Source of the DNA: an uncultured archaeon
Lineage (GTDB): Archaea; Thermoproteota; Nitrososphaeria; Nitrososphaerales; Gagatemarchaeaceae
Assembly: GCA_963799775.1 (NCBI GenBank)
Contig: CAWCYD010000003.1
Location: 160,001 to 224,000 of the forward strand
Direction: 5' to 3'
DNA: 64,000 nt
The notes below the pieces were generated by a model. That model was not told where the DNA came from. It worked only from the letters and a program-made list of their open reading frames with translations, and did no database searches. This document shows, in pieces, positions 1 to 64,000 of this stretch. Positions within the stretch are counted from its first letter, which is position 1; the number at the start of each line of letters is the position of its first letter. The position numbers and the translations under genes were made by a program.

Positions 1-11
1 ATATTCGCTCC

Positions 12-1088
12 GTGCCCGACGTGAAGGCGTTCTACCGCGAGACTACGGCCCTCGACAAGTCGAACTTCAGCCTCCGCCACGGCTTCAGGGCAGCCATCCT
101 GGTCATCGCGCCACTGGTGGTGGGCTTCGCCATCAACCAGCCTCAGGCGATTTACGCCACCCTCGGGGCGATGCTCGTCACCAACACCGAAGGGCCAAAC
201 TCGTCTCCGCTTCCTTCCCGGGTCCTTCTCCTGGCGTGCTTCACCGAGCCGGTCGCCTTCTGCCTCGGGACACTCGCCGGCCTCACAGGGCTCCTGGCTA
301 TCCCTCTCATCGGGCTGGGTGTCTGCATCGGCCTCATGGCGAGCAGCGACCAGGAGTTCCTCCTCGCTGGCAGGTTCACCGCGATCACCTTCGCAATTGG
401 GGTCGGGCTCCCGGGCGGGTCCGTCGAGGTGGCGTGGACGAGGTTGTGGCTAGCGTTCGTGGGGGCGCTCGTTGCTTTCGCCGGCTCTGTGGTCCACCAT
501 CGCCTTGCCAGACGCAGCGCCCAGCCGGGACGCTCCAAGGCCTTCCCGAAGCTCCCGGGTCTGAGTGACTTTACTCTGAAGACCGCGTGGGTCCGCGACT
601 CGATCGCGGTAGGAATCGCCGCGGCAGTCGGGTACGCAATAGGGCTCGCCCTTGGCCTCCCACGGGACTTTTGGATAGTGGTGACCATCATCAGCGCGGT
701 GAGGACCAAATTTGGTCCCACCTTCGCCTCGGCTTCGATGATGGTGGTGGGGACGATCATCGGAGCGACTGTAGCTGCCGGGATAACCCTGGAGGTCCAC
801 AACGACTATGCCCTCGAGGCGCTCTTCTTGCTCTTCGGGACTCTCATGTTCGCGACCAGGGGTGTCAACCTCGGACTATCGCAGGTCTTCGTCACCCCGT
901 TCATCATAATCCTCCTCAACATCCTATATCCGGGAGAGTGGTATCTAGCGGAGACCCGGATCCTCGACGTCGCCATCGGGGGAGCCCTCGCCATGCTGAC
1001 GGTCTACATGATTTGGATGGGGACCAGGCTCAAGGACTTCGACAAGATTGGCGCTCTCCATCGCGGGGCTGGTGATGGGGAGCGATAG
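12..1088 (+). CDS. FUSC-family (aromatic acid exporter-like) membrane protein
   Basis: Duplicated hydrophobic FUSC repeats (FSLRHGFRAAILV; GLPRDFWIVVTIISAVR; AETRILDVAIGG). Confidence 0.8.
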   Translation: MPDVKAFYRETTALDKSNFSLRHGFRAAILVIAPLVVGFAINQPQAIYATLGAMLVTNTEGPNSSPLPSRVLLLACFTEPVAFCLGTLAGLTGLLAIPLIGLGVCIGLMASSDQEFLLAGRFTAITFAIGVGLPGGSVEVAWTRLWLAFVGALVAFAGSVVHHRLARRSAQPGRSKAFPKLPGLSDFTLKTAWVRDSIAVGIAAAVGYAIGLALGLPRDFWIVVTIISAVRTKFGPTFASASMMVVGTIIGATVAAGITLEVHNDYALEALFLLFGTLMFATRGVNLGLSQVFVTPFIIILLNILYPGEWYLAETRILDVAIGGALAMLTVYMIWMGTRLKDFDKIGALHRGAGDGER

Positions 1089-1096
1089 ATCAGGTA

Positions 1097-1121
1097 AATG
1101 AAGCGGCGTCGGGCCGACTCG
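1097..1121. repeat. att site, distal copy (AATGAAGCGGCGTCGGGCCGACTCG)
   Basis: Identical to 18737-18761; reverse complement is the T-arm/acceptor 3' end of tRNA-Asn plus 7 downstream nt. Confidence 0.93.
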
Positions 1122-1197
1122 TTGCCTTCAGGGCTAAAGCTTTCCACACTAACTCTTCCGGTCGTGAAAAAGAACAAGAGATTCCCATCTGGTTCAT

Positions 1198-1248
1198 GGC
1201 TATCCCGTCAGATATCCGTATATTTAAAAGATATCCGCCTGGATAGCC
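1198..1248 (+). promoter_or_regulatory. Promoter/operator of AbrB-like gene
   Basis: TATTTAAA (1221-1228) flanked by AGATATCCG direct repeats (1210-1218, 1229-1237) and by the inverted pair GGCTATCC (1198) / GGATAGCC (1241). Confidence 0.5.
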
Positions 1249-1404
1249 TTGACTACGGGAACCAAGGTCAAGGTCGTCAAGGTGGGCAACTCTCTGCGGA
1301 TTGCGATCCCTATGCCTCTCGCGGAGGCTCTCGGGATTAGGGCCGGAGACTATCTCGACCTTGAAGTGACAGGCAAATCCGTTTCGATTGATTTGAAGAA
1401 ATGA
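1249..1404 (+). CDS. AbrB/MazE/SpoVT-family DNA-binding microprotein (51 aa; not in ORF track)
   Basis: Manual translation from TTG: MTTGTKVKVVKVGNSLRIAIPMPLAEALGIRAGDYLDLEVTGKSVSIDLKK; classic swapped-hairpin motif; TATA box just upstream. Confidence 0.85.
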   Translation: MTTGTKVKVVKVGNSLRIAIPMPLAEALGIRAGDYLDLEVTGKSVSIDLKK

Positions 1405-1741
1405 GGACACCCCCTGGCGACCCGTCGGAGCCCGACAAAATATTCTGGCGGAACCAGCACGCTTAGGCTTCTAGACGCGAGTATGCTCCCCCAGAATAAG
1501 GGTGATAGGTTATGAAACGAATCGGATCTTGTTCAAAAGAAGAAAGCGAACCCAAGACCATCTTCTGCATTCTTGGCATCGGCGACAAGGTGGCAATGAG
1601 TGACCTTGAACTTGAGTTTCAGCTTAACGCAAAGAAAGTGCCAGAATCAGAGCTCGGTCCGTGCAGTTAGGATATCCGGTATCCCTGCTGCGGTGATTAC
1701 TTCATTGGCTTCCATCGGAGCTAATCAGTGCGGCAGGGGGC

Positions 1742-1916
1742 TCAATGCCGGTCTGAGCCCTTCTTTACCTCCATTAGCCTCTGCCTTGTGGCTTCGATGA
1801 TGAACTCGGCCCTGCTGCGGTAGCCCAGCGTCCTGTCGGCCAGGATCTTGTCTATCTCGTCCGCAAGCTCCTCGGTGACACTTGACGTTGACGTACCTCT
1901 TTGGCCTGTTGGACAA
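1742..1916 (-). CDS. Ribbon-helix-helix (CopG/NikR-like) regulator, one apparent frameshift
   Basis: Joining MSNRPKRYVNVK to VTEELADEIDKILADRTLGYRSRAEFIIEATR by removing one base gives a canonical RHH; palindrome ATGGAT-A-ATCCAT at 1929-1941 upstream. Confidence 0.75.
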
Positions 1917-2054
1917 AGTCCTTGGCTCATGGATAATCCATGAAAGACTTATTTTGCCAGATGGATAATGGATGGATTATAGGTGCTTCCTGATGCCATT
2001 AGACAGACTCAGTCGCTCAGAAACAGCCGGAAGCAATCACAGGGTCACTAAGCA

Positions 2055-4161
2055 ATGGGTCGGTTAGACGAGTTAGTTGGCGAGGTAAAAGAGTCTAGCC
2101 TTCGCGAACAACTTCAGTCTGCACTAGCCGAGATGAAGCGGAAGCAAAACTTCGGATTGGTATTCGAGGAGCACATCCCAGAGACGACCGCATTACTGGG
2201 ATTGCCCATCCAGACGGGCTCTGTGGTTCAGCGACGAGACCAGAAAGGAAACAGTCTTTTTAGAGTGACAGCAACGTCAGCGAGCGGAGAATCGGCCAAG
2301 ATTGCCCCAACACAGGGAGGAGAAAGTGAAACAATACTCACGAATGAGCCTTCTGGTCGTAAAGAGATTTGGTGAACCAATCTATCCTGCCCTGACGCCA
2401 GTTGGAACCGTGAAGAGAGGCGGTAACAAACCGTTCCACGCTGTCATAAATGGGGAGAATTATCATGCCATGCAGCTTCTGAACTACATCGTAGCGGGAA
2501 GCGTTGATTGCATCTACATCGACCCGCCCTACAACACCGGCGCTAGGGACTGGAAGTACAACAACAATTTCGTCGACCACAACGACCGCTGGCGCCACTC
2601 AAAGTGGCTCTCGATGATGGAGAAGAGGCTGCTGCTTGCGAAGCGTCTTCTCAAGCAGGACGGAGTGCTCATCGTCACAGTTGACGAGAATGAGGTTCAC
2701 CATCTCGGCATGCTCTTGGAGAGGCTCTTCCCGCAGGCGAGATCCCAGATGGTCACAATCTGCATCCAGCCAAGCGGCGCCAGCGGAGAGGGACTATCTC
2801 GCGTCGAAGAGTACGCAACCTTCTGCTTCTTCGGCGAAGCCCAGCCGGTTCCGACTCCCGACGATATGCTCATCGCCGAGAGCAATCCCCAAGGAGACGG
2901 ACAGCTCAGCCTAGATGAGGGCCTGGTCTGGGAGTCGCTACTCAGACGGGGCAATGCGTGGTATCGGGCGCGCCGGAAGAACCTCTGTTATCCGGTCCTG
3001 CTCTCCGAGGACGCCACGCGGATTTTCCGCGCCGGCCCTCCCTTCAAGGGCGAGGACGAGGAGGCCCGGCCATCCGAAATCGATGGGCATCCCGTCGCTT
3101 GGCCTGTGCGGAAGGACGGTAAGCTCGGGATTTGGCGAGTGGACGGCGCCCGCCTCAACTACCTAGCCGGGCTCGGGTACGCCCATGTAGCGGGCCGCGA
3201 CGACGTCCGAAAGACGTGGGCACTCCGATACCTGATGTCCGGCACCGTGTCGGCAGTCGAAGACGGCTCCATCCAAATCATCGGCCATGGAGAGAGAGGC
3301 GAAGTGATCGGCAAGGTGATTGGTGGGCGCACCAGGATTGCCAAGACGATGTGGTACCGCGGGCGGCACAACGCGGGCGGGGCAGGCGGAACCCAGATCC
3401 TCAACGCCTTCCTCGGCAAACGCAACGTTTTCCCCTTCCCGAAGTCCGTCTATGCGGTCCGAGATTGTCTCCAGGTCGCCATCGGCGACAGGTCCGATGC
3501 CATAATCCTGGATTTCTTTGCTGGGTCTGGAACGACTCTGCATGCGACGGCGTTGCTAAATGCTTCGGATAACGGACGGCGCCAGTGCATTATAGTCACG
3601 AACAATGAAGTTGAAGCTGAAGTGGCTACGAAACTTCAGAAGAGCGGAAAATATCGAGGCGATCCCGATTATGAGAAATATGGCGTCTTCGAGGTCGCGA
3701 CGCGTCCAAGAATAGAGGCGGCTATCACCGGGCACCGGCCCGACGGTTCTGCTGTGCCGGGCGAGCATATTGACGGCCGGCCTTACGCGGAAGGGTTTCC
3801 GGAAAACGTGGAGTTCTTCCGAGTGGATTATCTCGATCCTAACGACGTTGATCTAGGAAAGCAATTCGAAGCAATTCTACCCTCTCTATGGCTTGCCGCA
3901 GGAGGCAAAGGTGACAGGTCCGCCCCGGAGAAAGGGATGGATTTCCTTCTGCCCTCAAAATCCCCTTACGGGATCCTCCTAAAGGAATCTAGGTTCGAAA
4001 AGTTCAGGAAAGCCGTAAGAACGCGAAAAGACGTAACGCACGTCTGGCTGGTAACCGATTCCGAGGAAGCCTACGCGGAGATGAGGTCAGAGCTACCAAG
4101 CAGGATCAGCACATCTATGCTGTACCGAGATTACCTGCGTAACTTTCAGATAAGCCGGTAA
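2055..4161 (+). CDS. Type III R-M-like DNA methyltransferase (Mod, beta class); frameshift near 2340
   Basis: N-terminal FGLVFEEHIPE, VINGENYHA, IYIDPPYNTG, FPFPKS, ILDFFAGSGTT; split over ORFs 2055..2375 and 2302..4161. Confidence 0.88.
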
Positions 4162-4168
4162 TCGAGTC

Positions 4169-6631
4169 ATGAAACTACTTCTCAAGCCATTCCAAGAGCA
4201 ATTTGTCGGTTCCTTGGTCGTTGAGATTAGGACTGCGGCTAATGAGGCTCACCAAAGAGGCCAAGCCATAATCTTCTCCTCACCCACAGGATCGGGAAAG
4301 ACAGTGATGGCAGCAGCCGCGATAGAACGCTTGTTCGAGGGTGATGACGCCGCCCTGCCTAATCCCGGGGCGACCGTTCTGTGGCTAAGCGACCAACCAG
4401 AAATAAACGAACAAACGCGTCGCAAAATGCTCGAGGCGTCCTCCTTACTAGAATCTTCACGGCTCGTCGTAATCGATGCGACCTTCGATAACGAGTTGTT
4501 CTCCCCAGGAAAGGTGTACTTTCTGAATACCCAGAAGCTCGGAAAAGACAAGCAGCTGGTCACACACGGGGACGAACGGAACTACACTATATGGGAGACT
4601 ATCAACAACACCGCACGCGCACGACCCTCGGATTTCTTCGTATTCATTGATGAGGCACACCGCGGAATGCTGATGAGCCAAAGAGAGCAGAGCGAAGCGA
4701 GTTCTATTGTTCAAAAGTTCATAATTGGCTCAGAGGGCGAGATCGACGCGGTTCCAATCATTATCGGAATCTCTGCCACTCCTGAACGCTTTCGCAAACT
4801 CGTTCAGTCCACGTCTCGGACCCAGCGTCCCATAGATGTTCCCGCCGAGGACGTTCGTGCATCAGGCCTGATTGTTGATGCGGTTCGATTCTACTACCCT
4901 AGCGACAAGCAGCCAACGGACATGACGATGCTCCGGGCGGCAGCTAGCTCGTGGAAGGAGTTCACGGGACATTGGGAAAAATACTGTCTCTCTCAGGATG
5001 CCAAAGTCGTAAAGCCAATATTGGTCGTCCAGGTTCAGGATGCTTCCGGCACAAAAATCTCCGAGACAAATCTGGGAGAAGCCATCGCGATCATAAATGA
5101 CATAGTAGGTCAATTACCAGTTGAGGCATTCGCTCCTTCATTCCAGGAGGGCGCAACAATCAGCGTGGGCACGCAGAGCATTCGCTATTTGGCCCCCTCC
5201 GACATAAACTCGAATCCGAACGTGGTTGTCGTCTTCTTCAAGATGAGTTTGAACACCGGATGGGACTGCCCGAGGGCGGAGGTCATGATGTCATTTCGAA
5301 AAGCGACCGACGCCACGCTCATCGCACAGCTAGTCGGTAGGATGGTAAGGACACCTCTGGCAAGGAGAATCGAAAGTGATGAACTCCTTAACACGGTTTC
5401 TCTGTATCTCCCGCATTACGATGAGTCCGGTCTCAAGAAGGTGGTAGAGAAACTAAGGTCGCCTGACACCCCAGTGGCAATCGAGGAGGGAGTGGACATC
5501 GTGACGCTTAGCCGAAGAAAGGGGACTCAGAAGGAGTTCGCTGCTCTTTCGAAAATCCCTTCCTATGTCATTCCGAGAGCTAGGAGAACCAAAGGGGTCC
5601 ATCGGCTGATGAAACTTGCGAGACTATTAGCCTACGACGACATCAATCCCGATGCAGTCGAGCAGGCTACTAACCACCTTCTCAGAGTGCTGGATTCTGA
5701 ATATGAACGCTTGAGCAAGACCCGAGATTTCGAGGCTATAGTCGAGAGAAAGGGGAAGGTGGAAGTCAAATCGGCAGACTGGCAAGTCACGGGCAACATG
5801 GCCGCTGGAGACATGATGGTCTTGGATATCGCAAAGGAAAACCTGGACGACTTGTTTGATGCGGCCGGGAGAAAAATGGGCGAGGGTTTACACAAGTCAT
5901 GGTGGAAACACAGGGCAGAAAACAACCAGTCGGGCCATGCCAGAGCTAAACTCGAGGCGGTCGCCTTCTGCATTGAACCGAAAGCACTGTCGAGCGTCGA
6001 AAGGGAATCACAGAAGCTGGCTCGAAGATGGCTTCTTTCAGACTATGAGATCGCAATTAACGCACTGTCTGAGGATCGTAAACAACGGTACGACGAAGTG
6101 AAGCAGATGGCGTCACAGCTTGAGGAGACCACCGTAACATATCCAGAGGAGATACAAGTTAGACGTGGAGATCAGAGCTTCAAGAATCATCTATATGTTG
6201 ACCAGGATGGGCTTTTCCCATTCAAAGCAGATAGTTGGGAATCAGGAATAATCGAGGAGGAGTTTCAAGGAATAGACAGCTGGCTGAGGAACTTTGACCG
6301 CAAGTCCTGGTCGCTAACGATCCCGTACAAGGTCGGGATAGTGGACAAGGGTTTTTTCCCGGACTTTCTGGCCATTAGAATCGTCCACGGAACGACGGTC
6401 GTCGACCTGGTAGATCCTCACCACACAGGCTTGGCCGATGCAGTGCAGAAAGCACTGGGTCTCGCCAGCTACGCAGCCAAGCACGCCGACCGATTTGGTC
6501 GAATCGAGTTAATTGCCGTCTTGAACGGCAAGATGAAGAGACTTGATCTAAAGGATGAGGAGATTCGCGAGAGAGTTTCGGGTATAGGAACGACGGAGCA
6601 GCTCGAAAGGCTCTATGAAGAATACGGATAG
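4169..6631 (+). CDS. Type III R-M-like restriction subunit (SF2 helicase with C-terminal PD-(D/E)XK nuclease)
   Basis: SPTGSGKT, DEAH, SAT, GWDCPRA, QLVGRMVR and C-terminal FFPDF...VDPH; directly follows the MTase. Confidence 0.87.
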   Translation: MKLLLKPFQEQFVGSLVVEIRTAANEAHQRGQAIIFSSPTGSGKTVMAAAAIERLFEGDDAALPNPGATVLWLSDQPEINEQTRRKMLEASSLLESSRLVVIDATFDNELFSPGKVYFLNTQKLGKDKQLVTHGDERNYTIWETINNTARARPSDFFVFIDEAHRGMLMSQREQSEASSIVQKFIIGSEGEIDAVPIIIGISATPERFRKLVQSTSRTQRPIDVPAEDVRASGLIVDAVRFYYPSDKQPTDMTMLRAAASSWKEFTGHWEKYCLSQDAKVVKPILVVQVQDASGTKISETNLGEAIAIINDIVGQLPVEAFAPSFQEGATISVGTQSIRYLAPSDINSNPNVVVVFFKMSLNTGWDCPRAEVMMSFRKATDATLIAQLVGRMVRTPLARRIESDELLNTVSLYLPHYDESGLKKVVEKLRSPDTPVAIEEGVDIVTLSRRKGTQKEFAALSKIPSYVIPRARRTKGVHRLMKLARLLAYDDINPDAVEQATNHLLRVLDSEYERLSKTRDFEAIVERKGKVEVKSADWQVTGNMAAGDMMVLDIAKENLDDLFDAAGRKMGEGLHKSWWKHRAENNQSGHARAKLEAVAFCIEPKALSSVERESQKLARRWLLSDYEIAINALSEDRKQRYDEVKQMASQLEETTVTYPEEIQVRRGDQSFKNHLYVDQDGLFPFKADSWESGIIEEEFQGIDSWLRNFDRKSWSLTIPYKVGIVDKGFFPDFLAIRIVHGTTVVDLVDPHHTGLADAVQKALGLASYAAKHADRFGRIELIAVLNGKMKRLDLKDEEIRERVSGIGTTEQLERLYEEYG

Positions 6632-6726
6632 AGGAGTGCTAAGGTTTCCACTTCTTCCATATCTCCCCGCTTGCCCTTGAAGTAACGCAGGAAGGGGTTG
6701 ATGCTACGATGACCGATTGCCGGAAG

Positions 6727-6963
6727 TTATACCGACTCGTAGTCAAGGTTACACGCGTCGCACCGATAGGCAGTCCCCACTGGCGTGGCGCGTGTCGCTC
6801 GTCCAATTTCTCTTTCGCACTGGAGACACAATATTATCTCCACCTGTGGCTCTCTTAATTGTAGGGCCGTGGCTACCGTTGCGACCGCCGCCGTTATCGT
6901 CGCGCCTGCACCGAGCGCGACAAACAGGCCGCCCCAGTCGAAACCCTTCTTTCCTGTCGCCAT
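6727..6963 (-). CDS. Small membrane-anchored Zn-ribbon protein
   Basis: One TM helix then CLQC...CDAC; TATA-like element upstream. Confidence 0.6.
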   Translation of the reverse strand: MATGKKGFDWGGLFVALGAGATITAAVATVATALQLREPQVEIILCLQCEREIGRATRATPVGTAYRCDACNLDYESV

Positions 6964-6966
6964 GTG

Positions 6967-6992
6967 ATAGCGAGATAACTCTATCTCGCTAT
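6967..6992. promoter_or_regulatory. Perfect 11-bp inverted repeat, candidate operator
   Basis: ATAGCGAGATA-actc-TATCTCGCTAT abutting TATAAAG between divergent genes. Confidence 0.55.
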
Positions 6993-7040
6993 ATAAAGCC
7001 TTAAACTCACCGTGAGCTTAGGAAGCACTAGCGAGTAAAC

Positions 7041-7229
7041 TTGACACGGTCCAAAGAAATAGTCCACGCTTACGAGACCAGGAAAGAGGACGGAACCACG
7101 CTTTTGGTGGTCCCCAAGCCGATAAAGGTGCAGATGCAAATTCGCAACGGCGACGAGTTCCTAGTCAAGCAAGAAGGGGAGGACAGGATTGTCTATCGAC
7201 GTTTGAGGGGAAATACGCGGGCAATCTGA
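7041..7229 (+). CDS. AbrB/MazE-family DNA-binding protein
   Basis: TTLLVVPKPIKVQMQIRNGDEFLVKQEGEDRIVYR. Confidence 0.75.
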   Translation: MTRSKEIVHAYETRKEDGTTLLVVPKPIKVQMQIRNGDEFLVKQEGEDRIVYRRLRGNTRAI

Positions 7230-7258
7230 GATCTTCCTCCTTTCTTGTTGCTCGCGTC

Positions 7259-7501
7259 ATGAATCACCATAACCCATGGGTTCTCGGCGCAAACGCGCCG
7301 AATAGTTCAGACCTTCTCACTACTGTGGTCGAGAGCCGCAGCGCATTGGCAAATACTTTGCGGGACTTGCAAGATATTGGATTGGTCAAGAGGCAGGTGA
7401 AGAGCACGAGGCCTGTACAGAGGGAATATCATCTGACCGAGAGGGGCAGTCCGGCAATTGGTCTGCTAACAAAGGTCAACGAAGTTCTAGCGAAAGACTA
7501 G
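7259..7501 (+). CDS. HxlR-like winged-helix protein (start uncertain)
   Basis: ALANTLRDLQDIGLVKRQVKSTRPVQREYHLTERG. Confidence 0.65.
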   Translation: MNHHNPWVLGANAPNSSDLLTTVVESRSALANTLRDLQDIGLVKRQVKSTRPVQREYHLTERGSPAIGLLTKVNEVLAKD

Positions 7502-7588
7502 ATGGCAACGCTGACGGCAACCTGGTCATCGTCTTGAGCGAGCAATCAGGCGTATATATCTCCCGGACATGGTCGGCGAGGACCCGAC

Positions 7589-7834
7589 ATGATACGCAAG
7601 GATAAGGCACGAAAGGCAAGCGAGGGAGAGCGCCGGAAGATAGCCTATCCTTCCCCCAATGACTTGATCTTGACCAACCAGATAATCACAGGCAAGGTGC
7701 CCCTTGAGATTCAGAAGGGCGACTCAGAGTCTCTCAAGAAGCTAAAGGCAAGCATACGCCAGTCCGGTTTACCCGTGGGGTCGCAGAAGATTCCGAAGAC
7801 CGACTTTATCAAGGCCCATCGAGGACATACATGA
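7589..7834 (+). CDS. Hypothetical protein
   Basis: ATG ORF ~30 nt after TATATAT; first gene of a compact co-directional run. Confidence 0.45.
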   Translation: MIRKDKARKASEGERRKIAYPSPNDLILTNQIITGKVPLEIQKGDSESLKKLKASIRQSGLPVGSQKIPKTDFIKAHRGHT

Positions 7835-7844
7835 GAGGACGGAC

Positions 7845-8066
7845 ATGCGCTACGGGCAGATAATCAGCAACGCACTGGTGACAAGGTTCGGGAGGACAGG
7901 GTGCGACTGCGGCAACGACTCTTTCACCGACGAGAAGAAGATGTGCAAGTGCAAGAACTCCAACGGAAGAGGGTTCAACACCTTCGCGATCTGGGACGAG
8001 GAGATGACCGAGGCGCTGGAGGAGTTCCGAAGGGCGTATCTGCATTCCGAATCCGCGATGCCTTGA
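7845..8066 (+). CDS. Small Cys-rich hypothetical protein
   Basis: CDCG...CKC; in operon-like run. Confidence 0.45.
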   Translation: MRYGQIISNALVTRFGRTGCDCGNDSFTDEKKMCKCKNSNGRGFNTFAIWDEEMTEALEEFRRAYLHSESAMP

Positions 8067-8081
8067 GTGTGAGTAGTCTTC

Positions 8082-8405
8082 ATGGCCACCAAGACCAAAA
8101 TAGAGAGACAGGGCCAACGTCGAAACAAAGCGGAGAAAGCCAGAGCTCCACTCGGAGGACTGACTCGAACCAGCATCGCGGAGTGGAAGCACAGGGACGC
8201 AATCGTGAAGGCGATGGTCAAGAAGTGGGAAAGCGGAGCAACCGCAGAAGAGCGGGCGAAACGCGGCAAGAAGAGAGGGACTACGGTGGTCGAGCTCAGC
8301 GACACTACCCTAGCCGGGTTGGAGGATGTGAAGGCCCACGAGAATCAGTCCTTAGACGACGCCATACAGGAATTGCTGGACTTTTGGGAGCAGAACCGGA
8401 TCTAG
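8082..8405 (+). CDS. Protein with C-terminal RHH-like DNA-binding domain
   Basis: TTVVELSDTTLAGLEDVKAHENQSLDDAIQELLD matches the RHH pattern. Confidence 0.6.
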   Translation: MATKTKIERQGQRRNKAEKARAPLGGLTRTSIAEWKHRDAIVKAMVKKWESGATAEERAKRGKKRGTTVVELSDTTLAGLEDVKAHENQSLDDAIQELLDFWEQNRI

Positions 8406-8426
8406 CGAGTATTCGGCCGATTAACC

Positions 8427-8828
8427 ATGACTGCTAGCAAAGTCATCGACAGGCTCTATATTGGCGACTGGCAAGAAGCCCGGGATGCGTCTGTTCCGAA
8501 TCTGGTCAAGGTGACCGTCGCGAAGGGATCTCCCTTCACCGGTGATTTCTTCTTTCCTCTCGTAGACACGGATGACGCTCACAACGGGCAAGAACTTTGG
8601 AAGGCAGTCGAGAAGGTCGACCAGTTGATGAGTCAGAATAGGATCGTGCTCGTTCACTGCGTCTCGGGCGTCTCGCGGTCTTGCGTTGTGATAATGGGTT
8701 ATCTTGCGACTAGAAGAGGAATGTCACTTGATGAGGCTCTCGATATCGTCAGGAAGGCGAGACCCGCCGTCCTGCCAGAGCCAGACTTGCTCGAGCTGCT
8801 AAAGGCTCCTGAAGCTCGAAGGGAATAA
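8427..8828 (+). CDS. Dual-specificity protein phosphatase
   Basis: LYIGD, VLVHCVSGVSRS (HCx5R), AYLM-like MGYLA, VRKARP. Confidence 0.9.
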   Translation: MTASKVIDRLYIGDWQEARDASVPNLVKVTVAKGSPFTGDFFFPLVDTDDAHNGQELWKAVEKVDQLMSQNRIVLVHCVSGVSRSCVVIMGYLATRRGMSLDEALDIVRKARPAVLPEPDLLELLKAPEARRE

Positions 8829-9334
8829 TCCAGTGATCGCTGCGCAGGCTCCTGTGTCGGCTAGGATTCTGTAAGAAGAAAGCCAGAAGGGCCGTGGAGC
8901 GGAACCCTGCGTCGACGGGGAAGACAATCAGAGGCTTTGGGACGTAATTACCCAGATTCGTTGACTCGACGCCGGCGACTCTTAAGCACGGCGCTTTTCG
9001 GCACCTTTCTGGCTTTTGGGCGCCCAGGCTCGAGATCAGGCCTCCAAACCAGACCGTCCCGCGATTCTGCGCTTGCCGCAGCAAGGTGATCCGACCCTTT
9101 CGCAACAATCTCGGACGACTAGCAGGCAGAATTATTCCCGGACGATAGGAGAGCAATGAGGGCAAAACCGAGAGTCCCGCCTGGGATGCTGACGAAGGTA
9201 AAGGTCAGACAGATGGAGAGAATCTCAAAGGGAGATTGTTGAGTTTCAGGAGTGGACTGACTGATATAGCGAAGCTGAAAGCGAACACGTCAGGTAAACC
9301 ATAATACCGAACGCTTCTTAGAAGGCGTCTAGAC

Positions 9335-9550
9335 ATGGCTCTCAGATATAGGCAGGTCAAATCCGGCGACGCGGCTATCAGAATCGCGCGAAGAATAGCC
9401 GATGATTCGGGATTGGTGTTTTACAATGTGACGAGGGCCAAGAAGACGAAGGGAGGCAAGTGGGTGGTCTACATCACCTCTTTCGAAGCGCGATACCGGG
9501 CCTTGATTGACGCGCATACAGGAGAGGTCGTAGAGTGGAAGAAGCTGTAG
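9335..9550 (+). CDS. Small PepSY-like protein without signal peptide
   Basis: AIRIA...WVVYI...IDAHTGEVV. Confidence 0.6.
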   Translation: MALRYRQVKSGDAAIRIARRIADDSGLVFYNVTRAKKTKGGKWVVYITSFEARYRALIDAHTGEVVEWKKL

Positions 9551-9942
9551 AGAAGGTGCTCGGCTACAGCGCAAGGGCGTCTCAACTATTCGAGAATGGC
9601 GAAGGGTTAGCAAAGAAGGGCGAACTCGAAAAGGCTGGCGAGTTCTTCTGGGGAGCAATAGCTTGCTACATCAATGCACTGCGGTTCATGCACACGGGCA
9701 AGGCACATGGTGGACATAAGGAAATGGTCTTGGACGCGAAAAAGATAGCCGCCCAGATCGGAGATACCCCCCTTTTCGAAGCGATTGAAGGCGCTGAGAA
9801 GTTTCACGCAAACTATTATCACAGCTTCATTCCGAAGGATGAGTTTCCCCAGTATTACAAAAAGGCCGAATACGCTTTTCTCGCTTTCCATAGGCTTCTC
9901 GAACAAGAGAAGACTAGGCTCGGTATACCCGCCCAACCGTAA
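9535..9942 (+). CDS. PaREP1-family (HEPN-fold) protein
   Basis: KGELEKAGEFFWGA...KFHANYYH resembles PaREP1 QASEKxWGA...LHxNFY; overlaps the upstream gene. Confidence 0.75.
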   Translation: MEEAVEKVLGYSARASQLFENGEGLAKKGELEKAGEFFWGAIACYINALRFMHTGKAHGGHKEMVLDAKKIAAQIGDTPLFEAIEGAEKFHANYYHSFIPKDEFPQYYKKAEYAFLAFHRLLEQEKTRLGIPAQP

Positions 9943-10365
9943 CAACAACCCAGCCAAGATTTTGCCTATCAGGCGTGGAGGAAGACGCTGCGATAGTCCC
10001 TCAAAGGCTTGTGCAGCACCTGAGATAAATGCGCCAACCCCATCTGCATGGCGCGTTATCTCAAGGGCTAAGCCCCGATGAGCTCTGTCCCCACTTGGTT
10101 GGGCTGGTGCGACTGAATCCCGTCTCGCTTCACTCAGCAAAGACAGATTCTTGCTCTGTAAGAAACAAACAAAACACAAACCGATGCAAGGTTCGTCATG
10201 CTAAAACCTGAACATCCCGGCGAAGACGCCTGTGGTCGTCCCGGTCAGATACTCCTCGCGAGATGATGGAAGACGAGGCTCGAGGAAGACAGGGGCAAAA
10301 AGCTTCTACCCAAAAGTAGGGAATGCGAATGGTCGCCGCGAGATGACGTGGCTAATGCTGAACTC

Positions 10366-11007
10366 CTAAGATTCCGAATCAAAGTAGGCGTTCCACATCT
10401 CCGCCAGCAGGTGCGCGTTCAGGACGAGCGAAGGGCCGCCTGGCCTTCTCTTCGCAATCGGCTGGGTCACGGCCTTGTAGACCTGCCTCACCTTCCTCGC
10501 CTCGCGGTCGAACTCGGGGATGAGCGTTATCAGGCCCGCACGAACGAAGGCCTTGAGGACGGTACGGTAGAAGTTCGACCGGCTGAGGCGGGCTGGGGCC
10601 ATTCCGCCCCTGTCGAGAGCGTCGGCGAACTCGGCGACCTCTGTCTTCGTGGCTCGCCCCTCTCTCGCCCGGAACCATGCGAGGAAGGCTCGAGAAGCCT
10701 CCCGGGAGGCTCTTGTATGGAACAAGACCGTGCTGACGTCGGCGCCCGCTTCGATCTCCTCCCTGCTCGCCACGAGCAAAAATTTCCCCGTTGGACGAGA
10801 AGGCCTTCTCCGTCTTAAGTTTTCGAGACTTTGAGCAAACGAAAGATCGGGCGTCTGGGCATCAGGCTCCTTTCGTCCAAAGCGACTGAGCACACAGACA
10901 GGAACTGCTCCTGCGATCATAGTCTCCCCAGTCGTAACGTGTCGGCCTAGCTCTTCACACGGATCGCGTGCAGGAGCGCCTCGCGCTCGAGGCGAAGAGG
11001 AGTTCAT
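10366..11007 (-). CDS. Winged-helix-like DNA-binding protein (true start probably near 10800)
   Basis: TKTEVAEFA...SRSNFYRTVLKAFVRAGLITL HTH plus wing; N-terminal part looks non-coding. Confidence 0.55.
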   Translation of the reverse strand: MNSSSPRARGAPARDPCEELGRHVTTGETMIAGAVPVCVLSRFGRKEPDAQTPDLSFAQSLENLRRRRPSRPTGKFLLVASREEIEAGADVSTVLFHTRASREASRAFLAWFRAREGRATKTEVAEFADALDRGGMAPARLSRSNFYRTVLKAFVRAGLITLIPEFDREARKVRQVYKAVTQPIAKRRPGGPSLVLNAHLLAEMWNAYFDSES

Positions 11008-11043
11008 AGCTTCGCCCGGGCAGCCCGTACTCCCAGCCCCTCA

Positions 11044-11650
11044 AAATAGCCTCGATTCCATGCCGACGGTGAATCCCGTCCACCCTGGAGCCCGTAGAGG
11101 GCGTGGAGAAATCTCCACGGCGGGGTCTAGTACCCGTGGAGCGCGTGGAGCTAATGTGGAGTCCTCCTCGCCGACTCTCCCCGCGCCCCGACCGTGGAGA
11201 ATCGAGGAATCCACGGCCTCTCCAGGGCTCTCTCTGCATGACCATCACGTGGAAATCCACGACATCGATGAGTGGGCACCCGCGCATCCCCGGGGAATCG
11301 CCCTGGGCGAGCCGTGCGATCCAGAAGAAATAGTCTGTGGCCACCGTGCGTCGCAATCTGACCTGTCCTGCGCGCCCGAGCGACCTAGCGTGCAATGCTC
11401 CTGCGCGCCCGAGTCTATCAGCCGCGCGACTCGTGCGACCCAAGACGTGTCCGTGCGAGCGACCCGCGCAATGGCGCCCGGCATTGCCCGTGGGAGTTTC
11501 ATTCGCACGGGGACTGCCCTTAGTCGGCCCACTTGGAAATAGCCTCGATTCCTGTGTGGGATACCCTACTCCGCGCGAACGCCTGTGCGGCTCTTGTCTA
11601 GCACGAGCCCTCGTGGGATATGTACGGATAGCGGGGCGATAGTACGGATA
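11044..11650. repeat. Non-coding array of short repeats bounded by a 16-bp direct repeat (origin-like)
   Basis: AAATAGCCTCGATTCC at 11044 and 11537; 8 CGTGGA/TCCACG in 11102-11261; 5 CGTGCG/CGCACG in 11313-11509; TCCTGCGCGCCCGAG at 11366 and 11399; GTACGGATA at 11622 and 11642. Confidence 0.75.
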
Positions 11651-11736
11651 ACTCTGAGATACTTGGCCTTGCCGTCAACGAAGGCCTACCCATGGGTAAT
11701 TAGGGCTCGAACAGGGGAAGGTGCTGGACGACCAGC

Positions 11737-12150
11737 TTGACTTTGACCATTATCATAGCGAAAGGGGAGTTAGACGGAGAGCTGAGTGAGCTCGTTGCGC
11801 TCACTAGGTCCGGACGCCCCTCGGTAATCCTTGCGTGGAAAATCGAGCACACGCGCGGATGGCTTGAACTGGGAGGAGAGCGTACGACGAAGGCGGAGTG
11901 TGATCCCGAGGTCGCAGTGGCGGAGCTAGTCATTCGAGAGGTAATGAGGAGCACAGAAAGGGCTGACAAGGAACGAAAGGAGTTGCTAGATAGCGCCAGA
12001 AAAATGGAAGCGGCCGAGAACGACAGAAAAAAGCGGCTGCAGGCCGAACTCAGAGGAATTGAAGATGCTCAGCGTGGGCGAAGAGAACTAGGAATCTTTC
12101 CAGACGCAAAAGCAAACGCTGGCAATGGTTCTCCAACCCAATCTCCCTGA
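11737..12150 (+). CDS. Hypothetical protein with C-terminal coiled coil
   Basis: Protein-like composition, charged heptads; no family recognised. Confidence 0.5.
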   Translation: MTLTIIIAKGELDGELSELVALTRSGRPSVILAWKIEHTRGWLELGGERTTKAECDPEVAVAELVIREVMRSTERADKERKELLDSARKMEAAENDRKKRLQAELRGIEDAQRGRRELGIFPDAKANAGNGSPTQSP

Positions 12151-12342
12151 ATGTCAAGAGTGGCTGGTTAGAGCCAAAGGCCTGCTCCGAGTCTACTGGG
12201 TCGATGCGCTAGCCTTCTCTGATCAAGAAGGCTCAAGGCGAGGTATCTTCGTTTCAGAAGTTCCGACAACCCCTCCGGCCTTGAACCACGCTGGAGGGTG
12301 CAAAATACATATACGAACTGACGGGTTCAACAGCGTACTCCG

Positions 12343-12549
12343 TTGTCTTCGCGCGGCCAGGTCTTCTGCCCTCTCTGCAAGGAGAGGGCTCGGCCCTACA
12401 TGGTCGGCGTATTCCGCGTATGGCGCTGTCCCAACCGGTCGTGCGCCCTGTACGAGACCATGGTCCAGAAGGACGACTCGCGGCACGCGGAGATATCGGT
12501 CTACTGGCTGACGGATGAGGACTTGAAGAAGCTACAGCTCAGGGAGTAG
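12343..12549 (+). CDS. Zn-finger microprotein
   Basis: CPLC...WRCPNRSC. Confidence 0.6.
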   Translation: MSSRGQVFCPLCKERARPYMVGVFRVWRCPNRSCALYETMVQKDDSRHAEISVYWLTDEDLKKLQLRE

Positions 12550-12922
12550 GCTGACGCGAGTTGGAACTGAGCGCCAGCGCCTGCCCCTGTCAGTGCCATG
12601 CGAGGGTCAGGCCGACGCATCACATCGACGAGCCCTTCGCAAGACCGTGGGGGGACCAGTGCGGCTACTGCGGGTGCATCGCCCGTTGACCTGCCGCGTC
12701 GCGCGTTCGTGGTGGGAAGCCCTTGGTTCGGTAGGCCCCGCTGGACCCGCGAAGACCAGGAAATCGGGTCACGCGCTCGCATACACGATGATCACGTCAG
12801 ACACAGGTCAAGCCTCGGGAGATACACCGGCGGTCGGAATTGCGGCCTAGAGGCGCCCTATCTGCTCGAGGATGGTGCGATCCTTCTCTATCACGAACCT
12901 TGCTAAGGTGACGAAGCCGGAC

Positions 12923-13315
12923 TCACCAGCGTCGGAACTCTCGGATCTCATGCCCCTGTAACCAGCTTTTCACCTCCTCGGGCGTATAAAACCCTTCACG
13001 GATGCCGATGACCACGCGGCCGTTGTACCTCGCCCTCAACTCTTCGCCGTTGGTGATGAGGAAGGTATCGGTCACGGTCCACGCAGTGCGCCTGTTCGCG
13101 CTCCCAAAGGCGTGCTTCTTGATTAGCCCGATGAAGATCACCGCAGCCTTGTCGAAGATGTCGCCGTGCTTGGCCTTCGCCTCCGCCAGGGTGGTCTCAA
13201 TAGCAATCCTTGACTTCACGCTGTGCGCGTCTCCTCTCTTGGCTCTCACCTGTTGCAGGACGATCTTGTTCACCTCGATTATGTCGTCTACAGTCGGATA
13301 GACTATGCCGCCCAA
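12923..13315 (-). CDS. Doc/Fic-family toxin-like protein
   Basis: YPTVDDIIEVN, DIFDKAA, HAFGSANRRTA (Fic motif variant). Confidence 0.85.
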   Translation of the reverse strand: MGGIVYPTVDDIIEVNKIVLQQVRAKRGDAHSVKSRIAIETTLAEAKAKHGDIFDKAAVIFIGLIKKHAFGSANRRTAWTVTDTFLITNGEELRARYNGRVVIGIREGFYTPEEVKSWLQGHEIREFRRW

Positions 13316-13590
13316 GCCGAACGATTGGTTGGTCTCGAACTATATACGCTAGGATCTGATTGTGGCTTTGGGACGTAATTCGGCAGGTCATAGATGAATT
13401 GTAGTCACGCAACGCAGCGATATGTCTGAATGTATCGTTCCCGTGACTCTCTGCCCAAGAGTTTCTCACCCATTGGCCTAAGGGAGAAGAGATCGATGCT
13501 GATTCCAACCGGGTCCACGAACGGAGGCGTGCTCGTTCAGGGGTCTCGCGGGATCGCGTGACGACTCAGATGGTGCGGCCTGGGGCGCAG

Positions 13591-13959
13591 TCAAAGCCAG
13601 CCCAAGCTCCACTCTGAAAGGTACCTCTCGATGTCGGACCGGTCAGTTACGCGACACTGCTTCATCAGCTTCCGGTTGAGGCGGTTCCTGCGCTCGCGGA
13701 GCTTCGTGTAATTGGGATTTGCCCTCATCGTCGGGGAGGAGTGCTGCGTGAGCCACTTCAGGTCTTTGTCTATCAGGCCCGAGAGATACCGGAGTTCGTC
13801 CTGGGTAAGGCGGGGCCGTCCGGAAGGCGTCCGTGCTTGTTTGGTTCCATTTGAAGGAACCCTTAGGTCACGTTGCCCAGAGGTATTCTCAAATGGTGCC
13901 GTTTGTTCATCGACATATTCGCCCTTGACATCGATTATCACGGCGTCGCCGGAGCTCAT
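13591..13959 (-). CDS. Hypothetical protein
   Basis: ATGA overlap with the ATPase gene. Confidence 0.55.
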   Translation of the reverse strand: MSSGDAVIIDVKGEYVDEQTAPFENTSGQRDLRVPSNGTKQARTPSGRPRLTQDELRYLSGLIDKDLKWLTQHSSPTMRANPNYTKLRERRNRLNRKLMKQCRVTDRSDIERYLSEWSLGWL

Positions 13960-15347
13960 GCCCCCGCCTGCTGGGGAAGCTTCGCCGCCATCGTATCGGA
14001 TGCGGCGTTAGCGTTCATTTCCGGCGTCGCCGCAATATTGGCGGCCTTGCCGCTATCTGCCGCAATCCTAGGCCCCAAATCAATGGCGGCAATGAAGTCC
14101 TGAGGGGAGGCATATTCGCATCGTAGCAGGCTCTCCCATGCCCCCAAAATAATTCTCTCTCGGTCGAGCGTAGCTCCCTTCGAGCCCTCCATCACTTCGT
14201 AGATGTGAGATCCGTGGTACCCTTTCTCTTCTTTTCCCTCCGCGTCAGTCTTCGCTATGAGGACTTGCTTCTCTCGGAGCGAGGCGACGAGCTGCCGGAG
14301 GGTCCGGCTCGAATAGAGGTCGCTCTTACCCTCCTTCCTCGCGGCCTTGACGAGTTCTGGGGCCGTGAGCGGTTGCACCTTCACGGCGAGGTCAAGAAGC
14401 TCCTTCTCCTTGTCGGTCAGGCCGCCTAGTGTCTGGCGGAGATTGCTTCCCGCCTTCTCGAGGACCAACCAAAGGTCATCGATGCTCGCTACGATCTGCT
14501 TTTCGCCATCCGTCTCGATGATAGGCCGCTGCATGAAGTGGAGCTTCGCCGAGGCTTCGATGAGCCTAGAGAGCTTTTCGGTGTCGCGCCTGCTCGAGGG
14601 GCGGTCCTTCGGGATTATCGAGTCAAGGGACTCGGCGAACGGGGTAATGACCCGGAGCCTCTCCGTCTCCTCGAGAATACGCTCCATAGTCCATCGAGCG
14701 GCGCCTTGCTTGAGGAGATAGTCCGTGAACCTGCGTTGCGCTCTCTTCTTGAGCTTCGCCCTGACAACTTGCCCCGTGGTCTTCTCGTCATCGCGGATGT
14801 GCAGGACCGACAGCCTGTTGAGGAGCTCGGGAGGGACCCAGCGGCTTGACGTCAGGAGAAATTGGTCGACTTTGACGCGGCGCTCTACGCTTTCCATGCC
14901 GCCCTCTCCTTTCTTCGGAAAGAGGAGGACGAGTTCGCCTTCGCTGATGAGGAGCTTCATGTTAAACTGACTCGTGCTCTCTTCGTCTCCGGAGGGCCTG
15001 AGCTCCGCAAGGTATAGGGTGTGATAGAGCGCGTCTTCCTTCAGCCATCGGAGAGCGTTCTCCGTCATGTCACTTACTTTCCTCACCCAACCCACCGGCA
15101 TTATCGACGTGACCGCATCGACGAGGGAATTCTTCCCGCCCGAGCTGGCGCCGTCGACCAGGAGACTTTGACGGGCGACCATCTCTAGGATGAGCTGCGC
15201 GACGTTCTCATCCTCTCCCACCAAAAAGTCCTCTTTGGCGTCGGGCTTGCTCGCCGCCTCGAGAAGACGGTCGAGAATGTCCGGAGCCCGCAACCAGACT
15301 AGCGCCTCCCCGCGGGCAGGGTCGAGCTCGTCGGCCATCGAACTCAC
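13956..15347 (-). CDS. MCM-like AAA+ ATPase (putative replicative helicase) with C-terminal wHTH
   Basis: Walker A GASSGGKN, Walker B-like LYLAE, Arg finger ELLNR, sensor-2-like SRRDTEKLSRLIEASAKL. Confidence 0.7.
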   Translation of the reverse strand: MSSMADELDPARGEALVWLRAPDILDRLLEAASKPDAKEDFLVGEDENVAQLILEMVARQSLLVDGASSGGKNSLVDAVTSIMPVGWVRKVSDMTENALRWLKEDALYHTLYLAELRPSGDEESTSQFNMKLLISEGELVLLFPKKGEGGMESVERRVKVDQFLLTSSRWVPPELLNRLSVLHIRDDEKTTGQVVRAKLKKRAQRRFTDYLLKQGAARWTMERILEETERLRVITPFAESLDSIIPKDRPSSRRDTEKLSRLIEASAKLHFMQRPIIETDGEKQIVASIDDLWLVLEKAGSNLRQTLGGLTDKEKELLDLAVKVQPLTAPELVKAARKEGKSDLYSSRTLRQLVASLREKQVLIAKTDAEGKEEKGYHGSHIYEVMEGSKGATLDRERIILGAWESLLRCEYASPQDFIAAIDLGPRIAADSGKAANIAATPEMNANAASDTMAAKLPQQAGA

Positions 15348-15490
15348 GTCAAAACTCCAGGGCCCCTTTGGATTTCACGAGGCAGAACGTGCTCTTTCGT
15401 CGAATGAGCTCGCGAGCCGCAAATCTCGCACGTCGTTTCTACCCTTGACTGGTTGACCGCGTATGCCGTGTCGGTGACGAATCTATCCAC
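15344..15490 (-). CDS. Zn-knuckle microprotein (start uncertain)
   Basis: CEICGSRAHSTKEH; stop overlaps ATPase start (GTGA). Confidence 0.45.
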   Translation of the reverse strand: MDRFVTDTAYAVNQSRVETTCEICGSRAHSTKEHVLPREIQRGPGVLT

Positions 15491-15597
15491 GGGACGCAGT
15501 CCAGCTTCGCTGCGAGCTTCACCCGTAGGCTTCACCCCAAGGGTGCCAAAAATGCGTGCCTGGGAAGACGCCAAGAAGCTTGCGGGTTTGCTGATTC

Positions 15598-15864
15598 CTA
15601 CAAAGAGGGCACAAGTCTTCGACAAACGGGTAATTGAAAATCTGCCTGCACTGCCCACACCTCTGCAGGTGCCCAAGTGTAGCCATTCTTGGAACCCTTC
15701 AAAAGGACTCCTTCGGCAACTTCTCTGTAAAGTCGTGCCCAAACCCGTCTTTCCTCGTCGCCTGCCTCGAGCTCTCTGAGCTTCGACAGGAGTTCTCGGT
15801 ATTCTTTCCCAATCTGGCGGATTTTGACCTTCAAAATGAAGTTCTTGTTGTTCTCGTATGTCAA
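15598..15864 (-). CDS. Hypothetical protein
   Basis: TTG start overlapping the upstream stop (TTGA). Confidence 0.5.
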   Translation of the reverse strand: MTYENNKNFILKVKIRQIGKEYRELLSKLRELEAGDEERRVWARLYREVAEGVLLKGSKNGYTWAPAEVWAVQADFQLPVCRRLVPSL

Positions 15865-16013
15865 GCCCGGTCTACTTCCATGCTCATATTGCGTTCGACC
15901 TGCATGAGGTGCCACAGCGGGTAACCGAGGCCGTCCGCCAGCTCGAACGACGAGATCTTCGCGAAGTATTTGGACGTTGGGAGCGGAATTGCCCGTTCGT
16001 TTCCCTTCGTCAT
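15861..16013 (-). CDS. Hypothetical microprotein (50 aa; not in ORF track)
   Basis: MTKGNERAIPLPTSKYFAKISSFELADGLGYPLWHLMQVERNMSMEVDRA; 4-nt stop/start overlaps at both ends. Confidence 0.5.
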   Translation of the reverse strand: MTKGNERAIPLPTSKYFAKISSFELADGLGYPLWHLMQVERNMSMEVDRA

Positions 16014-16201
16014 GAGATTCTAGGCTCCGCTTGAATTCGGTTGCGTCCGGCCAAAATTCTGCCTCTGCAGCTCGAGCAGATCAGGACCGGCTCATTGTTG
16101 ACCAGGGCAGTATAGCAATTGCCGACATCGATGATTTCCCGTAGACATCTCGCGCATACTCGTGGAACCTCTTTAGTCGACTGCGAGGTCTGGCTTGACA
16201 T
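16010..16201 (-). CDS. Zn-finger microprotein
   Basis: CARC...ICSSC; ATG lies 1 nt after the upstream stop. Confidence 0.6.
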   Translation of the reverse strand: MSSQTSQSTKEVPRVCARCLREIIDVGNCYTALVNNEPVLICSSCRGRILAGRNRIQAEPRIS

Positions 16202-16202
16202 A

Positions 16203-16367
16203 TCAATCACGATCTGTGTAGGAGTGTCGCTTGGTTGAGCGGCCCCATTCAAGGCGGCACTTGCACACTGGACAAACTTTCGGTCGCTGAAGCTTCGGCT
16301 GCCATTCGTAGTCGCAGTTCGGGCAAACCAATATCGTCTTGCGAGCTGTCTTCGATGCGACCTGCAT
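16203..16367 (-). CDS. Zn-ribbon microprotein (54 aa; not in ORF track)
   Basis: MQVASKTARKTILVCPNCDYEWQPKLQRPKVCPVCKCRLEW...; GGAGGT RBS upstream. Confidence 0.7.
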   Translation of the reverse strand: MQVASKTARKTILVCPNCDYEWQPKLQRPKVCPVCKCRLEWGRSTKRHSYTDRD

Positions 16368-16396
16368 GATTACCTCCACCGAAGAGGAGGTTTTAT

Positions 16397-16419
16397 TACC
16401 TGTCTAAACTGTACAGGTA
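16397..16419. promoter_or_regulatory. Candidate operator in the divergent switch region
   Basis: TACCTGT-N9-ACAGGTA in the AT-rich gap between divergent genes. Confidence 0.5.
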
Positions 16420-16433
16420 TAATATAGGCATAC

Positions 16434-17231
16434 ATGTCAAACAAGCCTAAATTGACACCTGTGCGAAAAGAGGGCATCGCGGACAGCGTAAGGATGGAAA
16501 CCCTCAAAGTTCTGGCAGAGGAAGGTGAAGTCTTTCAAAGCAAACTGATTAGCGCTGTGGCGAACCGGTTGGTCCTGGATCCAAACACCACAAGCGGGCT
16601 CGTCAGGAAATTCCTGGATAAGCAGAAGGGCGACCTCGTCAAGATTTCCAAATCGGCAAAAACGGGTTTTTTGGAAGGTCCGAGGAGGAAGTACTGGGAG
16701 CTAACAACTAATGGCATAGGATATCTGTATGGGGAAACACACGATCTCGCGGAACTTTCGAAAGTCATAACGAAGCTGCAGCCGCCGGAGTACGGAGGGA
16801 TGCTGGCAATCTACGAGACAATCGCAAGTAGCAAGAAGCTCTGCAAGGAAGTCGAACTCGACCTGAACATGTACTATGACGGACTAGCGAAGTCCGCTGA
16901 ATATCATAATATTGGCAAAAGACTTCAACGCGGACTACAAATCAAGGTCGACGTTGGGATTACGTACGACATAGGCGGAATCTTAATTGCATCTGTCATG
17001 CAGCACTTAGCCCAAGACAAGGATTTGAGAAGCGAGGTTGGGTATGTTAGGATCTCCAAAGTCTGCGAGTTTGCGGCTGCGCTTGCTCGGGATCAAGAAC
17101 AGAATCTAAAATCCTTCAAAAGCGTGATAAGAGTCATGAGAGGTTCAATGGAGTCACCCTCAAAAGTGCAGAATTCACGTTCCTTGTCCAGTCGTACAAA
17201 AGTGCCTCAGCCATCGAACGCCTCGGTCTAA
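16434..17231 (+). CDS. Winged-helix transcriptional regulator (putative repressor)
   Basis: N-terminal wHTH ending GPRRKYWELTTNG; divergent from the replication operon. Confidence 0.6.
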   Translation: MSNKPKLTPVRKEGIADSVRMETLKVLAEEGEVFQSKLISAVANRLVLDPNTTSGLVRKFLDKQKGDLVKISKSAKTGFLEGPRRKYWELTTNGIGYLYGETHDLAELSKVITKLQPPEYGGMLAIYETIASSKKLCKEVELDLNMYYDGLAKSAEYHNIGKRLQRGLQIKVDVGITYDIGGILIASVMQHLAQDKDLRSEVGYVRISKVCEFAAALARDQEQNLKSFKSVIRVMRGSMESPSKVQNSRSLSSRTKVPQPSNASV

Positions 17232-17317
17232 TCGAAGCATCGGGGGCTGAGCTATTTTTCACGAGGACTACCTCTTTGACGATAATTCAGCAAGAAAAAC
17301 GTTGACTGGGCTAATTT

Positions 17318-18694
17318 CTATCCGACTTCAGTTCTTCCGGTCTGATACGGGGCATTTCTGGGTCGACTTGCAAACCCTCTCCGATCAGCTTCCGTATCGC
17401 AGGATGACTCAAGAGGACAGTTCAATGCCTCGTCGTTCGCTCGCCTCTCCTCGCGCTCGGTCTGACTCGAGCGTTCCATGTCCGTGAGCCTCTGCTTGGT
17501 TTCGAGCAGCTCGATCCTCGTGTCCCGCAGCTTGACATCCTGCTCATCCTCTATCTTCTCGAGCTTCTGACTAAGCTGAGCTTCAGACCTGTAGGCCTCA
17601 CCGATGCTCAAGTACGGCATGGCTCTCAAGTATTGCTCTATAGCAGGCTTCGGGATGTGGCGATCATAATGTTCTTTGGTCCCCGTCGAATGTCCGATAA
17701 GTTTCTCGACGTACTCCTCGGCGATGTGGTCTTTGGAGACATTATCAAAGAACTTCCTCAATCCATGGCACGCCTGTACCTCGAAGCGCTTCGCTGACCC
17801 CTTCTGCCTCAGGCCGGCCTTCCAGCAAAGCCGGGTCACGTCGTTCCTTATCCCTGTGACGCTGTATCTCGTTTGCTTTCCCACAGCCCATCTCCGGGTT
17901 ACGATGAGAGGTGATTCCTCGGTGACTTTCTCGCCCTTTGCTCTCCGAGTTCCCAGGTACTCTTGGAACTTCAAAAAAGCTTCCTTCGAAATCAGCGTTT
18001 CGTACTCGTCGTCACCTTCGTCCGCGTACACAGTCACCTGTGCGCAGGCAAGATTCCCCTTAATCATGACGGGCTTGACATGCCCGACGTTGAGAAACTC
18101 AAAGGCTCCGACCCTCATCCCGGACGAGGCCATGAACAGGATTGCCACCTGCAGGTGGAGGGAAGCGACGGCCAGAAGTTTCTGGATCTCCTCGAACTTG
18201 TACTCTCTGTCCTTGCTCCTCTTCTCCGCGGGGAGCAGTCGCATCATCTTCTTCCACGGTATGGCGACCTCGTTCATCTCGAGGGCGAGCTTTATCGGTG
18301 TGAGGCGCCTCCTCACTTCAGCCGGGCCGAGCTCTCCCTTTGCGACCTTTTCGTTGAGCATGCGGATGAAGCGAAGGACGTCCACCTTCGCTTTCGTTGG
18401 GTCATTCACCGAGGCCTGGATCAGCTTGTACATCCCGTTGGTGGTTTCGGCTCTGGTCTGGTTAGCCAGATAGTCTGGGCCTCGGGTGTGGTGTATCTTC
18501 TTCGGGTCGGCGTATCCCGCGAACTCGAGGAACCAGCGCGAGTCCCGGAAGTAGTCCTGCTTCGTCCACCTGCTCTTGACGGACTCCCAAGGAAGTATCA
18601 AGGCCTCGTGCTGGGCGTCGCTGGGCATCGCCATAGCTACGGTCGAGGGTTCGAGTCGAGGGACTCCTGCGCCTATTGTCTCCTGGCCTGTCAT
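17318..18694 (-). CDS. Tyrosine integrase with C-terminal coiled coil (probable late frameshift)
   Basis: SSGMRVG (R), HGLRKFF (HxxR), LIGH, HY catalytic Tyr; adjacent to att/tRNA. Confidence 0.92.
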   Translation of the reverse strand: MTGQETIGAGVPRLEPSTVAMAMPSDAQHEALILPWESVKSRWTKQDYFRDSRWFLEFAGYADPKKIHHTRGPDYLANQTRAETTNGMYKLIQASVNDPTKAKVDVLRFIRMLNEKVAKGELGPAEVRRRLTPIKLALEMNEVAIPWKKMMRLLPAEKRSKDREYKFEEIQKLLAVASLHLQVAILFMASSGMRVGAFEFLNVGHVKPVMIKGNLACAQVTVYADEGDDEYETLISKEAFLKFQEYLGTRRAKGEKVTEESPLIVTRRWAVGKQTRYSVTGIRNDVTRLCWKAGLRQKGSAKRFEVQACHGLRKFFDNVSKDHIAEEYVEKLIGHSTGTKEHYDRHIPKPAIEQYLRAMPYLSIGEAYRSEAQLSQKLEKIEDEQDVKLRDTRIELLETKQRLTDMERSSQTEREERRANDEALNCPLESSCDTEADRRGFASRPRNAPYQTGRTEVG

Positions 18695-18736
18695 TGCTTC
18701 CGTCTCCCTGAATTTGGGTAGAAGTATTTAGTCATG

Positions 18737-18761
18737 AATGAAGCGGCGTCGGGCCGACTCG
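18737..18761. repeat. att site, tRNA-proximal copy
   Basis: Identical to 1097-1121; overlaps the tRNA-Asn 3' end. Confidence 0.93.
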
Positions 18762-18865
18762 AACGGCCGACCAACTGGTTAACAGCCAGTTGCTTTTGGT
18801 AAGCTCTTCATTAGAGTTCTACCATGCCCCCCGGCATTTTTTGGATGCCTCTGAGCTACGACGCC
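18744..18865 (-). tRNA. tRNA-Asn(GTT) with two non-canonical introns (15/16 at 18827-18850; 22/23 at 18795-18818)
   Basis: Acceptor GGCGTCG/CGACGCC, anticodon arm ACTGG-CTGTTAA-CCAGT, T arm GGCCG-TTCGAGT-CGGCC; removing two 24-nt BHB-like segments restores D arm GCTC-AGCATGGTA-GAGC. Confidence 0.92.
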
Positions 18866-19035
18866 AGATATCGAACCTGCCTCCGATGCGAACGCTATAT
18901 GAAATTAACTAGTCTACATGACTGAGACCTCCTTCGGGCGGGGAGGGCATTGTGCAACCTTCCGGGTCCCTTGTAATTTCGGGAGGCCACTCTGGTGAGG
19001 ATAATCCTAACAGTAACCGTATATCTCAGCGATGA

Positions 19036-19986
19036 TTGGAACGGACAAGGTGGCTGAATTTGGACAAAATAACCGTGAAGAACTCGTACATCCCTTGGTC
19101 TTTCCTTGACATCGTCGCAAGAGAAGACGGCATCTTTGCCAAGCGAAACTTGGATGTCGACCTGTTCTCGATAGCGAGCAAAGACGTGGAACCCGCCGAC
19201 AAGGTAGCGTGGTATTCAAACATGGTCAGAGACGGCATGCTGGATGCCTACTCGGTCTGCGCGTGGGGTGCAATCGACAGGCTCGCAGAGACCAAGCGCG
19301 AGAAGATCCTCGCGGCGTCCACCTCCTCGGGATACGCGTTCTCGATATTGGTAGCCCCGGGATTGGGGATAAAGACCGCCGCGGACCTCGCAGAGATTCC
19401 CATCGCGGTGAACATGAAGACGGGGTCGCATTATTGCATCCTGAGCGACCTCGAGAGGGTCCTTCCTTACAGCAAGATCAAAGTCGTGCACGGCGCCGAG
19501 CCCTCGAGCAGGCTCAGGGGGCTGTTGGAGGAGAAGTTCCAGGCCATAGCCCTCATCAGCCCGTACACCGAACTCGCTGTCCAGCTAGGATTCGTGAAGG
19601 TGGCCGAGACAAAGACGGTCGACGTCCTGGCGTTCGTGGCGAGGGACGACCTCCCGACAGGAGTGCTGACAAGGTACCTGGCCTCCCTGGACGAAGCGGC
19701 CAGGAAGCTCAGGGCGAACCCGGAGAACTACAGGGCCCTCTACGTCGAGACCTTCCGGGCGACTTTTCGAGGCTTCCCCGAGGAATGGAAGAGCAGGATA
19801 AACAAGCTCATCGACAAGATCGCAGCGACGATCCCGATCACCACGTGGAGTGAGCTGGCCGAGTACCCGAAGGAGTCGTTCAACTCCCTTAGCACGTGGA
19901 TGAGCAAGCACAACCTCCTGGAGGCGAACGTTCAGTACGAGAACCTCGTCTTGAACAAACCTCTCGAGAAGGTCTCTACCAGCTAG
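19036..19986 (+). CDS. NMT1/Thi5-like periplasmic-binding-protein-fold protein, no signal peptide
   Basis: VAREDGIFAKRNLDV, IKTAADLAE, TGSHY; VCAWG motif. Confidence 0.75.
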   Translation: MERTRWLNLDKITVKNSYIPWSFLDIVAREDGIFAKRNLDVDLFSIASKDVEPADKVAWYSNMVRDGMLDAYSVCAWGAIDRLAETKREKILAASTSSGYAFSILVAPGLGIKTAADLAEIPIAVNMKTGSHYCILSDLERVLPYSKIKVVHGAEPSSRLRGLLEEKFQAIALISPYTELAVQLGFVKVAETKTVDVLAFVARDDLPTGVLTRYLASLDEAARKLRANPENYRALYVETFRATFRGFPEEWKSRINKLIDKIAATIPITTWSELAEYPKESFNSLSTWMSKHNLLEANVQYENLVLNKPLEKVSTS

Positions 19987-20931
19987 GTGGGTGGCAGGTC
20001 GTTGCCGCAGAGGCTGACCACTATAACGCACGGGTATTACCAACCGTACTTCTACTGGATGTTCCCCATCTTGGTCGCCAGGGAGGAAGGCCTCTTCGAG
20101 GAGGAAGGAATCGCCCTTGACGTGCACGACATCGTTCCCGGCGGCCAGCCGGAGAACAAGGCCGAGTGGTATAGGGAGGCGCTCGAGCAAGGTTCGCGCG
20201 ACTTTTACTTCTGCTGCGCTTGGCAGGGCGTCTACAGCACATGCGAGACCGGGAAGGGCAAGATCGGTGCCGCGATCAAGTCGACGCTCATCAAGACGTT
20301 CGGAATCTACACCAAGCCTGACTCGCCCGTCCGCAACATCTTAGACATCACAGAGAACGGCGTCGAGATCGCCGTCAACAAGAACGCGGACGCGCACTAT
20401 GTGACCCTCGAGAATCTCGCAGAGTTCGTCCCTGCGTCGCAGGTCAGGCTCAAGCACCTAGGTGGGATCGACAGCTGCTTCAAAGCTCTGGCAAACGGGG
20501 ATGTCAAGGCTGCGACGCTGGCCGGGCCGTACGCGGAGGCAGCAGAGGCCATAGGCTACAGGAGGGTCATGGCGCTTTCCAGGACGCAGCCCACCCTAAT
20601 AGTCTTCAACGACGCGGTGGACACGCCCGCCGCCAACTCTTTCCTCGCGGCCGTCAACAAGGCTGTTCACAGAGTGAACGCAGACAGACCCAGGTACCAC
20701 GCGAGGTATGTGAAAGAATTCGAGGAGGTCGTGAACAGGTACATCCCAGAGCTGAGGAACGAACTGCCGAAGGTGAAGGCGAGGATAAGCCTACCTGCCT
20801 GGGCGGAGACAAAGATTCTCAGCGAGGCAGACTTCAACGAGGTCCGCGACTTCCTGGTCGAGCACGGGCTCTCCGCGAAAGGCAACGGCTACGCGGGGAC
20901 CGTCAAGACGACCCTGGCCATCTCACACTAG
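19987..20931 (+). CDS. NMT1/Thi5-like periplasmic-binding-protein-fold protein, paralogue, no signal peptide
   Basis: VAREEGLFEEEGIAL, DSPVRNILD, ADAHY; FCCAWQG motif. Confidence 0.75.
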   Translation: MGGRSLPQRLTTITHGYYQPYFYWMFPILVAREEGLFEEEGIALDVHDIVPGGQPENKAEWYREALEQGSRDFYFCCAWQGVYSTCETGKGKIGAAIKSTLIKTFGIYTKPDSPVRNILDITENGVEIAVNKNADAHYVTLENLAEFVPASQVRLKHLGGIDSCFKALANGDVKAATLAGPYAEAAEAIGYRRVMALSRTQPTLIVFNDAVDTPAANSFLAAVNKAVHRVNADRPRYHARYVKEFEEVVNRYIPELRNELPKVKARISLPAWAETKILSEADFNEVRDFLVEHGLSAKGNGYAGTVKTTLAISH

Positions 20932-20950
20932 AGGTGCGATGTGAACCCAC

Positions 20951-22330
20951 ATGGTCACAAGACTGGAGCGAGCGATCGAGATTCCAAGGCAATGGTATAA
21001 CATCGCGCCGGACCTTCCAAGCAAGCTCCCGCCCGTGATAGACCAGCATACGCATGGACTGGCTGACAAGAAGATACTCCACAGGCTCTTCGTAAACGAG
21101 GTCGCAAGGGGAGAGTATTCGGGCGAGCGGTTCATCACCATCCCGGAGGAACTTAGAGACGTCTATTCGATCTGGAGGCCGACTCCTCTCGTGAGGGCGA
21201 AGAGGCTGGAAAGGGCGCTGAACACGCCTGCGAGGATCTACTACAAGAACGAGTCCGTGAGCCCGCCCGGGTCGCACAAGGCCAACGCCGCCGTGGCACA
21301 GGCTTACTATGCGAAGAAGGAAGGAACTGAGAGGCTAGTCACGAGCACCACCGCCGGCCAGTGGGGGACCGCCCTCGCCTTCGGTTGCACGATCTTCGGA
21401 GTAAAGTGCACCGTCTACATGTCAAAGTCCAGCTACGACAGCAAGCCCTATCGCAAGGATCTCGCCGAGGCCTGGGGCGCCGAGGTAATCTCGAGCCCCA
21501 GCGCGAAGACAAAGGTCGGGAGGGACATCCTAGCGCGAGACCCGAACTCGAGCGGGTCGATGAGCATCGCGAAGAGCGAGGCCCTGGAGGACACCGAGAA
21601 CGACCCGACCGCCAAGGACGCGGTCGGCAGCATCATGAATTTCGTCTTGGCGACCCAGACGGTGATAGGCCAAGAGGCTCAGGCGCAGATGGAGCCATAT
21701 GAGGACTATCCGGACATCGTGATCGGCTGCGTCGGCGGAGGGAGCAACTTCTCAGGGATATTCTGGCCCTACTATTACAAAATGGTCAGCAAGACGAGCC
21801 CGAAGCAGGTCAGGTTCCTCGGTGTCGAGTCATCGGCCGTCCCGAAGCTCACGAAGGGTCGATACATGTACGACCACTCCGATGTGATGAGGATGAGCCC
21901 GCTCTTCAAGATGTACACCGCAGGCTCGACGTTTGTGCCGCCGGAGATCCACACCGGCGGTCTAAGGGTCCATGGGACGGCTCCCAGCCTGAGCCTGCTC
22001 GTGAACGCGGGAATGGTGAGCGCCGTCGCCTACAGCCAGCCAGAGGTCTTCGAGGCGGGCGCGCTATTCGCGCGGACGGAGGGGATACTGCCCGCCCCCG
22101 AGTCGGCCCACGCGATAAAGGCGACAATCGACGAGGCCAGGCGATGCAAGCAGCAAGGCAAGGAGGAGGTCATCCTCTTCAACCTTTGCGGCCACGGCAT
22201 CCTGGACATCGAGGGATATCGCGAGTACTTCGCGGGCAAGATGAAGGACAACGACGCCGACCCGGCGGAGCTGAGAAGAGCCCTCGACGAGGTGAAGGGG
22301 TTGTACCCTTGGTTGCAGGGCAACGGCTAG
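20951..22330 (+). CDS. trpB2: TrpB2-like PLP enzyme with divergent active site
   Basis: QWYNIAPDLP, WRPTPLVRA, GSHK, CVGGGSN, PAPESAHA, NLCGHG; ETGAGQWG is replaced by STTAGQWG. Confidence 0.88.
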   Translation: MVTRLERAIEIPRQWYNIAPDLPSKLPPVIDQHTHGLADKKILHRLFVNEVARGEYSGERFITIPEELRDVYSIWRPTPLVRAKRLERALNTPARIYYKNESVSPPGSHKANAAVAQAYYAKKEGTERLVTSTTAGQWGTALAFGCTIFGVKCTVYMSKSSYDSKPYRKDLAEAWGAEVISSPSAKTKVGRDILARDPNSSGSMSIAKSEALEDTENDPTAKDAVGSIMNFVLATQTVIGQEAQAQMEPYEDYPDIVIGCVGGGSNFSGIFWPYYYKMVSKTSPKQVRFLGVESSAVPKLTKGRYMYDHSDVMRMSPLFKMYTAGSTFVPPEIHTGGLRVHGTAPSLSLLVNAGMVSAVAYSQPEVFEAGALFARTEGILPAPESAHAIKATIDEARRCKQQGKEEVILFNLCGHGILDIEGYREYFAGKMKDNDADPAELRRALDEVKGLYPWLQGNG

Positions 22331-22364
22331 GCAACGCGACACACGCCCTAGGTTGAGGCATACA

Positions 22365-23196
22365 ATGACCAAGCGACGACCTCTCTCCTACGGCGAGTAT
22401 CTCGGGCTGGACGAGCTGCTCGACATCCAACGGCTTGTCTCCAAGCCCCGGCAGCACGACGAGGTGCTCTTCCTTATCGCCCATCAGGCCTACGAGCTCT
22501 GGTTCAAGCTCATGCTCAACGAGCTGGAGACCGCGATCTCTCACATGCTCGCAGACAACCTGTCAGAAGCCACGCGGCTCATCAGGAGGGTCGTCCCCGT
22601 ACAGAGGGCCCTGATCCAGCAGCTCGAGGTGCCTGGAGACGATCAGGCCCTCAGACTTTCTGAAGTTCAGGAGCATTCTCAACCCCGCCAGCGGCTTCCA
22701 GTCCCTCCAGTTCAGGGAGCTGGAGTTCATCTCCGGTCAGAAGGACGAAAGATACCTCAAGCTCCACGTCGGGAACGAGAAGGACTACGAGCAGCTGCTG
22801 AAGAGGTGGGAGGCCCCAAGCCTCTGGGACGGCTTCAGGAGCGTTTTGGAGGAGCGGGGGTTCGATTTGGGGAAGAAGGCGAAGGGGAATGAGAATGCCG
22901 TCTTCGAGCTCGAGGTCGAGGCCTCGCTCAAGATCTTCACGGAGAGCAAGTACCTGCACGTGGCGGAGCTTGCGGAGGTGTTGCTCGACTACGACAAGCA
23001 TTTCCAGCTGTGGCGGAGCCACCACATCATGATGGTGGAACGAGTAATAGGCGGTAGGCCGGGGACGGGCGAGAAGGTGGTCAACAAGACCGTCGGCACC
23101 GACTCGTTCCATTCCTCTGGCGTGACCTATCTCCAGACCACGATGGGAAAGAGGTTCTTCCCCGCGCTATGGGCTGCAAGGACAAGGATAGGATGA
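22365..23196 (+). CDS. kynA: Tryptophan 2,3-dioxygenase family protein (frameshift near 22630)
   Basis: YGEYLGLDELL, HDEVLFLIAHQAYELWFK, PASGFQSLQFRELE, WRSHH..MVERVIG..GTG, FFPALWAART. Confidence 0.88.
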
Positions 23197-24068
23197 CACG
23201 GAAGCGGGGGATGAGACTCCATCATGTCTCGGCAAAGGTGCGCGCGAGGATCGCAGCGGGCGACTCGATATATGAAGGATGGGGGGCGAACCAGGGGTTC
23301 GTCACGACGAGCATTGGGGCTGTCGTCGTTGACACGGGCTTCACTTCGACGTCCGCCAAGGCCCTCCTGCGGGACCTGCGCGCGACAGGGTCCGCTCCTG
23401 TGAAGCTGATCGTGAACACGCACGACCACTCCGACCACGTCTTCGGGAACTCCGTCTTCGACGCATACTCTCCTCTCATCATGGCTCACCTAAACTGCAG
23501 GTCTAGGCTCCTGGAGCTGGGCAAAGAACGGATGCGCGGATACCGCAGGTTCGACAAAACACTGAGGGCGGACCTCACGGGGCTCCGCATCTCGCCCCCG
23601 CAGGTGACCTACGAGGACGGGTTGGAACTGGACATCGGGCAGACCAATTTCCGTTTCATCCACCCAAAGAACGGGGCGCACACGACAGGCGACACGATGG
23701 TCCTCCTCCCCGATGAAAAGATCCTCTTCGCGGGGGACGTCTTGTGGACGGGCTACCACCCCAACCTCGAGGACGCAGACATAGAGGCCTGGCTACAGGA
23801 GCTCGATGCTATCTCGAGGATGAAGGTGGACCTGATCGTCCCGGGACACGGGAAGGTCTCGGACAAGAGCAGCGTCGCTCCGCTCGCGACCTACCTTCGC
23901 GAGTTTGACTCTAGGATGAGCAAGCTCGTCCGGGATGGCGTCCCCAAGGCGAGCATCCTCCCGGAGCTCGAGATCCGTGGTTCGGAGGAATGGAGCCTGA
24001 AGATGATCGTCCAGCGCAACTTGGACATCCTTTACGACCGATACGTAGCCCGCGAGCGCGCCGTCTGA
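23193..24068 (+). CDS. MBL-fold metallo-hydrolase
   Basis: THDHSDH, AHTTGD, FAGD, VPGHG; ATGA overlap with the dioxygenase gene. Confidence 0.88.
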   Translation: MTRKRGMRLHHVSAKVRARIAAGDSIYEGWGANQGFVTTSIGAVVVDTGFTSTSAKALLRDLRATGSAPVKLIVNTHDHSDHVFGNSVFDAYSPLIMAHLNCRSRLLELGKERMRGYRRFDKTLRADLTGLRISPPQVTYEDGLELDIGQTNFRFIHPKNGAHTTGDTMVLLPDEKILFAGDVLWTGYHPNLEDADIEAWLQELDAISRMKVDLIVPGHGKVSDKSSVAPLATYLREFDSRMSKLVRDGVPKASILPELEIRGSEEWSLKMIVQRNLDILYDRYVARERAV

Positions 24069-24076
24069 CAGGAGGT

Positions 24077-25032
24077 TCATGGGAGACCTAGCTTGATGAA
24101 GGTGTCAAGAGTGTCGGGGAGCGTCTCGAGGTCCCTGCGCGTCGGGGTGGAAGGTGGTCTTTGGGCTGTACTCTACCTCGAAGGGATAAGCCGCCTTTAT
24201 CCCCGGCATCGAAGGCGATATCCCCGAGATCCTCCCGATCAACCTCTGCGCGTCCTCGCTCAGAAGGAAGTCCATGAACTTGCGTGCCGACTTGTTATCG
24301 CTCGCCGTCTTTAGCAGCGCCGCTGTTGTGAAGGTGAGCATCCGGGGGATCTTCTCGGTCTCGAACGACCTGACCGGGGAGCCAGCCGTCCTCTCGCGGA
24401 AGTAGGCAAGTGAGTACACCGTAAGTGAGAGGTCGTGGTCCCCGTCGATGAGCCCCTGGAGCAGGTGGTCAATGCAGTCGTAGGTCAGAGGCTTGTTCGG
24501 GCCCGCCAAGCTCCTCAGGAGCTCGCGCCATTTCTTCCCGGACGTTTTCCTCTTGAGGAAGTTCATGTAGTGGGCGCCGATGTTGCCGAACTTGCTCGTA
24601 GTGAGCGACTGCATCCCGAGCCTTCCCCTCCACTTGCTCGAGATTATCTCATCGAGGCTTTGAGGGAGGTCACTTTGCGGAGAGATTCTTGGGGTTGTGC
24701 GCCATCGTCATGAAGGTCACGCCTGCAGCGAACCATCTCATCCTCCTATCGTAGAACTTCTGCGGGTACGCTCCGATGCCCTTCGCATCGTGCGGAGCAA
24801 ACAGGCCCTCCTTGTCCATGTTGATGGCAACGTAGTGCGGGACGATGACTACGTCCGCAGTCCGCATCCCGTGCTTCATCTCCTGCCGAATCCTGTCCTG
24901 GACCTGGAATGGGTGGTCGTCCAGGTAGACAGGGAACTCCTCCAGGGTGTTCTTCTTCCTGAATGCCCACAGGAGGTCTGAGGTGCCCGAACGAAGCCCC
25001 AACGACGCGTAGATTATCACCCTCTCAGGCAT
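24077..25032 (-). CDS. Substrate-binding-protein-fold protein (iron/thiamine class), no signal peptide, frameshifted
   Basis: RVIIYASL, ADVV, MAHNP, ARKFMDFLLSEDAQ across ORFs 24670..25032 and 24105..24614. Confidence 0.7.
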
Positions 25033-25056
25033 TCGAGTTCCTCGGCGGGGCGCGAG

Positions 25057-26209
25057 TTATTTATCGGTTGAACGGCCGTGCTCGAAGAATTCCTTCACGC
25101 GTCGGACCCCCTCGACTATCGTCTCAGGCGGGCTCCCGAAGGATATTCGGAGGTGACCCTCTCCGGCTGGCCCAAAGATCGCTCCTGGCAGGAGCGCGAC
25201 GTTCTGCTCTTTGAGCATCCGCGTCGCTAGGGATCTCGAGCCTTCCCTGCCCTTGAACCCGGGGAAGCCGTAGAAGGCTCCTTCCACTGGTTCCCACTCC
25301 AGGGCCTTGATGCCTGATAGCTCCTCCTGAAGGATGCCTCTCCGTCGCCTCAACTCCTCCCTGAACTCCTTTGTGTAGTTCTGGCAGTTCTTCAGCGCAT
25401 AGGCCGAAGCCACCTGGATGAAGGGAGGGAAGCATGTCACTGCGGTCTCGAGGAACCTGTTGACCAAGAGGATGGTCCCGGCGTCTGCCACGACATATCC
25501 CGCACGCCAGCCGGTCATGGCGAAGCTCTTCGAGAGACTGAAGATTGAGACGACCGTCTCAGGCCTCTTCTCGAGCGAGCCGACCGATGTGTGCTTCTTC
25601 TCGTAGACGAGGTTCCTCGTAGGCCTCGTCGCTGACCAACCTCACGCCTCTCTCGATGCAGAGCTGAAGCAACTCTTTGAGCTCGCTCTTCTCGAAGACC
25701 TTGCCAGCCGGATTCGAAGGGGTGTTGACGATCATCGCCCTCGTCTTTGGCGTGATCTTGGCCTTGATTTCGTCGAGGTCCAGTCGGAAGTCCTTTGTGA
25801 GCCGATACCTCACGGGCTTTCCCCCAGACAAGACGACCGGTTCGGAGTAGTAGTAGCCGGGGTCCGGGACCAGGGCCTCGTGACCCTTCATCCCGAGCGA
25901 TAGCAGGGTGGCGTAGATGGACAGCTTGGTCGTGATGAAGATCGAGTTTTCCTTTTTCGCCATGATGCGGTTCTTACGCTGGACCTTCTCTACGATTGCC
26001 TCCCTCACCTCATCCAAGCCCCAAGAGGTGGTGTAGTGCCCTCCGCCGCTCCTCATGCTCTCGTACGCTGCCCTCACTATGGGGGGAGGAGTGTCGAAAG
26101 AAGGCTCGCCTATCGAGAGGGAGAAGACCTTCTCTCCTGCGGCCCTCTTACTAGCGGCCAGGTTGAAGATCTCGAAGGCTGGCGAGTCTTGTATCTCGTC
26201 TAGGGACAC
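25057..26209 (-). CDS. Class I/II PLP-dependent aminotransferase (frameshift near 25615)
   Basis: LSIGEPSF, VNTPSNPAG, SDEAYE, SLSKSFAMTGWRAGY, LRISF. Confidence 0.9.
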
Positions 26210-26376
26210 GCCGACCCGCGTGTCCTATTCGGGATTTAAGCGGTGCGAGGGCTGGTGCCGAAGGCAGCCCTTCCCGACTCGCAAATGCCAGCTGTAGAAC
26301 GAGGAAAGTGAACAAATGTAAAGCAATTCAGTGAATATCTTTATATCGCATGCAGCCAATAGTCTCGTCTACGCGA

Positions 26377-26712
26377 TTGAAGAAGATCGAAGCTGCGGTG
26401 CGCAAAGACAAGTTCCCTGATGTCGATCTTGCTCTGAAGATGATCGGTGTCTCAGGCCTCACGGTAGCTGAGGAGGAGCGGGCATCCAGAGGGATGTGGT
26501 CCTATCCGCTCGAGAAGATCCCGCACATGATCGTCACAGTCGTAGTGGACGACCGAGACGTGGGCCAGGTCGTGGATTCGATCCGCGAGACCGCCTCGAC
26601 CAGGTCATCGGGCGACGGCAGGATCGTGGTCACCTCAATAGACAACGCCTGGGACATCGGGACAGGCATGCCTGACCGGACGGACCTTTCCGTCCCTTCG
26701 CTCGGATTCTAG
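26377..26712 (+). CDS. P-II family signal protein with short T-loop
   Basis: KKIEAAVR, GVSGLTV, GDGRIVV. Confidence 0.85.
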   Translation: MKKIEAAVRKDKFPDVDLALKMIGVSGLTVAEEERASRGMWSYPLEKIPHMIVTVVVDDRDVGQVVDSIRETASTRSSGDGRIVVTSIDNAWDIGTGMPDRTDLSVPSLGF

Positions 26713-26738
26713 AAGGACCGGTCTTTCCGCTTTTTTTC

Positions 26739-26987
26739 TTAGGAAGGCTTTGTAGTCCCGCTGGCCTTGTACTTTGCGAACAGGGCGATGAGCCCCGCCA
26801 GCATTAGCATCACTGAGCACAGGTAGAGGACAGGGATGAGGGGTGGCTGGATCGTGTCGACGCCCGCCTCGACGGCGGTCTCATAGATCATAGCGAACCC
26901 GAGCACGAAGAACACGACTCCGCAAAGCCTGACCACGACGTTCACCCTGGAGTCGTCGGGGTTGTAGGTGCCTTGGGTGTTGCTCAT
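26739..26987 (-). CDS. Small two-TM membrane protein
   Basis: Two hydrophobic helices. Confidence 0.6.
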   Translation of the reverse strand: MSNTQGTYNPDDSRVNVVVRLCGVVFFVLGFAMIYETAVEAGVDTIQPPLIPVLYLCSVMLMLAGLIALFAKYKASGTTKPS

Positions 26988-27056
26988 CCGCCTGACCTTT
27001 TTTGGTTCCGAACTCTGCCCTAAATAAGCTATCCAGTCGGGCGGCGGAGTCGCGAC

Positions 27057-28154
27057 CTAGGCGCTCTTCAGGAGCTGGATCTTGTCAGGCAGGTACTTGT
27101 CGACGATGTAGCTGAGGCCGTATCGGGAGAACGCCTCCTGCTCGCTCTTCCGCTTGAACTTCAGGAACGTGTCCAGCTCGTCGTGCCACAGCTTCTCCTT
27201 GTAGCGGGGGTCCGCCTTGAGCTCGTATACCCGCTTGATGTCTATCTCGGTGAGAGGGTCTGAGGGGAGCTTGTACTTTTGGATGTCCGAGGCCCAGACC
27301 CCGAGCCACACCCCCGACGGGGTGGTCAGGTCTCTCAGGTGGGCGGCGTTCGCGGAGCCGCTTTTTATGACCATGGCGATGTGCGCCCCCCACGGGTCGG
27401 CGTCGCAGAGGATCCCGATGGGAAGCTTAAGCTCCGAGTGGAGCCGCCTCAAGAGGTAGCGGGTTGCGCGGGGAGGCTGCCCCGCGGTGTTGATCAGGAT
27501 CGCCTTGTACTTCTTGTGGACCTTCTCCTCGATGAACCTGGTGAAGAGACCGCCCTTCTCTATCGCGAGGACCATCTCCGCGTCTGTGTCCGCGAACTCC
27601 GCGGTCGTCATGGCGGGGCCTATCATCATCCCGTCCGGATGGGCCGAGAGGTCCAGCGTCTTCCCTTCGTATCCCGGGACGGTGTACTCGATCGTGAGGT
27701 TCCCGAATATGGCGCTCCTCTCTTCAGGATAGACGTTGAACTCCTCCCTCGCAGAGCCTAGGAGCACCTCCAGGTCGGTTATCAGCTCGTCGGACTCGGC
27801 CTGGTCCATGAACTCGACGTTGAAGGCCTGCGCCGAGTAGTAGACGTCTCTCAGCGTGGATGTCTTTTTCTCGGCGACCAGCTGCTTCGAGAAGTAGGCC
27901 AGCCAGAGGAGCTGTGTGAACGGCCTGATGTGCTTGATGTTCCCCGCGGACCGTTTGACCGTCGAGGAGCCCAGGATGAACTGCTGGAGCTTCTTGTCGT
28001 AAACGATGTTGCTCACAGAGCGGCTCGCGAAGCTCACGGACGGGAACCTCGAGCTGTCCAGGTCGTTGTAGACGCGGTGCCCGAGCTCGTTGAGGATCTT
28101 CTCGACCCTGTCTTTCCTGGCCTCAGCTGTAGTCTTCGATTTTTGCTTGCTCAT
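27057..28154 (-). CDS. top6A: DNA topoisomerase VI subunit A
   Basis: TLRDVYY, AIEKGG, DADPWG. Confidence 0.96.
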   Translation of the reverse strand: MSKQKSKTTAEARKDRVEKILNELGHRVYNDLDSSRFPSVSFASRSVSNIVYDKKLQQFILGSSTVKRSAGNIKHIRPFTQLLWLAYFSKQLVAEKKTSTLRDVYYSAQAFNVEFMDQAESDELITDLEVLLGSAREEFNVYPEERSAIFGNLTIEYTVPGYEGKTLDLSAHPDGMMIGPAMTTAEFADTDAEMVLAIEKGGLFTRFIEEKVHKKYKAILINTAGQPPRATRYLLRRLHSELKLPIGILCDADPWGAHIAMVIKSGSANAAHLRDLTTPSGVWLGVWASDIQKYKLPSDPLTEIDIKRVYELKADPRYKEKLWHDELDTFLKFKRKSEQEAFSRYGLSYIVDKYLPDKIQLLKSA

Positions 28155-29730
28155 GCTTGCTATTCACGCTACCACTACCGCCGACCTCGACGACAACTTC
28201 CTGCGCGGCCTGCTCCTCGGCGACCGCCGCCGCCTCGTCCTGGATGAGCTGCTTGTACTTTGGCAGCTTCTTCTCTCCGGCGAGCTCCTGCGAGAACTTT
28301 GCGATCAGCGGGAGGTACTTGCCGTAGATGTTCATCTTCCTCTGGACGGCCTCCATGCTCCCCTTCTTCGAGAGGTAGAGGCTGAGCCTCCTGAGGGCCT
28401 CGCGGACCGCGTTCCTGATCTCGGCCTCGATCTCGGGCCTGTCCGCGATGTACTCCTTGCCCACGGTCTTGTAGGGCACCTTCGTGGAGCAGATGTGGGT
28501 GATCACGGCCACGGGCGCCTCGTCCGGGACGTGGTACCTCCTCCAGTCTATCTCCTCGTTCATGACCTTGAACGAGACGTCGCTGCTCTCGTCGTATAGC
28601 AGGGGTATCCTGTTGGCGAACCTGAAGAGCTTCCTTCCCGGCTCGAGCGTCTTTCCTCCGTAGACCAGCCCGACCTCGACGAGGAACGGGAATCCCGAGT
28701 AGGACGAAGGGGGCCTGACGACGACGGTCGAGAACTCAGGCTCTAGCTCCTTGAGGATACCGGTGCTGAGTATCTGCTCCCCCACGGGAGAGAGGCACGA
28801 AGAATCGGGCGGCAGGAATTCCGTGAACCTTTGGAGAGCATCAACAATCGTCACGACCTGCTCGTTGGTGAGCTTCTCTGGGGCGATGTCCGGCCTGACA
28901 CCGGCGAACTCGAGGAACTTGACGGCGGTCCTGTCCCCTACCCTGTGGAAGTGCGTCGTCATGAATCGCTTTAGCGTCTTCTCCTCGTTCAGCTTCACCA
29001 TCCTCTTGAACGCCTCCACGTCCACGCCGTACGGATGGGGGAGCGTCTCCTTGGGAGAGGGTGGGATCTCCTCTGTGGCCCTCTCGTAGGTCGATATCCT
29101 CCCTATCGGGTCGACGAACGTGAGATTGGCGTATGACCCGACAAGGGCGGTCTGCTTGAAGTACTCGTTGATCTTCTGCGCCGAGCGGGTGAAGTCACCC
29201 TCCAGGACGACGTCGACGCGTGTCCCCGTCTTCCCGTTCGCCTCCTCGGTGTCCCTCCTGAGGATTATCGGCTTGTTCTCGCCGATGTCGATGAGCATCT
29301 CGAAGATATGCCTGCTCTTCCCGTCCACCGACGTCGTTATCTTGACCGGCTTGTTCGTCGTGATCTGGCCGTAGAGGACGGCCATCGTCCCTCCCATCCC
29401 GAACATGCCTCGTGACTGGCGCAGCACGTACTTGGACCCGTAGAATACCTTCCCAAAGGCCCTTGGCACGTGGTGGGGGTCGACTCCAGGGCCGTTGTCC
29501 GCGACCGTCACGCGATACGCCCTCGGCTCCGATGTCTCGGTCCCGTGACCCTCCGCGACTATCCTGACGTAGATGTCGGGCAGCAACCCGGCGAGCTCGC
29601 ACGCATCGAGAGAGTTCTCGACGAGCTCCCTGACGGCCATATAGAGGGCCCTCGCAGGGTTCGTGAAGCCTGCGAGGTCGCGATTACGATAGAAAAACTC
29701 GGATGGCGAAATCTCTGAGAACGTCACCAT
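28123..29730 (-). CDS. top6B: DNA topoisomerase VI subunit B
   Basis: ISPSEFF, ELVENSLDA, DNGPG, SRGMFGMG, RFANRIPL. Confidence 0.96.
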   Translation of the reverse strand: MVTFSEISPSEFFYRNRDLAGFTNPARALYMAVRELVENSLDACELAGLLPDIYVRIVAEGHGTETSEPRAYRVTVADNGPGVDPHHVPRAFGKVFYGSKYVLRQSRGMFGMGGTMAVLYGQITTNKPVKITTSVDGKSRHIFEMLIDIGENKPIILRRDTEEANGKTGTRVDVVLEGDFTRSAQKINEYFKQTALVGSYANLTFVDPIGRISTYERATEEIPPSPKETLPHPYGVDVEAFKRMVKLNEEKTLKRFMTTHFHRVGDRTAVKFLEFAGVRPDIAPEKLTNEQVVTIVDALQRFTEFLPPDSSCLSPVGEQILSTGILKELEPEFSTVVVRPPSSYSGFPFLVEVGLVYGGKTLEPGRKLFRFANRIPLLYDESSDVSFKVMNEEIDWRRYHVPDEAPVAVITHICSTKVPYKTVGKEYIADRPEIEAEIRNAVREALRRLSLYLSKKGSMEAVQRKMNIYGKYLPLIAKFSQELAGEKKLPKYKQLIQDEAAAVAEEQAAQEVVVEVGGSGSVNSKHEQAKIEDYS

Positions 29731-29984
29731 GCTCTCTATTCAGTCTCCATCAATATCGAACCTTTCTCCCCGCAAAACCGAGACAAGAATCCGCTGGTCT
29801 TGTATAAACACATACCCCAAATCTCGTGGAATTTTGACGCGCACTACCCGGAGGACACACTCGCTCTGGACAAAGGGTTGCGCGTGATGGATTAATAACC
29901 ATCCGCCTCGATTTGTCGCCGCTTTTGCGAGGCCTCACCGCAGGCCCTTGCTCTTTTAGGTGAATGGGGCGAATTGCTGGGGAT

Positions 29985-30555
29985 TCAGCTGCTAATCTCC
30001 GGGGACTGGTCTTCCCAGAGCAGTATCCGCTCCATCTTCCTCTTTGTGCGAGCCCTCTGCAGCATGTTGTAGACGGACTTGTGCTGGCTCCCGGCTGCGA
30101 GCTTCTCGACCGCATCTTTCGCCAACCTCAAGTCTGTCGGGTCGCCTATGATCGCCACCGTCTTCCCATAGACGGAGATGTCGCACTTTGTCAGCTCCTC
30201 GATGACCCTCCTGGACTTGCCCTGCAGGCCTATTATCCGTCCCTTTATCCTGGAGAGGCTGTTCTCGCTCTTCCCGGCAAAGTCCCGCATGTCAATCACC
30301 TCGAGCGAGATCTCCGGGTCCAGGAGCTTGAGCGCCCGCAGAGGCGAGAACCCCCTCGCTATCGCCTCGACGACGTTGGTGGCCCTGAAGGGGTCCGCTT
30401 CGATCGATGACGACCGTAGCGTGACCTCGCCGCTCTGGCCGTCCACCAGCAGCTCGACGCCGCACGACTCCTCGATCTTCGTCTTCGTCTCGCCCTTCTT
30501 CCCGATGAGCACCCACCCTGTCGATGGGGATGCGCAGCATCCGTTCGAAACTCAA
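29985..30555 (-). CDS. KH-domain rRNA processing protein Dim2/Pno1 (N-terminal frameshift)
   Basis: LIGKKGETK, AIARGF, RIKGRIIG, VYGKTV. Confidence 0.92.
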
Positions 30556-31409
30556 GCCAGTACCTCTTCGAGAATCTTCTCCGGCTCCTTCTGATAAACC
30601 CCTCTCTTTTTGAAGAACCTCACCATGTTCGTGATGTCCCTGAGAAGCAGGGCCTTCGACTCGGGGTGCGAGGAGAGCACCGCCGACCCCATGTCGAAGA
30701 GGATGCGCTCTCCAGGTTCCGGCTTGAAGATGTTGAACTCCGAGAGGTCGGCGTGGACGAGATCCGCCTTCTTGTAGAGCTTGGCGATCATCTCGAAGGT
30801 CCAATCGTAGTCAGACCCGTCCACCTCGGTCTCTGCGAAGATGGGCGCGGGGGCCGGGGGCGAGCCGATGAACTCCATGACGATGATGTTCTCGTTGAAG
30901 GCGAAGGGCTCCGGGCCCCTGATCCCCGCCTCCGAGGCGAGCCTGAGGTTCTTGTATTCCTTCTGCACCCAGAGCCGAATCATCTGCCGGATGGAGCTGG
31001 GCAGCTGCTGGAACCTCTTGTCTCCCGCCACGTACCTCATCCGCTTCTTGAACTCGGCGCTGGCCGTGAGGTAGATCTTGACAGCTCGTGCGCTCCCGTC
31101 GGATGTCACGCCCCAGTAGACACGGGCCTCCTTCCCCGCTCTGACCACGCCGTTGAGGTAAGAGATGAACCCCTTGTTGATGGTCTCAGAGAGCGCGATA
31201 TTGGTCGCCTTGTCGAACACCTCCTCGACGGTCTTCCTCTCGTTAGAGTCGTGCCTGAGGCGCCTGTTCTCCCTCTCGCTCCTGCGGATGCGTTCTCTGA
31301 GGCCAGAGCCCTGCTCGATGTCCCCCTCCGTCATAGAGCCTGCCTCGGCAGCGCGAGTGTCGCTCACTGATTGGGAGTCGACCTCCCCTTCCTCGTCGTC
31401 CTCTTCCAT
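30552..31409 (-). CDS. rio1: RIO1 serine kinase
   Basis: GKEARVY, AVKIY, KEYKNL, LVHADLSEFNI, FDMG. Confidence 0.93.
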   Translation of the reverse strand: MEEDDEEGEVDSQSVSDTRAAEAGSMTEGDIEQGSGLRERIRRSERENRRLRHDSNERKTVEEVFDKATNIALSETINKGFISYLNGVVRAGKEARVYWGVTSDGSARAVKIYLTASAEFKKRMRYVAGDKRFQQLPSSIRQMIRLWVQKEYKNLRLASEAGIRGPEPFAFNENIIVMEFIGSPPAPAPIFAETEVDGSDYDWTFEMIAKLYKKADLVHADLSEFNIFKPEPGERILFDMGSAVLSSHPESKALLLRDITNMVRFFKKRGVYQKEPEKILEEVLA

Positions 31410-31624
31410 CGCCACGCGGCTGCTCGGGACACCTTTAGGGTTGTTGACTGGCCTAAGAATCACCCTTTGCAAGAAGCAATGTTTATTATCAGGTATACAA
31501 CATCGAGTTGTATAGTGTTGGGATTAATGACGACACCGAATACAAGGCGATCACCGAGCGCGTTCTCAAAGGGTTTTAGTAAAACGGCCCGAGCGGCACA
31601 CACGAACGCCCGGTGACCTACCAG

Positions 31625-32223
31625 ATGGGAACAGAACGAGAAAACGAAGGAACGAGAGATGATAACGATTTGAAAACCTCTACCATGGTGAAAGAGCAGG
31701 AGACGAAGGCGGTCAAGGACGACCTCAAGAAGCTAGAGAAGACTCTGCAGGACGAGCGCAGACGCAACGAGGAGATTCTGACGAGCTTCAAATACCTGCA
31801 GGCCGACTTTGAGAACTATAGGAAGAGGGTCGACCGCGAGATCCGGGAGCTGGAGGAGTTCTCCACGGTCGGGCTGGTCCGGAAGCTGATACCAGTCCTC
31901 GATGACCTCGACCTCGCGGTGACCACGGCGGCCAAGTCCGCGGACAAGGGCCTCCTGGAGGGAGTGAAGATGGTCCAGAAGAACCTCGGCTCCGCCCTAG
32001 AGGGCGAGGGCCTTGAAGAGATCAAGGCAGTCGGGCAGCCGTTCGACCCGTCCTCTCACGAGGCCGTCGACAAGGTCGAAGGGACGGACAACTCGAACGA
32101 CATGGTGGTCGAAGAGATGAGGAAGGGCTACAAGTTCAAGGGCAAGCTGCCCTCAGGCCGACCGCCGTCAAGGTCCAGCTTGCCGCGAGGGCTGAGAAGG
32201 CGAAGGAGGAAGAGCAGGCATGA
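31625..32223 (+). CDS. grpE: Nucleotide exchange factor GrpE (late frameshift)
   Basis: [23 protein letters not shown]. Confidence 0.93.
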
Positions 32224-34127
32224 GCTCCAGCAACCAAGCCAAGTCCGGTCCCTCCGCGAGAGAGAAGATCATAGGGATCGACCTAGGGACGACCAACTCC
32301 GCAGCAGCGGTCATGGAGGCTGGGCGACCCATTGTCGTCCCGAGCGCGGAAGGGCAGACGGTGGCGGGGAAGATGTTCCCATCCGTAGTCGCTTTCACCT
32401 CCGACGGGCAGCTCCTTGTGGGCGAGCCTGCGAAGCGACAGGTCGTCACGAACCCTGACGGCACGATATTCGAGATCAAGCGGAAGATGGGCACCGACTA
32501 CAAGGTGCGGATAGCAGGCAAGGAGTTCACTCCCCAGCAGATCAGCGCCTTCATCCTACAGAAGATCAAGAAGGACACCGAGACCTTCCTGGGCTATCCC
32601 GTGAAGAAGGCCGTCATCACGGTCCCCGCGCACTTCAACGACAATCAACGCCAGGCGACGAAGGACGCCGGCGAGATCGCCGGACTGGATGTGGTGAGGA
32701 TAATCAACGAGCCGACGGCCGCGTGCCTAGCGTACGGGCTGGACAAGACAGACAAGGAGATGAAGGTGCTCGTCTTCAGCTTCGGTGGAGGCACCCACGA
32801 CGTCACTGTGATGGAGTTCGGAGGCGGCGTCTTCCAGGTCCATCGCCACGAGCGGCGACACGCAGACGGGCGGGGCCGACGTGGACTACGCGATAGTCAA
32901 CCTCATCGTCAGCGATTTCAGGTCTAAGACAGGCATCGACCTCAAGAACGACAGGACCGCGATGACCCGCCTCAAGGAGGCCGCGGAGAGGGCGAAGATC
33001 GAGCTCTCGAACATAATCTCGACCGACATCGACCTTCCCTTCATCGCGAGCGACTCCACGGGGACCAAGAACCTTCACTTCACCCTGACCAGGGCGAAGC
33101 TCGAAGAGCTCGCGGCCCCGATAGTCGCGAAGGTGGAGGAGCCGATCTCCCGTGTGATAAGCGACGCGAAGCTGACGACCAAGGACATCGACAAGGTGAT
33201 CCTGATAGGAGGGATGACCAGGATGCCCCTCGTCAGACAGAAGGTGGAGCAGGTTATGGGCAAGCCAGCCGAGAGGGGGGTCGACCCCATGGAAGCTGTC
33301 GCCATCGGCGCGTCGATCCAGGGTGCGGTCTTGGCAGGCGAGGTGAAGGACATCCTGCTCCTCGACGTCACGCCCCTCTCCCTGGGCGTGGAGACGCTCG
33401 GGAACGTCACCGCCAAGGTGATAGAGAGGAACACGACGATCCCGGTCAAGAAGAGCCAGACGTTCACGACCGCGGCGGACATGCAGACCGCGGTCACGAT
33501 CCACGTCGTCCAGGGCGAGAGGGCCATGGCTGGGGACAACATCTCCCTGGGCATGTTCAACCTCGAGGGGATACCGCCCGCGCCGCGTGGGTCCCGCAGA
33601 TCGAGGTCACCTTCGACATCGACGCGAACGGCATCCTCAACGTGACCGCCCACGACAAGGGCACGGGGAAGGAGGCCAGGATCACCATCTCGGCCTCTAC
33701 CAAGCTCTCGAAGGACGAGAAGGAGAAGATGGTGGCCCAGGCGGAGCAGTACGCCGAGCAGGACAAGAAGAAGATGGAGGAGGCCCAGATAATGAACGAC
33801 GCCGACTCGCTCCTCTACACATCCGAGAAGACAAAGACCGACCTCGCAGGCAAGATCAGCAAAGAGTCGGAGGACAAGATAACGGCAGCGGGAGGAGACC
33901 TCAGGAAGGCCATGGAGGGCAAGAACCCGGACGAGGTCAAATCCAAGTCCGAGGCTCTCCGGAAGATCCTCCAAGAGGTGGGGACCGCGGTCTACCAGCA
34001 GCAGGCGCAGGCTGCCCAGGCGACCGCAGGCGGGGGAGGCCCCGGACCGACGACGCAGGGCGGGGCCCCGGGCGACGGGACCATGACCGACGCCGACTAC
34101 AAGGTCGTCGATGAAGATAAAAAGTAA
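32220..34127 (+). CDS. dnaK: Chaperone DnaK (two frameshifts)
   Basis: [36 protein letters not shown] across three ORFs. Confidence 0.96.
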
Positions 34128-34148
34128 CCCCGGAGCCGAAACTTCCCA

Positions 34149-35259
34149 GTGAGCAGCACCTCTGCTAGGGACTTCTACGACGTCCTAGGGGTCCAGAAGG
34201 GGGCGAGCAAGGACGACATCAAGGCGGCCTACAGGAAGCTGGCGATGCAGTTCCACCCTGACAGGAACAAGTCCCCCGAGGCCGAGGAGAAGTTCAAGGA
34301 GATATCAGAGGCCTACGCGGTCCTCTCGGACGACGACAAGCGAAAGCAGTACGACACCTACGGAAGGGAGGGCGTCTACCAGAAGTACGGCCAGGAGAAC
34401 GTCTACAACGGCGCCGACTTTCAGGACGTCTTCAGGGACATGGGCTTCGGGTTCGGCGGCGGCGGGTTCGACGACCTTCTAGGCGCCTTCTTCGGAGCGG
34501 CCGCAGGCCGGGGGGGCAGGTCCAGGCGGGGAGGAGACCTCACCCTCCACCTCCAGCTGGGGCTTGAAGACGTCGTCAACGACGTCACCAAGGAGATCGA
34601 GATCCCGAGGACGGAGCTCTGCGGGATCTGCAGAGGGAGCGGCGCATCCCCAGGGACCTCTCTGAGGAGGTGCCCACAGTGCGGCGGCACCGGGCAGATC
34701 CAGAAGATGCAGAACGCAGGCTTCGCGCGGTTCATCCGTGTCGAGACGTGCGGCAAGTGCAGGGGCACCGGCAACTTCGTCGAGTCCCCGTGCAAGGAGT
34801 GCAGGGGGACGGGACACGTGAGGAAGCAGCGGAGGATACGGATTCAGGTGCCAGCGGGCGTCGAGGACGGTCACACTCTTAGGCTCAGGGGCGAGGGCGA
34901 GGTCGGAGAGGCAGGCACGCCGCCAGGAGACCTCTACGTGGTCGTGAACATCCCAGAGCACCCCGTCTTCAAGAGGAGGGAAAGCGACCTCTTCATCGAG
35001 ACGCGCGTCAACGCAGTCGAGGCGATGCTAGGGACTGAGATCAACGTCCCCACCCTCTACGGGGACGTGATGCTCGACGTGCCCTCCGGGACGCAGCCGG
35101 GTTCCTCGTTCCGGATCAAGGGCAAGGGCCTCCCAAGGCTCAACTCATTCGGGAAGGGGGACGAGTGGGCCGTGGTCAGGGTGGACGTGCCGAAGAGCTT
35201 GAGCGGGAAGCAGAAGGAACCTTCTCAAGCAGCTCATGCGCGAGGGCAAGGTCCAGTAA
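34149..35259 (+). CDS. dnaJ: Chaperone DnaJ (late frameshift)
   Basis: HPD J-domain, G/F-rich region, four CxxCxGxG. Confidence 0.96.
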
Positions 35260-35275
35260 GGCCCGAGCCCTCGCC

Positions 35276-35577
35276 TCAGAACTTGTAGATCATCAAGAAC
35301 GGGACGCCCTGGATCTCCCTGACGGCCTGAGGGCACCGAGCTTGTTCACCAGGGCGATGTTGACAGACCTAGACCCGGCGAGGCTGATCATCGAGGACTC
35401 CCTGATGAGCTTGACGGCTTCTTCCTCCCCGACGAGGTCCCCGCCGAAGAACTCCTTGGAGATGTGCATCTTGAGCTTCCCCTCGACGAGCGTCTTCCCG
35501 ATTAGGTCGATGTCGCAGACGTTGACGACGCTCGCGTTCTTCCAAACGATGCTGCGCACGGAGAACTGCGCCGTCAT
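35276..35577 (-). CDS. DUF424-family protein (late frameshift)
   Basis: [16 protein letters not shown]; adjacent to aIF2-beta. Confidence 0.8.
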
Positions 35578-35582
35578 GGGGT

Positions 35583-35999
35583 CTAGTTCACTCGAGCGCT
35601 TGACCTTGCGCCGCACGCCTCGCACACCCTGAAGTGCAGCCTGCTCTCTGTCACGATGTGTGTGTCAGGACTGCCGCAGACGGGGCACGTGACGTTGTCG
35701 GTCATGTAGCGCTGGAAGAGCTGCGCGAAGGACGTCTTGTCCTTCCTCCCGATGAATATGGCCCTGTCTCCGTCCAGGGAAGCGGCCGTCGCGAGCTCCT
35801 TCGCGAGATACATCAGGAGCCGGTCGGGCTCTCTCCTCATGAGCTTCGGATACTCGGAGTAGTTCCTCAATATGGTCTTGTTGCCGATCCAGATGACCTG
35901 GGGCTCCGGTATCTCGATCCTGTTCTGGGTAGACTTGTGGGCCGTCTTGTCTAGGGTAGACCTGGCCCTGTCAAGCAGCTCGTCGTATTGCCTTACCAT
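35583..35999 (-). CDS. eif2b: Translation initiation factor aIF2 beta
   Basis: YDELLDRA, GNKTILRN, CPVCGSPDT...CEACGA. Confidence 0.93.
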   Translation of the reverse strand: MVRQYDELLDRARSTLDKTAHKSTQNRIEIPEPQVIWIGNKTILRNYSEYPKLMRREPDRLLMYLAKELATAASLDGDRAIFIGRKDKTSFAQLFQRYMTDNVTCPVCGSPDTHIVTESRLHFRVCEACGARSSARVN

Positions 36000-36102
36000 C
36001 CCGAACTCACCAAAGTTTTTCGCCGGAACGAGGTATTTCAACCCTCCTTCCTCCGCGACCCGATTTCAAAGATTTAAAGTCAAATCAGGCCCGGGTCGCT
36101 CC

Positions 36103-36912
36103 GTGAGTGGCAAAGCGGCGACCATCGGGGTCATAGGCGGGTCAGGGTTCTACAAGTTCCTCCAGACGAAGCAGGCGTCAAAGCAGCACACGCCATACGG
36201 GAGCCCGAGCGCGGGCGTCAGGATCTCGGATGTCAATGGTAAGAGGGTCGCCTTCTTGCCCAGGCACGGTGAGCACCACCAGTTCCCTCCCCACGTCGTG
36301 CCGTATCGCGCCAACATCTACGCGCTGAAGCAGCTCGGGGTAGAGAGGGTATACGGCCCCACAGCCGTGGGCAGCCTGAAGGCGGAGGTCAAGCCCGGCG
36401 ACTTTGTGGTCAGCGACCAGTTCGTTAACTTCACGAACGGGAGGAAGGACACGTACTTCGATGGCCCCCAGACGGCCCACGTCGGTTCTGCCGACCCCTA
36501 TTGCCCGGAGCTCCGCAAGGTGGTCCTCGAGGCCTCAAAGGGCATGGGGATCAAGGTCCACAAGACGGGGACCGTAGTGGTAATCCAAGGCCCTAGGTTC
36601 TCCACTAGGGCTGAGAGCAAGTTCTTCCGGTCCCAAGGATGGGACATCATCAACATGACGCAGTACCCCGAGGCGATCCTCGCGCGGGAGCAGGAGATGT
36701 GCTACGTCAACATCTCCCTTGTCACTGACTACGACGTGGGCCTGGAGGGTGACCCGGACGTCGAGCCGGTGAGCAACGACGAGGTCATGCGCGTGTTCAA
36801 CGCCAACCTGGAGAAGCTCAGGACGCTCCTCCTCAAGGCAATAGAGCTGACCCCGTCGAAGCGGTCCTGCGAGTGCGGGTCCGCTATGAAGAACGCGAGG
36901 ATAGTCGTATGA
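36103..36912 (+). CDS. mtnP: 5'-methylthioadenosine phosphorylase
   Basis: IGVIGGSG, FLPRHG, QGPRFSTRAES, VTDYD. Confidence 0.93.
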   Translation: MSGKAATIGVIGGSGFYKFLQTKQASKQHTPYGSPSAGVRISDVNGKRVAFLPRHGEHHQFPPHVVPYRANIYALKQLGVERVYGPTAVGSLKAEVKPGDFVVSDQFVNFTNGRKDTYFDGPQTAHVGSADPYCPELRKVVLEASKGMGIKVHKTGTVVVIQGPRFSTRAESKFFRSQGWDIINMTQYPEAILAREQEMCYVNISLVTDYDVGLEGDPDVEPVSNDEVMRVFNANLEKLRTLLLKAIELTPSKRSCECGSAMKNARIVV

Positions 36913-37458
36913 AGAAGGAGGGCGAGGTCGAGTCTGAGCTCAAGGCTGCCATAAGACGGATCCCTGACTTCCCGAAGAAGGGGATAATCTACCGGGACAT
37001 CACGACCCTGTGGAAAGACGGGAGGCTCCTGCGGAAGAGCACCGAGGTTCCTCTACGAGCACTACAAGAACAAGAAGATAGACGCGGTCCTGGGCATCGA
37101 GGCCAGGGGCTTCGTCGTCGGGGCCCCTCTTGCGGTGCGCCTGGGCGTCGGCTTCATCCCTCTCAGGAAGCTTGGTAAGCTCCCTGGAGAGAAGATATCG
37201 GAAAGCTACGACCTCGAGTATGGGACGGCCACCCTCGAGATGCACCGGGACGCAATCGAGAAGGGGGAGAGGATCCTCATCGTCGACGACCTGATAGCCA
37301 CGGGAGGAACCGCCCTAGCCGCGGCGAAGCTCGTCGAGGTGGTCAGGGGAAAGGTCGTCGGGTTCGCCTTCGTCGTGGAGCTGACAGGACTCAAGGGCCG
37401 GGAGGCGCTAAAGGGCTACGACGTCTTCTCCATTGTGAAGTATTCGGGCGACGAGTAG
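36909..37458 (+). CDS. apt: Adenine phosphoribosyltransferase (frameshift near 37050)
   Basis: IPDFPKKGIIYRDIT, YDLEYG, IVDDLIATGGT. Confidence 0.93.
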
Positions 37459-37525
37459 CCGCTAGGCCCCGAAGCGATGCAACGAGCTTAATAATCCAAC
37501 TTCGAACGGAGGGGCGAAACTGTTC

Positions 37526-38755
37526 ATGGGCAAGATAGCCGACCCTGACCTTGCAGCTGAGGGTGAGAAGAACTTCCTTTGGGCCAAGGGACACATGACC
37601 GCCTTGTCGACGATCGCGTCGAGGCATGCGAAGCAGAAGCCGCTGAAGGGGACCACAGTCGGGGTCTGCCTGCACGTCACAAAGGAGACATCCGTGCTGA
37701 TCGACTCGCTCCTCCTCGCAGGAGCTGAGGTCAAGCTCGCGTCCGCGAATCCTCTCTCGACGCAGGACGACATCGCAGCCTACCTCGCGACGCGTGCCGA
37801 GGTGTGGGCCTGGCGCGGCCAGAGCGCAAAGGAGTACGACTGGTGCATCAACCAGGTGCTCGCCACGAACCCCGACGTCGTCATCGACGACGGGGCCGAC
37901 CTCCACGTCGCGGCGAACCTGAAGCACGTGAAGTCCATCAGAGGGGGCTGCGAGGAGACCACCACCGGAGTTATGCGCCTGAAGGCACTGGAGAAGGACG
38001 GGAAGCTGGGCTATCCCGTGATAGCGATCAACAACGCGAAGACAAAGTTCCTCTTCGACAACAGGTTCGGGACGGGCCAGAGCACCTTCGACGGCATCCT
38101 CAGGGCCACATCGCTCCTCATCGCGGGGAAGAAGGTGGTCGTGGTGGGCTACGGGTGGGTGGGCAAGGGCGTCGCCAAGAGGGCGAGAGGCCTAGACGCG
38201 AACGTCACTGTCGTCGAGATCGACCCGATCAAGGCCCTAGAGGCGCACCTCGACGGGTTCTTGGTCACGAACATCGCCGAGGCATCCAAGTACGGAGACA
38301 TATTCATCACATGCACGGGCCAGAAGCACGTCATCCCCTACTCGGCCGTCAAGGAGATGAAGGACGGGGCCATCCTCTGCAACGCAGGCCACTTCGACGT
38401 CGAGATCGACGTCAAGTCCATCATGGAGGCTGCGAAGTCGGTCAAGCAGGTCCGCCCGAACACGGACGAGATAGGCTTCCCAGGAGGGAAGCGGATCTAT
38501 CTTCTCGGCAAGGGGCGCATAGTCAACCTCGTCGCCGCCGAGGGGCACCCGCCGGAGGTCATGCAGATGTCCTTCGCCAACCAGTTCATGTCGGCGCTCT
38601 ACGTCTACGAGAACAGCTCCAAGCTGCCCAGGAAGGTCCTCGACGTGCCGCTCGAGATCGAGCATCTGGTCGCGATGTCGACACTCCAGTCTCTCGAGAT
38701 CACGATAGACAAGGCGTCTAAAGCGCAGCTGGAGTATGCCGAGAGCTGGGCTTGA
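37526..38755 (+). CDS. ahcY: Adenosylhomocysteinase
   Basis: NPLSTQD, EETTTG, KFLFDNRFGTGQS, GYGWVGKG, NAGHFD. Confidence 0.96.
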   Translation: MGKIADPDLAAEGEKNFLWAKGHMTALSTIASRHAKQKPLKGTTVGVCLHVTKETSVLIDSLLLAGAEVKLASANPLSTQDDIAAYLATRAEVWAWRGQSAKEYDWCINQVLATNPDVVIDDGADLHVAANLKHVKSIRGGCEETTTGVMRLKALEKDGKLGYPVIAINNAKTKFLFDNRFGTGQSTFDGILRATSLLIAGKKVVVVGYGWVGKGVAKRARGLDANVTVVEIDPIKALEAHLDGFLVTNIAEASKYGDIFITCTGQKHVIPYSAVKEMKDGAILCNAGHFDVEIDVKSIMEAAKSVKQVRPNTDEIGFPGGKRIYLLGKGRIVNLVAAEGHPPEVMQMSFANQFMSALYVYENSSKLPRKVLDVPLEIEHLVAMSTLQSLEITIDKASKAQLEYAESWA

Positions 38756-40508
38756 ATAACAAAGAGCCAGACACGAGCCAAATCGAAAAGCCGAAGAGCC
38801 GGCCTAAGGGCAAGCAGAGGGTGCTTGTCTGCTGCGCCCTCCCATACACCAACGCTGTGCCCCACGTGGGGAACATCGTGGGGTCGCACCTCCCCGCCGA
38901 CATATTCGCGCGCTACTGCAGGCTCAAAGGCTACGAGACGGTCTTCATCGGGGGCGCCGACGAGAACGGGACGCCCACGGAGGTCGCCGCCATCGAGCTC
39001 AAGGTCACCCCGAGGCACCTCACCGACGTCTTCTACAAGGTCCACAAGACGATATACGACTGGTTCGAGATCTCCTACGACAACTTCTCGAGGACGTCCC
39101 TCCCCGTCCATCACAAGACGACCCAGGAGCTCTTCCTGAAGATCTACGAGAACGGCTACGTCACGAAGGGAGTCATGCGCCTCCCATACTGCGAGACGGA
39201 CAAGCTCTTCCTGGCTGACCGCTACGTCGTGGGCAAGTGCCCGGTCTGCGGCTACGAGTTCGCGAGAGGAGACCAGTGCGAGAACTGCGCCACCCTTTTG
39301 GAACCAGAGCAGCTCATCGACCCGAGGTGCAAGATAGACGGGAGCATCCCCGTGTTCAAGGACAGCGACAACCTCTTCCTCGAGCTGGAGAAGCTCCAGC
39401 CGCAGCTCGAGGCGTGGATTCTCGGTCAGAAGCACTGGAGGAAGCAGGTGAGCTCGCTCGCGCTGGCCTGGATAAAGGAGGGCCTGAAGAGGAGGAGCAT
39501 AACCCGGGACCTAAAGTGGGGCGTTCCTGTCCCCCTAAAGGGCTTCGAGAACAAGATCTTCTACGTCTGGTTCGACGCCCCGATAGGCTACATCTCATCG
39601 ACGAAGGAGTGGGCCGAGAGGTCGGGGAAACCCGACGCGTGGGAGGCCTACTGGAAGTGACCCCGACACGCGGATCTACAACTTCCTAGGCAAGGACAAC
39701 ATCCCTTTCCACACCATCTTCTGGCCTGGGATGCTCATGGCCAGCGGCGGCTACAACCTGCCCTACGACGTGGTGGGCCTACAATACTGCAACTACGAGG
39801 GTGACAAGATATCGAAGTCGCGGAACTGGGGGATCTTCTGCGAGAAGGTGGTCCAATCGGGCCTCGACCCGGACATCTGGCGCTACTACCTCTCCTATCT
39901 CATCCCTGAGACCAAGGACTCTGAGTTCAAGTGGGACGACTTCCAGATTCGGGTGAACAACGAGCTCGTGGCGGCGATCGGCAACTTCATCCACAGGCAC
40001 CCTGACCTTCGCCTGCAACTTCCTCGACGGGACGGTCGAGAGGGCGCCCCCCGAGAAGGAGGACGTCGAGCTGGAGCAGAAGGTGCTCGCCCAGGTCGCC
40101 GAGGCGGACGCCGCATTCCAGGAAGCCCGCCTCAAGGACGCGCTGAGGAACGTCCTCCAGATCGCCATCATCGGGAACGAGTACTTCCAGCGGAGCCAGC
40201 CGTGGGCGCTCATCAAAGAGAACCCGGAGGCCTGCAGGAGGGTCATCTACTACTGCCTCAACGTCTGCAACGTCCTCGCGGTCACCATGTCCCCCTTCCT
40301 CCCTGGGTCGTCCAAGAGGCTCCGCGGCTTCTTGGGCCTCTCAGGCGACCCCACATGGGAGAAGAGCCTCCACTTCTCGCTGGAGAGGGCGAGAATCCAA
40401 AAGCCTGAGATCCTCTTCAAGAAGATCGACGAGAAAGAGATAGCGAGGCTGCGCTCTCAGGTGACAAAGAGCTCCGACGCCAAGGAGTTCTTCAAGGACG
40501 CGGCCTGA
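38752..40508 (+). CDS. metG: Methionine-tRNA ligase (two frameshifts)
   Basis: ALPYTN..HVGN, Zn knuckles, YVWFDAPIGY, KISKS. Confidence 0.95.
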
Positions 40509-40548
40509 CGACAGGCGGGTCCGGGGCGAAAGGCCCGGTGTGGGCCTT

Positions 40549-41604
40549 CTACTGGTCGCAGGGCGCGATGCGCTCTAGCCCGTACGCGAGGGAGCAGTCT
40601 AGCTGGTCGTCGAGGTTGTTCCTTGCTCCCAGTATCCCGTCGATCGGGTCGTAGGAGTCGTACTTCGTCTCGCTGAATCCTGATGCGAGCACGCTCACCT
40701 GGAGCTGCGAGCTCGAGCCGCGGTAGTTGACTGCGTACTCCACGTCCAGCGAGGGGCTCCCGAACATCGACCCCAGCCGCTTCACAGCCGTGGCCGTCTC
40801 GCTTGCCGAGAGACTCGAGTCTCCGGTGAGGACGACGACCGCGTGACTGGCGTCTTTCATCCGGGCCTTCTTCCCAATCCCGATTATCGCCCTCGAGAGG
40901 GCCTCCTCCGCCTTGTCCGGCGAACCGGACGAAGCGCACGTCAGGAACGAGTAACCGTTCTGGGACACAGTCCCGAGCACCTTGCTCAGCCCGACCGGGA
41001 TCGAGTCCTCCGATTGCCTCGCGAGCAGCGAGCCCAAGGCCTTCACCGCCTCGTTGTTGGCGACCTGGTGCAGCTGCTTGAGGGTCGCTTCGCTCCCGAT
41101 GTTGAAGAGCGAGCCGTTGTCGACCACGACGACGCCGTTCGAGGTCGCCCTGAGCCTCTTCAGCGCCAATCCAGCGTAGAACCTGAACCTGTCCTCAAAA
41201 TCGAAAGGCATCACCGCGATGCTCACCGCGTCCGCACCCATCTGCCTGGCGAACCCGGCCATGATGGGGGCCAGCCCCGAGCCCGTCGCCCTCCCCAAGC
41301 CGGCAACCACGAACACGACCTTGGCGTCCCCCACGAGGCTCCTCATCCTCTCGTGATAGGGCATCGCGAACCCTCTCACCATCGAAGGGCTGGGCCTCTG
41401 CGCCAACGGCGCCTCGATGAGGACCCTCTCGCCTTCTCCCGCGGACTCGAGGTCCGCCGGGTCGCAAGTCAGATATGCGAACCGGTTCACCAGGGTCGTC
41501 TCCCTGCTAAGGGCAGACACAATCCTGATTCCCGCGCTTCCGATGCCTATCGCGACGACTTCAGACGAGGAGATGGAGCCAGACAAGACTTTAACAAGGC
41601 TCAT
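40549..41604 (-). CDS. Divergent FtsZ/tubulin-like protein
   Basis: GIGSAG, AGLGRATGSG, MPFDFE, VVVDN; T7-loop acidic residues absent. Confidence 0.8.
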   Translation of the reverse strand: MSLVKVLSGSISSSEVVAIGIGSAGIRIVSALSRETTLVNRFAYLTCDPADLESAGEGERVLIEAPLAQRPSPSMVRGFAMPYHERMRSLVGDAKVVFVVAGLGRATGSGLAPIMAGFARQMGADAVSIAVMPFDFEDRFRFYAGLALKRLRATSNGVVVVDNGSLFNIGSEATLKQLHQVANNEAVKALGSLLARQSEDSIPVGLSKVLGTVSQNGYSFLTCASSGSPDKAEEALSRAIIGIGKKARMKDASHAVVVLTGDSSLSASETATAVKRLGSMFGSPSLDVEYAVNYRGSSSQLQVSVLASGFSETKYDSYDPIDGILGARNNLDDQLDCSLAYGLERIAPCDQ

Positions 41605-41736
41605 TGGCCGATTGGATTAAATGAACCCACGCATCAAAAAAGTGGACAATTGCTCTACATAATATTCACCTATAGCAGAACTACCTAACAATTCTCTAAA
41701 GATTCCTCTGTTTCGCCTCTTTTGGAGGCAGAAGCT

Positions 41737-43246
41737 TCACCACTTGACTTTGAGCGTGAGCGGATGGGACGCCTTGACCTCGTCTATCCTCCCCACGCTC
41801 GTGTTCCTTGGCTCGTCGTCGAGGTCTCCGGCTTTCAGCCTCTCGAAGAGCGTGTTCAGGACGGCGGCGTAGTCGTCAAGGGACTCGACCGTCTCGGTCT
41901 CGGTGGGCTCTATCATCAAGGCTTCGTCGACGGTCAGCGGGAAGTAGACCGTTGGGGAGTGGACGCCGTAGTCCAGTATGGCCTTTGCGATCTTCCCGGC
42001 GCCACCGTGGGGGCCTCTCACGGAGACTATGGCCTCGTGCTTCCTCCTTATCCCGCCTCCGACCGGGATGGAGTACCCCTGCGGGTTCAGCTTCGAGAGG
42101 AGGTAGTTGGCTCCCAGGACCGCGAGGCTCGAGACGTTGTCGAGCCCGTCCGCTCCGAGGAGCCTGATGTACGAGTAGGCCCTGAGAAGGATCGCAGAGT
42201 TGGCGTAGAACCCCTTCAGCCTCCCGATGCTCTTCGGCCGAGCGTAGTTGAGGCCGTACTCCTCGCCTTTCTTCTCCACGAGAGGAACGGGGAGGTAGTC
42301 CTCGAGCTCCTTCGACGCGCCCACAGGCCCCGCACCGGGCCCTCCGCCCCCGTGGGGCGTCGCGAAGGTCTTGTGGAGGTTGAGGTGCACGACGTCGAAC
42401 CCCATGTCCCCCGGCCTCGCCTTGCCGAGGAGTGCGTTCATGTTCGCGCCGTCGTAATACATCATCCCGCCCGCATCGTGTATCGCCTTTGAGATCTCCA
42501 ACACGTCCGGCTCGAAGAGGCCCAGCGTGTTGGGGACTGTGAGCATCATGCCGGCGGTCCTGGGCGTGAGCTTCTCCTTCACCGACTCGACATGGACGAG
42601 GCCGCTCTCGTCCGAGGGGACCTTGACCACGTCGAAGCCTGCCATCGCGGCGCTCGCCGGGTTCGTCCCGTGCGCGGAGTCGGCAACGAGGATCTCGGTC
42701 CTCTCGCCCCTCCCCACGTCTTTCAGGTACTTCTTTATCATGAGGACGCCGGCGAACTCTCCTTGGGCGCCTGCGGCGGTGCTCAGCGCGAACCTGCTCA
42801 TCCCAGTGATCTCGCAGAGCATCCCGGAGAGCTCGTAGAAGACCTGGAGGAGCCCTTGGACCGTCGAGTCGTGCTGGAGGGGATGGGCCTCCCTCATCTT
42901 GGGCGAAGATGCGATCGCCTCCGACACCTTGGGGTTGTACTTCATCGTGCAGCTCCCCAGGGGATACATCCCCGTCTCGACGGAGAAGTTCATCTGAGAG
43001 AGCCGGTTGAAGTGCCTGAGGAGCCTGGAGCTCGGACAGCTCCGGGAGTGGCGCCTCCTCCCCCCTCCTCACGGTTTCGGGGAGCATGCTCGCCGCCTTG
43101 GAGCTTGCCCACTGCTTGATCTTGGGGTCATCGGGGACCGTGAACCCTCGCCTCCCCTTCCTCCCCATCTCCGAGAGCAGGGGTTCGTCCCAGAACGCCT
43201 GCCGATATCTCCTCGTCGTGCTCGCCCTTGTCATCGTCTCTTCCAA
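41737..43246 (-). CDS. gcvPB: Glycine dehydrogenase subunit 2 (frameshift near 43020)
   Basis: YPLGSCTMKYNP, SAHGTNPASA, HLNLHKTFATPHGGGGPG. Confidence 0.95.
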
Positions 43247-43250
43247 GCGG

Positions 43251-44660
43251 CTAGATGACCTCCGCGACAGCGCTGACCAGCTTCCCGATGTCCTCGCTCG
43301 TGTGGACCTCGGTCACGCAGAACGAGCCAGCCTCGCCTATCTGGGTGAGATGCCCGGAGAGCGGGTAGCCTGCCATCAGACCTCGCTTCGCCAGCTCGGT
43401 GAAGATCCAAGGGGCCTTCCTTCTCTGGTATCCGACAGTGAACTCGTTGAAGAACGCCCCCTCGAAGAGGGGCGCCTTCACGCCGTTGAGCTTCCCTATC
43501 ATCTCCGCCGCATAATGTGAGTTCGCCAGGTTCACCTCCCCGAGCCTCTTGAACCCTGTCCTGCCAAGCATCGACATGTAGGCCGCCGCCGCGAGCGCGA
43601 GGAGCGCCTGGTTCGTGCAGATGTTGGATGTCGCACCCTCCCTCCTGATGTGCTGCTCCCTTGTCTGGAGCACCATGCAGAACGCCTTCTGGGAGCCATC
43701 CTTGGTGGTCGTCATCCCGATGAGCCTCCCCGGCATGCTCCTCGCGAGACCGATGTCCTTGACGGCGAAGACGCCCATGTGGGGCCCGCCGAAGTTCATC
43801 GGGACTCCAAGCGGCTGCCCTTCGCCCACGGCGACGTCGGCCCCGTAACTGCCGGGGTCTCTAAGCACGGAGAGCGATATCGGATTGACCCCCACTATCA
43901 CCAAACCTCCTGCCTTGTGCACCATCTCGATCGCCTCCTCCACGTGCTCTTCGATGACTCCGAAGACGTTGGGGTTCTCCAGGTAGAGCGCCGCGACGTC
44001 ATCACCCGACTGCGAGAGCCTGGAGCCGAGCGACTTGAGGTCGATCCCCCCGGAATTCGAGTCGAACTCCACCGGCATGAGCTTGATCCCCATGGGTTCA
44101 GCGTAGGTCTTGATGACCTCGCGCCTCCCCTCTCCTATGCTCTTGGCACACAAGATCGTGCTCCTCCCCTTGACCCGCGATGCCATCCTGACCGCCTCGC
44201 CTGCCGCGGATGCCCAGTCGTACATCGAGCTGTTGCACACCTGCATCCCGAGGACATCGCACATCATGCTCTGATACTCGAATAGGGCCTGGAGCATCCC
44301 CTGGCTGATCTCAGGCTGATACGGCGTGTAGGCGGTGTAAAACTCCTGGCGCGATAGGATCGAGTCGACCGCGGCCGGGATGTAATGGGGATAGACGCCG
44401 CCTCCCAGGAAACAGAGCTGCTCCGGCGGAGTCTTGTTCCTCGCTAGCTTGCCTTGGAAGTCCCTTCTCACCAGGGCCTCCCCCTGGCCGTCGGGGATGG
44501 CAAGCTTCCTGTTCAGACGCAGGCCCTCGGGTATGTCAGAGAAGAGGTCGGCGATGGAGTCGGCCTTCACCTGTTTCAGCATCTTCTCGATGGTCTCGTC
44601 ATCGAGATTAGGCAGGAAGGGGTGTGGCTCTACCAAGTCGAGGGGCGAACCACCCACCAA
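43251..44660 (-). CDS. gcvPA: Glycine dehydrogenase subunit 1
   Basis: YTPYQPEISQG, LQTREQHIRRE.ATSNICTNQ. Confidence 0.95.
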   Translation of the reverse strand: MVGGSPLDLVEPHPFLPNLDDETIEKMLKQVKADSIADLFSDIPEGLRLNRKLAIPDGQGEALVRRDFQGKLARNKTPPEQLCFLGGGVYPHYIPAAVDSILSRQEFYTAYTPYQPEISQGMLQALFEYQSMMCDVLGMQVCNSSMYDWASAAGEAVRMASRVKGRSTILCAKSIGEGRREVIKTYAEPMGIKLMPVEFDSNSGGIDLKSLGSRLSQSGDDVAALYLENPNVFGVIEEHVEEAIEMVHKAGGLVIVGVNPISLSVLRDPGSYGADVAVGEGQPLGVPMNFGGPHMGVFAVKDIGLARSMPGRLIGMTTTKDGSQKAFCMVLQTREQHIRREGATSNICTNQALLALAAAAYMSMLGRTGFKRLGEVNLANSHYAAEMIGKLNGVKAPLFEGAFFNEFTVGYQRRKAPWIFTELAKRGLMAGYPLSGHLTQIGEAGSFCVTEVHTSEDIGKLVSAVAEVI

Positions 44661-44848
44661 CTCGAACGGTTAAAATACGCTTCCTCAATCCTTAAATCCA
44701 ATCCGCGCAAAAATCGTGCTAGTCAGGTCTCGACCTCGAAGGTGGTCGGGTGTCTGCGATTACCCCGCGTTCCCGATAGGCTTTCCGTCTCTGAAGCGAA
44801 TCTGAAACAAACGAATTAAATACGTATCAGCTTTGGCTGAGACGAACT

Positions 44849-46543
44849 TTGAACTGGAGAGCCCTGCTGGCAGTGGTCGTCGCAGCGGGCCTAGCGCTTC
44901 AATTCGTGCCCGCATTCTCGCAGGGCAGCTCCAGCTCCGGCGTCGCCACCGTCACGGTGAAGCACTTCTACATCATCACGTCTTACGGATTCGGCGTCCT
45001 AAACGACAGCTTCACCTTCACGAACCCCGGGAGCGCGTCCTCCGTGCAGATCCCGACGATCCAGGTCTCGCTTCCGAGCAAGGTCGCCATCAGGACGGTG
45101 GGGATCGTGCTCAGTCCGAGCAACCAGTTCTCGATTGCCACCGGTCCTTCGGTAAACGGGACGAGCGTGGCGACGATCACGCCCAACTCGCCCACGCTGG
45201 CGGCGGGCCAGAACCTGACAGTCGCCTTGAAGGCCGTCCTTGACAACATCATGAACTACACCACGTCGACGGGTTACGACAGCGCCGCGAAGATGCTCGT
45301 GCTCCTCAGCCCGGGCCTGAACCTCGACGTCTCGCAGATGAAGTCGACGATAATACTTCCCACCGGCGCAGCCTTCGCGGGGACGCCGGCGGGTTTCGCG
45401 GCCCCAACGGGCAACTCCACCTCCAGCCCGACCTACACGATGAACCAGACGGCCATCCAGCCTCGCCCCCTCGCAGAATACCTGAACTTCACGGAGACGA
45501 ACCAGAGCGCGTTCACTCCCGTCACGGTCAACAAACTCGTGCGGACTATCGTGCCTTCTTCCAACGGCATCCCGATGGTGGAGGATTACTTCTCGCTCCA
45601 CAGCATCGCGGCGTACAACATCGCGCAGATACACATCTACCTCCTCAACCCGTCTCTCACGCAGGTCAGCATCCTCCCAGGCTCGGACCCGCCTCTGCTC
45701 AATCCGCAGATCACGCCTCTGGGCAGCGGAGAGATGGCCTTCGCCGACAACAGCCTCTCCAGCGAGCTCCTGTCGAACAGCAACTTCTCGCTCACAGTGT
45801 CCTATCCTCTTCCTTCTTCTATGATTACCACCAGCGGCAGCAAGGTGACCGTGATGGTCCCATATTCGCCGATAATCGCCGCGCCTGCAAGGAACTACAC
45901 CATCGCCCTCGCGCCCGCGAAAGGGATCGTTCCCTCAGGCCCCACGACGATGACGTTGAGCTCAGCGACGCCGTTCACTCCGGGCACGGCAGATTTCACA
46001 TATACGGTGAGCTTTGGCTGGGCGGCCGACCAGGCGATACCCGCAGGGGTGCTGGTCTTCGCGGTGGCCTTCGCCCTGTTTGCTATGCAAAAGCCCTCGA
46101 CCGAAGAGGAGACCGAAAGCGAGGAGAAGACAGTCCGAAGGACGGCGGACGTCCTTAGTGCGTTCGAGGAGAAGACTGCGCTAGAAGAGCAAAACGTCAA
46201 TGAGCTCTCCTCCGCCCAGAAGGGGTCCGTTGGGAAGAACGACTTCGACCGCATGCGGAACGAGATCAGCGACCTCAGGTCGCGCGCCCTCCAGAGGCTC
46301 TCGGAGATGAGGCAGGAGCTCGGCTCGGGCAAGCAGTATGAACTCCTCGGACGGGTGGTCGAGGCAGAAAGGGAAGAGGACAGGGCCTTCAGGGACCTCC
46401 TCAACCTCTACCAGCAGTATCTGGGAAGCAGGATGAACGAGGAGACGTTCAAGAGGCTCCAGCCCAACTACAGGAAGAGGCTAGACTCCGCGATAAACCG
46501 TCTCTCGGACCTTCTCCACGAGACGCAGACCGAAGAAAAGTAG
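44849..46543 (+). CDS. Type I membrane protein, ribophorin-I-like architecture
   Basis: Signal peptide, beta-rich S/T-rich ectodomain with several NxS/T sequons, one TM helix, cytoplasmic helical domain. Confidence 0.6.
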   Translation: MNWRALLAVVVAAGLALQFVPAFSQGSSSSGVATVTVKHFYIITSYGFGVLNDSFTFTNPGSASSVQIPTIQVSLPSKVAIRTVGIVLSPSNQFSIATGPSVNGTSVATITPNSPTLAAGQNLTVALKAVLDNIMNYTTSTGYDSAAKMLVLLSPGLNLDVSQMKSTIILPTGAAFAGTPAGFAAPTGNSTSSPTYTMNQTAIQPRPLAEYLNFTETNQSAFTPVTVNKLVRTIVPSSNGIPMVEDYFSLHSIAAYNIAQIHIYLLNPSLTQVSILPGSDPPLLNPQITPLGSGEMAFADNSLSSELLSNSNFSLTVSYPLPSSMITTSGSKVTVMVPYSPIIAAPARNYTIALAPAKGIVPSGPTTMTLSSATPFTPGTADFTYTVSFGWAADQAIPAGVLVFAVAFALFAMQKPSTEEETESEEKTVRRTADVLSAFEEKTALEEQNVNELSSAQKGSVGKNDFDRMRNEISDLRSRALQRLSEMRQELGSGKQYELLGRVVEAEREEDRAFRDLLNLYQQYLGSRMNEETFKRLQPNYRKRLDSAINRLSDLLHETQTEEK

Positions 46544-46584
46544 TCGCTGCAGCCGTCCGTTCGGACGCCGGCTTTGGTCGTCTT

Positions 46585-47533
46585 CTAACTGCCGAGGAAT
46601 ATCGGGCTGCTCGTCTTGCTAGAAGCCAGGACTGCCTCGGCGATCCGCGTGACCATGAGCCCGTCCTTTCCCGTGACCAGTGGCTGCCTGCCCTCCGTGA
46701 TGGCCGCCGCGAACTCCTTCAGCTCCAGCATGAGCGGCTCCTGGATCGTGTGCTTCGGGACCTTCGTGCCCGACTCCTCGTGCACCTGGATCTCCTGCGA
46801 AATGAAATCCAGCGTCACCACTGCCTTCTCGAAGACAGCGCTCAGCTGCCTCACGCGGCTCGGCGTGACCCAGTTGGTGATTATCATCGCGGTCCTCTGG
46901 TCGCCGAACCCGAGGAGTATCGTCGCGAAGTCCTCGTTCTTCCCCATCACGCTCCCCACCCTTGCGTAGACCGTCTTGGGCTCCTCGCCGAAGAGCCACC
47001 TCGCCGTGTCGATGTCGTGGACGGAAGCGTCCTTGACGACCCCGACGTCCACTATGTTCTCGCCCCTCCGGTTCTCCCTGTGGTATTCGAAGAGGATGGG
47101 CCTTCCGAGGTTCCCCTGCGCCACCATCTTCTTCAGCTCGGTGATCGCCGGGTTGAACCTCTCGATGAACCCCACCGTGAGGATCTTGCCCCGCTTCTCG
47201 GCCGTGAGTATCAGGGCCCTGGGCCTCCTTGGTCGTGCTCGTCATGGGCTTCTCCACGAAGGTGTTGAACCCCCCGTTCAGCGTCTTGCTGGCGACCGCA
47301 AAGTGGGTGGAGGCCGGGGTGCAGACCGTCACCCCGTCAGGCTTCTCTTTCTCGAGGAGGTCGTCCACGCTCGTGTATCCCGGCACCCTAAACTTCTCAG
47401 CGAAGGCACGCGATCTCCCCGCGTCGAGGTCGCACACGGCCGCCAGGTAGCCGAGGTCGCTGAGCACCCTGACGTGGTTCTTCCCCCAGCCACCGGTCCC
47501 GATGACGGCTATCCTGACCATGAGAATGGTCAC
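46585..47533 (-). CDS. Gfo/Idh/MocA oxidoreductase (frameshift near 47220)
   Basis: IAVIGTGGWG, FVEKP, GFIERFNP, HDID. Confidence 0.9.
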
Positions 47534-47570
47534 GCGCCCCGCTGACCGTTTTAACGGTTTGCGGCTGAGT

Positions 47571-48711
47571 TCACGCCCGGGAGATGCCCGTGGTGGCCTT
47601 GAGTATGGTGATCTCCGTGCTCCTCAACGTCTTCTTCAGGCCCTTGAACCACTCGTGGTCCGCAGGGGTGCAGACTATCGCCACGTTGTGCTTGTAGCTG
47701 TCGATGAGGTCGTCCGTCCTCGAAGAGACGTCCACCTGGCGGACGTCGGTGACGTAGTCCCTGAGCTTCTCGGTGAGAGACTGGGCCGTCAGGAGCCTGT
47801 CGGCCCGCATCTCGTACCTGTCGCCCGACCACGCGACGAGCACCCGCGTCCTGCTCGCCTTCAGCTGGAGCTCTCGGAGGAGGTCACGGGTCTCCTCGAC
47901 GACGTATCTCTCGTAGTTCTCCAGGCTCTTCACCGCCGCTCCCGCGAGGTAGGTGATCGGCTCGCCGACGTCCTCGCTCGACTGGATCGCCGTGAGGTCG
48001 AAGATCAGCGAAGCCAACTGGTCCACATATCTCTCCTGGTCTGGGCTCATCGTCGCGTCCATCTCCCAGGCCTTGCGCTTCAGCTCGATCTCCGCCGCCA
48101 TCGAGGTGCAGACGGCCAGCACCCGCGAGATGTAGTCGATCTCCAGGCCCGAGATGTCGCCGTAGGCGACCTTGAACCCCATGTCCTCCAAGGGCGTGAA
48201 CTCCTTCGCCGAGGCCTTGGTCCCGAAGACCGCCACCGGCCCATCCGTCCCGGGAGGCAGAGGCCCCACGGGGTGATAGGCGTAATTGAGACGCTCGCCC
48301 ACCTTCAGCCCGGTCTGCTTCTCGAGCATGGCCACGTTGTCAGCGTTCCCTCCGACGCCGGTTGGGAGCATGTTGATGACCGTCGACCCTGTCGAGGCAT
48401 ACTTCGCGACGTCCCTCAGCTTGCCGTTCGCCTCGATGACCGATTCGTCCCCCATCTTCTTCAGCTTCGGTGTGAACATGACAACTTCGGCCTCCGAGAG
48501 GAGCCTGCGAGACAGGCTTCAGCCCCATCAGGGTCTCGTCCCCGAAGAGCTGCTGCACGGTCTTCCTCGATTTCACTATCCCGGGCTCGAGGTCCATCGC
48601 CATCTGGAGCGTCTCGTCGACTATCGTCACGCTGCACTTGTCGAGGATCCGGGCGGCAGCGGAATATCCTTCGCTGGTGAGACCGTAGATTGCAACCTTC
48701 GGCTTGGGCAA
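47571..48711 (-). CDS. Nucleotide-sugar dehydrogenase-like protein, degenerate (frameshift near 48505)
   Basis: Rossmann-like start AIYGLTSEGY, LPTGVG..LEKQTGL..YAYHP; no catalytic Cys motif. Confidence 0.55.
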
Positions 48712-48750
48712 AGGAAGAGAGCTCTAGGCCGCCATCCTTCGCGCGTGAGA

Positions 48751-49161
48751 TTATAGACTTTCGATTTGCATTCGTTTCCGCCGGGCTGGGATCATCGGGA
48801 GGGCCGCCGACCTCTTCTTCTCGGCCTCGTTCATCTTGACCCGCGCTCTTACCAGCCTCTTCACGAGGCCGACGGGCATCTTGTTGTCCAGGGGAAGGTG
48901 GACCGCCGACTTCGTCGTCACATAGCCGGCCAGGACGCCCTTGTGCTCGTCTATGACTGGCGGACGGAGATATAATCCGATGAAGGAGCTTTGGAGGCCG
49001 AACCAGGCTAGCCGACCCTTGTACTCGTAGTAAGGCATCTTGTAGCTGATGCTCTCCTTCGCCTGAGGCGCGACCTCCCTGATCGCAGCTCGGACCTCTC
49101 TTAGCTTTCCCTGCACCTCCTTGGGCGCGGACAATATGTATTCGTCCACTGTCTCCGTCAA
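48751..49161 (-). CDS. DUF1801/YdhG-like protein
   Basis: TVDEYI, ESISYKMP, KLV/KRLVRAR. Confidence 0.8.
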   Translation of the reverse strand: MTETVDEYILSAPKEVQGKLREVRAAIREVAPQAKESISYKMPYYEYKGRLAWFGLQSSFIGLYLRPPVIDEHKGVLAGYVTTKSAVHLPLDNKMPVGLVKRLVRARVKMNEAEKKRSAALPMIPARRKRMQIESL

Positions 49162-49315
49162 ACCGGTCGCCTAACGTCCCGTAAGGGCGATTTCTAATAG
49201 CCTTTGCAATAAAAAGGGCATGGGGGCTTTTATCGTATTTTGACTGATTTTACTCCGGTGTATCCGTCTTTTGCGTCCAATGAAATGGACCTGCGCTGTC
49301 GGGGCTGGGTAGAGC

Positions 49316-49984
49316 TTGGACTGGACATACATCTCGGGATTCTTCGATGGGGAGGGCGGGATAACCGTGGATGCCCCGAAGGGTTCAAGAGTTCTTGTTT
49401 TGAGTGTGGGAATTTCGCAGAAGAGCAAAGAGGTGCTTGAAATCATTGCAAGATTTCTCAAAGCTCACGGGATTAGCTCCCGATTTGCTGTCTCAGGAGC
49501 GGGAATAAACAGCCTCAGAATAGAAAGAATCAAAGACATAATTAGTTTTCTCTCTCACTTGACGCTTATCGTGAAACTGCGACAGGCCGAGGCAAGTATA
49601 GATTATCTTCGAGGTCGCATCACGGGAAACGAATTGCTGTCAATCTTCAGGGAAGAACACCTCGGAGGGCGACGGCGATTCGCACCTTTTCCCCGTAGAG
49701 AGTGGAATTTTGATTTGAACCATGAGCAGGCAAAACGGCTGGCCGAACAAGAACGCGGAAAGGCATCGGCGAAGGCTAGGAATTGCTTGAACTCGGACGA
49801 TCTTCGCGCGATGGTCTTCAAGCTACCCTTGTCGTTTGGCATTCAAGATGTTGCCGACTCATTCTCCGTCTCAAAGCAAAGAGCCTCTTACATAGTTAAG
49901 CTCATGAGACGCCAAGGGTTTGTTGTAGGCGAGCTACGCTATCACTCACACCCGAGAACCCTGGTTTGCAAGAGAACGATTTAG
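49316..49984 (+). CDS. Free-standing LAGLIDADG homing endonuclease-like protein with C-terminal HTH
   Basis: WTYISGFFDGEGGI, ISQK, LIVK; low-GC island. Confidence 0.85.
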   Translation: MDWTYISGFFDGEGGITVDAPKGSRVLVLSVGISQKSKEVLEIIARFLKAHGISSRFAVSGAGINSLRIERIKDIISFLSHLTLIVKLRQAEASIDYLRGRITGNELLSIFREEHLGGRRRFAPFPRREWNFDLNHEQAKRLAEQERGKASAKARNCLNSDDLRAMVFKLPLSFGIQDVADSFSVSKQRASYIVKLMRRQGFVVGELRYHSHPRTLVCKRTI

Positions 49985-49998
49985 GGATGCGAAAAACC

Positions 49999-51059
49999 AT
50001 GAGATTATGGTTTGACATATTAACGCCAAAGCAACTTCTTTTTTTTCGGCCCGTCATGGATGAACCTTCGAAACGAGGGCCACGAGGTCTTTGCTACTTC
50101 GAGAAGATACCGAGAGGTCGAACAGATGGCTTCGAACCTCGGACTCAATCTGTCCTTTGTGGGGTCTAGAGGAGGCAAGGAACCTCACGACCAGCTTCAG
50201 CGCAGCCTCGAGCGGATGGAGAAGATGCTCCCGCTCGTCTCCAAGTTCTCCCCTGACCTCTCCGTCTCCGTGGCCTCGGCAGACTGCGCGAGGATCTCGT
50301 TCGGCCTGCGGGTGAGGCACGTCGCGGTGAACGACTCCCCGCACTCGCTCGTCGCGGGGAAGCTCTCCCTCCCGCTCTCACACCACCTGCTGACGCCCTG
50401 GATCATCCCCTACTCCGCTTGGTCGGTCTTCGGGATATCGAAGGGCCAGGTCACCCGATACAGGGCGCTCGACCCTGCCGCGTGGCTGAAGCGCAGGAGG
50501 CCTTCGCCCGCACGCGGCCCCCCTCGGGAAGGCGAGAAGGCCACGATACTCGTCCGCTTGGAGGAGTCATATGCCCCGTATCTAGCCGGCAGCGACGAGT
50601 CGTGGACTGAGAAGGTACTCGCCCAGTTGGAGAGCGATTTCCAAGGACATAGGCTCGTGGCCCTCTGCCGCTACGAGGGCCAGCTCTCGAGAGTCAAGGA
50701 GCGGTTCGGCTCCGCCTTCGAGGGTCCCCCAGCACGTGGTCGACGGCGCAGAACTCCTGAGGGGATCCGACGTGTTCGTGGGGATGGGAGGGACGATGAC
50801 CACGGAAGCCGCCTTGTTGGGTGTCCCCGCAGTCTCTGCGTTCCAGGGGGCCGAGCTCTACACCGAGAAGTATCTCCTCTCCAAGAGGCTGCTGTTGAAA
50901 GCGAGAAGCCCCGCCGCTGTCTCCAGGTGCGTGCGGCTCTCGCTCGTGCCCCGCTATGCTGAAGGATATCAAAAGAGGGCGCGGGCCTTGCTCGACTGGA
51001 TGGACGACCCGGTCGCTGCGGTCACAGGCTATCTCGGCTCTCTGGAAGCGCCCGCTTGA
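49999..51059 (+). CDS. DUF354-family (GT-B-like) protein, two frameshifts
   Basis: MRLWFDILTPKQLLFF, NDSPH, RLEESYA, GMGGTMTTEAALLGVP. Confidence 0.85.
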
Positions 51060-51234
51060 AGGCCATCTCCTAATTCCCTGCGGCTCTATACTTCTCAAGC
51101 CTCGCAATATATTCTATCGATAACCAATAAATCGGAAAGTGTGTCTCTTGGAAACGAGTGAAAAAGAAAATGGAAGAAATTGTAATGGGACAGCCGGTGC
51201 CGGACGCAGGGCCCCTCGACGAACGAAAGGCCCC

Positions 51235-51459
51235 GTGATGAGGACGCTGGCGAGATTCCACGAGTGCGATGTCGACACGCTGCAGAACAGGGTCGACGCG
51301 AACGAGCTCGACCTCCACGAGATCCTCCAAGAGATGGTCGCGAAGAACGAGGTGGAGGCGATGCCGACGGCGGGCCGAAGAGAAGTCTTCGCTCTGACCC
51401 TCAAGGGATGGGGCGAATACCTGCGGGTGCTCGGCTCAATCTACGAGCTTACAGAGTAG
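51235..51459 (+). CDS. Small winged-helix-like protein
   Basis: LHEILQEMVAKNEVE...VFALTLKG. Confidence 0.5.
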   Translation: MMRTLARFHECDVDTLQNRVDANELDLHEILQEMVAKNEVEAMPTAGRREVFALTLKGWGEYLRVLGSIYELTE

Positions 51460-51595
51460 TGAGCAGGGCTACCGCCGTTGCGAAGCGCTAGCCCCGTCCG
51501 CGATTATTTTGTATCGATTCGCCACATGATTTATATCGCGTTCGGGATGACATCCGTTCGGATGTCTCTACGCGGTCTCGCTTGGTCTGCCTGGA

Positions 51596-52099
51596 GTGGT
51601 TGAGATGGACCTCTTCATCCTGAGGCACGCAGAGGCGGGGAAGAGCCTCCCGGCGAGGGCGAAGGACGCCGAACGCGCCCTTACAGCCGACGGAAAAGAG
51701 GAGCTCGAAGAGGTGGCGCGTTCGCTCGCGCGGATGAAGATCAAGCCCGACCACATAGTCTCCAGCCCCTTGAGGCGCTCGAGAGAGACCGCCGAGATAG
51801 TGGCAAAGGCCCTCAAGAAGAGAGGCAAGGTCGAGATCTGGGACGAGCTAAAGCCGGAGGGTAGCAAGGTGGATCTCTACAAGAGGCTGGCAAAGGTCAA
51901 ACCAGAGTCACGCGTCCTGATGGTCGGGCACGAGCCCTATCTGACGCAGGTCATCAACGACATGATGGGGCACCAAGGAGCGGCACGGATACTCCTGAGG
52001 AAGGGCGGCCTCGCACGATTATCAATAAAGTCCCTTGTACCGAAACCGGAGGGAGAGCTAAGATGGCTGTTGACTCCAAGGCTCCTGAAGCGGATGTAA
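51596..52099 (+). CDS. sixA: Phosphohistidine phosphatase SixA
   Basis: LRHAEA, SSPLRRSRETA, VGHEP. Confidence 0.9.
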   Translation: MVEMDLFILRHAEAGKSLPARAKDAERALTADGKEELEEVARSLARMKIKPDHIVSSPLRRSRETAEIVAKALKKRGKVEIWDELKPEGSKVDLYKRLAKVKPESRVLMVGHEPYLTQVINDMMGHQGAARILLRKGGLARLSIKSLVPKPEGELRWLLTPRLLKRM

Positions 52100-53663
52100 T
52101 AGGCTACGGGCCTGATGCCGCCGGGCATCCCGCCGGCTACGTCGCCTCGGTCCTCGACCTCGGATTCAACTCGGCGAAGCTGGCGACCTACCAAGTCAAC
52201 GGAAGGACGAGCTACAGACTGATCTCGCAAGAGGACGCGAAGGTGAAGCTGGGCGAGGAGCTCGACGAGACCGGGTTCCTCGGCGTCTCTCCAATCGAGC
52301 GGACCCTCAGGGTCTTGAAGATGTTCAGGGAGATGGTCGAGTTCGAGTCGCCGAGATACGTCCTCCCCGTCGCGACGAGCGCGGTGAGAGAGGCGGCGAA
52401 CAGGTCGGAGTTCTTGCACCTCTCGGAGGAGACCTCGAAGTTCAAGTTCCGGGTGCTCTCCGAGCAGGAGGAGGCGCTCCTCTCTTACTTCGGCGCCGTC
52501 CTTTCTCTGAAGATACCCACAGGCGTGTTCTTCGACCTGGGCGGAGGCACCCTCGCCATGGTCTACGCAGAGGAGTTCCGAGTGAGGAAGAGTCCATCTG
52601 CCTTCCCCTGGGGGCGCGGAGGCTCTCGTACCTCTACGGGAACCCAAAGAAGGGGGGGCTCATCGTGCGGAAGGACTACGAGAGGCTGAAGGAGCACATC
52701 CTCGAGCTGCTCCCAGGGAGGAGGGAGCTCCGCCTCAACAAGAGAGCCAAACTGGTCGGCGTGGGCGGGACAGTGAGAGCGCTCGCCCGCTATCACCTGG
52801 ACAGGTCGCGTTATCCGTTCGAGAAGCTCCACAACTATCGGATGGACTACGACGAGGTGGCTTGGATCACGTCCCAGTTCTTCAGGATGAAGAGGCAGGA
52901 GATGAAGTCCCTGCAGTCGATGGGGCAGGCAAGGGCCGAGACGATGGCGGCGGGCTCCTGCGTCATACGGCTCCTGATGAAGAACCTCGGGGTCAACGAG
53001 CTGGTCACGAGCACCCACGGCCTCAGGGAAGGGACGCTCGCCCTGTTCCTTCACGACCACAGGTGGTTCACCGCCAGGAGCTTCGAGCCTTCCACGATAG
53101 ACCGTCAGCTCACGCTCTCCGGAAGGACCTGGAAGTCTTCGTGGGAGCGCCATGTGAGCGAGCTCTTCTCCGCCGACATGATCAACGAGCTGGAATACTC
53201 GCTCCTTCTGGAAGCGTTCGAGATGGTCAGGATCGCCCCTCTTGCTGCGGACCTGAAGGAGCGCTTCCACGGGATAATGGGGGTCGACACGCCCCTCAGC
53301 CACGTCGACCAGCTGCGGGTCGCGATATCGATAATCTCAGCTGCGAGCGCGAGCTACGCGAACTCTCTGGTCGAGGCCTACAGTCCCCCGCTCAGGCGAA
53401 AGGACAAGGAGACGGCGAAGCGGCTCTCCGCGGCGTTCCTGCTCCTGGAGCTCTTGGAGAGGATGAAGGCACGGATGATCATACGGGGCTCCGCCACGTC
53501 CGAGAGGAGCCGACCGCTGAAGATGGAGTTTATAGTCCGCGGAGTTTACGCCGAAGAGCTCTTGGCCAAGGCGATCTCATCCATCAGAGACGAATTCAAG
53601 GTGGAGGTGGGCTACACCATCGAGAAGGTGAGGAAGGTCATGCCCCTGGAGTTGCAAAGATGA
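52063..53663 (+). CDS. ppx: Exopolyphosphatase Ppx/GppA family (frameshift near 52595; start uncertain)
   Basis: DLGFNS, ATSAVREAAN, EEA, DLGGGT, GVGGTVR, GLREG. Confidence 0.88.
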
Positions 53664-53690
53664 TCTCAAAGCCTGCCAACAAGACGAGGC

Positions 53691-54455
53691 GTGGCAACGG
53701 TGCTCGCACGAGAGCTCCGCCGACCAAAAGGCCATCAAGCCAGAGGTCCATCGCCGGTGGTCGACTCTAGGAACGGACGCCTGATCGCCGTCGAGGGAGT
53801 CGACGGCTCGGGCAAGTCCACCCAGCTCCACCTTCTGGAGCAGTGGTTGAGGCACCTGAGCCTCAAGGTCTTCAAGACAGAGTGGAACTCTTCCGAGACC
53901 GTGAAGGAGATCACGTCGAGAGGGAAGAAGAAAGGCCTCCTGACCCCGACGACCTTCAGCCTCCTCCACGCGACCGATTTCGCCGACAGATATGAGAGGA
54001 ACATCCTCCCGCTCCTCGAGGCGGGCTACTTCGTCCTCGCGGACAGATACATCTACACCGCGTTCGCGAGGGACATCGTCCGTGGCTGCCACCCGGCATG
54101 GGTGAGAAAGATCTACAGCTACGCACTGAAACCCGACCTGACGTTCTACTTCAGAGTCCCCGTCGATGTGGCGGTCTCGAGGATCCTGGCCGGCCGCCCG
54201 AAGCTAAAGTATTACGAGGCTGGTATGGACCTTAATCTGTCGAACGACCCCTATGAGAGCTACAGGATATTCCAGGGCAGGATCGTAGAGCAATACGAGT
54301 CGATGGTCGAGTCCGAGGGGCTCGTCGCGATAGACGCGAACAGGGGGATCGAGGAGCAACAGCTCGAGGTCCGCACGAAGGTCAGGAAGCTGATGGGGGG
54401 CCTGGTCCCAGGCGAGGCCGCAGAAGCGGTGGTGCGGAGCGTTGGCGATAACTAG
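53691..54455 (+). CDS. Thymidylate-kinase-like protein, putative catalytic polyphosphate kinase subunit
   Basis: EGVDGSGKST, LADRYIYT, YYEAGMD; polyP gene context. Confidence 0.8.
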   Translation: MATVLARELRRPKGHQARGPSPVVDSRNGRLIAVEGVDGSGKSTQLHLLEQWLRHLSLKVFKTEWNSSETVKEITSRGKKKGLLTPTTFSLLHATDFADRYERNILPLLEAGYFVLADRYIYTAFARDIVRGCHPAWVRKIYSYALKPDLTFYFRVPVDVAVSRILAGRPKLKYYEAGMDLNLSNDPYESYRIFQGRIVEQYESMVESEGLVAIDANRGIEEQQLEVRTKVRKLMGGLVPGEAAEAVVRSVGDN

Positions 54456-55245
54456 CTCCGGCCTGGAGGACGACGACCAGGAGGCCCTGGCCAGGGACTA
54501 CTCGGCGACCTCGATTGCCACGCGGGTCCCGCGAAGCAGCGAGGGCAAGAACAGGAAGCTCAAGTTCTACGGCCACGGGATGCCCTACCTGAAGCACCTC
54601 GAAGTGAAGGGCCACCTCATAGTGATAGAGGGGCCGGACGCCTCAGGGAGGAGCACCCACACGCAGCGGATCCAGGCGAAGCTGGAGGCGGACGGGCACG
54701 CCGTGCTCGGCACCGGGCTAAAGCGGTCAGAGCTGATCAGCGAAGGGATCATCGAAGCCAAGGGGAACCTCGGTGTGGGGAAGCGCACCCTCTCCCTATT
54801 CTACGCTGCGGACTTTGCTGACCAGCTGGAGAACAAGATCATCCCCGCCCTCGAGGCAGGATACGTCGTCCTCGCCGACCGATACATCTACACGCTCATC
54901 GCCAGGAACAATGTGAGAGGCATAGAGAGGAGGTGGTCTAGGAGCCTGTTCGGCTTCGCCATGGTCCCCGACATGATATTCTACCTCGACGTGAACCCAG
55001 ACGAGCTCGTCCACCGCGTCTTCCAGAAGAACTCGATCCTCGACTACTACGAGTCGGGCATGGACATCGGGTTCTCCGACGACATGTACAAGTCCTTCTT
55101 GATATACCAGGGGAAGATGGCGAGAGAGTTCGAGAGGATGAAATCACTCTTCGGTCTCCAGTTCATCGACGGGAACAGGCCCATCGAGCAGGTCGATGCC
55201 GATCTGCAGTCGCGGATCGACTCGTTTCTCAACGGCGCGAAATGA
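54442..55245 (+). CDS. Thymidylate-kinase-like paralogue with degenerate P-loop
   Basis: EGPDASGRST (Lys to Arg), LADRYIYT, YYESGMD. Confidence 0.8.
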   Translation: MAITSSGLEDDDQEALARDYSATSIATRVPRSSEGKNRKLKFYGHGMPYLKHLEVKGHLIVIEGPDASGRSTHTQRIQAKLEADGHAVLGTGLKRSELISEGIIEAKGNLGVGKRTLSLFYAADFADQLENKIIPALEAGYVVLADRYIYTLIARNNVRGIERRWSRSLFGFAMVPDMIFYLDVNPDELVHRVFQKNSILDYYESGMDIGFSDDMYKSFLIYQGKMAREFERMKSLFGLQFIDGNRPIEQVDADLQSRIDSFLNGAK

Positions 55246-56025
55246 AGCCCCGTCAGCTCGCTGACGCCTTCAACAAGAGCGTCGAGGTCCATGGAGACCC
55301 GGCTGCGTTACTTCCTCAACTCCGGAGACCCGGCGAACACCCAGTCTCTGCGGCGGGCGATCAGGCGCCTGAGGGACCTCGCACTCGGTCCTGCCGAAGA
55401 AGCTGAGGGAGAAGGAGTCCACAAAGGAGTACTTCAAGCGGCTAGACAAGCTCTCAAGGGTGACCGGAGAGGTCAGGGACATCGACACCATCGCAACCCG
55501 TGCCGCCGAGGTTACGAACGCTGGAGATTGGAGGTCTATGGCGACGGAGCTCGCCAAGATGAGGGCCTCGCGGCTGCGTGACGCCATGAACACCGCGAGG
55601 GAGCTCGAGAAGACAAAGGTTCACCGGGCCTGGAGCCGGAAGACCTCAGCCAGGCAAGGATCGACCGCAGGATGGAAAAGAGGAGGAGGCGCCTTGAGAA
55701 GAAGGTGGGCAAGGAGTTCGAGGAGTTCCTTACGACGCAGGAGATGGACGTGATGCACTCACTCCGGAAAGACTCGAAGCGCCTCAGGCACCTGATGGAG
55801 CTCTACGGGAAGAACGGAGGCGACCCCTTCCTGAAGCAGCTGCGTGCCATCCAGGACGAGCTGGGCGTGATTCGGGACCACGACCTCGTCATCGACTTTC
55901 TCAGGAGCAGGGTGAAGCTCGCAAGCACACGGGCGCTCGTGAGGGAGGAGATAGCCCGGAGGCACGCAGGATTGGAAGACTTCGTGACAAAGTACCGAGG
56001 CCAAGCACGAGTAGTCCCTGCCTAG
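55242..56025 (+). CDS. CHAD-domain polyphosphate-binding protein (frameshifts)
   Basis: LRRAIRRL, GEVRDID, HSLRKDSKRLRH, IQDELGVIRDHD. Confidence 0.8.
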
Positions 56026-56149
56026 TGGTCGGATTCCGCTCTGGCGGTTGCATCAGGTTCGCAAGGTGGCTGGGTTTTGATTGGTGAGCGTCGACACAAG
56101 CTGAATAGATTTTTAAAGTCACATGGCTCGACGATCTCTAGCCCGAGGC

Positions 56150-56239
56150 AGCCCGGTGGAGGATAATACCGCCGACTGTAGTGGTCAAGCATACTGGCCT
56201 TTGGAGCCGGTGACCCAGGTTCGAACCCTGGCCGGGCTA
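56150..56239 (+). tRNA. tRNA-Gln(TTG) with 17-nt intron at 10/11 (56160-56176)
   Basis: Acceptor AGCCCGG/CCGGGCT, anticodon arm CTGGC-CTTTGGA-GCCGG, T arm CCAGG-TTCGAAC-CCTGG; BHB-type intron; TTTTAAA box upstream. Confidence 0.93.
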
Positions 56240-56328
56240 CTCAAATTGAAGCGCGTTTCAGCCGCATTTGGTTGCTGGCGGATGTCTAGTGAGACTTATC
56301 AGGACGGACCTCCCAGTGCGAACTCGGA

Positions 56329-56514
56329 ATGTCTGGCGATAGCGAGAAGCCCGAACGGGTCTTGCCGGCCGCCACATTTGAGTGCGTGCGCTGCGGGACT
56401 CGCGTGACGGCCGAAGAATTGTCAAGACTTCCGGAAGCCACCTGCGCCAATTGCGGATACAAGGTCTTCAGGAAAGTCCGCGGACCAGCTTTCAAGAACA
56501 TCAAGGCAGACTAG
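56329..56514 (+). CDS. rpo12: RNA polymerase subunit Rpo12 (RpoP)
   Basis: FECVRCG...CANCGYKVFRKVR...IKAD. Confidence 0.88.
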   Translation: MSGDSEKPERVLPAATFECVRCGTRVTAEELSRLPEATCANCGYKVFRKVRGPAFKNIKAD

Positions 56515-56752
56515 ACCTCTGGGGGTTCTCGCGACCGGCTGAGGGTTCCGGGACGCCCGCCCTTCTCTGTCTCCATCCACCGAGAGAAACACTCACGAAG
56601 ACATAAATCAAAGAATCCATCCGAAGGAAGAACATATCGCCTAAAATCTCCCCGCAGACAAGCACATCATCGGTCAACTGCTTGGCCGTGCGAGAATTAG
56701 GGTCATCGGCTCCCGTGCGCCTCCGCGCAGCAATACTCGACGAGATGAGGGC

Positions 56753-57874
56753 ATGACTTCCGAGATTAGCAGCAACCACGGCAGATTCCGGTGGGGGCTG
56801 AACATCGACGACCTCTGGAAGTACACAGGCCTAGGAATCCCCAATTCGGTCGTAGTCCCATACCTGCTGTCAGTCCCAGTCCACCAGGACGGGTTTCGAC
56901 TGCCTAGGGAAGACGCGGGCCAGACTGCCGCCCCATCCTCGCCAACATCGAGGCGAGCTCAGACGGTCGACGGAAGGAGCCCGGAGGCCCTGGCGTCTTT
57001 CCTCAGGGAGAGAGGCGTTGACTTCGTGCGCTGCTGGTTCCAGTGGAACTTCTTCCAGGACAGCGTCGACGAAAGAGAATCGACCTCTGGAAGCAAGGAC
57101 GCTGGGTTCGTGTTTCCTTTGGATGACTTTGTCTCGAAGATGAACGGAGCCGGGATCCGCATAATTGGGGCGATTGGAAGCGGATATCAGCGCTTTCTGC
57201 CTGCCGGATTGGGGACCGACCGCCTCAACGACTATCTGGTGAGGTTGCGCGATTCATCGACGCAGATTGTGCGCCATTACAAGTACTCGGTCAAGGTCTG
57301 GCAAATCGAGAACGAGCCGAACTGGTGGTGGGCTCATTACACGAGCCAATGGCGGAAAGGGTTGGTCTGGCTACGGGCGAGGAACCAGGAAGCAATCTTG
57401 CGGACTCTTCATGACGTCGTGCGCTCCGAGTCTCCTGACGCGGCGATAATAGTCAACCTGAAAGTCGATGACAAGCGCGCCAACTGGGGACTCTATTCCA
57501 AGTATTGCGACATCCTCGGACTCGATTGGTATCCGAACTACCTTCGGAGCACGCCGGACACAGGGGCGGATCTGCGAAGGACCGCGTCCAGAATCAAGAA
57601 AGAGACGGGTCTCCCAATCATCGTGGTAGAGACCGGTTATCCCTCGAGCCCGAAGGTCTTCGGATTCAACGAAATGAATCAGTCACAATACGTGAGGGCC
57701 GCCTGCGAGGCGGCATACAGCTGCGACGCAATCAGCGGCCTCGGCTGGTTCAGGTTCTCCGACAGCCACTGGAGGTCGTTCCCGCCCCAGGAGAATCATT
57801 TCGGGCTGTTGAATCGAGAGGGGACACCGAAGGCGGGGTGGGGAGAATTCGTATCCCAGATCGTCCGGAAGTAG
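56753..57874 (+). CDS. Clan GH-A glycoside hydrolase
   Basis: WQIENEP (acid/base), IVVETGYPS (nucleophile), HFGLL...PK. Confidence 0.8.
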   Translation: MTSEISSNHGRFRWGLNIDDLWKYTGLGIPNSVVVPYLLSVPVHQDGFRLPREDAGQTAAPSSPTSRRAQTVDGRSPEALASFLRERGVDFVRCWFQWNFFQDSVDERESTSGSKDAGFVFPLDDFVSKMNGAGIRIIGAIGSGYQRFLPAGLGTDRLNDYLVRLRDSSTQIVRHYKYSVKVWQIENEPNWWWAHYTSQWRKGLVWLRARNQEAILRTLHDVVRSESPDAAIIVNLKVDDKRANWGLYSKYCDILGLDWYPNYLRSTPDTGADLRRTASRIKKETGLPIIVVETGYPSSPKVFGFNEMNQSQYVRAACEAAYSCDAISGLGWFRFSDSHWRSFPPQENHFGLLNREGTPKAGWGEFVSQIVRK

Positions 57875-57993
57875 ATGGCGCAAAGACGCCACAGACCTCG
57901 TCCATCGGTTATCCCGAGCGTCTGGACAGGAAGGAACACTCCTCTACCAAGGATAAATTACGCCTTGAGTCCGGTGGGCTGCCGGGAACCTCT

Positions 57994-58812
57994 ATGCTCT
58001 CAAACGGGATAAAGAGGCGTCGCGTCGCCTACTTGTTTGCCGCGGGCCTGCTCCTCTCGATCGCGGCTTACATCGCGTTCTACCTCCTCTCAATGATCCC
58101 GAGCCCTCCCGTACCCGCCTCAATTGCAACCCCAGGGTACTCTCGTATGATGGCCGCCTACTGGTCGTGGTATCATGACTATTGGGCATTTGTCGAGGCG
58201 TGCGGCTTTTGTTTCGCTGCCGCGTTGCTCCTCGCCCTTGGGGTCGTGGCCTCGCTTGCCCCTCGGAAGGTCCAGGTGGCGTCCTTTCTGATGTTGAACT
58301 TCTTCTTCGCGTGGACCTCACATGTGTTCTCAGACATCTCAGGCCCAGTCGCGAAAGCCCTGACTACGATGATAACAATACAGGACAGGTTCATCTGGAG
58401 TAACCTGAACCTCAATTGGGTCACGGGGTACACGCAGGTGGTCGCCGACATGGAAGCGTTCGTCTTCTTTGTCCTGCTTCTCAGCCTTACGTTCGCGCTC
58501 AACCTGAAGGACGGGAGGAGGAAAGCTCTGCTTCTGGCCGCCCAGATCGGAGCGCTTTCCCTTGTGATTCTGGGAGCGGAGATAGCCGTCCTGGACTACC
58601 AGGAGTTCTACCTGCACGCGACAGACATCCAGCTCCAGTTCCATATCGCCCCCTGGTTCAGCAACGCGGACCTCTTCTTCTCCGGTCTCGTTGCGCTGGT
58701 CGCCAGCACCGCCATGTTGCGTTCGAGCCGACCGGGCCGATCCGTCACCGAGCTCAGCAGACTAAGGAAGTTAGGCGCAAAGGGCAAGACCGACGTCCAG
58801 GAAAACGGGTAA
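57994..58812 (+). CDS. Multi-pass membrane protein
   Basis: About six hydrophobic helices. Confidence 0.65.
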   Translation: MLSNGIKRRRVAYLFAAGLLLSIAAYIAFYLLSMIPSPPVPASIATPGYSRMMAAYWSWYHDYWAFVEACGFCFAAALLLALGVVASLAPRKVQVASFLMLNFFFAWTSHVFSDISGPVAKALTTMITIQDRFIWSNLNLNWVTGYTQVVADMEAFVFFVLLLSLTFALNLKDGRRKALLLAAQIGALSLVILGAEIAVLDYQEFYLHATDIQLQFHIAPWFSNADLFFSGLVALVASTAMLRSSRPGRSVTELSRLRKLGAKGKTDVQENG

Positions 58813-58846
58813 TACGCCCTCCTGAAGTCGCTCAGAATCAACGACG

Positions 58847-59647
58847 CTAGGCTTGCGCTGCCGGCGGGCCGCTGAAGTTCATGCTAGCACTCCTCAGAGT
58901 CCCGCGCGTCAGCATTAGCGCGAGCACCACGCTAGCCAAGCCGATGGCGAAGATCAGACCTTCGAAAAGGGCCAACCCTAGACCGCCGGCGAACGGGACG
59001 ATAAAGTCGACCAGTCCCATAGGGAGAGCGGCAAGCACCAGAGTCTTCTTCCGGAAGACCGCCGCAAGAACGCAGAGATAGCCCCAAGAGAAATGAAGCA
59101 GGAGCGAGGAAACCCGCTCGAGGAGCCTCGAAGCCGACGTATTGGAGGGCGCCGGCTGGAGGGTCGAAGAGGTATGGGGCGGCCTTTGAGATGGCCGAGT
59201 ACAACTGCTGGGCAGTGGCTCCCGTCCCGGAGAGCGTCAAGTAATACGCCACGTAGTCGATCAGCGTGACAGCCCCTATGAAGACGCCATTCTCCCAGAG
59301 CGCCAGACTGACACCAAAGCCTTCGGCATCGTTCGCCCTGATGAAGCCGCGCGGGACCGCATATCTTGCGACAAGATACGCCCCTCCCACCTCGAGGAAG
59401 ACGGTCTGCAGCCCGAAATACGGGCCTAACACCCAAGGATTGCCCGCGACCGCGGAATTGAGAGGCGCATAGGTAAGGGCCTGGAACAGGACGCTTCGCC
59501 CCAATAGCCCCGAAATACGCCAAAGCCGAGAAGATGACCACCATCACCCCGAGCCTTCTTCGGCGATGCCAGTAGTAGGCCAGACCGAAGCTGAACGCGA
59601 CTACCGCTATCGGGCCGATGAAGAAGATGGGGTCTATGTTCGGCAGC
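58847..59647 (-). CDS. YhfC/PrsW-like intramembrane protease (frameshifts; start approximate)
   Basis: FLEVG, FGVSLALWENG, ERVSSLLLHFSWG, MGLVDF when three frames are joined. Confidence 0.65.
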
Positions 59648-59788
59648 TGTCACAACCACCTCTTGTGTGGCGACAGCACCCCGTCCGCTATCGCCTTTTG
59701 AATGCTAGGGCTGGCCCTGGGTCGAGCCCCCGGCGGGGCAGGAAACGGTTATTGCGGCTTCGGACGCCTCGAGGCTGACGAGGCACCT

Positions 59789-60100
59789 TTGGTCCACGAG
59801 CACAGGGAGAGGATCTACATCCGAAAGGACATCATCCTCAAGCTCGCGGAGCACGGGGAGCTGAACCAGAGCCAGCTCATGAGCTACTGCGGCCTCAACA
59901 ACGTGAAACACAAACCGATCGTCGATGAGATGGTCGAGAGGGGACTCATCCTCAGGACCGAGCAGCCTTGGGGGTCGAAGAAGGTCATCAAGTACAAGGT
60001 CTCAGACATCGGCCAGAAGCTGGCCAGGGAGATCTTTGAGCCCTACGAGCTGCTTTTCCCTCGAAGCGAGACAGGAAAGAAGGAGGAAGGGAGCAAATGA
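59789..60100 (+). CDS. Winged-helix transcriptional regulator
   Basis: HRERIYIRKDII, QSQLMSYCGLN, KYKVSDIG. Confidence 0.8.
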   Translation: MVHEHRERIYIRKDIILKLAEHGELNQSQLMSYCGLNNVKHKPIVDEMVERGLILRTEQPWGSKKVIKYKVSDIGQKLAREIFEPYELLFPRSETGKKEEGSK

Positions 60101-60170
60101 CCCGAGGCTCGGAGAAAGGTAACTCAGTGCCTTCACCCTTTTTAGAAGAGAGGGAGGTCGATCCCTACAG

Positions 60171-60518
60171 TTGACAAGTTCGGAGGGGAATGGAGGGGAA
60201 GAGATGCCGCAGGAGAACATCCTCCGTATCACTGACGAGCTCGTCAAGGAGATCGACAGGAGCAAGAAACTGGTGATAGTCATGGTGGTCGCGCTGGTCG
60301 TCGGCGTCCCCGTCTCTTGGCACGCAGCTCCCCTCCTGAGCGGGTCCCCTGACAGCTTCAGGGTTGTAGGCTACTCCACGATCCTGATTGCCCTCTTCTT
60401 TCTCGCAGTTGGGATAAGACAATGGATGATTCTCTCAAAATGGACGGCCAGGTATGGAGCCTACAAGGCATCGCAGGCAAAGATCGACGCCCAACTAGAC
60501 TTTGAGAGCGAGAAGTAG
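60171..60518 (+). CDS. Two-TM membrane protein
   Basis: Two hydrophobic helices, C-terminal LSKWTARY. Confidence 0.65.
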   Translation: MTSSEGNGGEEMPQENILRITDELVKEIDRSKKLVIVMVVALVVGVPVSWHAAPLLSGSPDSFRVVGYSTILIALFFLAVGIRQWMILSKWTARYGAYKASQAKIDAQLDFESEK

Positions 60519-60611
60519 GCCTGACGGGTCGCCCGATCGTCCCTTCGGGTAACTGAGTTACGTAATACAGGTTACCGGGGCTTATATCGAGAATTCAGCC
60601 CTTGCCGTTTC

Positions 60612-61061
60612 ATGAATCTGCAAAGAAGAGGGGTAGGAAAGTCCGTCATAGCCGGGATCGTGATCGTGGTGATAGCATTCGCAGGAGTCGCGGTCTACAT
60701 GGTGGTGTCGAACACCGCTGCACCAAACTCCAGCGTCTGCAGCGCGGCCAGCGGGAGCTCGAGCGGGCCGGTGCAGGTCTCGATCTACACCGGCTCTGGC
60801 AACTCGGCGAACCCCCCAGGCTACAAGCCCGACACCCTCACGCTGGTGATAGGTGTCAACAACACCGTAACGTGGACCAACAACGACTCCGTCCACCACA
60901 CAGTCACCTCGACTAGCGCTCCGGCAGGGGGCTCCTTCAACTCCGGGAACATGAACGCTGGGGCCACCTGCACCCACACTTTCAGCGTGGCGGGAACGTA
61001 TCAGTATGACTGCGTCTATCACAGCTGGATGACCGGGACCATCACGGTAAAGGCGAGCTAG
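60612..61061 (+). CDS. Membrane-anchored cupredoxin (plastocyanin/azurin family)
   Basis: VTWTNNDSVHHTVT...YDCVYHSWMTG type-1 Cu ligands. Confidence 0.9.
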   Translation: MNLQRRGVGKSVIAGIVIVVIAFAGVAVYMVVSNTAAPNSSVCSAASGSSSGPVQVSIYTGSGNSANPPGYKPDTLTLVIGVNNTVTWTNNDSVHHTVTSTSAPAGGSFNSGNMNAGATCTHTFSVAGTYQYDCVYHSWMTGTITVKAS

Positions 61062-61072
61062 GAGGACTGGTC

Positions 61073-61444
61073 ATGGCATCAAGCGCCAAGGTCAGGGGGC
61101 TCGCGGCGAACCTCGCCGCAGCCGCCACTGTGGCCCTCTCGGTCCTCTACCTGCTGGGATTCTATGCCGGGATAACCTTCCGCGGAGCAGCGCTTCTAGC
61201 GATCTTCGTCTCGATAGCCGCTTTTCTTCTAAGCCTGAGAATCAGGTCGGTCTCTGTGGCGGCCATGTTGATGTTGGCGGGACTACTCATCCAGATCCCG
61301 CCTATCCAGGCCATCGCCGAGGCGGGGACGATCGCCTATCCCGGACCGATATTGGGTGTGATCTTCTTCATTCCGATACTAATCCTTGGACTCGTCAAGG
61401 CGGCCACCAGCCTCAGGGCCTCCAAGACAGAGGCCCGGGACTGA
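61073..61444 (+). CDS. Four-TM membrane protein
   Basis: Hydrophobic; GGAGG RBS upstream. Confidence 0.65.
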   Translation: MASSAKVRGLAANLAAAATVALSVLYLLGFYAGITFRGAALLAIFVSIAAFLLSLRIRSVSVAAMLMLAGLLIQIPPIQAIAEAGTIAYPGPILGVIFFIPILILGLVKAATSLRASKTEARD

Positions 61445-61459
61445 AGATACTCCGATGGG

Positions 61460-61478
61460 TGTTACCCCATGAGTAACA
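61460..61478. promoter_or_regulatory. Candidate operator TGTTAC-N7-GTAACA
   Basis: Same palindrome recurs at 63266-63284. Confidence 0.5.
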
Positions 61479-61695
61479 TCACGAATATCCGGCGTGACTC
61501 GGTGGTTCACACCGTGGCAGCGAGGCGACAGTCACGTCATCTGGCAAGAAGCGACGCGCGAAGTGGGAGCATCACTGCCTCGCAAGCGCTTCTCGCAGGA
61601 TTGCCGGACCTTCTTGCCTTCTCGCCCACCTCATCACTGGCGATAATCTTCTCGCTCATGGCCATGTCGAGCGTGCGCGCAAAGACGGGCGACCG

Positions 61696-62433
61696 ATGAT
61701 GTCCGGGTCAAGCCAAGCTACCCGAGCTGCGACGGTCATCCTTGCTGCTCTCTTCCTTCTCTCGTGCGCCCTTAACTTCGGCCTCAAGATACCACCCTTG
61801 GGCTTCTCCTCACCTTCGTCGTCGATAGCGGAGTTCGAGATCCTCATCGGCGCCGTCCTTCTTGCCGCGGCGCTGGTCTCGCGGCCCTATGTCTATGCGG
61901 GCGCGTTCTTGCTCGCGTCTGTCGGCATCCTAGAAGGGCTGCTCTCCGCAGACATCCAGGGGCAAGCGCGGGAACTCCACGAGGTAATGATTCCTTTCTT
62001 GGCGGCAGGCTGGGTCTTGGTCGCGCTAGAGGCGCGCGCTTCCTATCGGTCTAGGAAGACGAGCCCGCCAGGAGAATCGCGCCACGGGCTCATAACCGCG
62101 TTGCAATTCTTCGTCGGCGTCTTGGTCACCCTGGGCGGGGCAGCCTTCGCCATGAGCGGGACCTTCCCGGTGGGAACGGCGCTGGGGTCGGTGCACTTTG
62201 TGGTGGGCATCGGGGGCCTCGTCGGAGGCTACGCCGTCTATCGGAGAAAGCCGTGGGCAAGGGCCTTCCTCATAGCGATCAACATCGTGACCATCGCGTA
62301 CAGCGCCTTCGCGGAAACCTTGGCCGAGGTGTACGCGTACCTGCCGCGAGGGATCAACGACGCGCTGATAGGGACCGTCGTCGCGATAGTCGTGAGTGCT
62401 GCGATAATCTATCTGCTCAGAGACGAGAGGTAG
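61696..62433 (+). CDS. Multi-pass membrane protein
   Basis: About eight hydrophobic helices. Confidence 0.65.
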   Translation: MMSGSSQATRAATVILAALFLLSCALNFGLKIPPLGFSSPSSSIAEFEILIGAVLLAAALVSRPYVYAGAFLLASVGILEGLLSADIQGQARELHEVMIPFLAAGWVLVALEARASYRSRKTSPPGESRHGLITALQFFVGVLVTLGGAAFAMSGTFPVGTALGSVHFVVGIGGLVGGYAVYRRKPWARAFLIAINIVTIAYSAFAETLAEVYAYLPRGINDALIGTVVAIVVSAAIIYLLRDER

Positions 62434-62438
62434 TCTCT

Positions 62439-63260
62439 TCAGAGCTTCCTCGTGTAGAGCCCTACTATCCTCTCGGCGGTCGCTTTTTGGATGGCGGGGA
62501 CGCCTGGCGCGCGGATGAGTATCGCCGCGACCTTCTTCGGGTCGGACCCGTTGTCGACGATGTCGAAGGCTGTCTTCTCGTCGACGACTATCATGCCTCC
62601 CTGCCCTGCCATCCCCGCGAACGTCGCGACGATTTTCTCGTCGTAGGGCTGGAGCTTCATCCTCAGCGTGGGGGAGGTCTTGACGGTCCTGAACTCTATC
62701 ACCGAGCGGTCGTCCGAGGAAACTTCGATTTCCTCAAGAGGGCTCACCATAGAGACGATCTTGGTCCTGACGCCCCTTGCCGCAGCTGCCTTGAGGGCAG
62801 TCTTGACAGCCAGCGGGTATTTTGGAGGGTATCCGCCTATCCCGAAGACCTCTGACTTGGCCTCGTAGATCAGCTCGGCGAGGCGCCTCTTCACGCCCGT
62901 CTCGCCCCTGACCACCCACGCGGAGCTGGAAAAGCTGTCCTCCGCGGTCTCTCCCGCCTCCTCCTGCTTCCTCTGGAGAACGCCGAGGGCTTCCTTGGCC
63001 TCGCTGCCGTAGCCTTCGAGGAGGTGGTCGATGATCGTCTTCGCTCCTATGGCCCTGTAGAGGACGGGCCTCCCGTTTTGGACCTCGACCATCCCCCTGC
63101 TGGCCAGCTTCTCGAGAGACTCGTATGCCTTGTTCCTCGGGATCTCGGCATACCTGTGGACGTCTGAGGCGCCCGACGGGCCGAGGGCGATGAGAGCCTC
63201 TAGAGCCTTCGCCTCGTTCTTGTTGAGTCCTAGCCTCACGAGGTGGTCAGCGGAGCTCAT
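62439..63260 (-). CDS. TrmB-family transcriptional regulator
   Basis: LGLNKNEAKA, IPRNKAYESLEKL..RGMVEV..GRP..YRA. Confidence 0.9.
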   Translation of the reverse strand: MSSADHLVRLGLNKNEAKALEALIALGPSGASDVHRYAEIPRNKAYESLEKLASRGMVEVQNGRPVLYRAIGAKTIIDHLLEGYGSEAKEALGVLQRKQEEAGETAEDSFSSSAWVVRGETGVKRRLAELIYEAKSEVFGIGGYPPKYPLAVKTALKAAAARGVRTKIVSMVSPLEEIEVSSDDRSVIEFRTVKTSPTLRMKLQPYDEKIVATFAGMAGQGGMIVVDEKTAFDIVDNGSDPKKVAAILIRAPGVPAIQKATAERIVGLYTRKL

Positions 63261-63265
63261 TCTGA

Positions 63266-63284
63266 TGTTACCCTGATGGTAACA
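63266..63284. promoter_or_regulatory. Candidate TrmB-family autoregulatory operator TGTTACC-N5-GGTAACA
   Basis: Perfect 7-bp palindrome 5 nt upstream of the TrmB start. Confidence 0.55.
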
Positions 63285-63319
63285 CCATCCCTAATAGGTT
63301 TCTCCGCGGCGATAGAGCC

Positions 63320-63688
63320 ATGTCGAGAATGTATGGGTCGGGTGCCCGCCCGCCGCGGCGATGGACGTGGCTCCCCTTGATAATCGCCGCGGGCCTGGTG
63401 GCCGTCTTTGCTTTGGGCGCCATCGCCTTCGGGGCAGGGCCCGCTTCGTCAGTCCAGGGTCCCTGGTATGGCTGGTGGTTCCCCGGCTGGTTCGTGTTCG
63501 TGCCTGTCTTCTTCCTACTCTTCTTCGGCCTAAGATGGCTTGTATGGGGAGGATGGGGGTGGGGCTGGTACCAGGGTGGCTACCGCGACCAGGCGCTGGA
63601 GACTCTGAGGGAAAGGTTCGCCCGCGGCGAGCTCGCGAAGGAGCAGTTCGAACAGATGCGCCGCGACCTCGAGGCCGCCAGGGCGTGA
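63320..63688 (+). CDS. SHOCT-domain membrane protein
   Basis: ALETLRERFARGELAKEQFEQMR. Confidence 0.85.
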   Translation: MSRMYGSGARPPRRWTWLPLIIAAGLVAVFALGAIAFGAGPASSVQGPWYGWWFPGWFVFVPVFFLLFFGLRWLVWGGWGWGWYQGGYRDQALETLRERFARGELAKEQFEQMRRDLEAARA

Positions 63689-63752
63689 AAAACATGCTCG
63701 ATGCGTGTCATGGAGAGGGAAACACCGGGAATATCCAACTCCGGGTGAACGG

Positions 63753-64000
63753 GTGAAGAGGCGAACAAAAGAGTTGGTCAAGATTTCAAGGAGCAAGGAG
63801 ATGCGGACGAGCGTGGACAAGGCGTGGGGCCTCATCTCGGACGTGGACAACGATTCCAAGTATTGGTCCCAGATTAGGGACATCAAGGTCACATCCGCGG
63901 AGGGAAACATCGTAGAGCGCGACGCCACCGTCGGACCGAAGACCTTCAGCCATAAGAGCCACCAGGTCCTGGTCTTCGATCCCAAGAAGACGATCAAGCT
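63753..64000 (+). CDS. SRPBCC/START-family protein (truncated by window edge)
   Basis: SVDKAWGLISDVDNDSKYW; frame open to the window end. Confidence 0.7.
   Translation, partial: MKRRTKELVKISRSKEMRTSVDKAWGLISDVDNDSKYWSQIRDIKVTSAEGNIVERDATVGPKTFSHKSHQVLVFDPKKTIK

Follow-up and report, generated by a model that had tools for sequence, protein, structure and literature searches.

A conserved gene set of soil Thaumarchaeota linking a remodelled TrpB2-family enzyme to a TDO-family dioxygenase: a likely undescribed pathway

A gene set in which a TrpB2-family enzyme with a remodelled active site (TrpB2*) is followed by a TDO-family haem dioxygenase likely encodes an undescribed pathway, the chemistry of which we infer. 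Tentatively, we regard it as an accessory operon, conserved in non-ammonia-oxidising Thaumarchaeota of soil and serving an undescribed aromatic amino-acid pathway, in which TrpB2* acts first and TDO second.

Organization of the Gene Cluster

The cluster lies in a window of 64,000 nt, the whole stretch of DNA analysed (contig CAWCYD010000003.1 of GCA_963799775.1, positions 160,001 to 224,000), to which the following coordinates refer.

NMT1a: 19036-19986, + strand; SsuA/NMT1-fold binding-protein-like protein, 316 aa, cytoplasmic
NMT1b: 19987-20931, + strand; NMT1a paralog with weak SsuA_fam/NMT1 matches, cytoplasmic
TrpB2*: 20951-22330, + strand; TrpB2-family PLP enzyme with a remodelled active site (NF009057)
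TDO: 22365-23196, + strand; TDO-family haem dioxygenase (PF03301), one extra base near 22632
MBL: 23193-24068, + strand; metallo-beta-lactamase-fold hydrolase, optional (PF00753)
FbpA-like: 25032-24105, - strand; FbpA/thiamine-binding-like binding-protein-fold protein (SBP_bac_11), extra base near 24672
Aminotransferase: 26209-25057, - strand; class I/II aminotransferase-fold PLP enzyme, frequent member (PF00155), extra base near 25615

The layout is that of a preliminary description of this DNA: the five genes on the + strand follow one another with gaps of 0, 19 and 34 nt and then an ATGA overlap, and they converge with the FbpA-like and aminotransferase genes on the - strand. The family assignments made there (TrpB2, TDO, MBL, binding protein and aminotransferase) were borne out by profile matches.

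In this assembly, the reading frames of three of the seven genes (TDO, FbpA-like and aminotransferase) are split by single-base insertions. These are most likely assembly errors, because both frames of each split gene are covered by single intact ORFs in the loci of five relatives, and the same kind of break affects other housekeeping genes of this genome, among them dnaK and trpA. If the three breaks are real, the operon would be decaying in this genome. A quarter of the sampled words were found in one soil run (X1); its contigs lack positions 24672 and 25615, and position 22632 is spanned there by a divergent contig only.

Conservation of the Gene Set

The core of NMT1a, NMT1b, FbpA-like, TrpB2* and TDO occurred together in all 14 loci examined, despite three different gene orders, and the hosts were non-ammonia-oxidising Thaumarchaeota. 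Co-occurrence of the set, which the preliminary description proposed to look for across archaea and bacteria, was found in this narrow thaumarchaeal group only. A collection scan with very specific patterns from the NMT1a alignment, the scope of which was close relatives, found 10 close loci. The NMT1a ortholog and TDO share the same 10 of 41 relatives and are absent from the other 31, and TDO was rarely found in the class, in just 3 of the 401 genomes sampled.

TDO is always directly 3′ of TrpB2* (34 nt apart here), and the two reading frames overlap in three loci (G023, L034 and G334). A 566-aa open frame in G334, considered as a fusion of TDO with its neighbour, proved to be a mere overlap with the end of TrpB2*. 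NMT1b adjoins NMT1a in every locus, and conservation within the core is highest for TrpB2* (64-92% identity).

The MBL and aminotransferase genes are patchier. The former was found in 5 of the 14 loci, with no ortholog elsewhere in five genomes whose cluster is MBL-free, and the latter adjoins the cluster in 10 of 14. Both lie side by side in the core-free genome G018, which has neither TDO nor NMT1a. They are therefore not obligatory steps, as the preliminary description had made them; the MBL is optional and the aminotransferase a frequent member.

Active Site of TrpB2*

TrpB2* is a full-length match to NF009057 (619.5 bits, cut-off 366) and also exceeds the cut-off of TIGR01415 (563.5 versus 518.85); among PDB entries, it matches S. 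solfataricus TrpB2 best (414 bits). It had been called atypical in the preliminary description, and indeed the indole-activating Glu (E105 of T. maritima) is lost. The motif ETGAGQ(H/W)G of TrpB1 and canonical TrpB2 is replaced by VT(S/N)TTAGQWG, and the canonical GGLRYHG by GGLRVHG. Both S/N-T-T and GGLRVHG were found in all 13 aligned cluster copies, and the best 120 database matches comprised 47 sequences with S/N-T-T, 72 with E-T-G and one fragment without the motif. Ser or Asn thus stands in place of Glu in the 13 cluster copies and 47 database relatives, whereas Glu is kept in the genome's own TrpB2 paralog, in TrpB1 and in the 72 canonical TrpB2 sequences. GSHK, the motif of the PLP-binding lysine, and GGGSN, the phosphate loop, are present in all 13 aligned copies; the ESAHA motif and the TrpB2-type GGLR arginine are likewise retained.

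The variant sequences form a monophyletic clade (50/50 tips, support 1.0), the stem of which measures 0.33, as against 0.047 for the median internal branch. At nine more positions this clade has fixed a different residue; several of these positions lie within active-site motifs next to the PLP lysine. The long stem and the co-ordinated active-site changes indicate a changed function of TrpB2*.

According to the available text of PMC12727527, the catalytic Glu of TrpB is essential for tryptophan formation, and a plant TrpB paralog with Ser/Asn at this position (Ser in Solanaceae) is catalytically dead. In the available text of PMC13174591, the engineered tyrosine synthase TyrS4 carries E105G as one of its mutations, and its relative TyrS1 was crystallised with the substrate mimic 4-hydroxyquinoline. 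Of the aromatic nucleophile proposed for TrpB2* in the preliminary description, the wider idea is compatible with the loss of Glu, whereas indole itself is argued against.

TDO-Family Dioxygenase

The two pieces of TDO matched PF03301 with 66.2 and 42.7 bits (gathering score 34.9), and the intact orthologs of relatives with 129-134 bits. An intact ortholog scored 215.7 bits with the TIGR03036 equivalog, below its cut-off of 390.7. The protein can be aligned over its full length with X. campestris TDO, apart from a loop insertion of 13 residues. It matches Tyr24, Tyr27, Leu28, Phe51, His55, Arg117, His240 and Thr254 of that enzyme, whose residues 55, 117, 240 and 254 comprise the proximal and distal His and the ligands of the Trp carboxylate and ammonium groups. 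The haem-His and Trp-ligand motifs were present in 113 of 120 relatives. A literature search on TDO His55/Arg117 returned nothing relevant.

Binding-Protein-Fold Proteins

NMT1a had no Pfam match and a weak one to SsuA_fam (23.7 bits); NMT1b scored 17.3 bits with NMT1 (PF09084; cut-off 20.5) and 28.4 bits with SsuA_fam. The two share about 28% identity, and a prediction of their heterodimer gave no answer (score 0.00). In a Foldseek search with the AF2 model of NMT1a (pLDDT 93.6), TauA/SsuA/ThiY were the best matches, followed by Thi5 and DszB. The label "Thi5-like" of the preliminary description is therefore unspecific, since the fold is closer to TauA/SsuA (TMq 0.67-0.71) than to Thi5 (0.59-0.63) or DszB (0.52-0.59). 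Only 229 relatives of NMT1a were found at E<=1e-3 among 1.84 billion representatives. The search with NMT1b gave 116 homologs, all with at least 49% identity, and those named were from Thaumarchaeota/Nitrososphaerales; its invariant residues include a CC pair. The FbpA-like protein matched SBP_bac_11 (34.4 bits), had ferric-binding proteins as its best PDB matches (E 1.5e-9) and contains the invariant motifs LDDHP and YDCIDHL. Matches in the ESM Atlas were generic substrate-binding-protein clusters only. A third NMT1 paralog (C3:2048986-2049913) had no cluster-related neighbour, as judged from ORF translations.

The binding protein had been described as signal-less, and this holds for all three proteins: no signal peptide, anchor or conserved hydrophobic N-terminus was found in 10-11 orthologs of each. 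The window is also free of ABC ATPases, as stated earlier, with none of the genome's 38 ABC-ATPase matches inside it, and none was found inside the cluster of related loci.

MBL Hydrolase and Aminotransferase

The MBL protein matched PF00753 with 80.9 bits, and only this superfamily-level Pfam threshold was reached; its scores with the SoxH-related TIGR04559 (138 bits, cut-off 280) and bla_subclass_B1 (74, cut-off 200) were lower than required. A literature search combining kynurenine formamidase with metallo-beta-lactamase showed no MBL-fold formamidase among the matches listed. Both pieces of the aminotransferase matched PF00155. An intact ortholog is nearest to the aromatic aminotransferase 1DJU of P. 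horikoshii (231 bits), and the protein lies below every NCBIfam equivalog cut-off, GntC (264 bits) and archaeal AspAT (263 bits) being the best.

Tryptophan and NAD Genes in the Genome

The window contains no trpA, as the preliminary description had noted; trpB1 and trpA are located at C3:238923-240887, about 15 kb beyond its end. Since the genome holds trpB1/trpA and, in addition, a canonical TrpB2 paralog, TrpB2* is surplus to tryptophan synthesis. The genome-wide check suggested earlier thus located a canonical trpB and one Cyclase-family (KynB-type) gene (C2:97042-97497), whereas kynU and nadC were not found. Kynureninase and NadA were not found anywhere in the genome (81.7% complete). The search of the same genome for 3-HAO gave no match, a weak result, as the control was silent in all control genomes. 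The sole QRPTase_C match is a nicotinate phosphoribosyltransferase (371 bits) and no NadC was found.

With trpBA and a normal TrpB2 present and the NAD-route genes (NadA, quinolinate phosphoribosyltransferase and kynureninase) not found, the set encodes neither plain tryptophan synthesis nor the ordinary kynurenine/NAD route, in agreement with the preliminary description. Replacement of the NAD pathway by the cluster was considered and rejected: NadA is missing from all 25 family genomes searched, with or without the cluster, G037 carries both NadA and the cluster, and the present genome has nicotinate phosphoribosyltransferase instead of NadC.

Proposed Pathway

Based on these results, we suggest the following route. 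TrpB2*, which keeps the PLP lysine and the GGLR arginine, would form a PLP-aminoacrylate from serine or O-phosphoserine and join it to an indole-like nucleophile, for example a ring-substituted one, giving a tryptophan analogue. A nucleophile other than plain indole is proposed because Ser/Asn stands in place of Glu and nearby residues of the pocket have changed as well. The co-translated TDO would then open the indole ring of this analogue with O2, yielding a formylkynurenine-type product; the residues holding an alpha-amino acid with an indole ring are kept in TDO. Where present, the MBL hydrolase may strip the formyl group, and the aromatic-type aminotransferase may give a 2-oxo acid or a quinoline-type compound. 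The three cytoplasmic binding-protein-fold proteins would serve to deliver, bind or produce either the nucleophile or an intermediate.

We infer every chemical step of this route, as well as the step order and the end product. The downstream steps are uncertain because the MBL and aminotransferase are dispensable and are also found without the core. Furthermore, the pocket of TDO resembles that of an ordinary L-Trp enzyme, so its substrate may just be the tryptophan of the cell and TrpB2* may have its role elsewhere; this counts against synthesis followed by cleavage.

A more specific version is rather doubtful: TrpB2* would be a natural non-tryptophan aryl-alanine synthase, TDO would open its product, and at least one binding-protein-fold protein would be an enzyme, leading to a new kynurenine-like metabolite or cofactor. 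The models invoked here for enzymes with binding-protein folds are Thi5, DszB and MqnA, and such a TrpB2* would be the natural counterpart of a laboratory-evolved tyrosine synthase.

Alternative Explanations

Cleavage may also come first, although this is rather unlikely. TDO, alone or together with the MBL and aminotransferase, would then turn L-Trp into a compound of the formylkynurenine, kynurenine or kynurenate type, and TrpB2* would add an alanyl group afterwards. The alanyl group would come from Ser or phosphoserine, and its transfer onto the TDO product or another non-indole nucleophile would give a new amino acid or cofactor precursor. The canonical Trp pocket of TDO, the conserved core and the lost Glu of TrpB2* fit this order, the last by comparison with E105G in TyrS4 and the 4-hydroxyquinoline mimic of TyrS1 in the available text of PMC13174591. 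However, the fixed TrpB2*-TDO gene order is silent on the order of reactions, and several loci lack the MBL and aminotransferase needed for kynurenate. Ordinary chemistry is unlikely: TrpB2* would salvage or detoxify indole to L-Trp, TDO, with or without a formamidase, would carry it on to kynurenine, and the binding proteins would hold indole or Trp. It agrees with the HMM scores, which put TrpB2* and TDO in their families, with the possibility that Ser/Asn still hydrogen-bonds the indole N-H, and with the KynB-type gene elsewhere in the genome. Against it stand the Glu reported as essential for tryptophan formation (available text of PMC12727527), the retention of this residue in both TrpB1 and the second TrpB2 of the genome, the changed function indicated by the long stem and active-site changes, and the failure to find kynureninase, 3-HAO, NadA or NadC in this genome to use the product.

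Since Ser/Asn in place of Glu makes the plant TrpB paralog dead, TrpB2* could be non-catalytic. As a regulatory partner it would activate or scaffold TDO or a binding-protein-fold protein in the manner of the plant TSB-like pseudoenzyme, which lost the same Glu (Ser in Solanaceae; available text of PMC12727527). Its position as the most conserved core gene is in line with this, but the retained PLP lysine, GGGSN phosphate loop and ESAHA motif and the lack of a TrpA-like partner in the cluster make such a role quite improbable. It is very improbable that the binding proteins work with a transporter whose genes lie elsewhere and that the cluster is a chance neighbourhood. Their database names are those of ABC substrate-binding proteins, and FbpA-like paralogs adjoin ABC ATPases at C3:1.999-2.028 Mb. 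However, an N-terminal hydrophobic anchor was seen in a paralog encoded next to an ABC ATPase, whereas no ortholog of the three cluster proteins has a signal peptide or anchor, and all three stay with TrpB2* and TDO through the rearrangements in 14/14 loci.

Significance

Searches for TrpB2 with kynurenine and for a TrpB-like and dioxygenase gene cluster found no relevant report. In the main text of the Gagatemarchaeaceae paper (PMC10640624), a term search found no tryptophan, kynurenine or indole.

With this finding, a subset of the abundant but uncultured Group I.1c-type soil Thaumarchaeota gains a first specific metabolic trait. TrpB is much used in biocatalysis, where new nucleophiles become accessible once its catalytic Glu, which has to go, is taken out in the laboratory. 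A natural and conserved Glu-free TrpB2 clade tied to a ring-opening dioxygenase would show nature's use for such an enzyme, and TrpB2* would be a ready-made starting enzyme. The three binding-protein-fold proteins are also new candidates for the few cases in which such folds have taken on cytoplasmic roles.

Comparison with Known Systems

Among the enzymes of the SsuA/NMT1 fold, Thi5 is an HMP-P synthase and DszB a desulfinase. NMT1a shares their fold and is cytoplasmic, but is nearer by fold to the true transport proteins TauA/SsuA, and its sequence identity is 12-17%.

The bacterial kynurenine pathway is encoded by kynA (TDO), kynB and kynU. The archaeal set resembles it in having a haem dioxygenase with conserved proximal and distal His and Trp-binding residues and, in some loci, a hydrolase gene after TDO. 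However, this optional hydrolase has the MBL fold instead of the cyclase fold, searches of the archaeal genome yielded no kynureninase, 3-HAO or quinolinate phosphoribosyltransferase, and the archaeal TDO differs from KynA in its sub-cut-off TIGR03036 score and 13-residue loop insertion.

Stand-alone archaeal TrpB2 is an indole-salvage, O-phosphoserine-using tryptophan synthase beta. TrpB2* has in common with it the full-length HMM match above the cut-off, the PLP lysine and the GGLR motif, but differs in the replacement of Glu by Ser/Asn, of the next Gly by Thr and of the pocket Tyr by Val, in six or more further positions and in its separate clade with a long stem.

The absence of the TrpB catalytic Glu is shared with the plant TSB-like pseudoenzyme and with TyrS (available texts of PMC12727527 and PMC13174591). 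Both of these are of the TrpB1 type, the former being a dead TrpA activator and the latter a laboratory product, whereas TrpB2* has no TrpA nearby and belongs to a natural TrpB2 clade linked to TDO.

Organization of the cluster

The seven-ORF arrangement given in the preliminary description was borne out in its coordinates, gaps and ATGA overlap, and family searches concur with its calls for TrpB2, TDO (tryptophan 2,3-dioxygenase family), MBL (metallo-beta-lactamase-fold hydrolase), binding protein and aminotransferase. Five genes on the + strand, with gaps of 0, 19 and 34 nt followed by the ATGA overlap of TDO and MBL, converge on the binding-protein gene and the aminotransferase on the - strand.

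Genes of the cluster (window coordinates, strand, assignment)
19036-19986, +, NMT1a, weak SsuA_fam/NMT1 match only
19987-20931, +, NMT1b, weak SsuA_fam/NMT1 match only
20951-22330, +, TrpB2 (hereafter TrpB2*), NF009057, 619.5 bits
22365-23196, +, TDO, PF03301, split over two frames
23193-24068, +, MBL, PF00753
25032-24105, -, binding protein (FbpA-like), SBP_bac_11, split over two frames
26209-25057, -, aminotransferase, PF00155, split over two frames

Genes nearby encode topoisomerase VI A and B, a RIO kinase, GrpE and DnaK. Between the aminotransferase and topoisomerase VI, the ORF at 26350-26712 encodes a P-II-like protein of divergent sequence (PF00543, 45.5 bits), and this gene is kept at the same place in seven cluster-carrying genomes of the genus and in the related genome G018. 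Three ORFs upstream of the cluster (13956-15347, 463 aa; 16434-17231, 265 aa; 17318-18694, 458 aa) gave no match in a Pfam search and showed no synteny with the cluster in relatives.

Frame breaks and assembly quality

A single additional base splits each of three genes, near 22632 in TDO, 24672 in the binding protein and 25615 in the aminotransferase; at the loci of five relatives, the corresponding gene is one intact ORF that spans the two frames seen here. Since public reads leave the three sites uncovered, it is by inference from the sequences that we regard these breaks as probable assembly indel errors rather than pseudogenes. dnaK (32220-34114) lies in at least three pieces, and trpA (G000:C3:240116-240887, on contig C3 of the genome studied, G000), nicotinate phosphoribosyltransferase and a third NMT1 paralog are each split too. 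The genes for a Ppx/GppA phosphatase (52063-53663) and a glycine-cleavage P-protein subunit (41737-43246), which are without the first part of their Pfam domains, are probably frame-broken as well. Judging from the split housekeeping genes, single-base indels are a frequent error throughout this assembly, which has 3 contigs, yet a completeness score of only 81.7%; pseudogene calls in this genome require read support. Outside the window, a contig end (G000:C3:2052000-2056127) is very GC-rich; by eye, its ORF translations look like condensation and adenylation domains of non-ribosomal peptide synthetases, and it could be foreign or chimeric sequence.

Conservation and distribution

Fourteen loci were compared (G000, G020, G011, G022, G017, G006, G008, G013, G023, G037, G334, L031, L032 and L034). 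NMT1a, NMT1b, TrpB2, TDO and the FbpA-like protein occur together in all of them, in three gene orders, and TDO directly follows TrpB2 at every locus. MBL is present in 5/14 loci, and searches of five genomes without a cluster MBL revealed no ortholog at other places; the aminotransferase adjoins the cluster in 10/14. G018, which has neither a TDO nor an NMT1a ortholog, still pairs MBL (76% identity) with the aminotransferase (73%), tail to tail and adjoining P-II and topoisomerase VI (L039, G018:C2 12245-14406). The pair looks like either an independent unit of two genes or what remained after a deletion; in G007 and G001, neither gene was found at the P-II/topoisomerase VI site. Based on these counts and on the G018 pair, the core consists of five genes, and MBL and the aminotransferase are accessory. 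Of the gene set for which the preliminary description proposed a neighbourhood search, TrpB2, TDO and both NMT1-like genes stay together in the 14 loci, but MBL does not.

Orthologs of TDO and NMT1a occur in the identical 10 of 41 relatives and are absent from the remaining ones. TDO was detected in 3 of 401 genomes evenly sampled from the class and in none of the 223 and 78 genomes of the large sampled families f12 and f15. The related loci are from records labelled as Thaumarchaeota or Nitrososphaerales archaea, among them acid-soil isolates bearing the AcS and SubAcS prefixes used in the Gagatemarchaeaceae study (PMC10640624). That study ascribes aerobic respiration genes to most of the family, which agrees with an O2-dependent TDO.

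TDO and the binding-protein-fold proteins

The alignment of the intact TDO ortholog with X. campestris TDO runs over the full length of both proteins, and residues 24, 27, 28, 51, 55, 117, 240 and 254, which we take to have functional roles in that enzyme, are identical. It scores 215.7 bits, under the equivalog cut-off of 390.7, and its GTGG-SSG loop is longer by 13 residues, an insertion shared by at least 97 of 120 relatives. These best 120 relatives all show at least 56% identity, and the named ones are thaumarchaeal.

A search of 1.84 billion representatives yielded only 229 relatives of NMT1a at E<=1e-3, and the NMT1a model (pLDDT 93.6) is nearest to TauA, SsuA and ThiY, with Thi5 and DszB next. 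Signal-less distant relatives of 299-312 aa occur in marine Nitrososphaerales and one haloarchaeon, and the third, frame-broken NMT1-like paralog (G000:C3:2048986-2049913, ~27% identity) is located well away from the cluster; cytoplasmic proteins of the NMT1 fold thus make up a wider family in archaea. The FbpA-like protein shows a distant likeness to ferric- or thiamine-binding proteins and has invariant LDDHP and YDCIDHL motifs. No signal peptide was found in any ortholog of NMT1a, NMT1b or the FbpA-like protein, unlike a paralog adjoining an ABC ATPase, which has an N-terminal anchor.

Remodelled active site of TrpB2*

TrpB2 is the most conserved of the core genes, and the nearest structures to TrpB2* are those of S. 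solfataricus TrpB2. In 13/13 aligned cluster copies, ETGAGQ(H/W)G is replaced by (S/N)TTAGQWG and GGLRYHG by GGLRVHG; the lost Glu is equivalent to T. maritima E105. The second TrpB2 of the genome (C3:678064-679329, 51% identical) has canonical ETGAGQWG and GGLRYHG, and its TrpB1 is canonical too. Among the best 120 database relatives, 47 have the variant motif and 72 the canonical motif, with neither visible in 1 fragment; the 47 are the most similar, at 60% identity or more. In a FastTree phylogeny rooted with TrpB1, 50 variant sequences form a single clade (support 1.0) with a stem of 0.33 substitutions per site versus a median internal branch of 0.047. Nine further positions are fixed differently in this clade, two of them adjoining the PLP lysine. 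We conclude that TrpB2* is a predicted functional enzyme whose nucleophile has changed.

Genes elsewhere in the genome and the NAD route

A check of the genome for canonical trpB, kynU and nadC found trpB1; trpA, canonical TrpB2 (three TrpB-type genes in all), one Cyclase-family gene and nicotinate phosphoribosyltransferase are also encoded. Kynureninase, 3-HAO, NadA and NadC were not found in this 81.7% complete genome, the 3-HAO control having matched no control genome. NadA was found in 0/25 genomes of the family searched, with or without the cluster, and in 11/16 from the order's other sampled families. Because of this distribution and the failure to find kynureninase, 3-HAO and NadC, the cluster was ruled out as an NAD route. 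The family may rely on niacin salvage or an unknown NAD route.

Proposed pathway

The evidence best fits an undescribed pathway that would combine beta-substitution by a remodelled TrpB2 with Trp-type ring opening. We tentatively favour a make-then-cleave order, in which TrpB2* would build a product from a modified indole-like nucleophile and TDO would then open its ring. A cleave-then-build order ranks next and seems rather unlikely. Ordinary indole-to-kynurenine chemistry, in third place, is less probable still: according to PMC12727527, the TrpB Glu (E105), which activates indole through N-H, is essential for tryptophan formation, and this residue is replaced in TrpB2*.

The same paper describes a plant TrpB paralog with this Glu replaced, as in TrpB2*, which is catalytically dead; it lends some weight to a non-catalytic TrpB2*. 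That explanation comes fourth and appears improbable, since TrpB2* retains the PLP lysine, the GGGSN loop and the ESAHA motif. For the make-then-cleave order with a modified nucleophile, a further comparison is offered by the engineered tyrosine synthase TyrS4, which, according to PMC13174591, carries E105G at the position also changed in TrpB2*.
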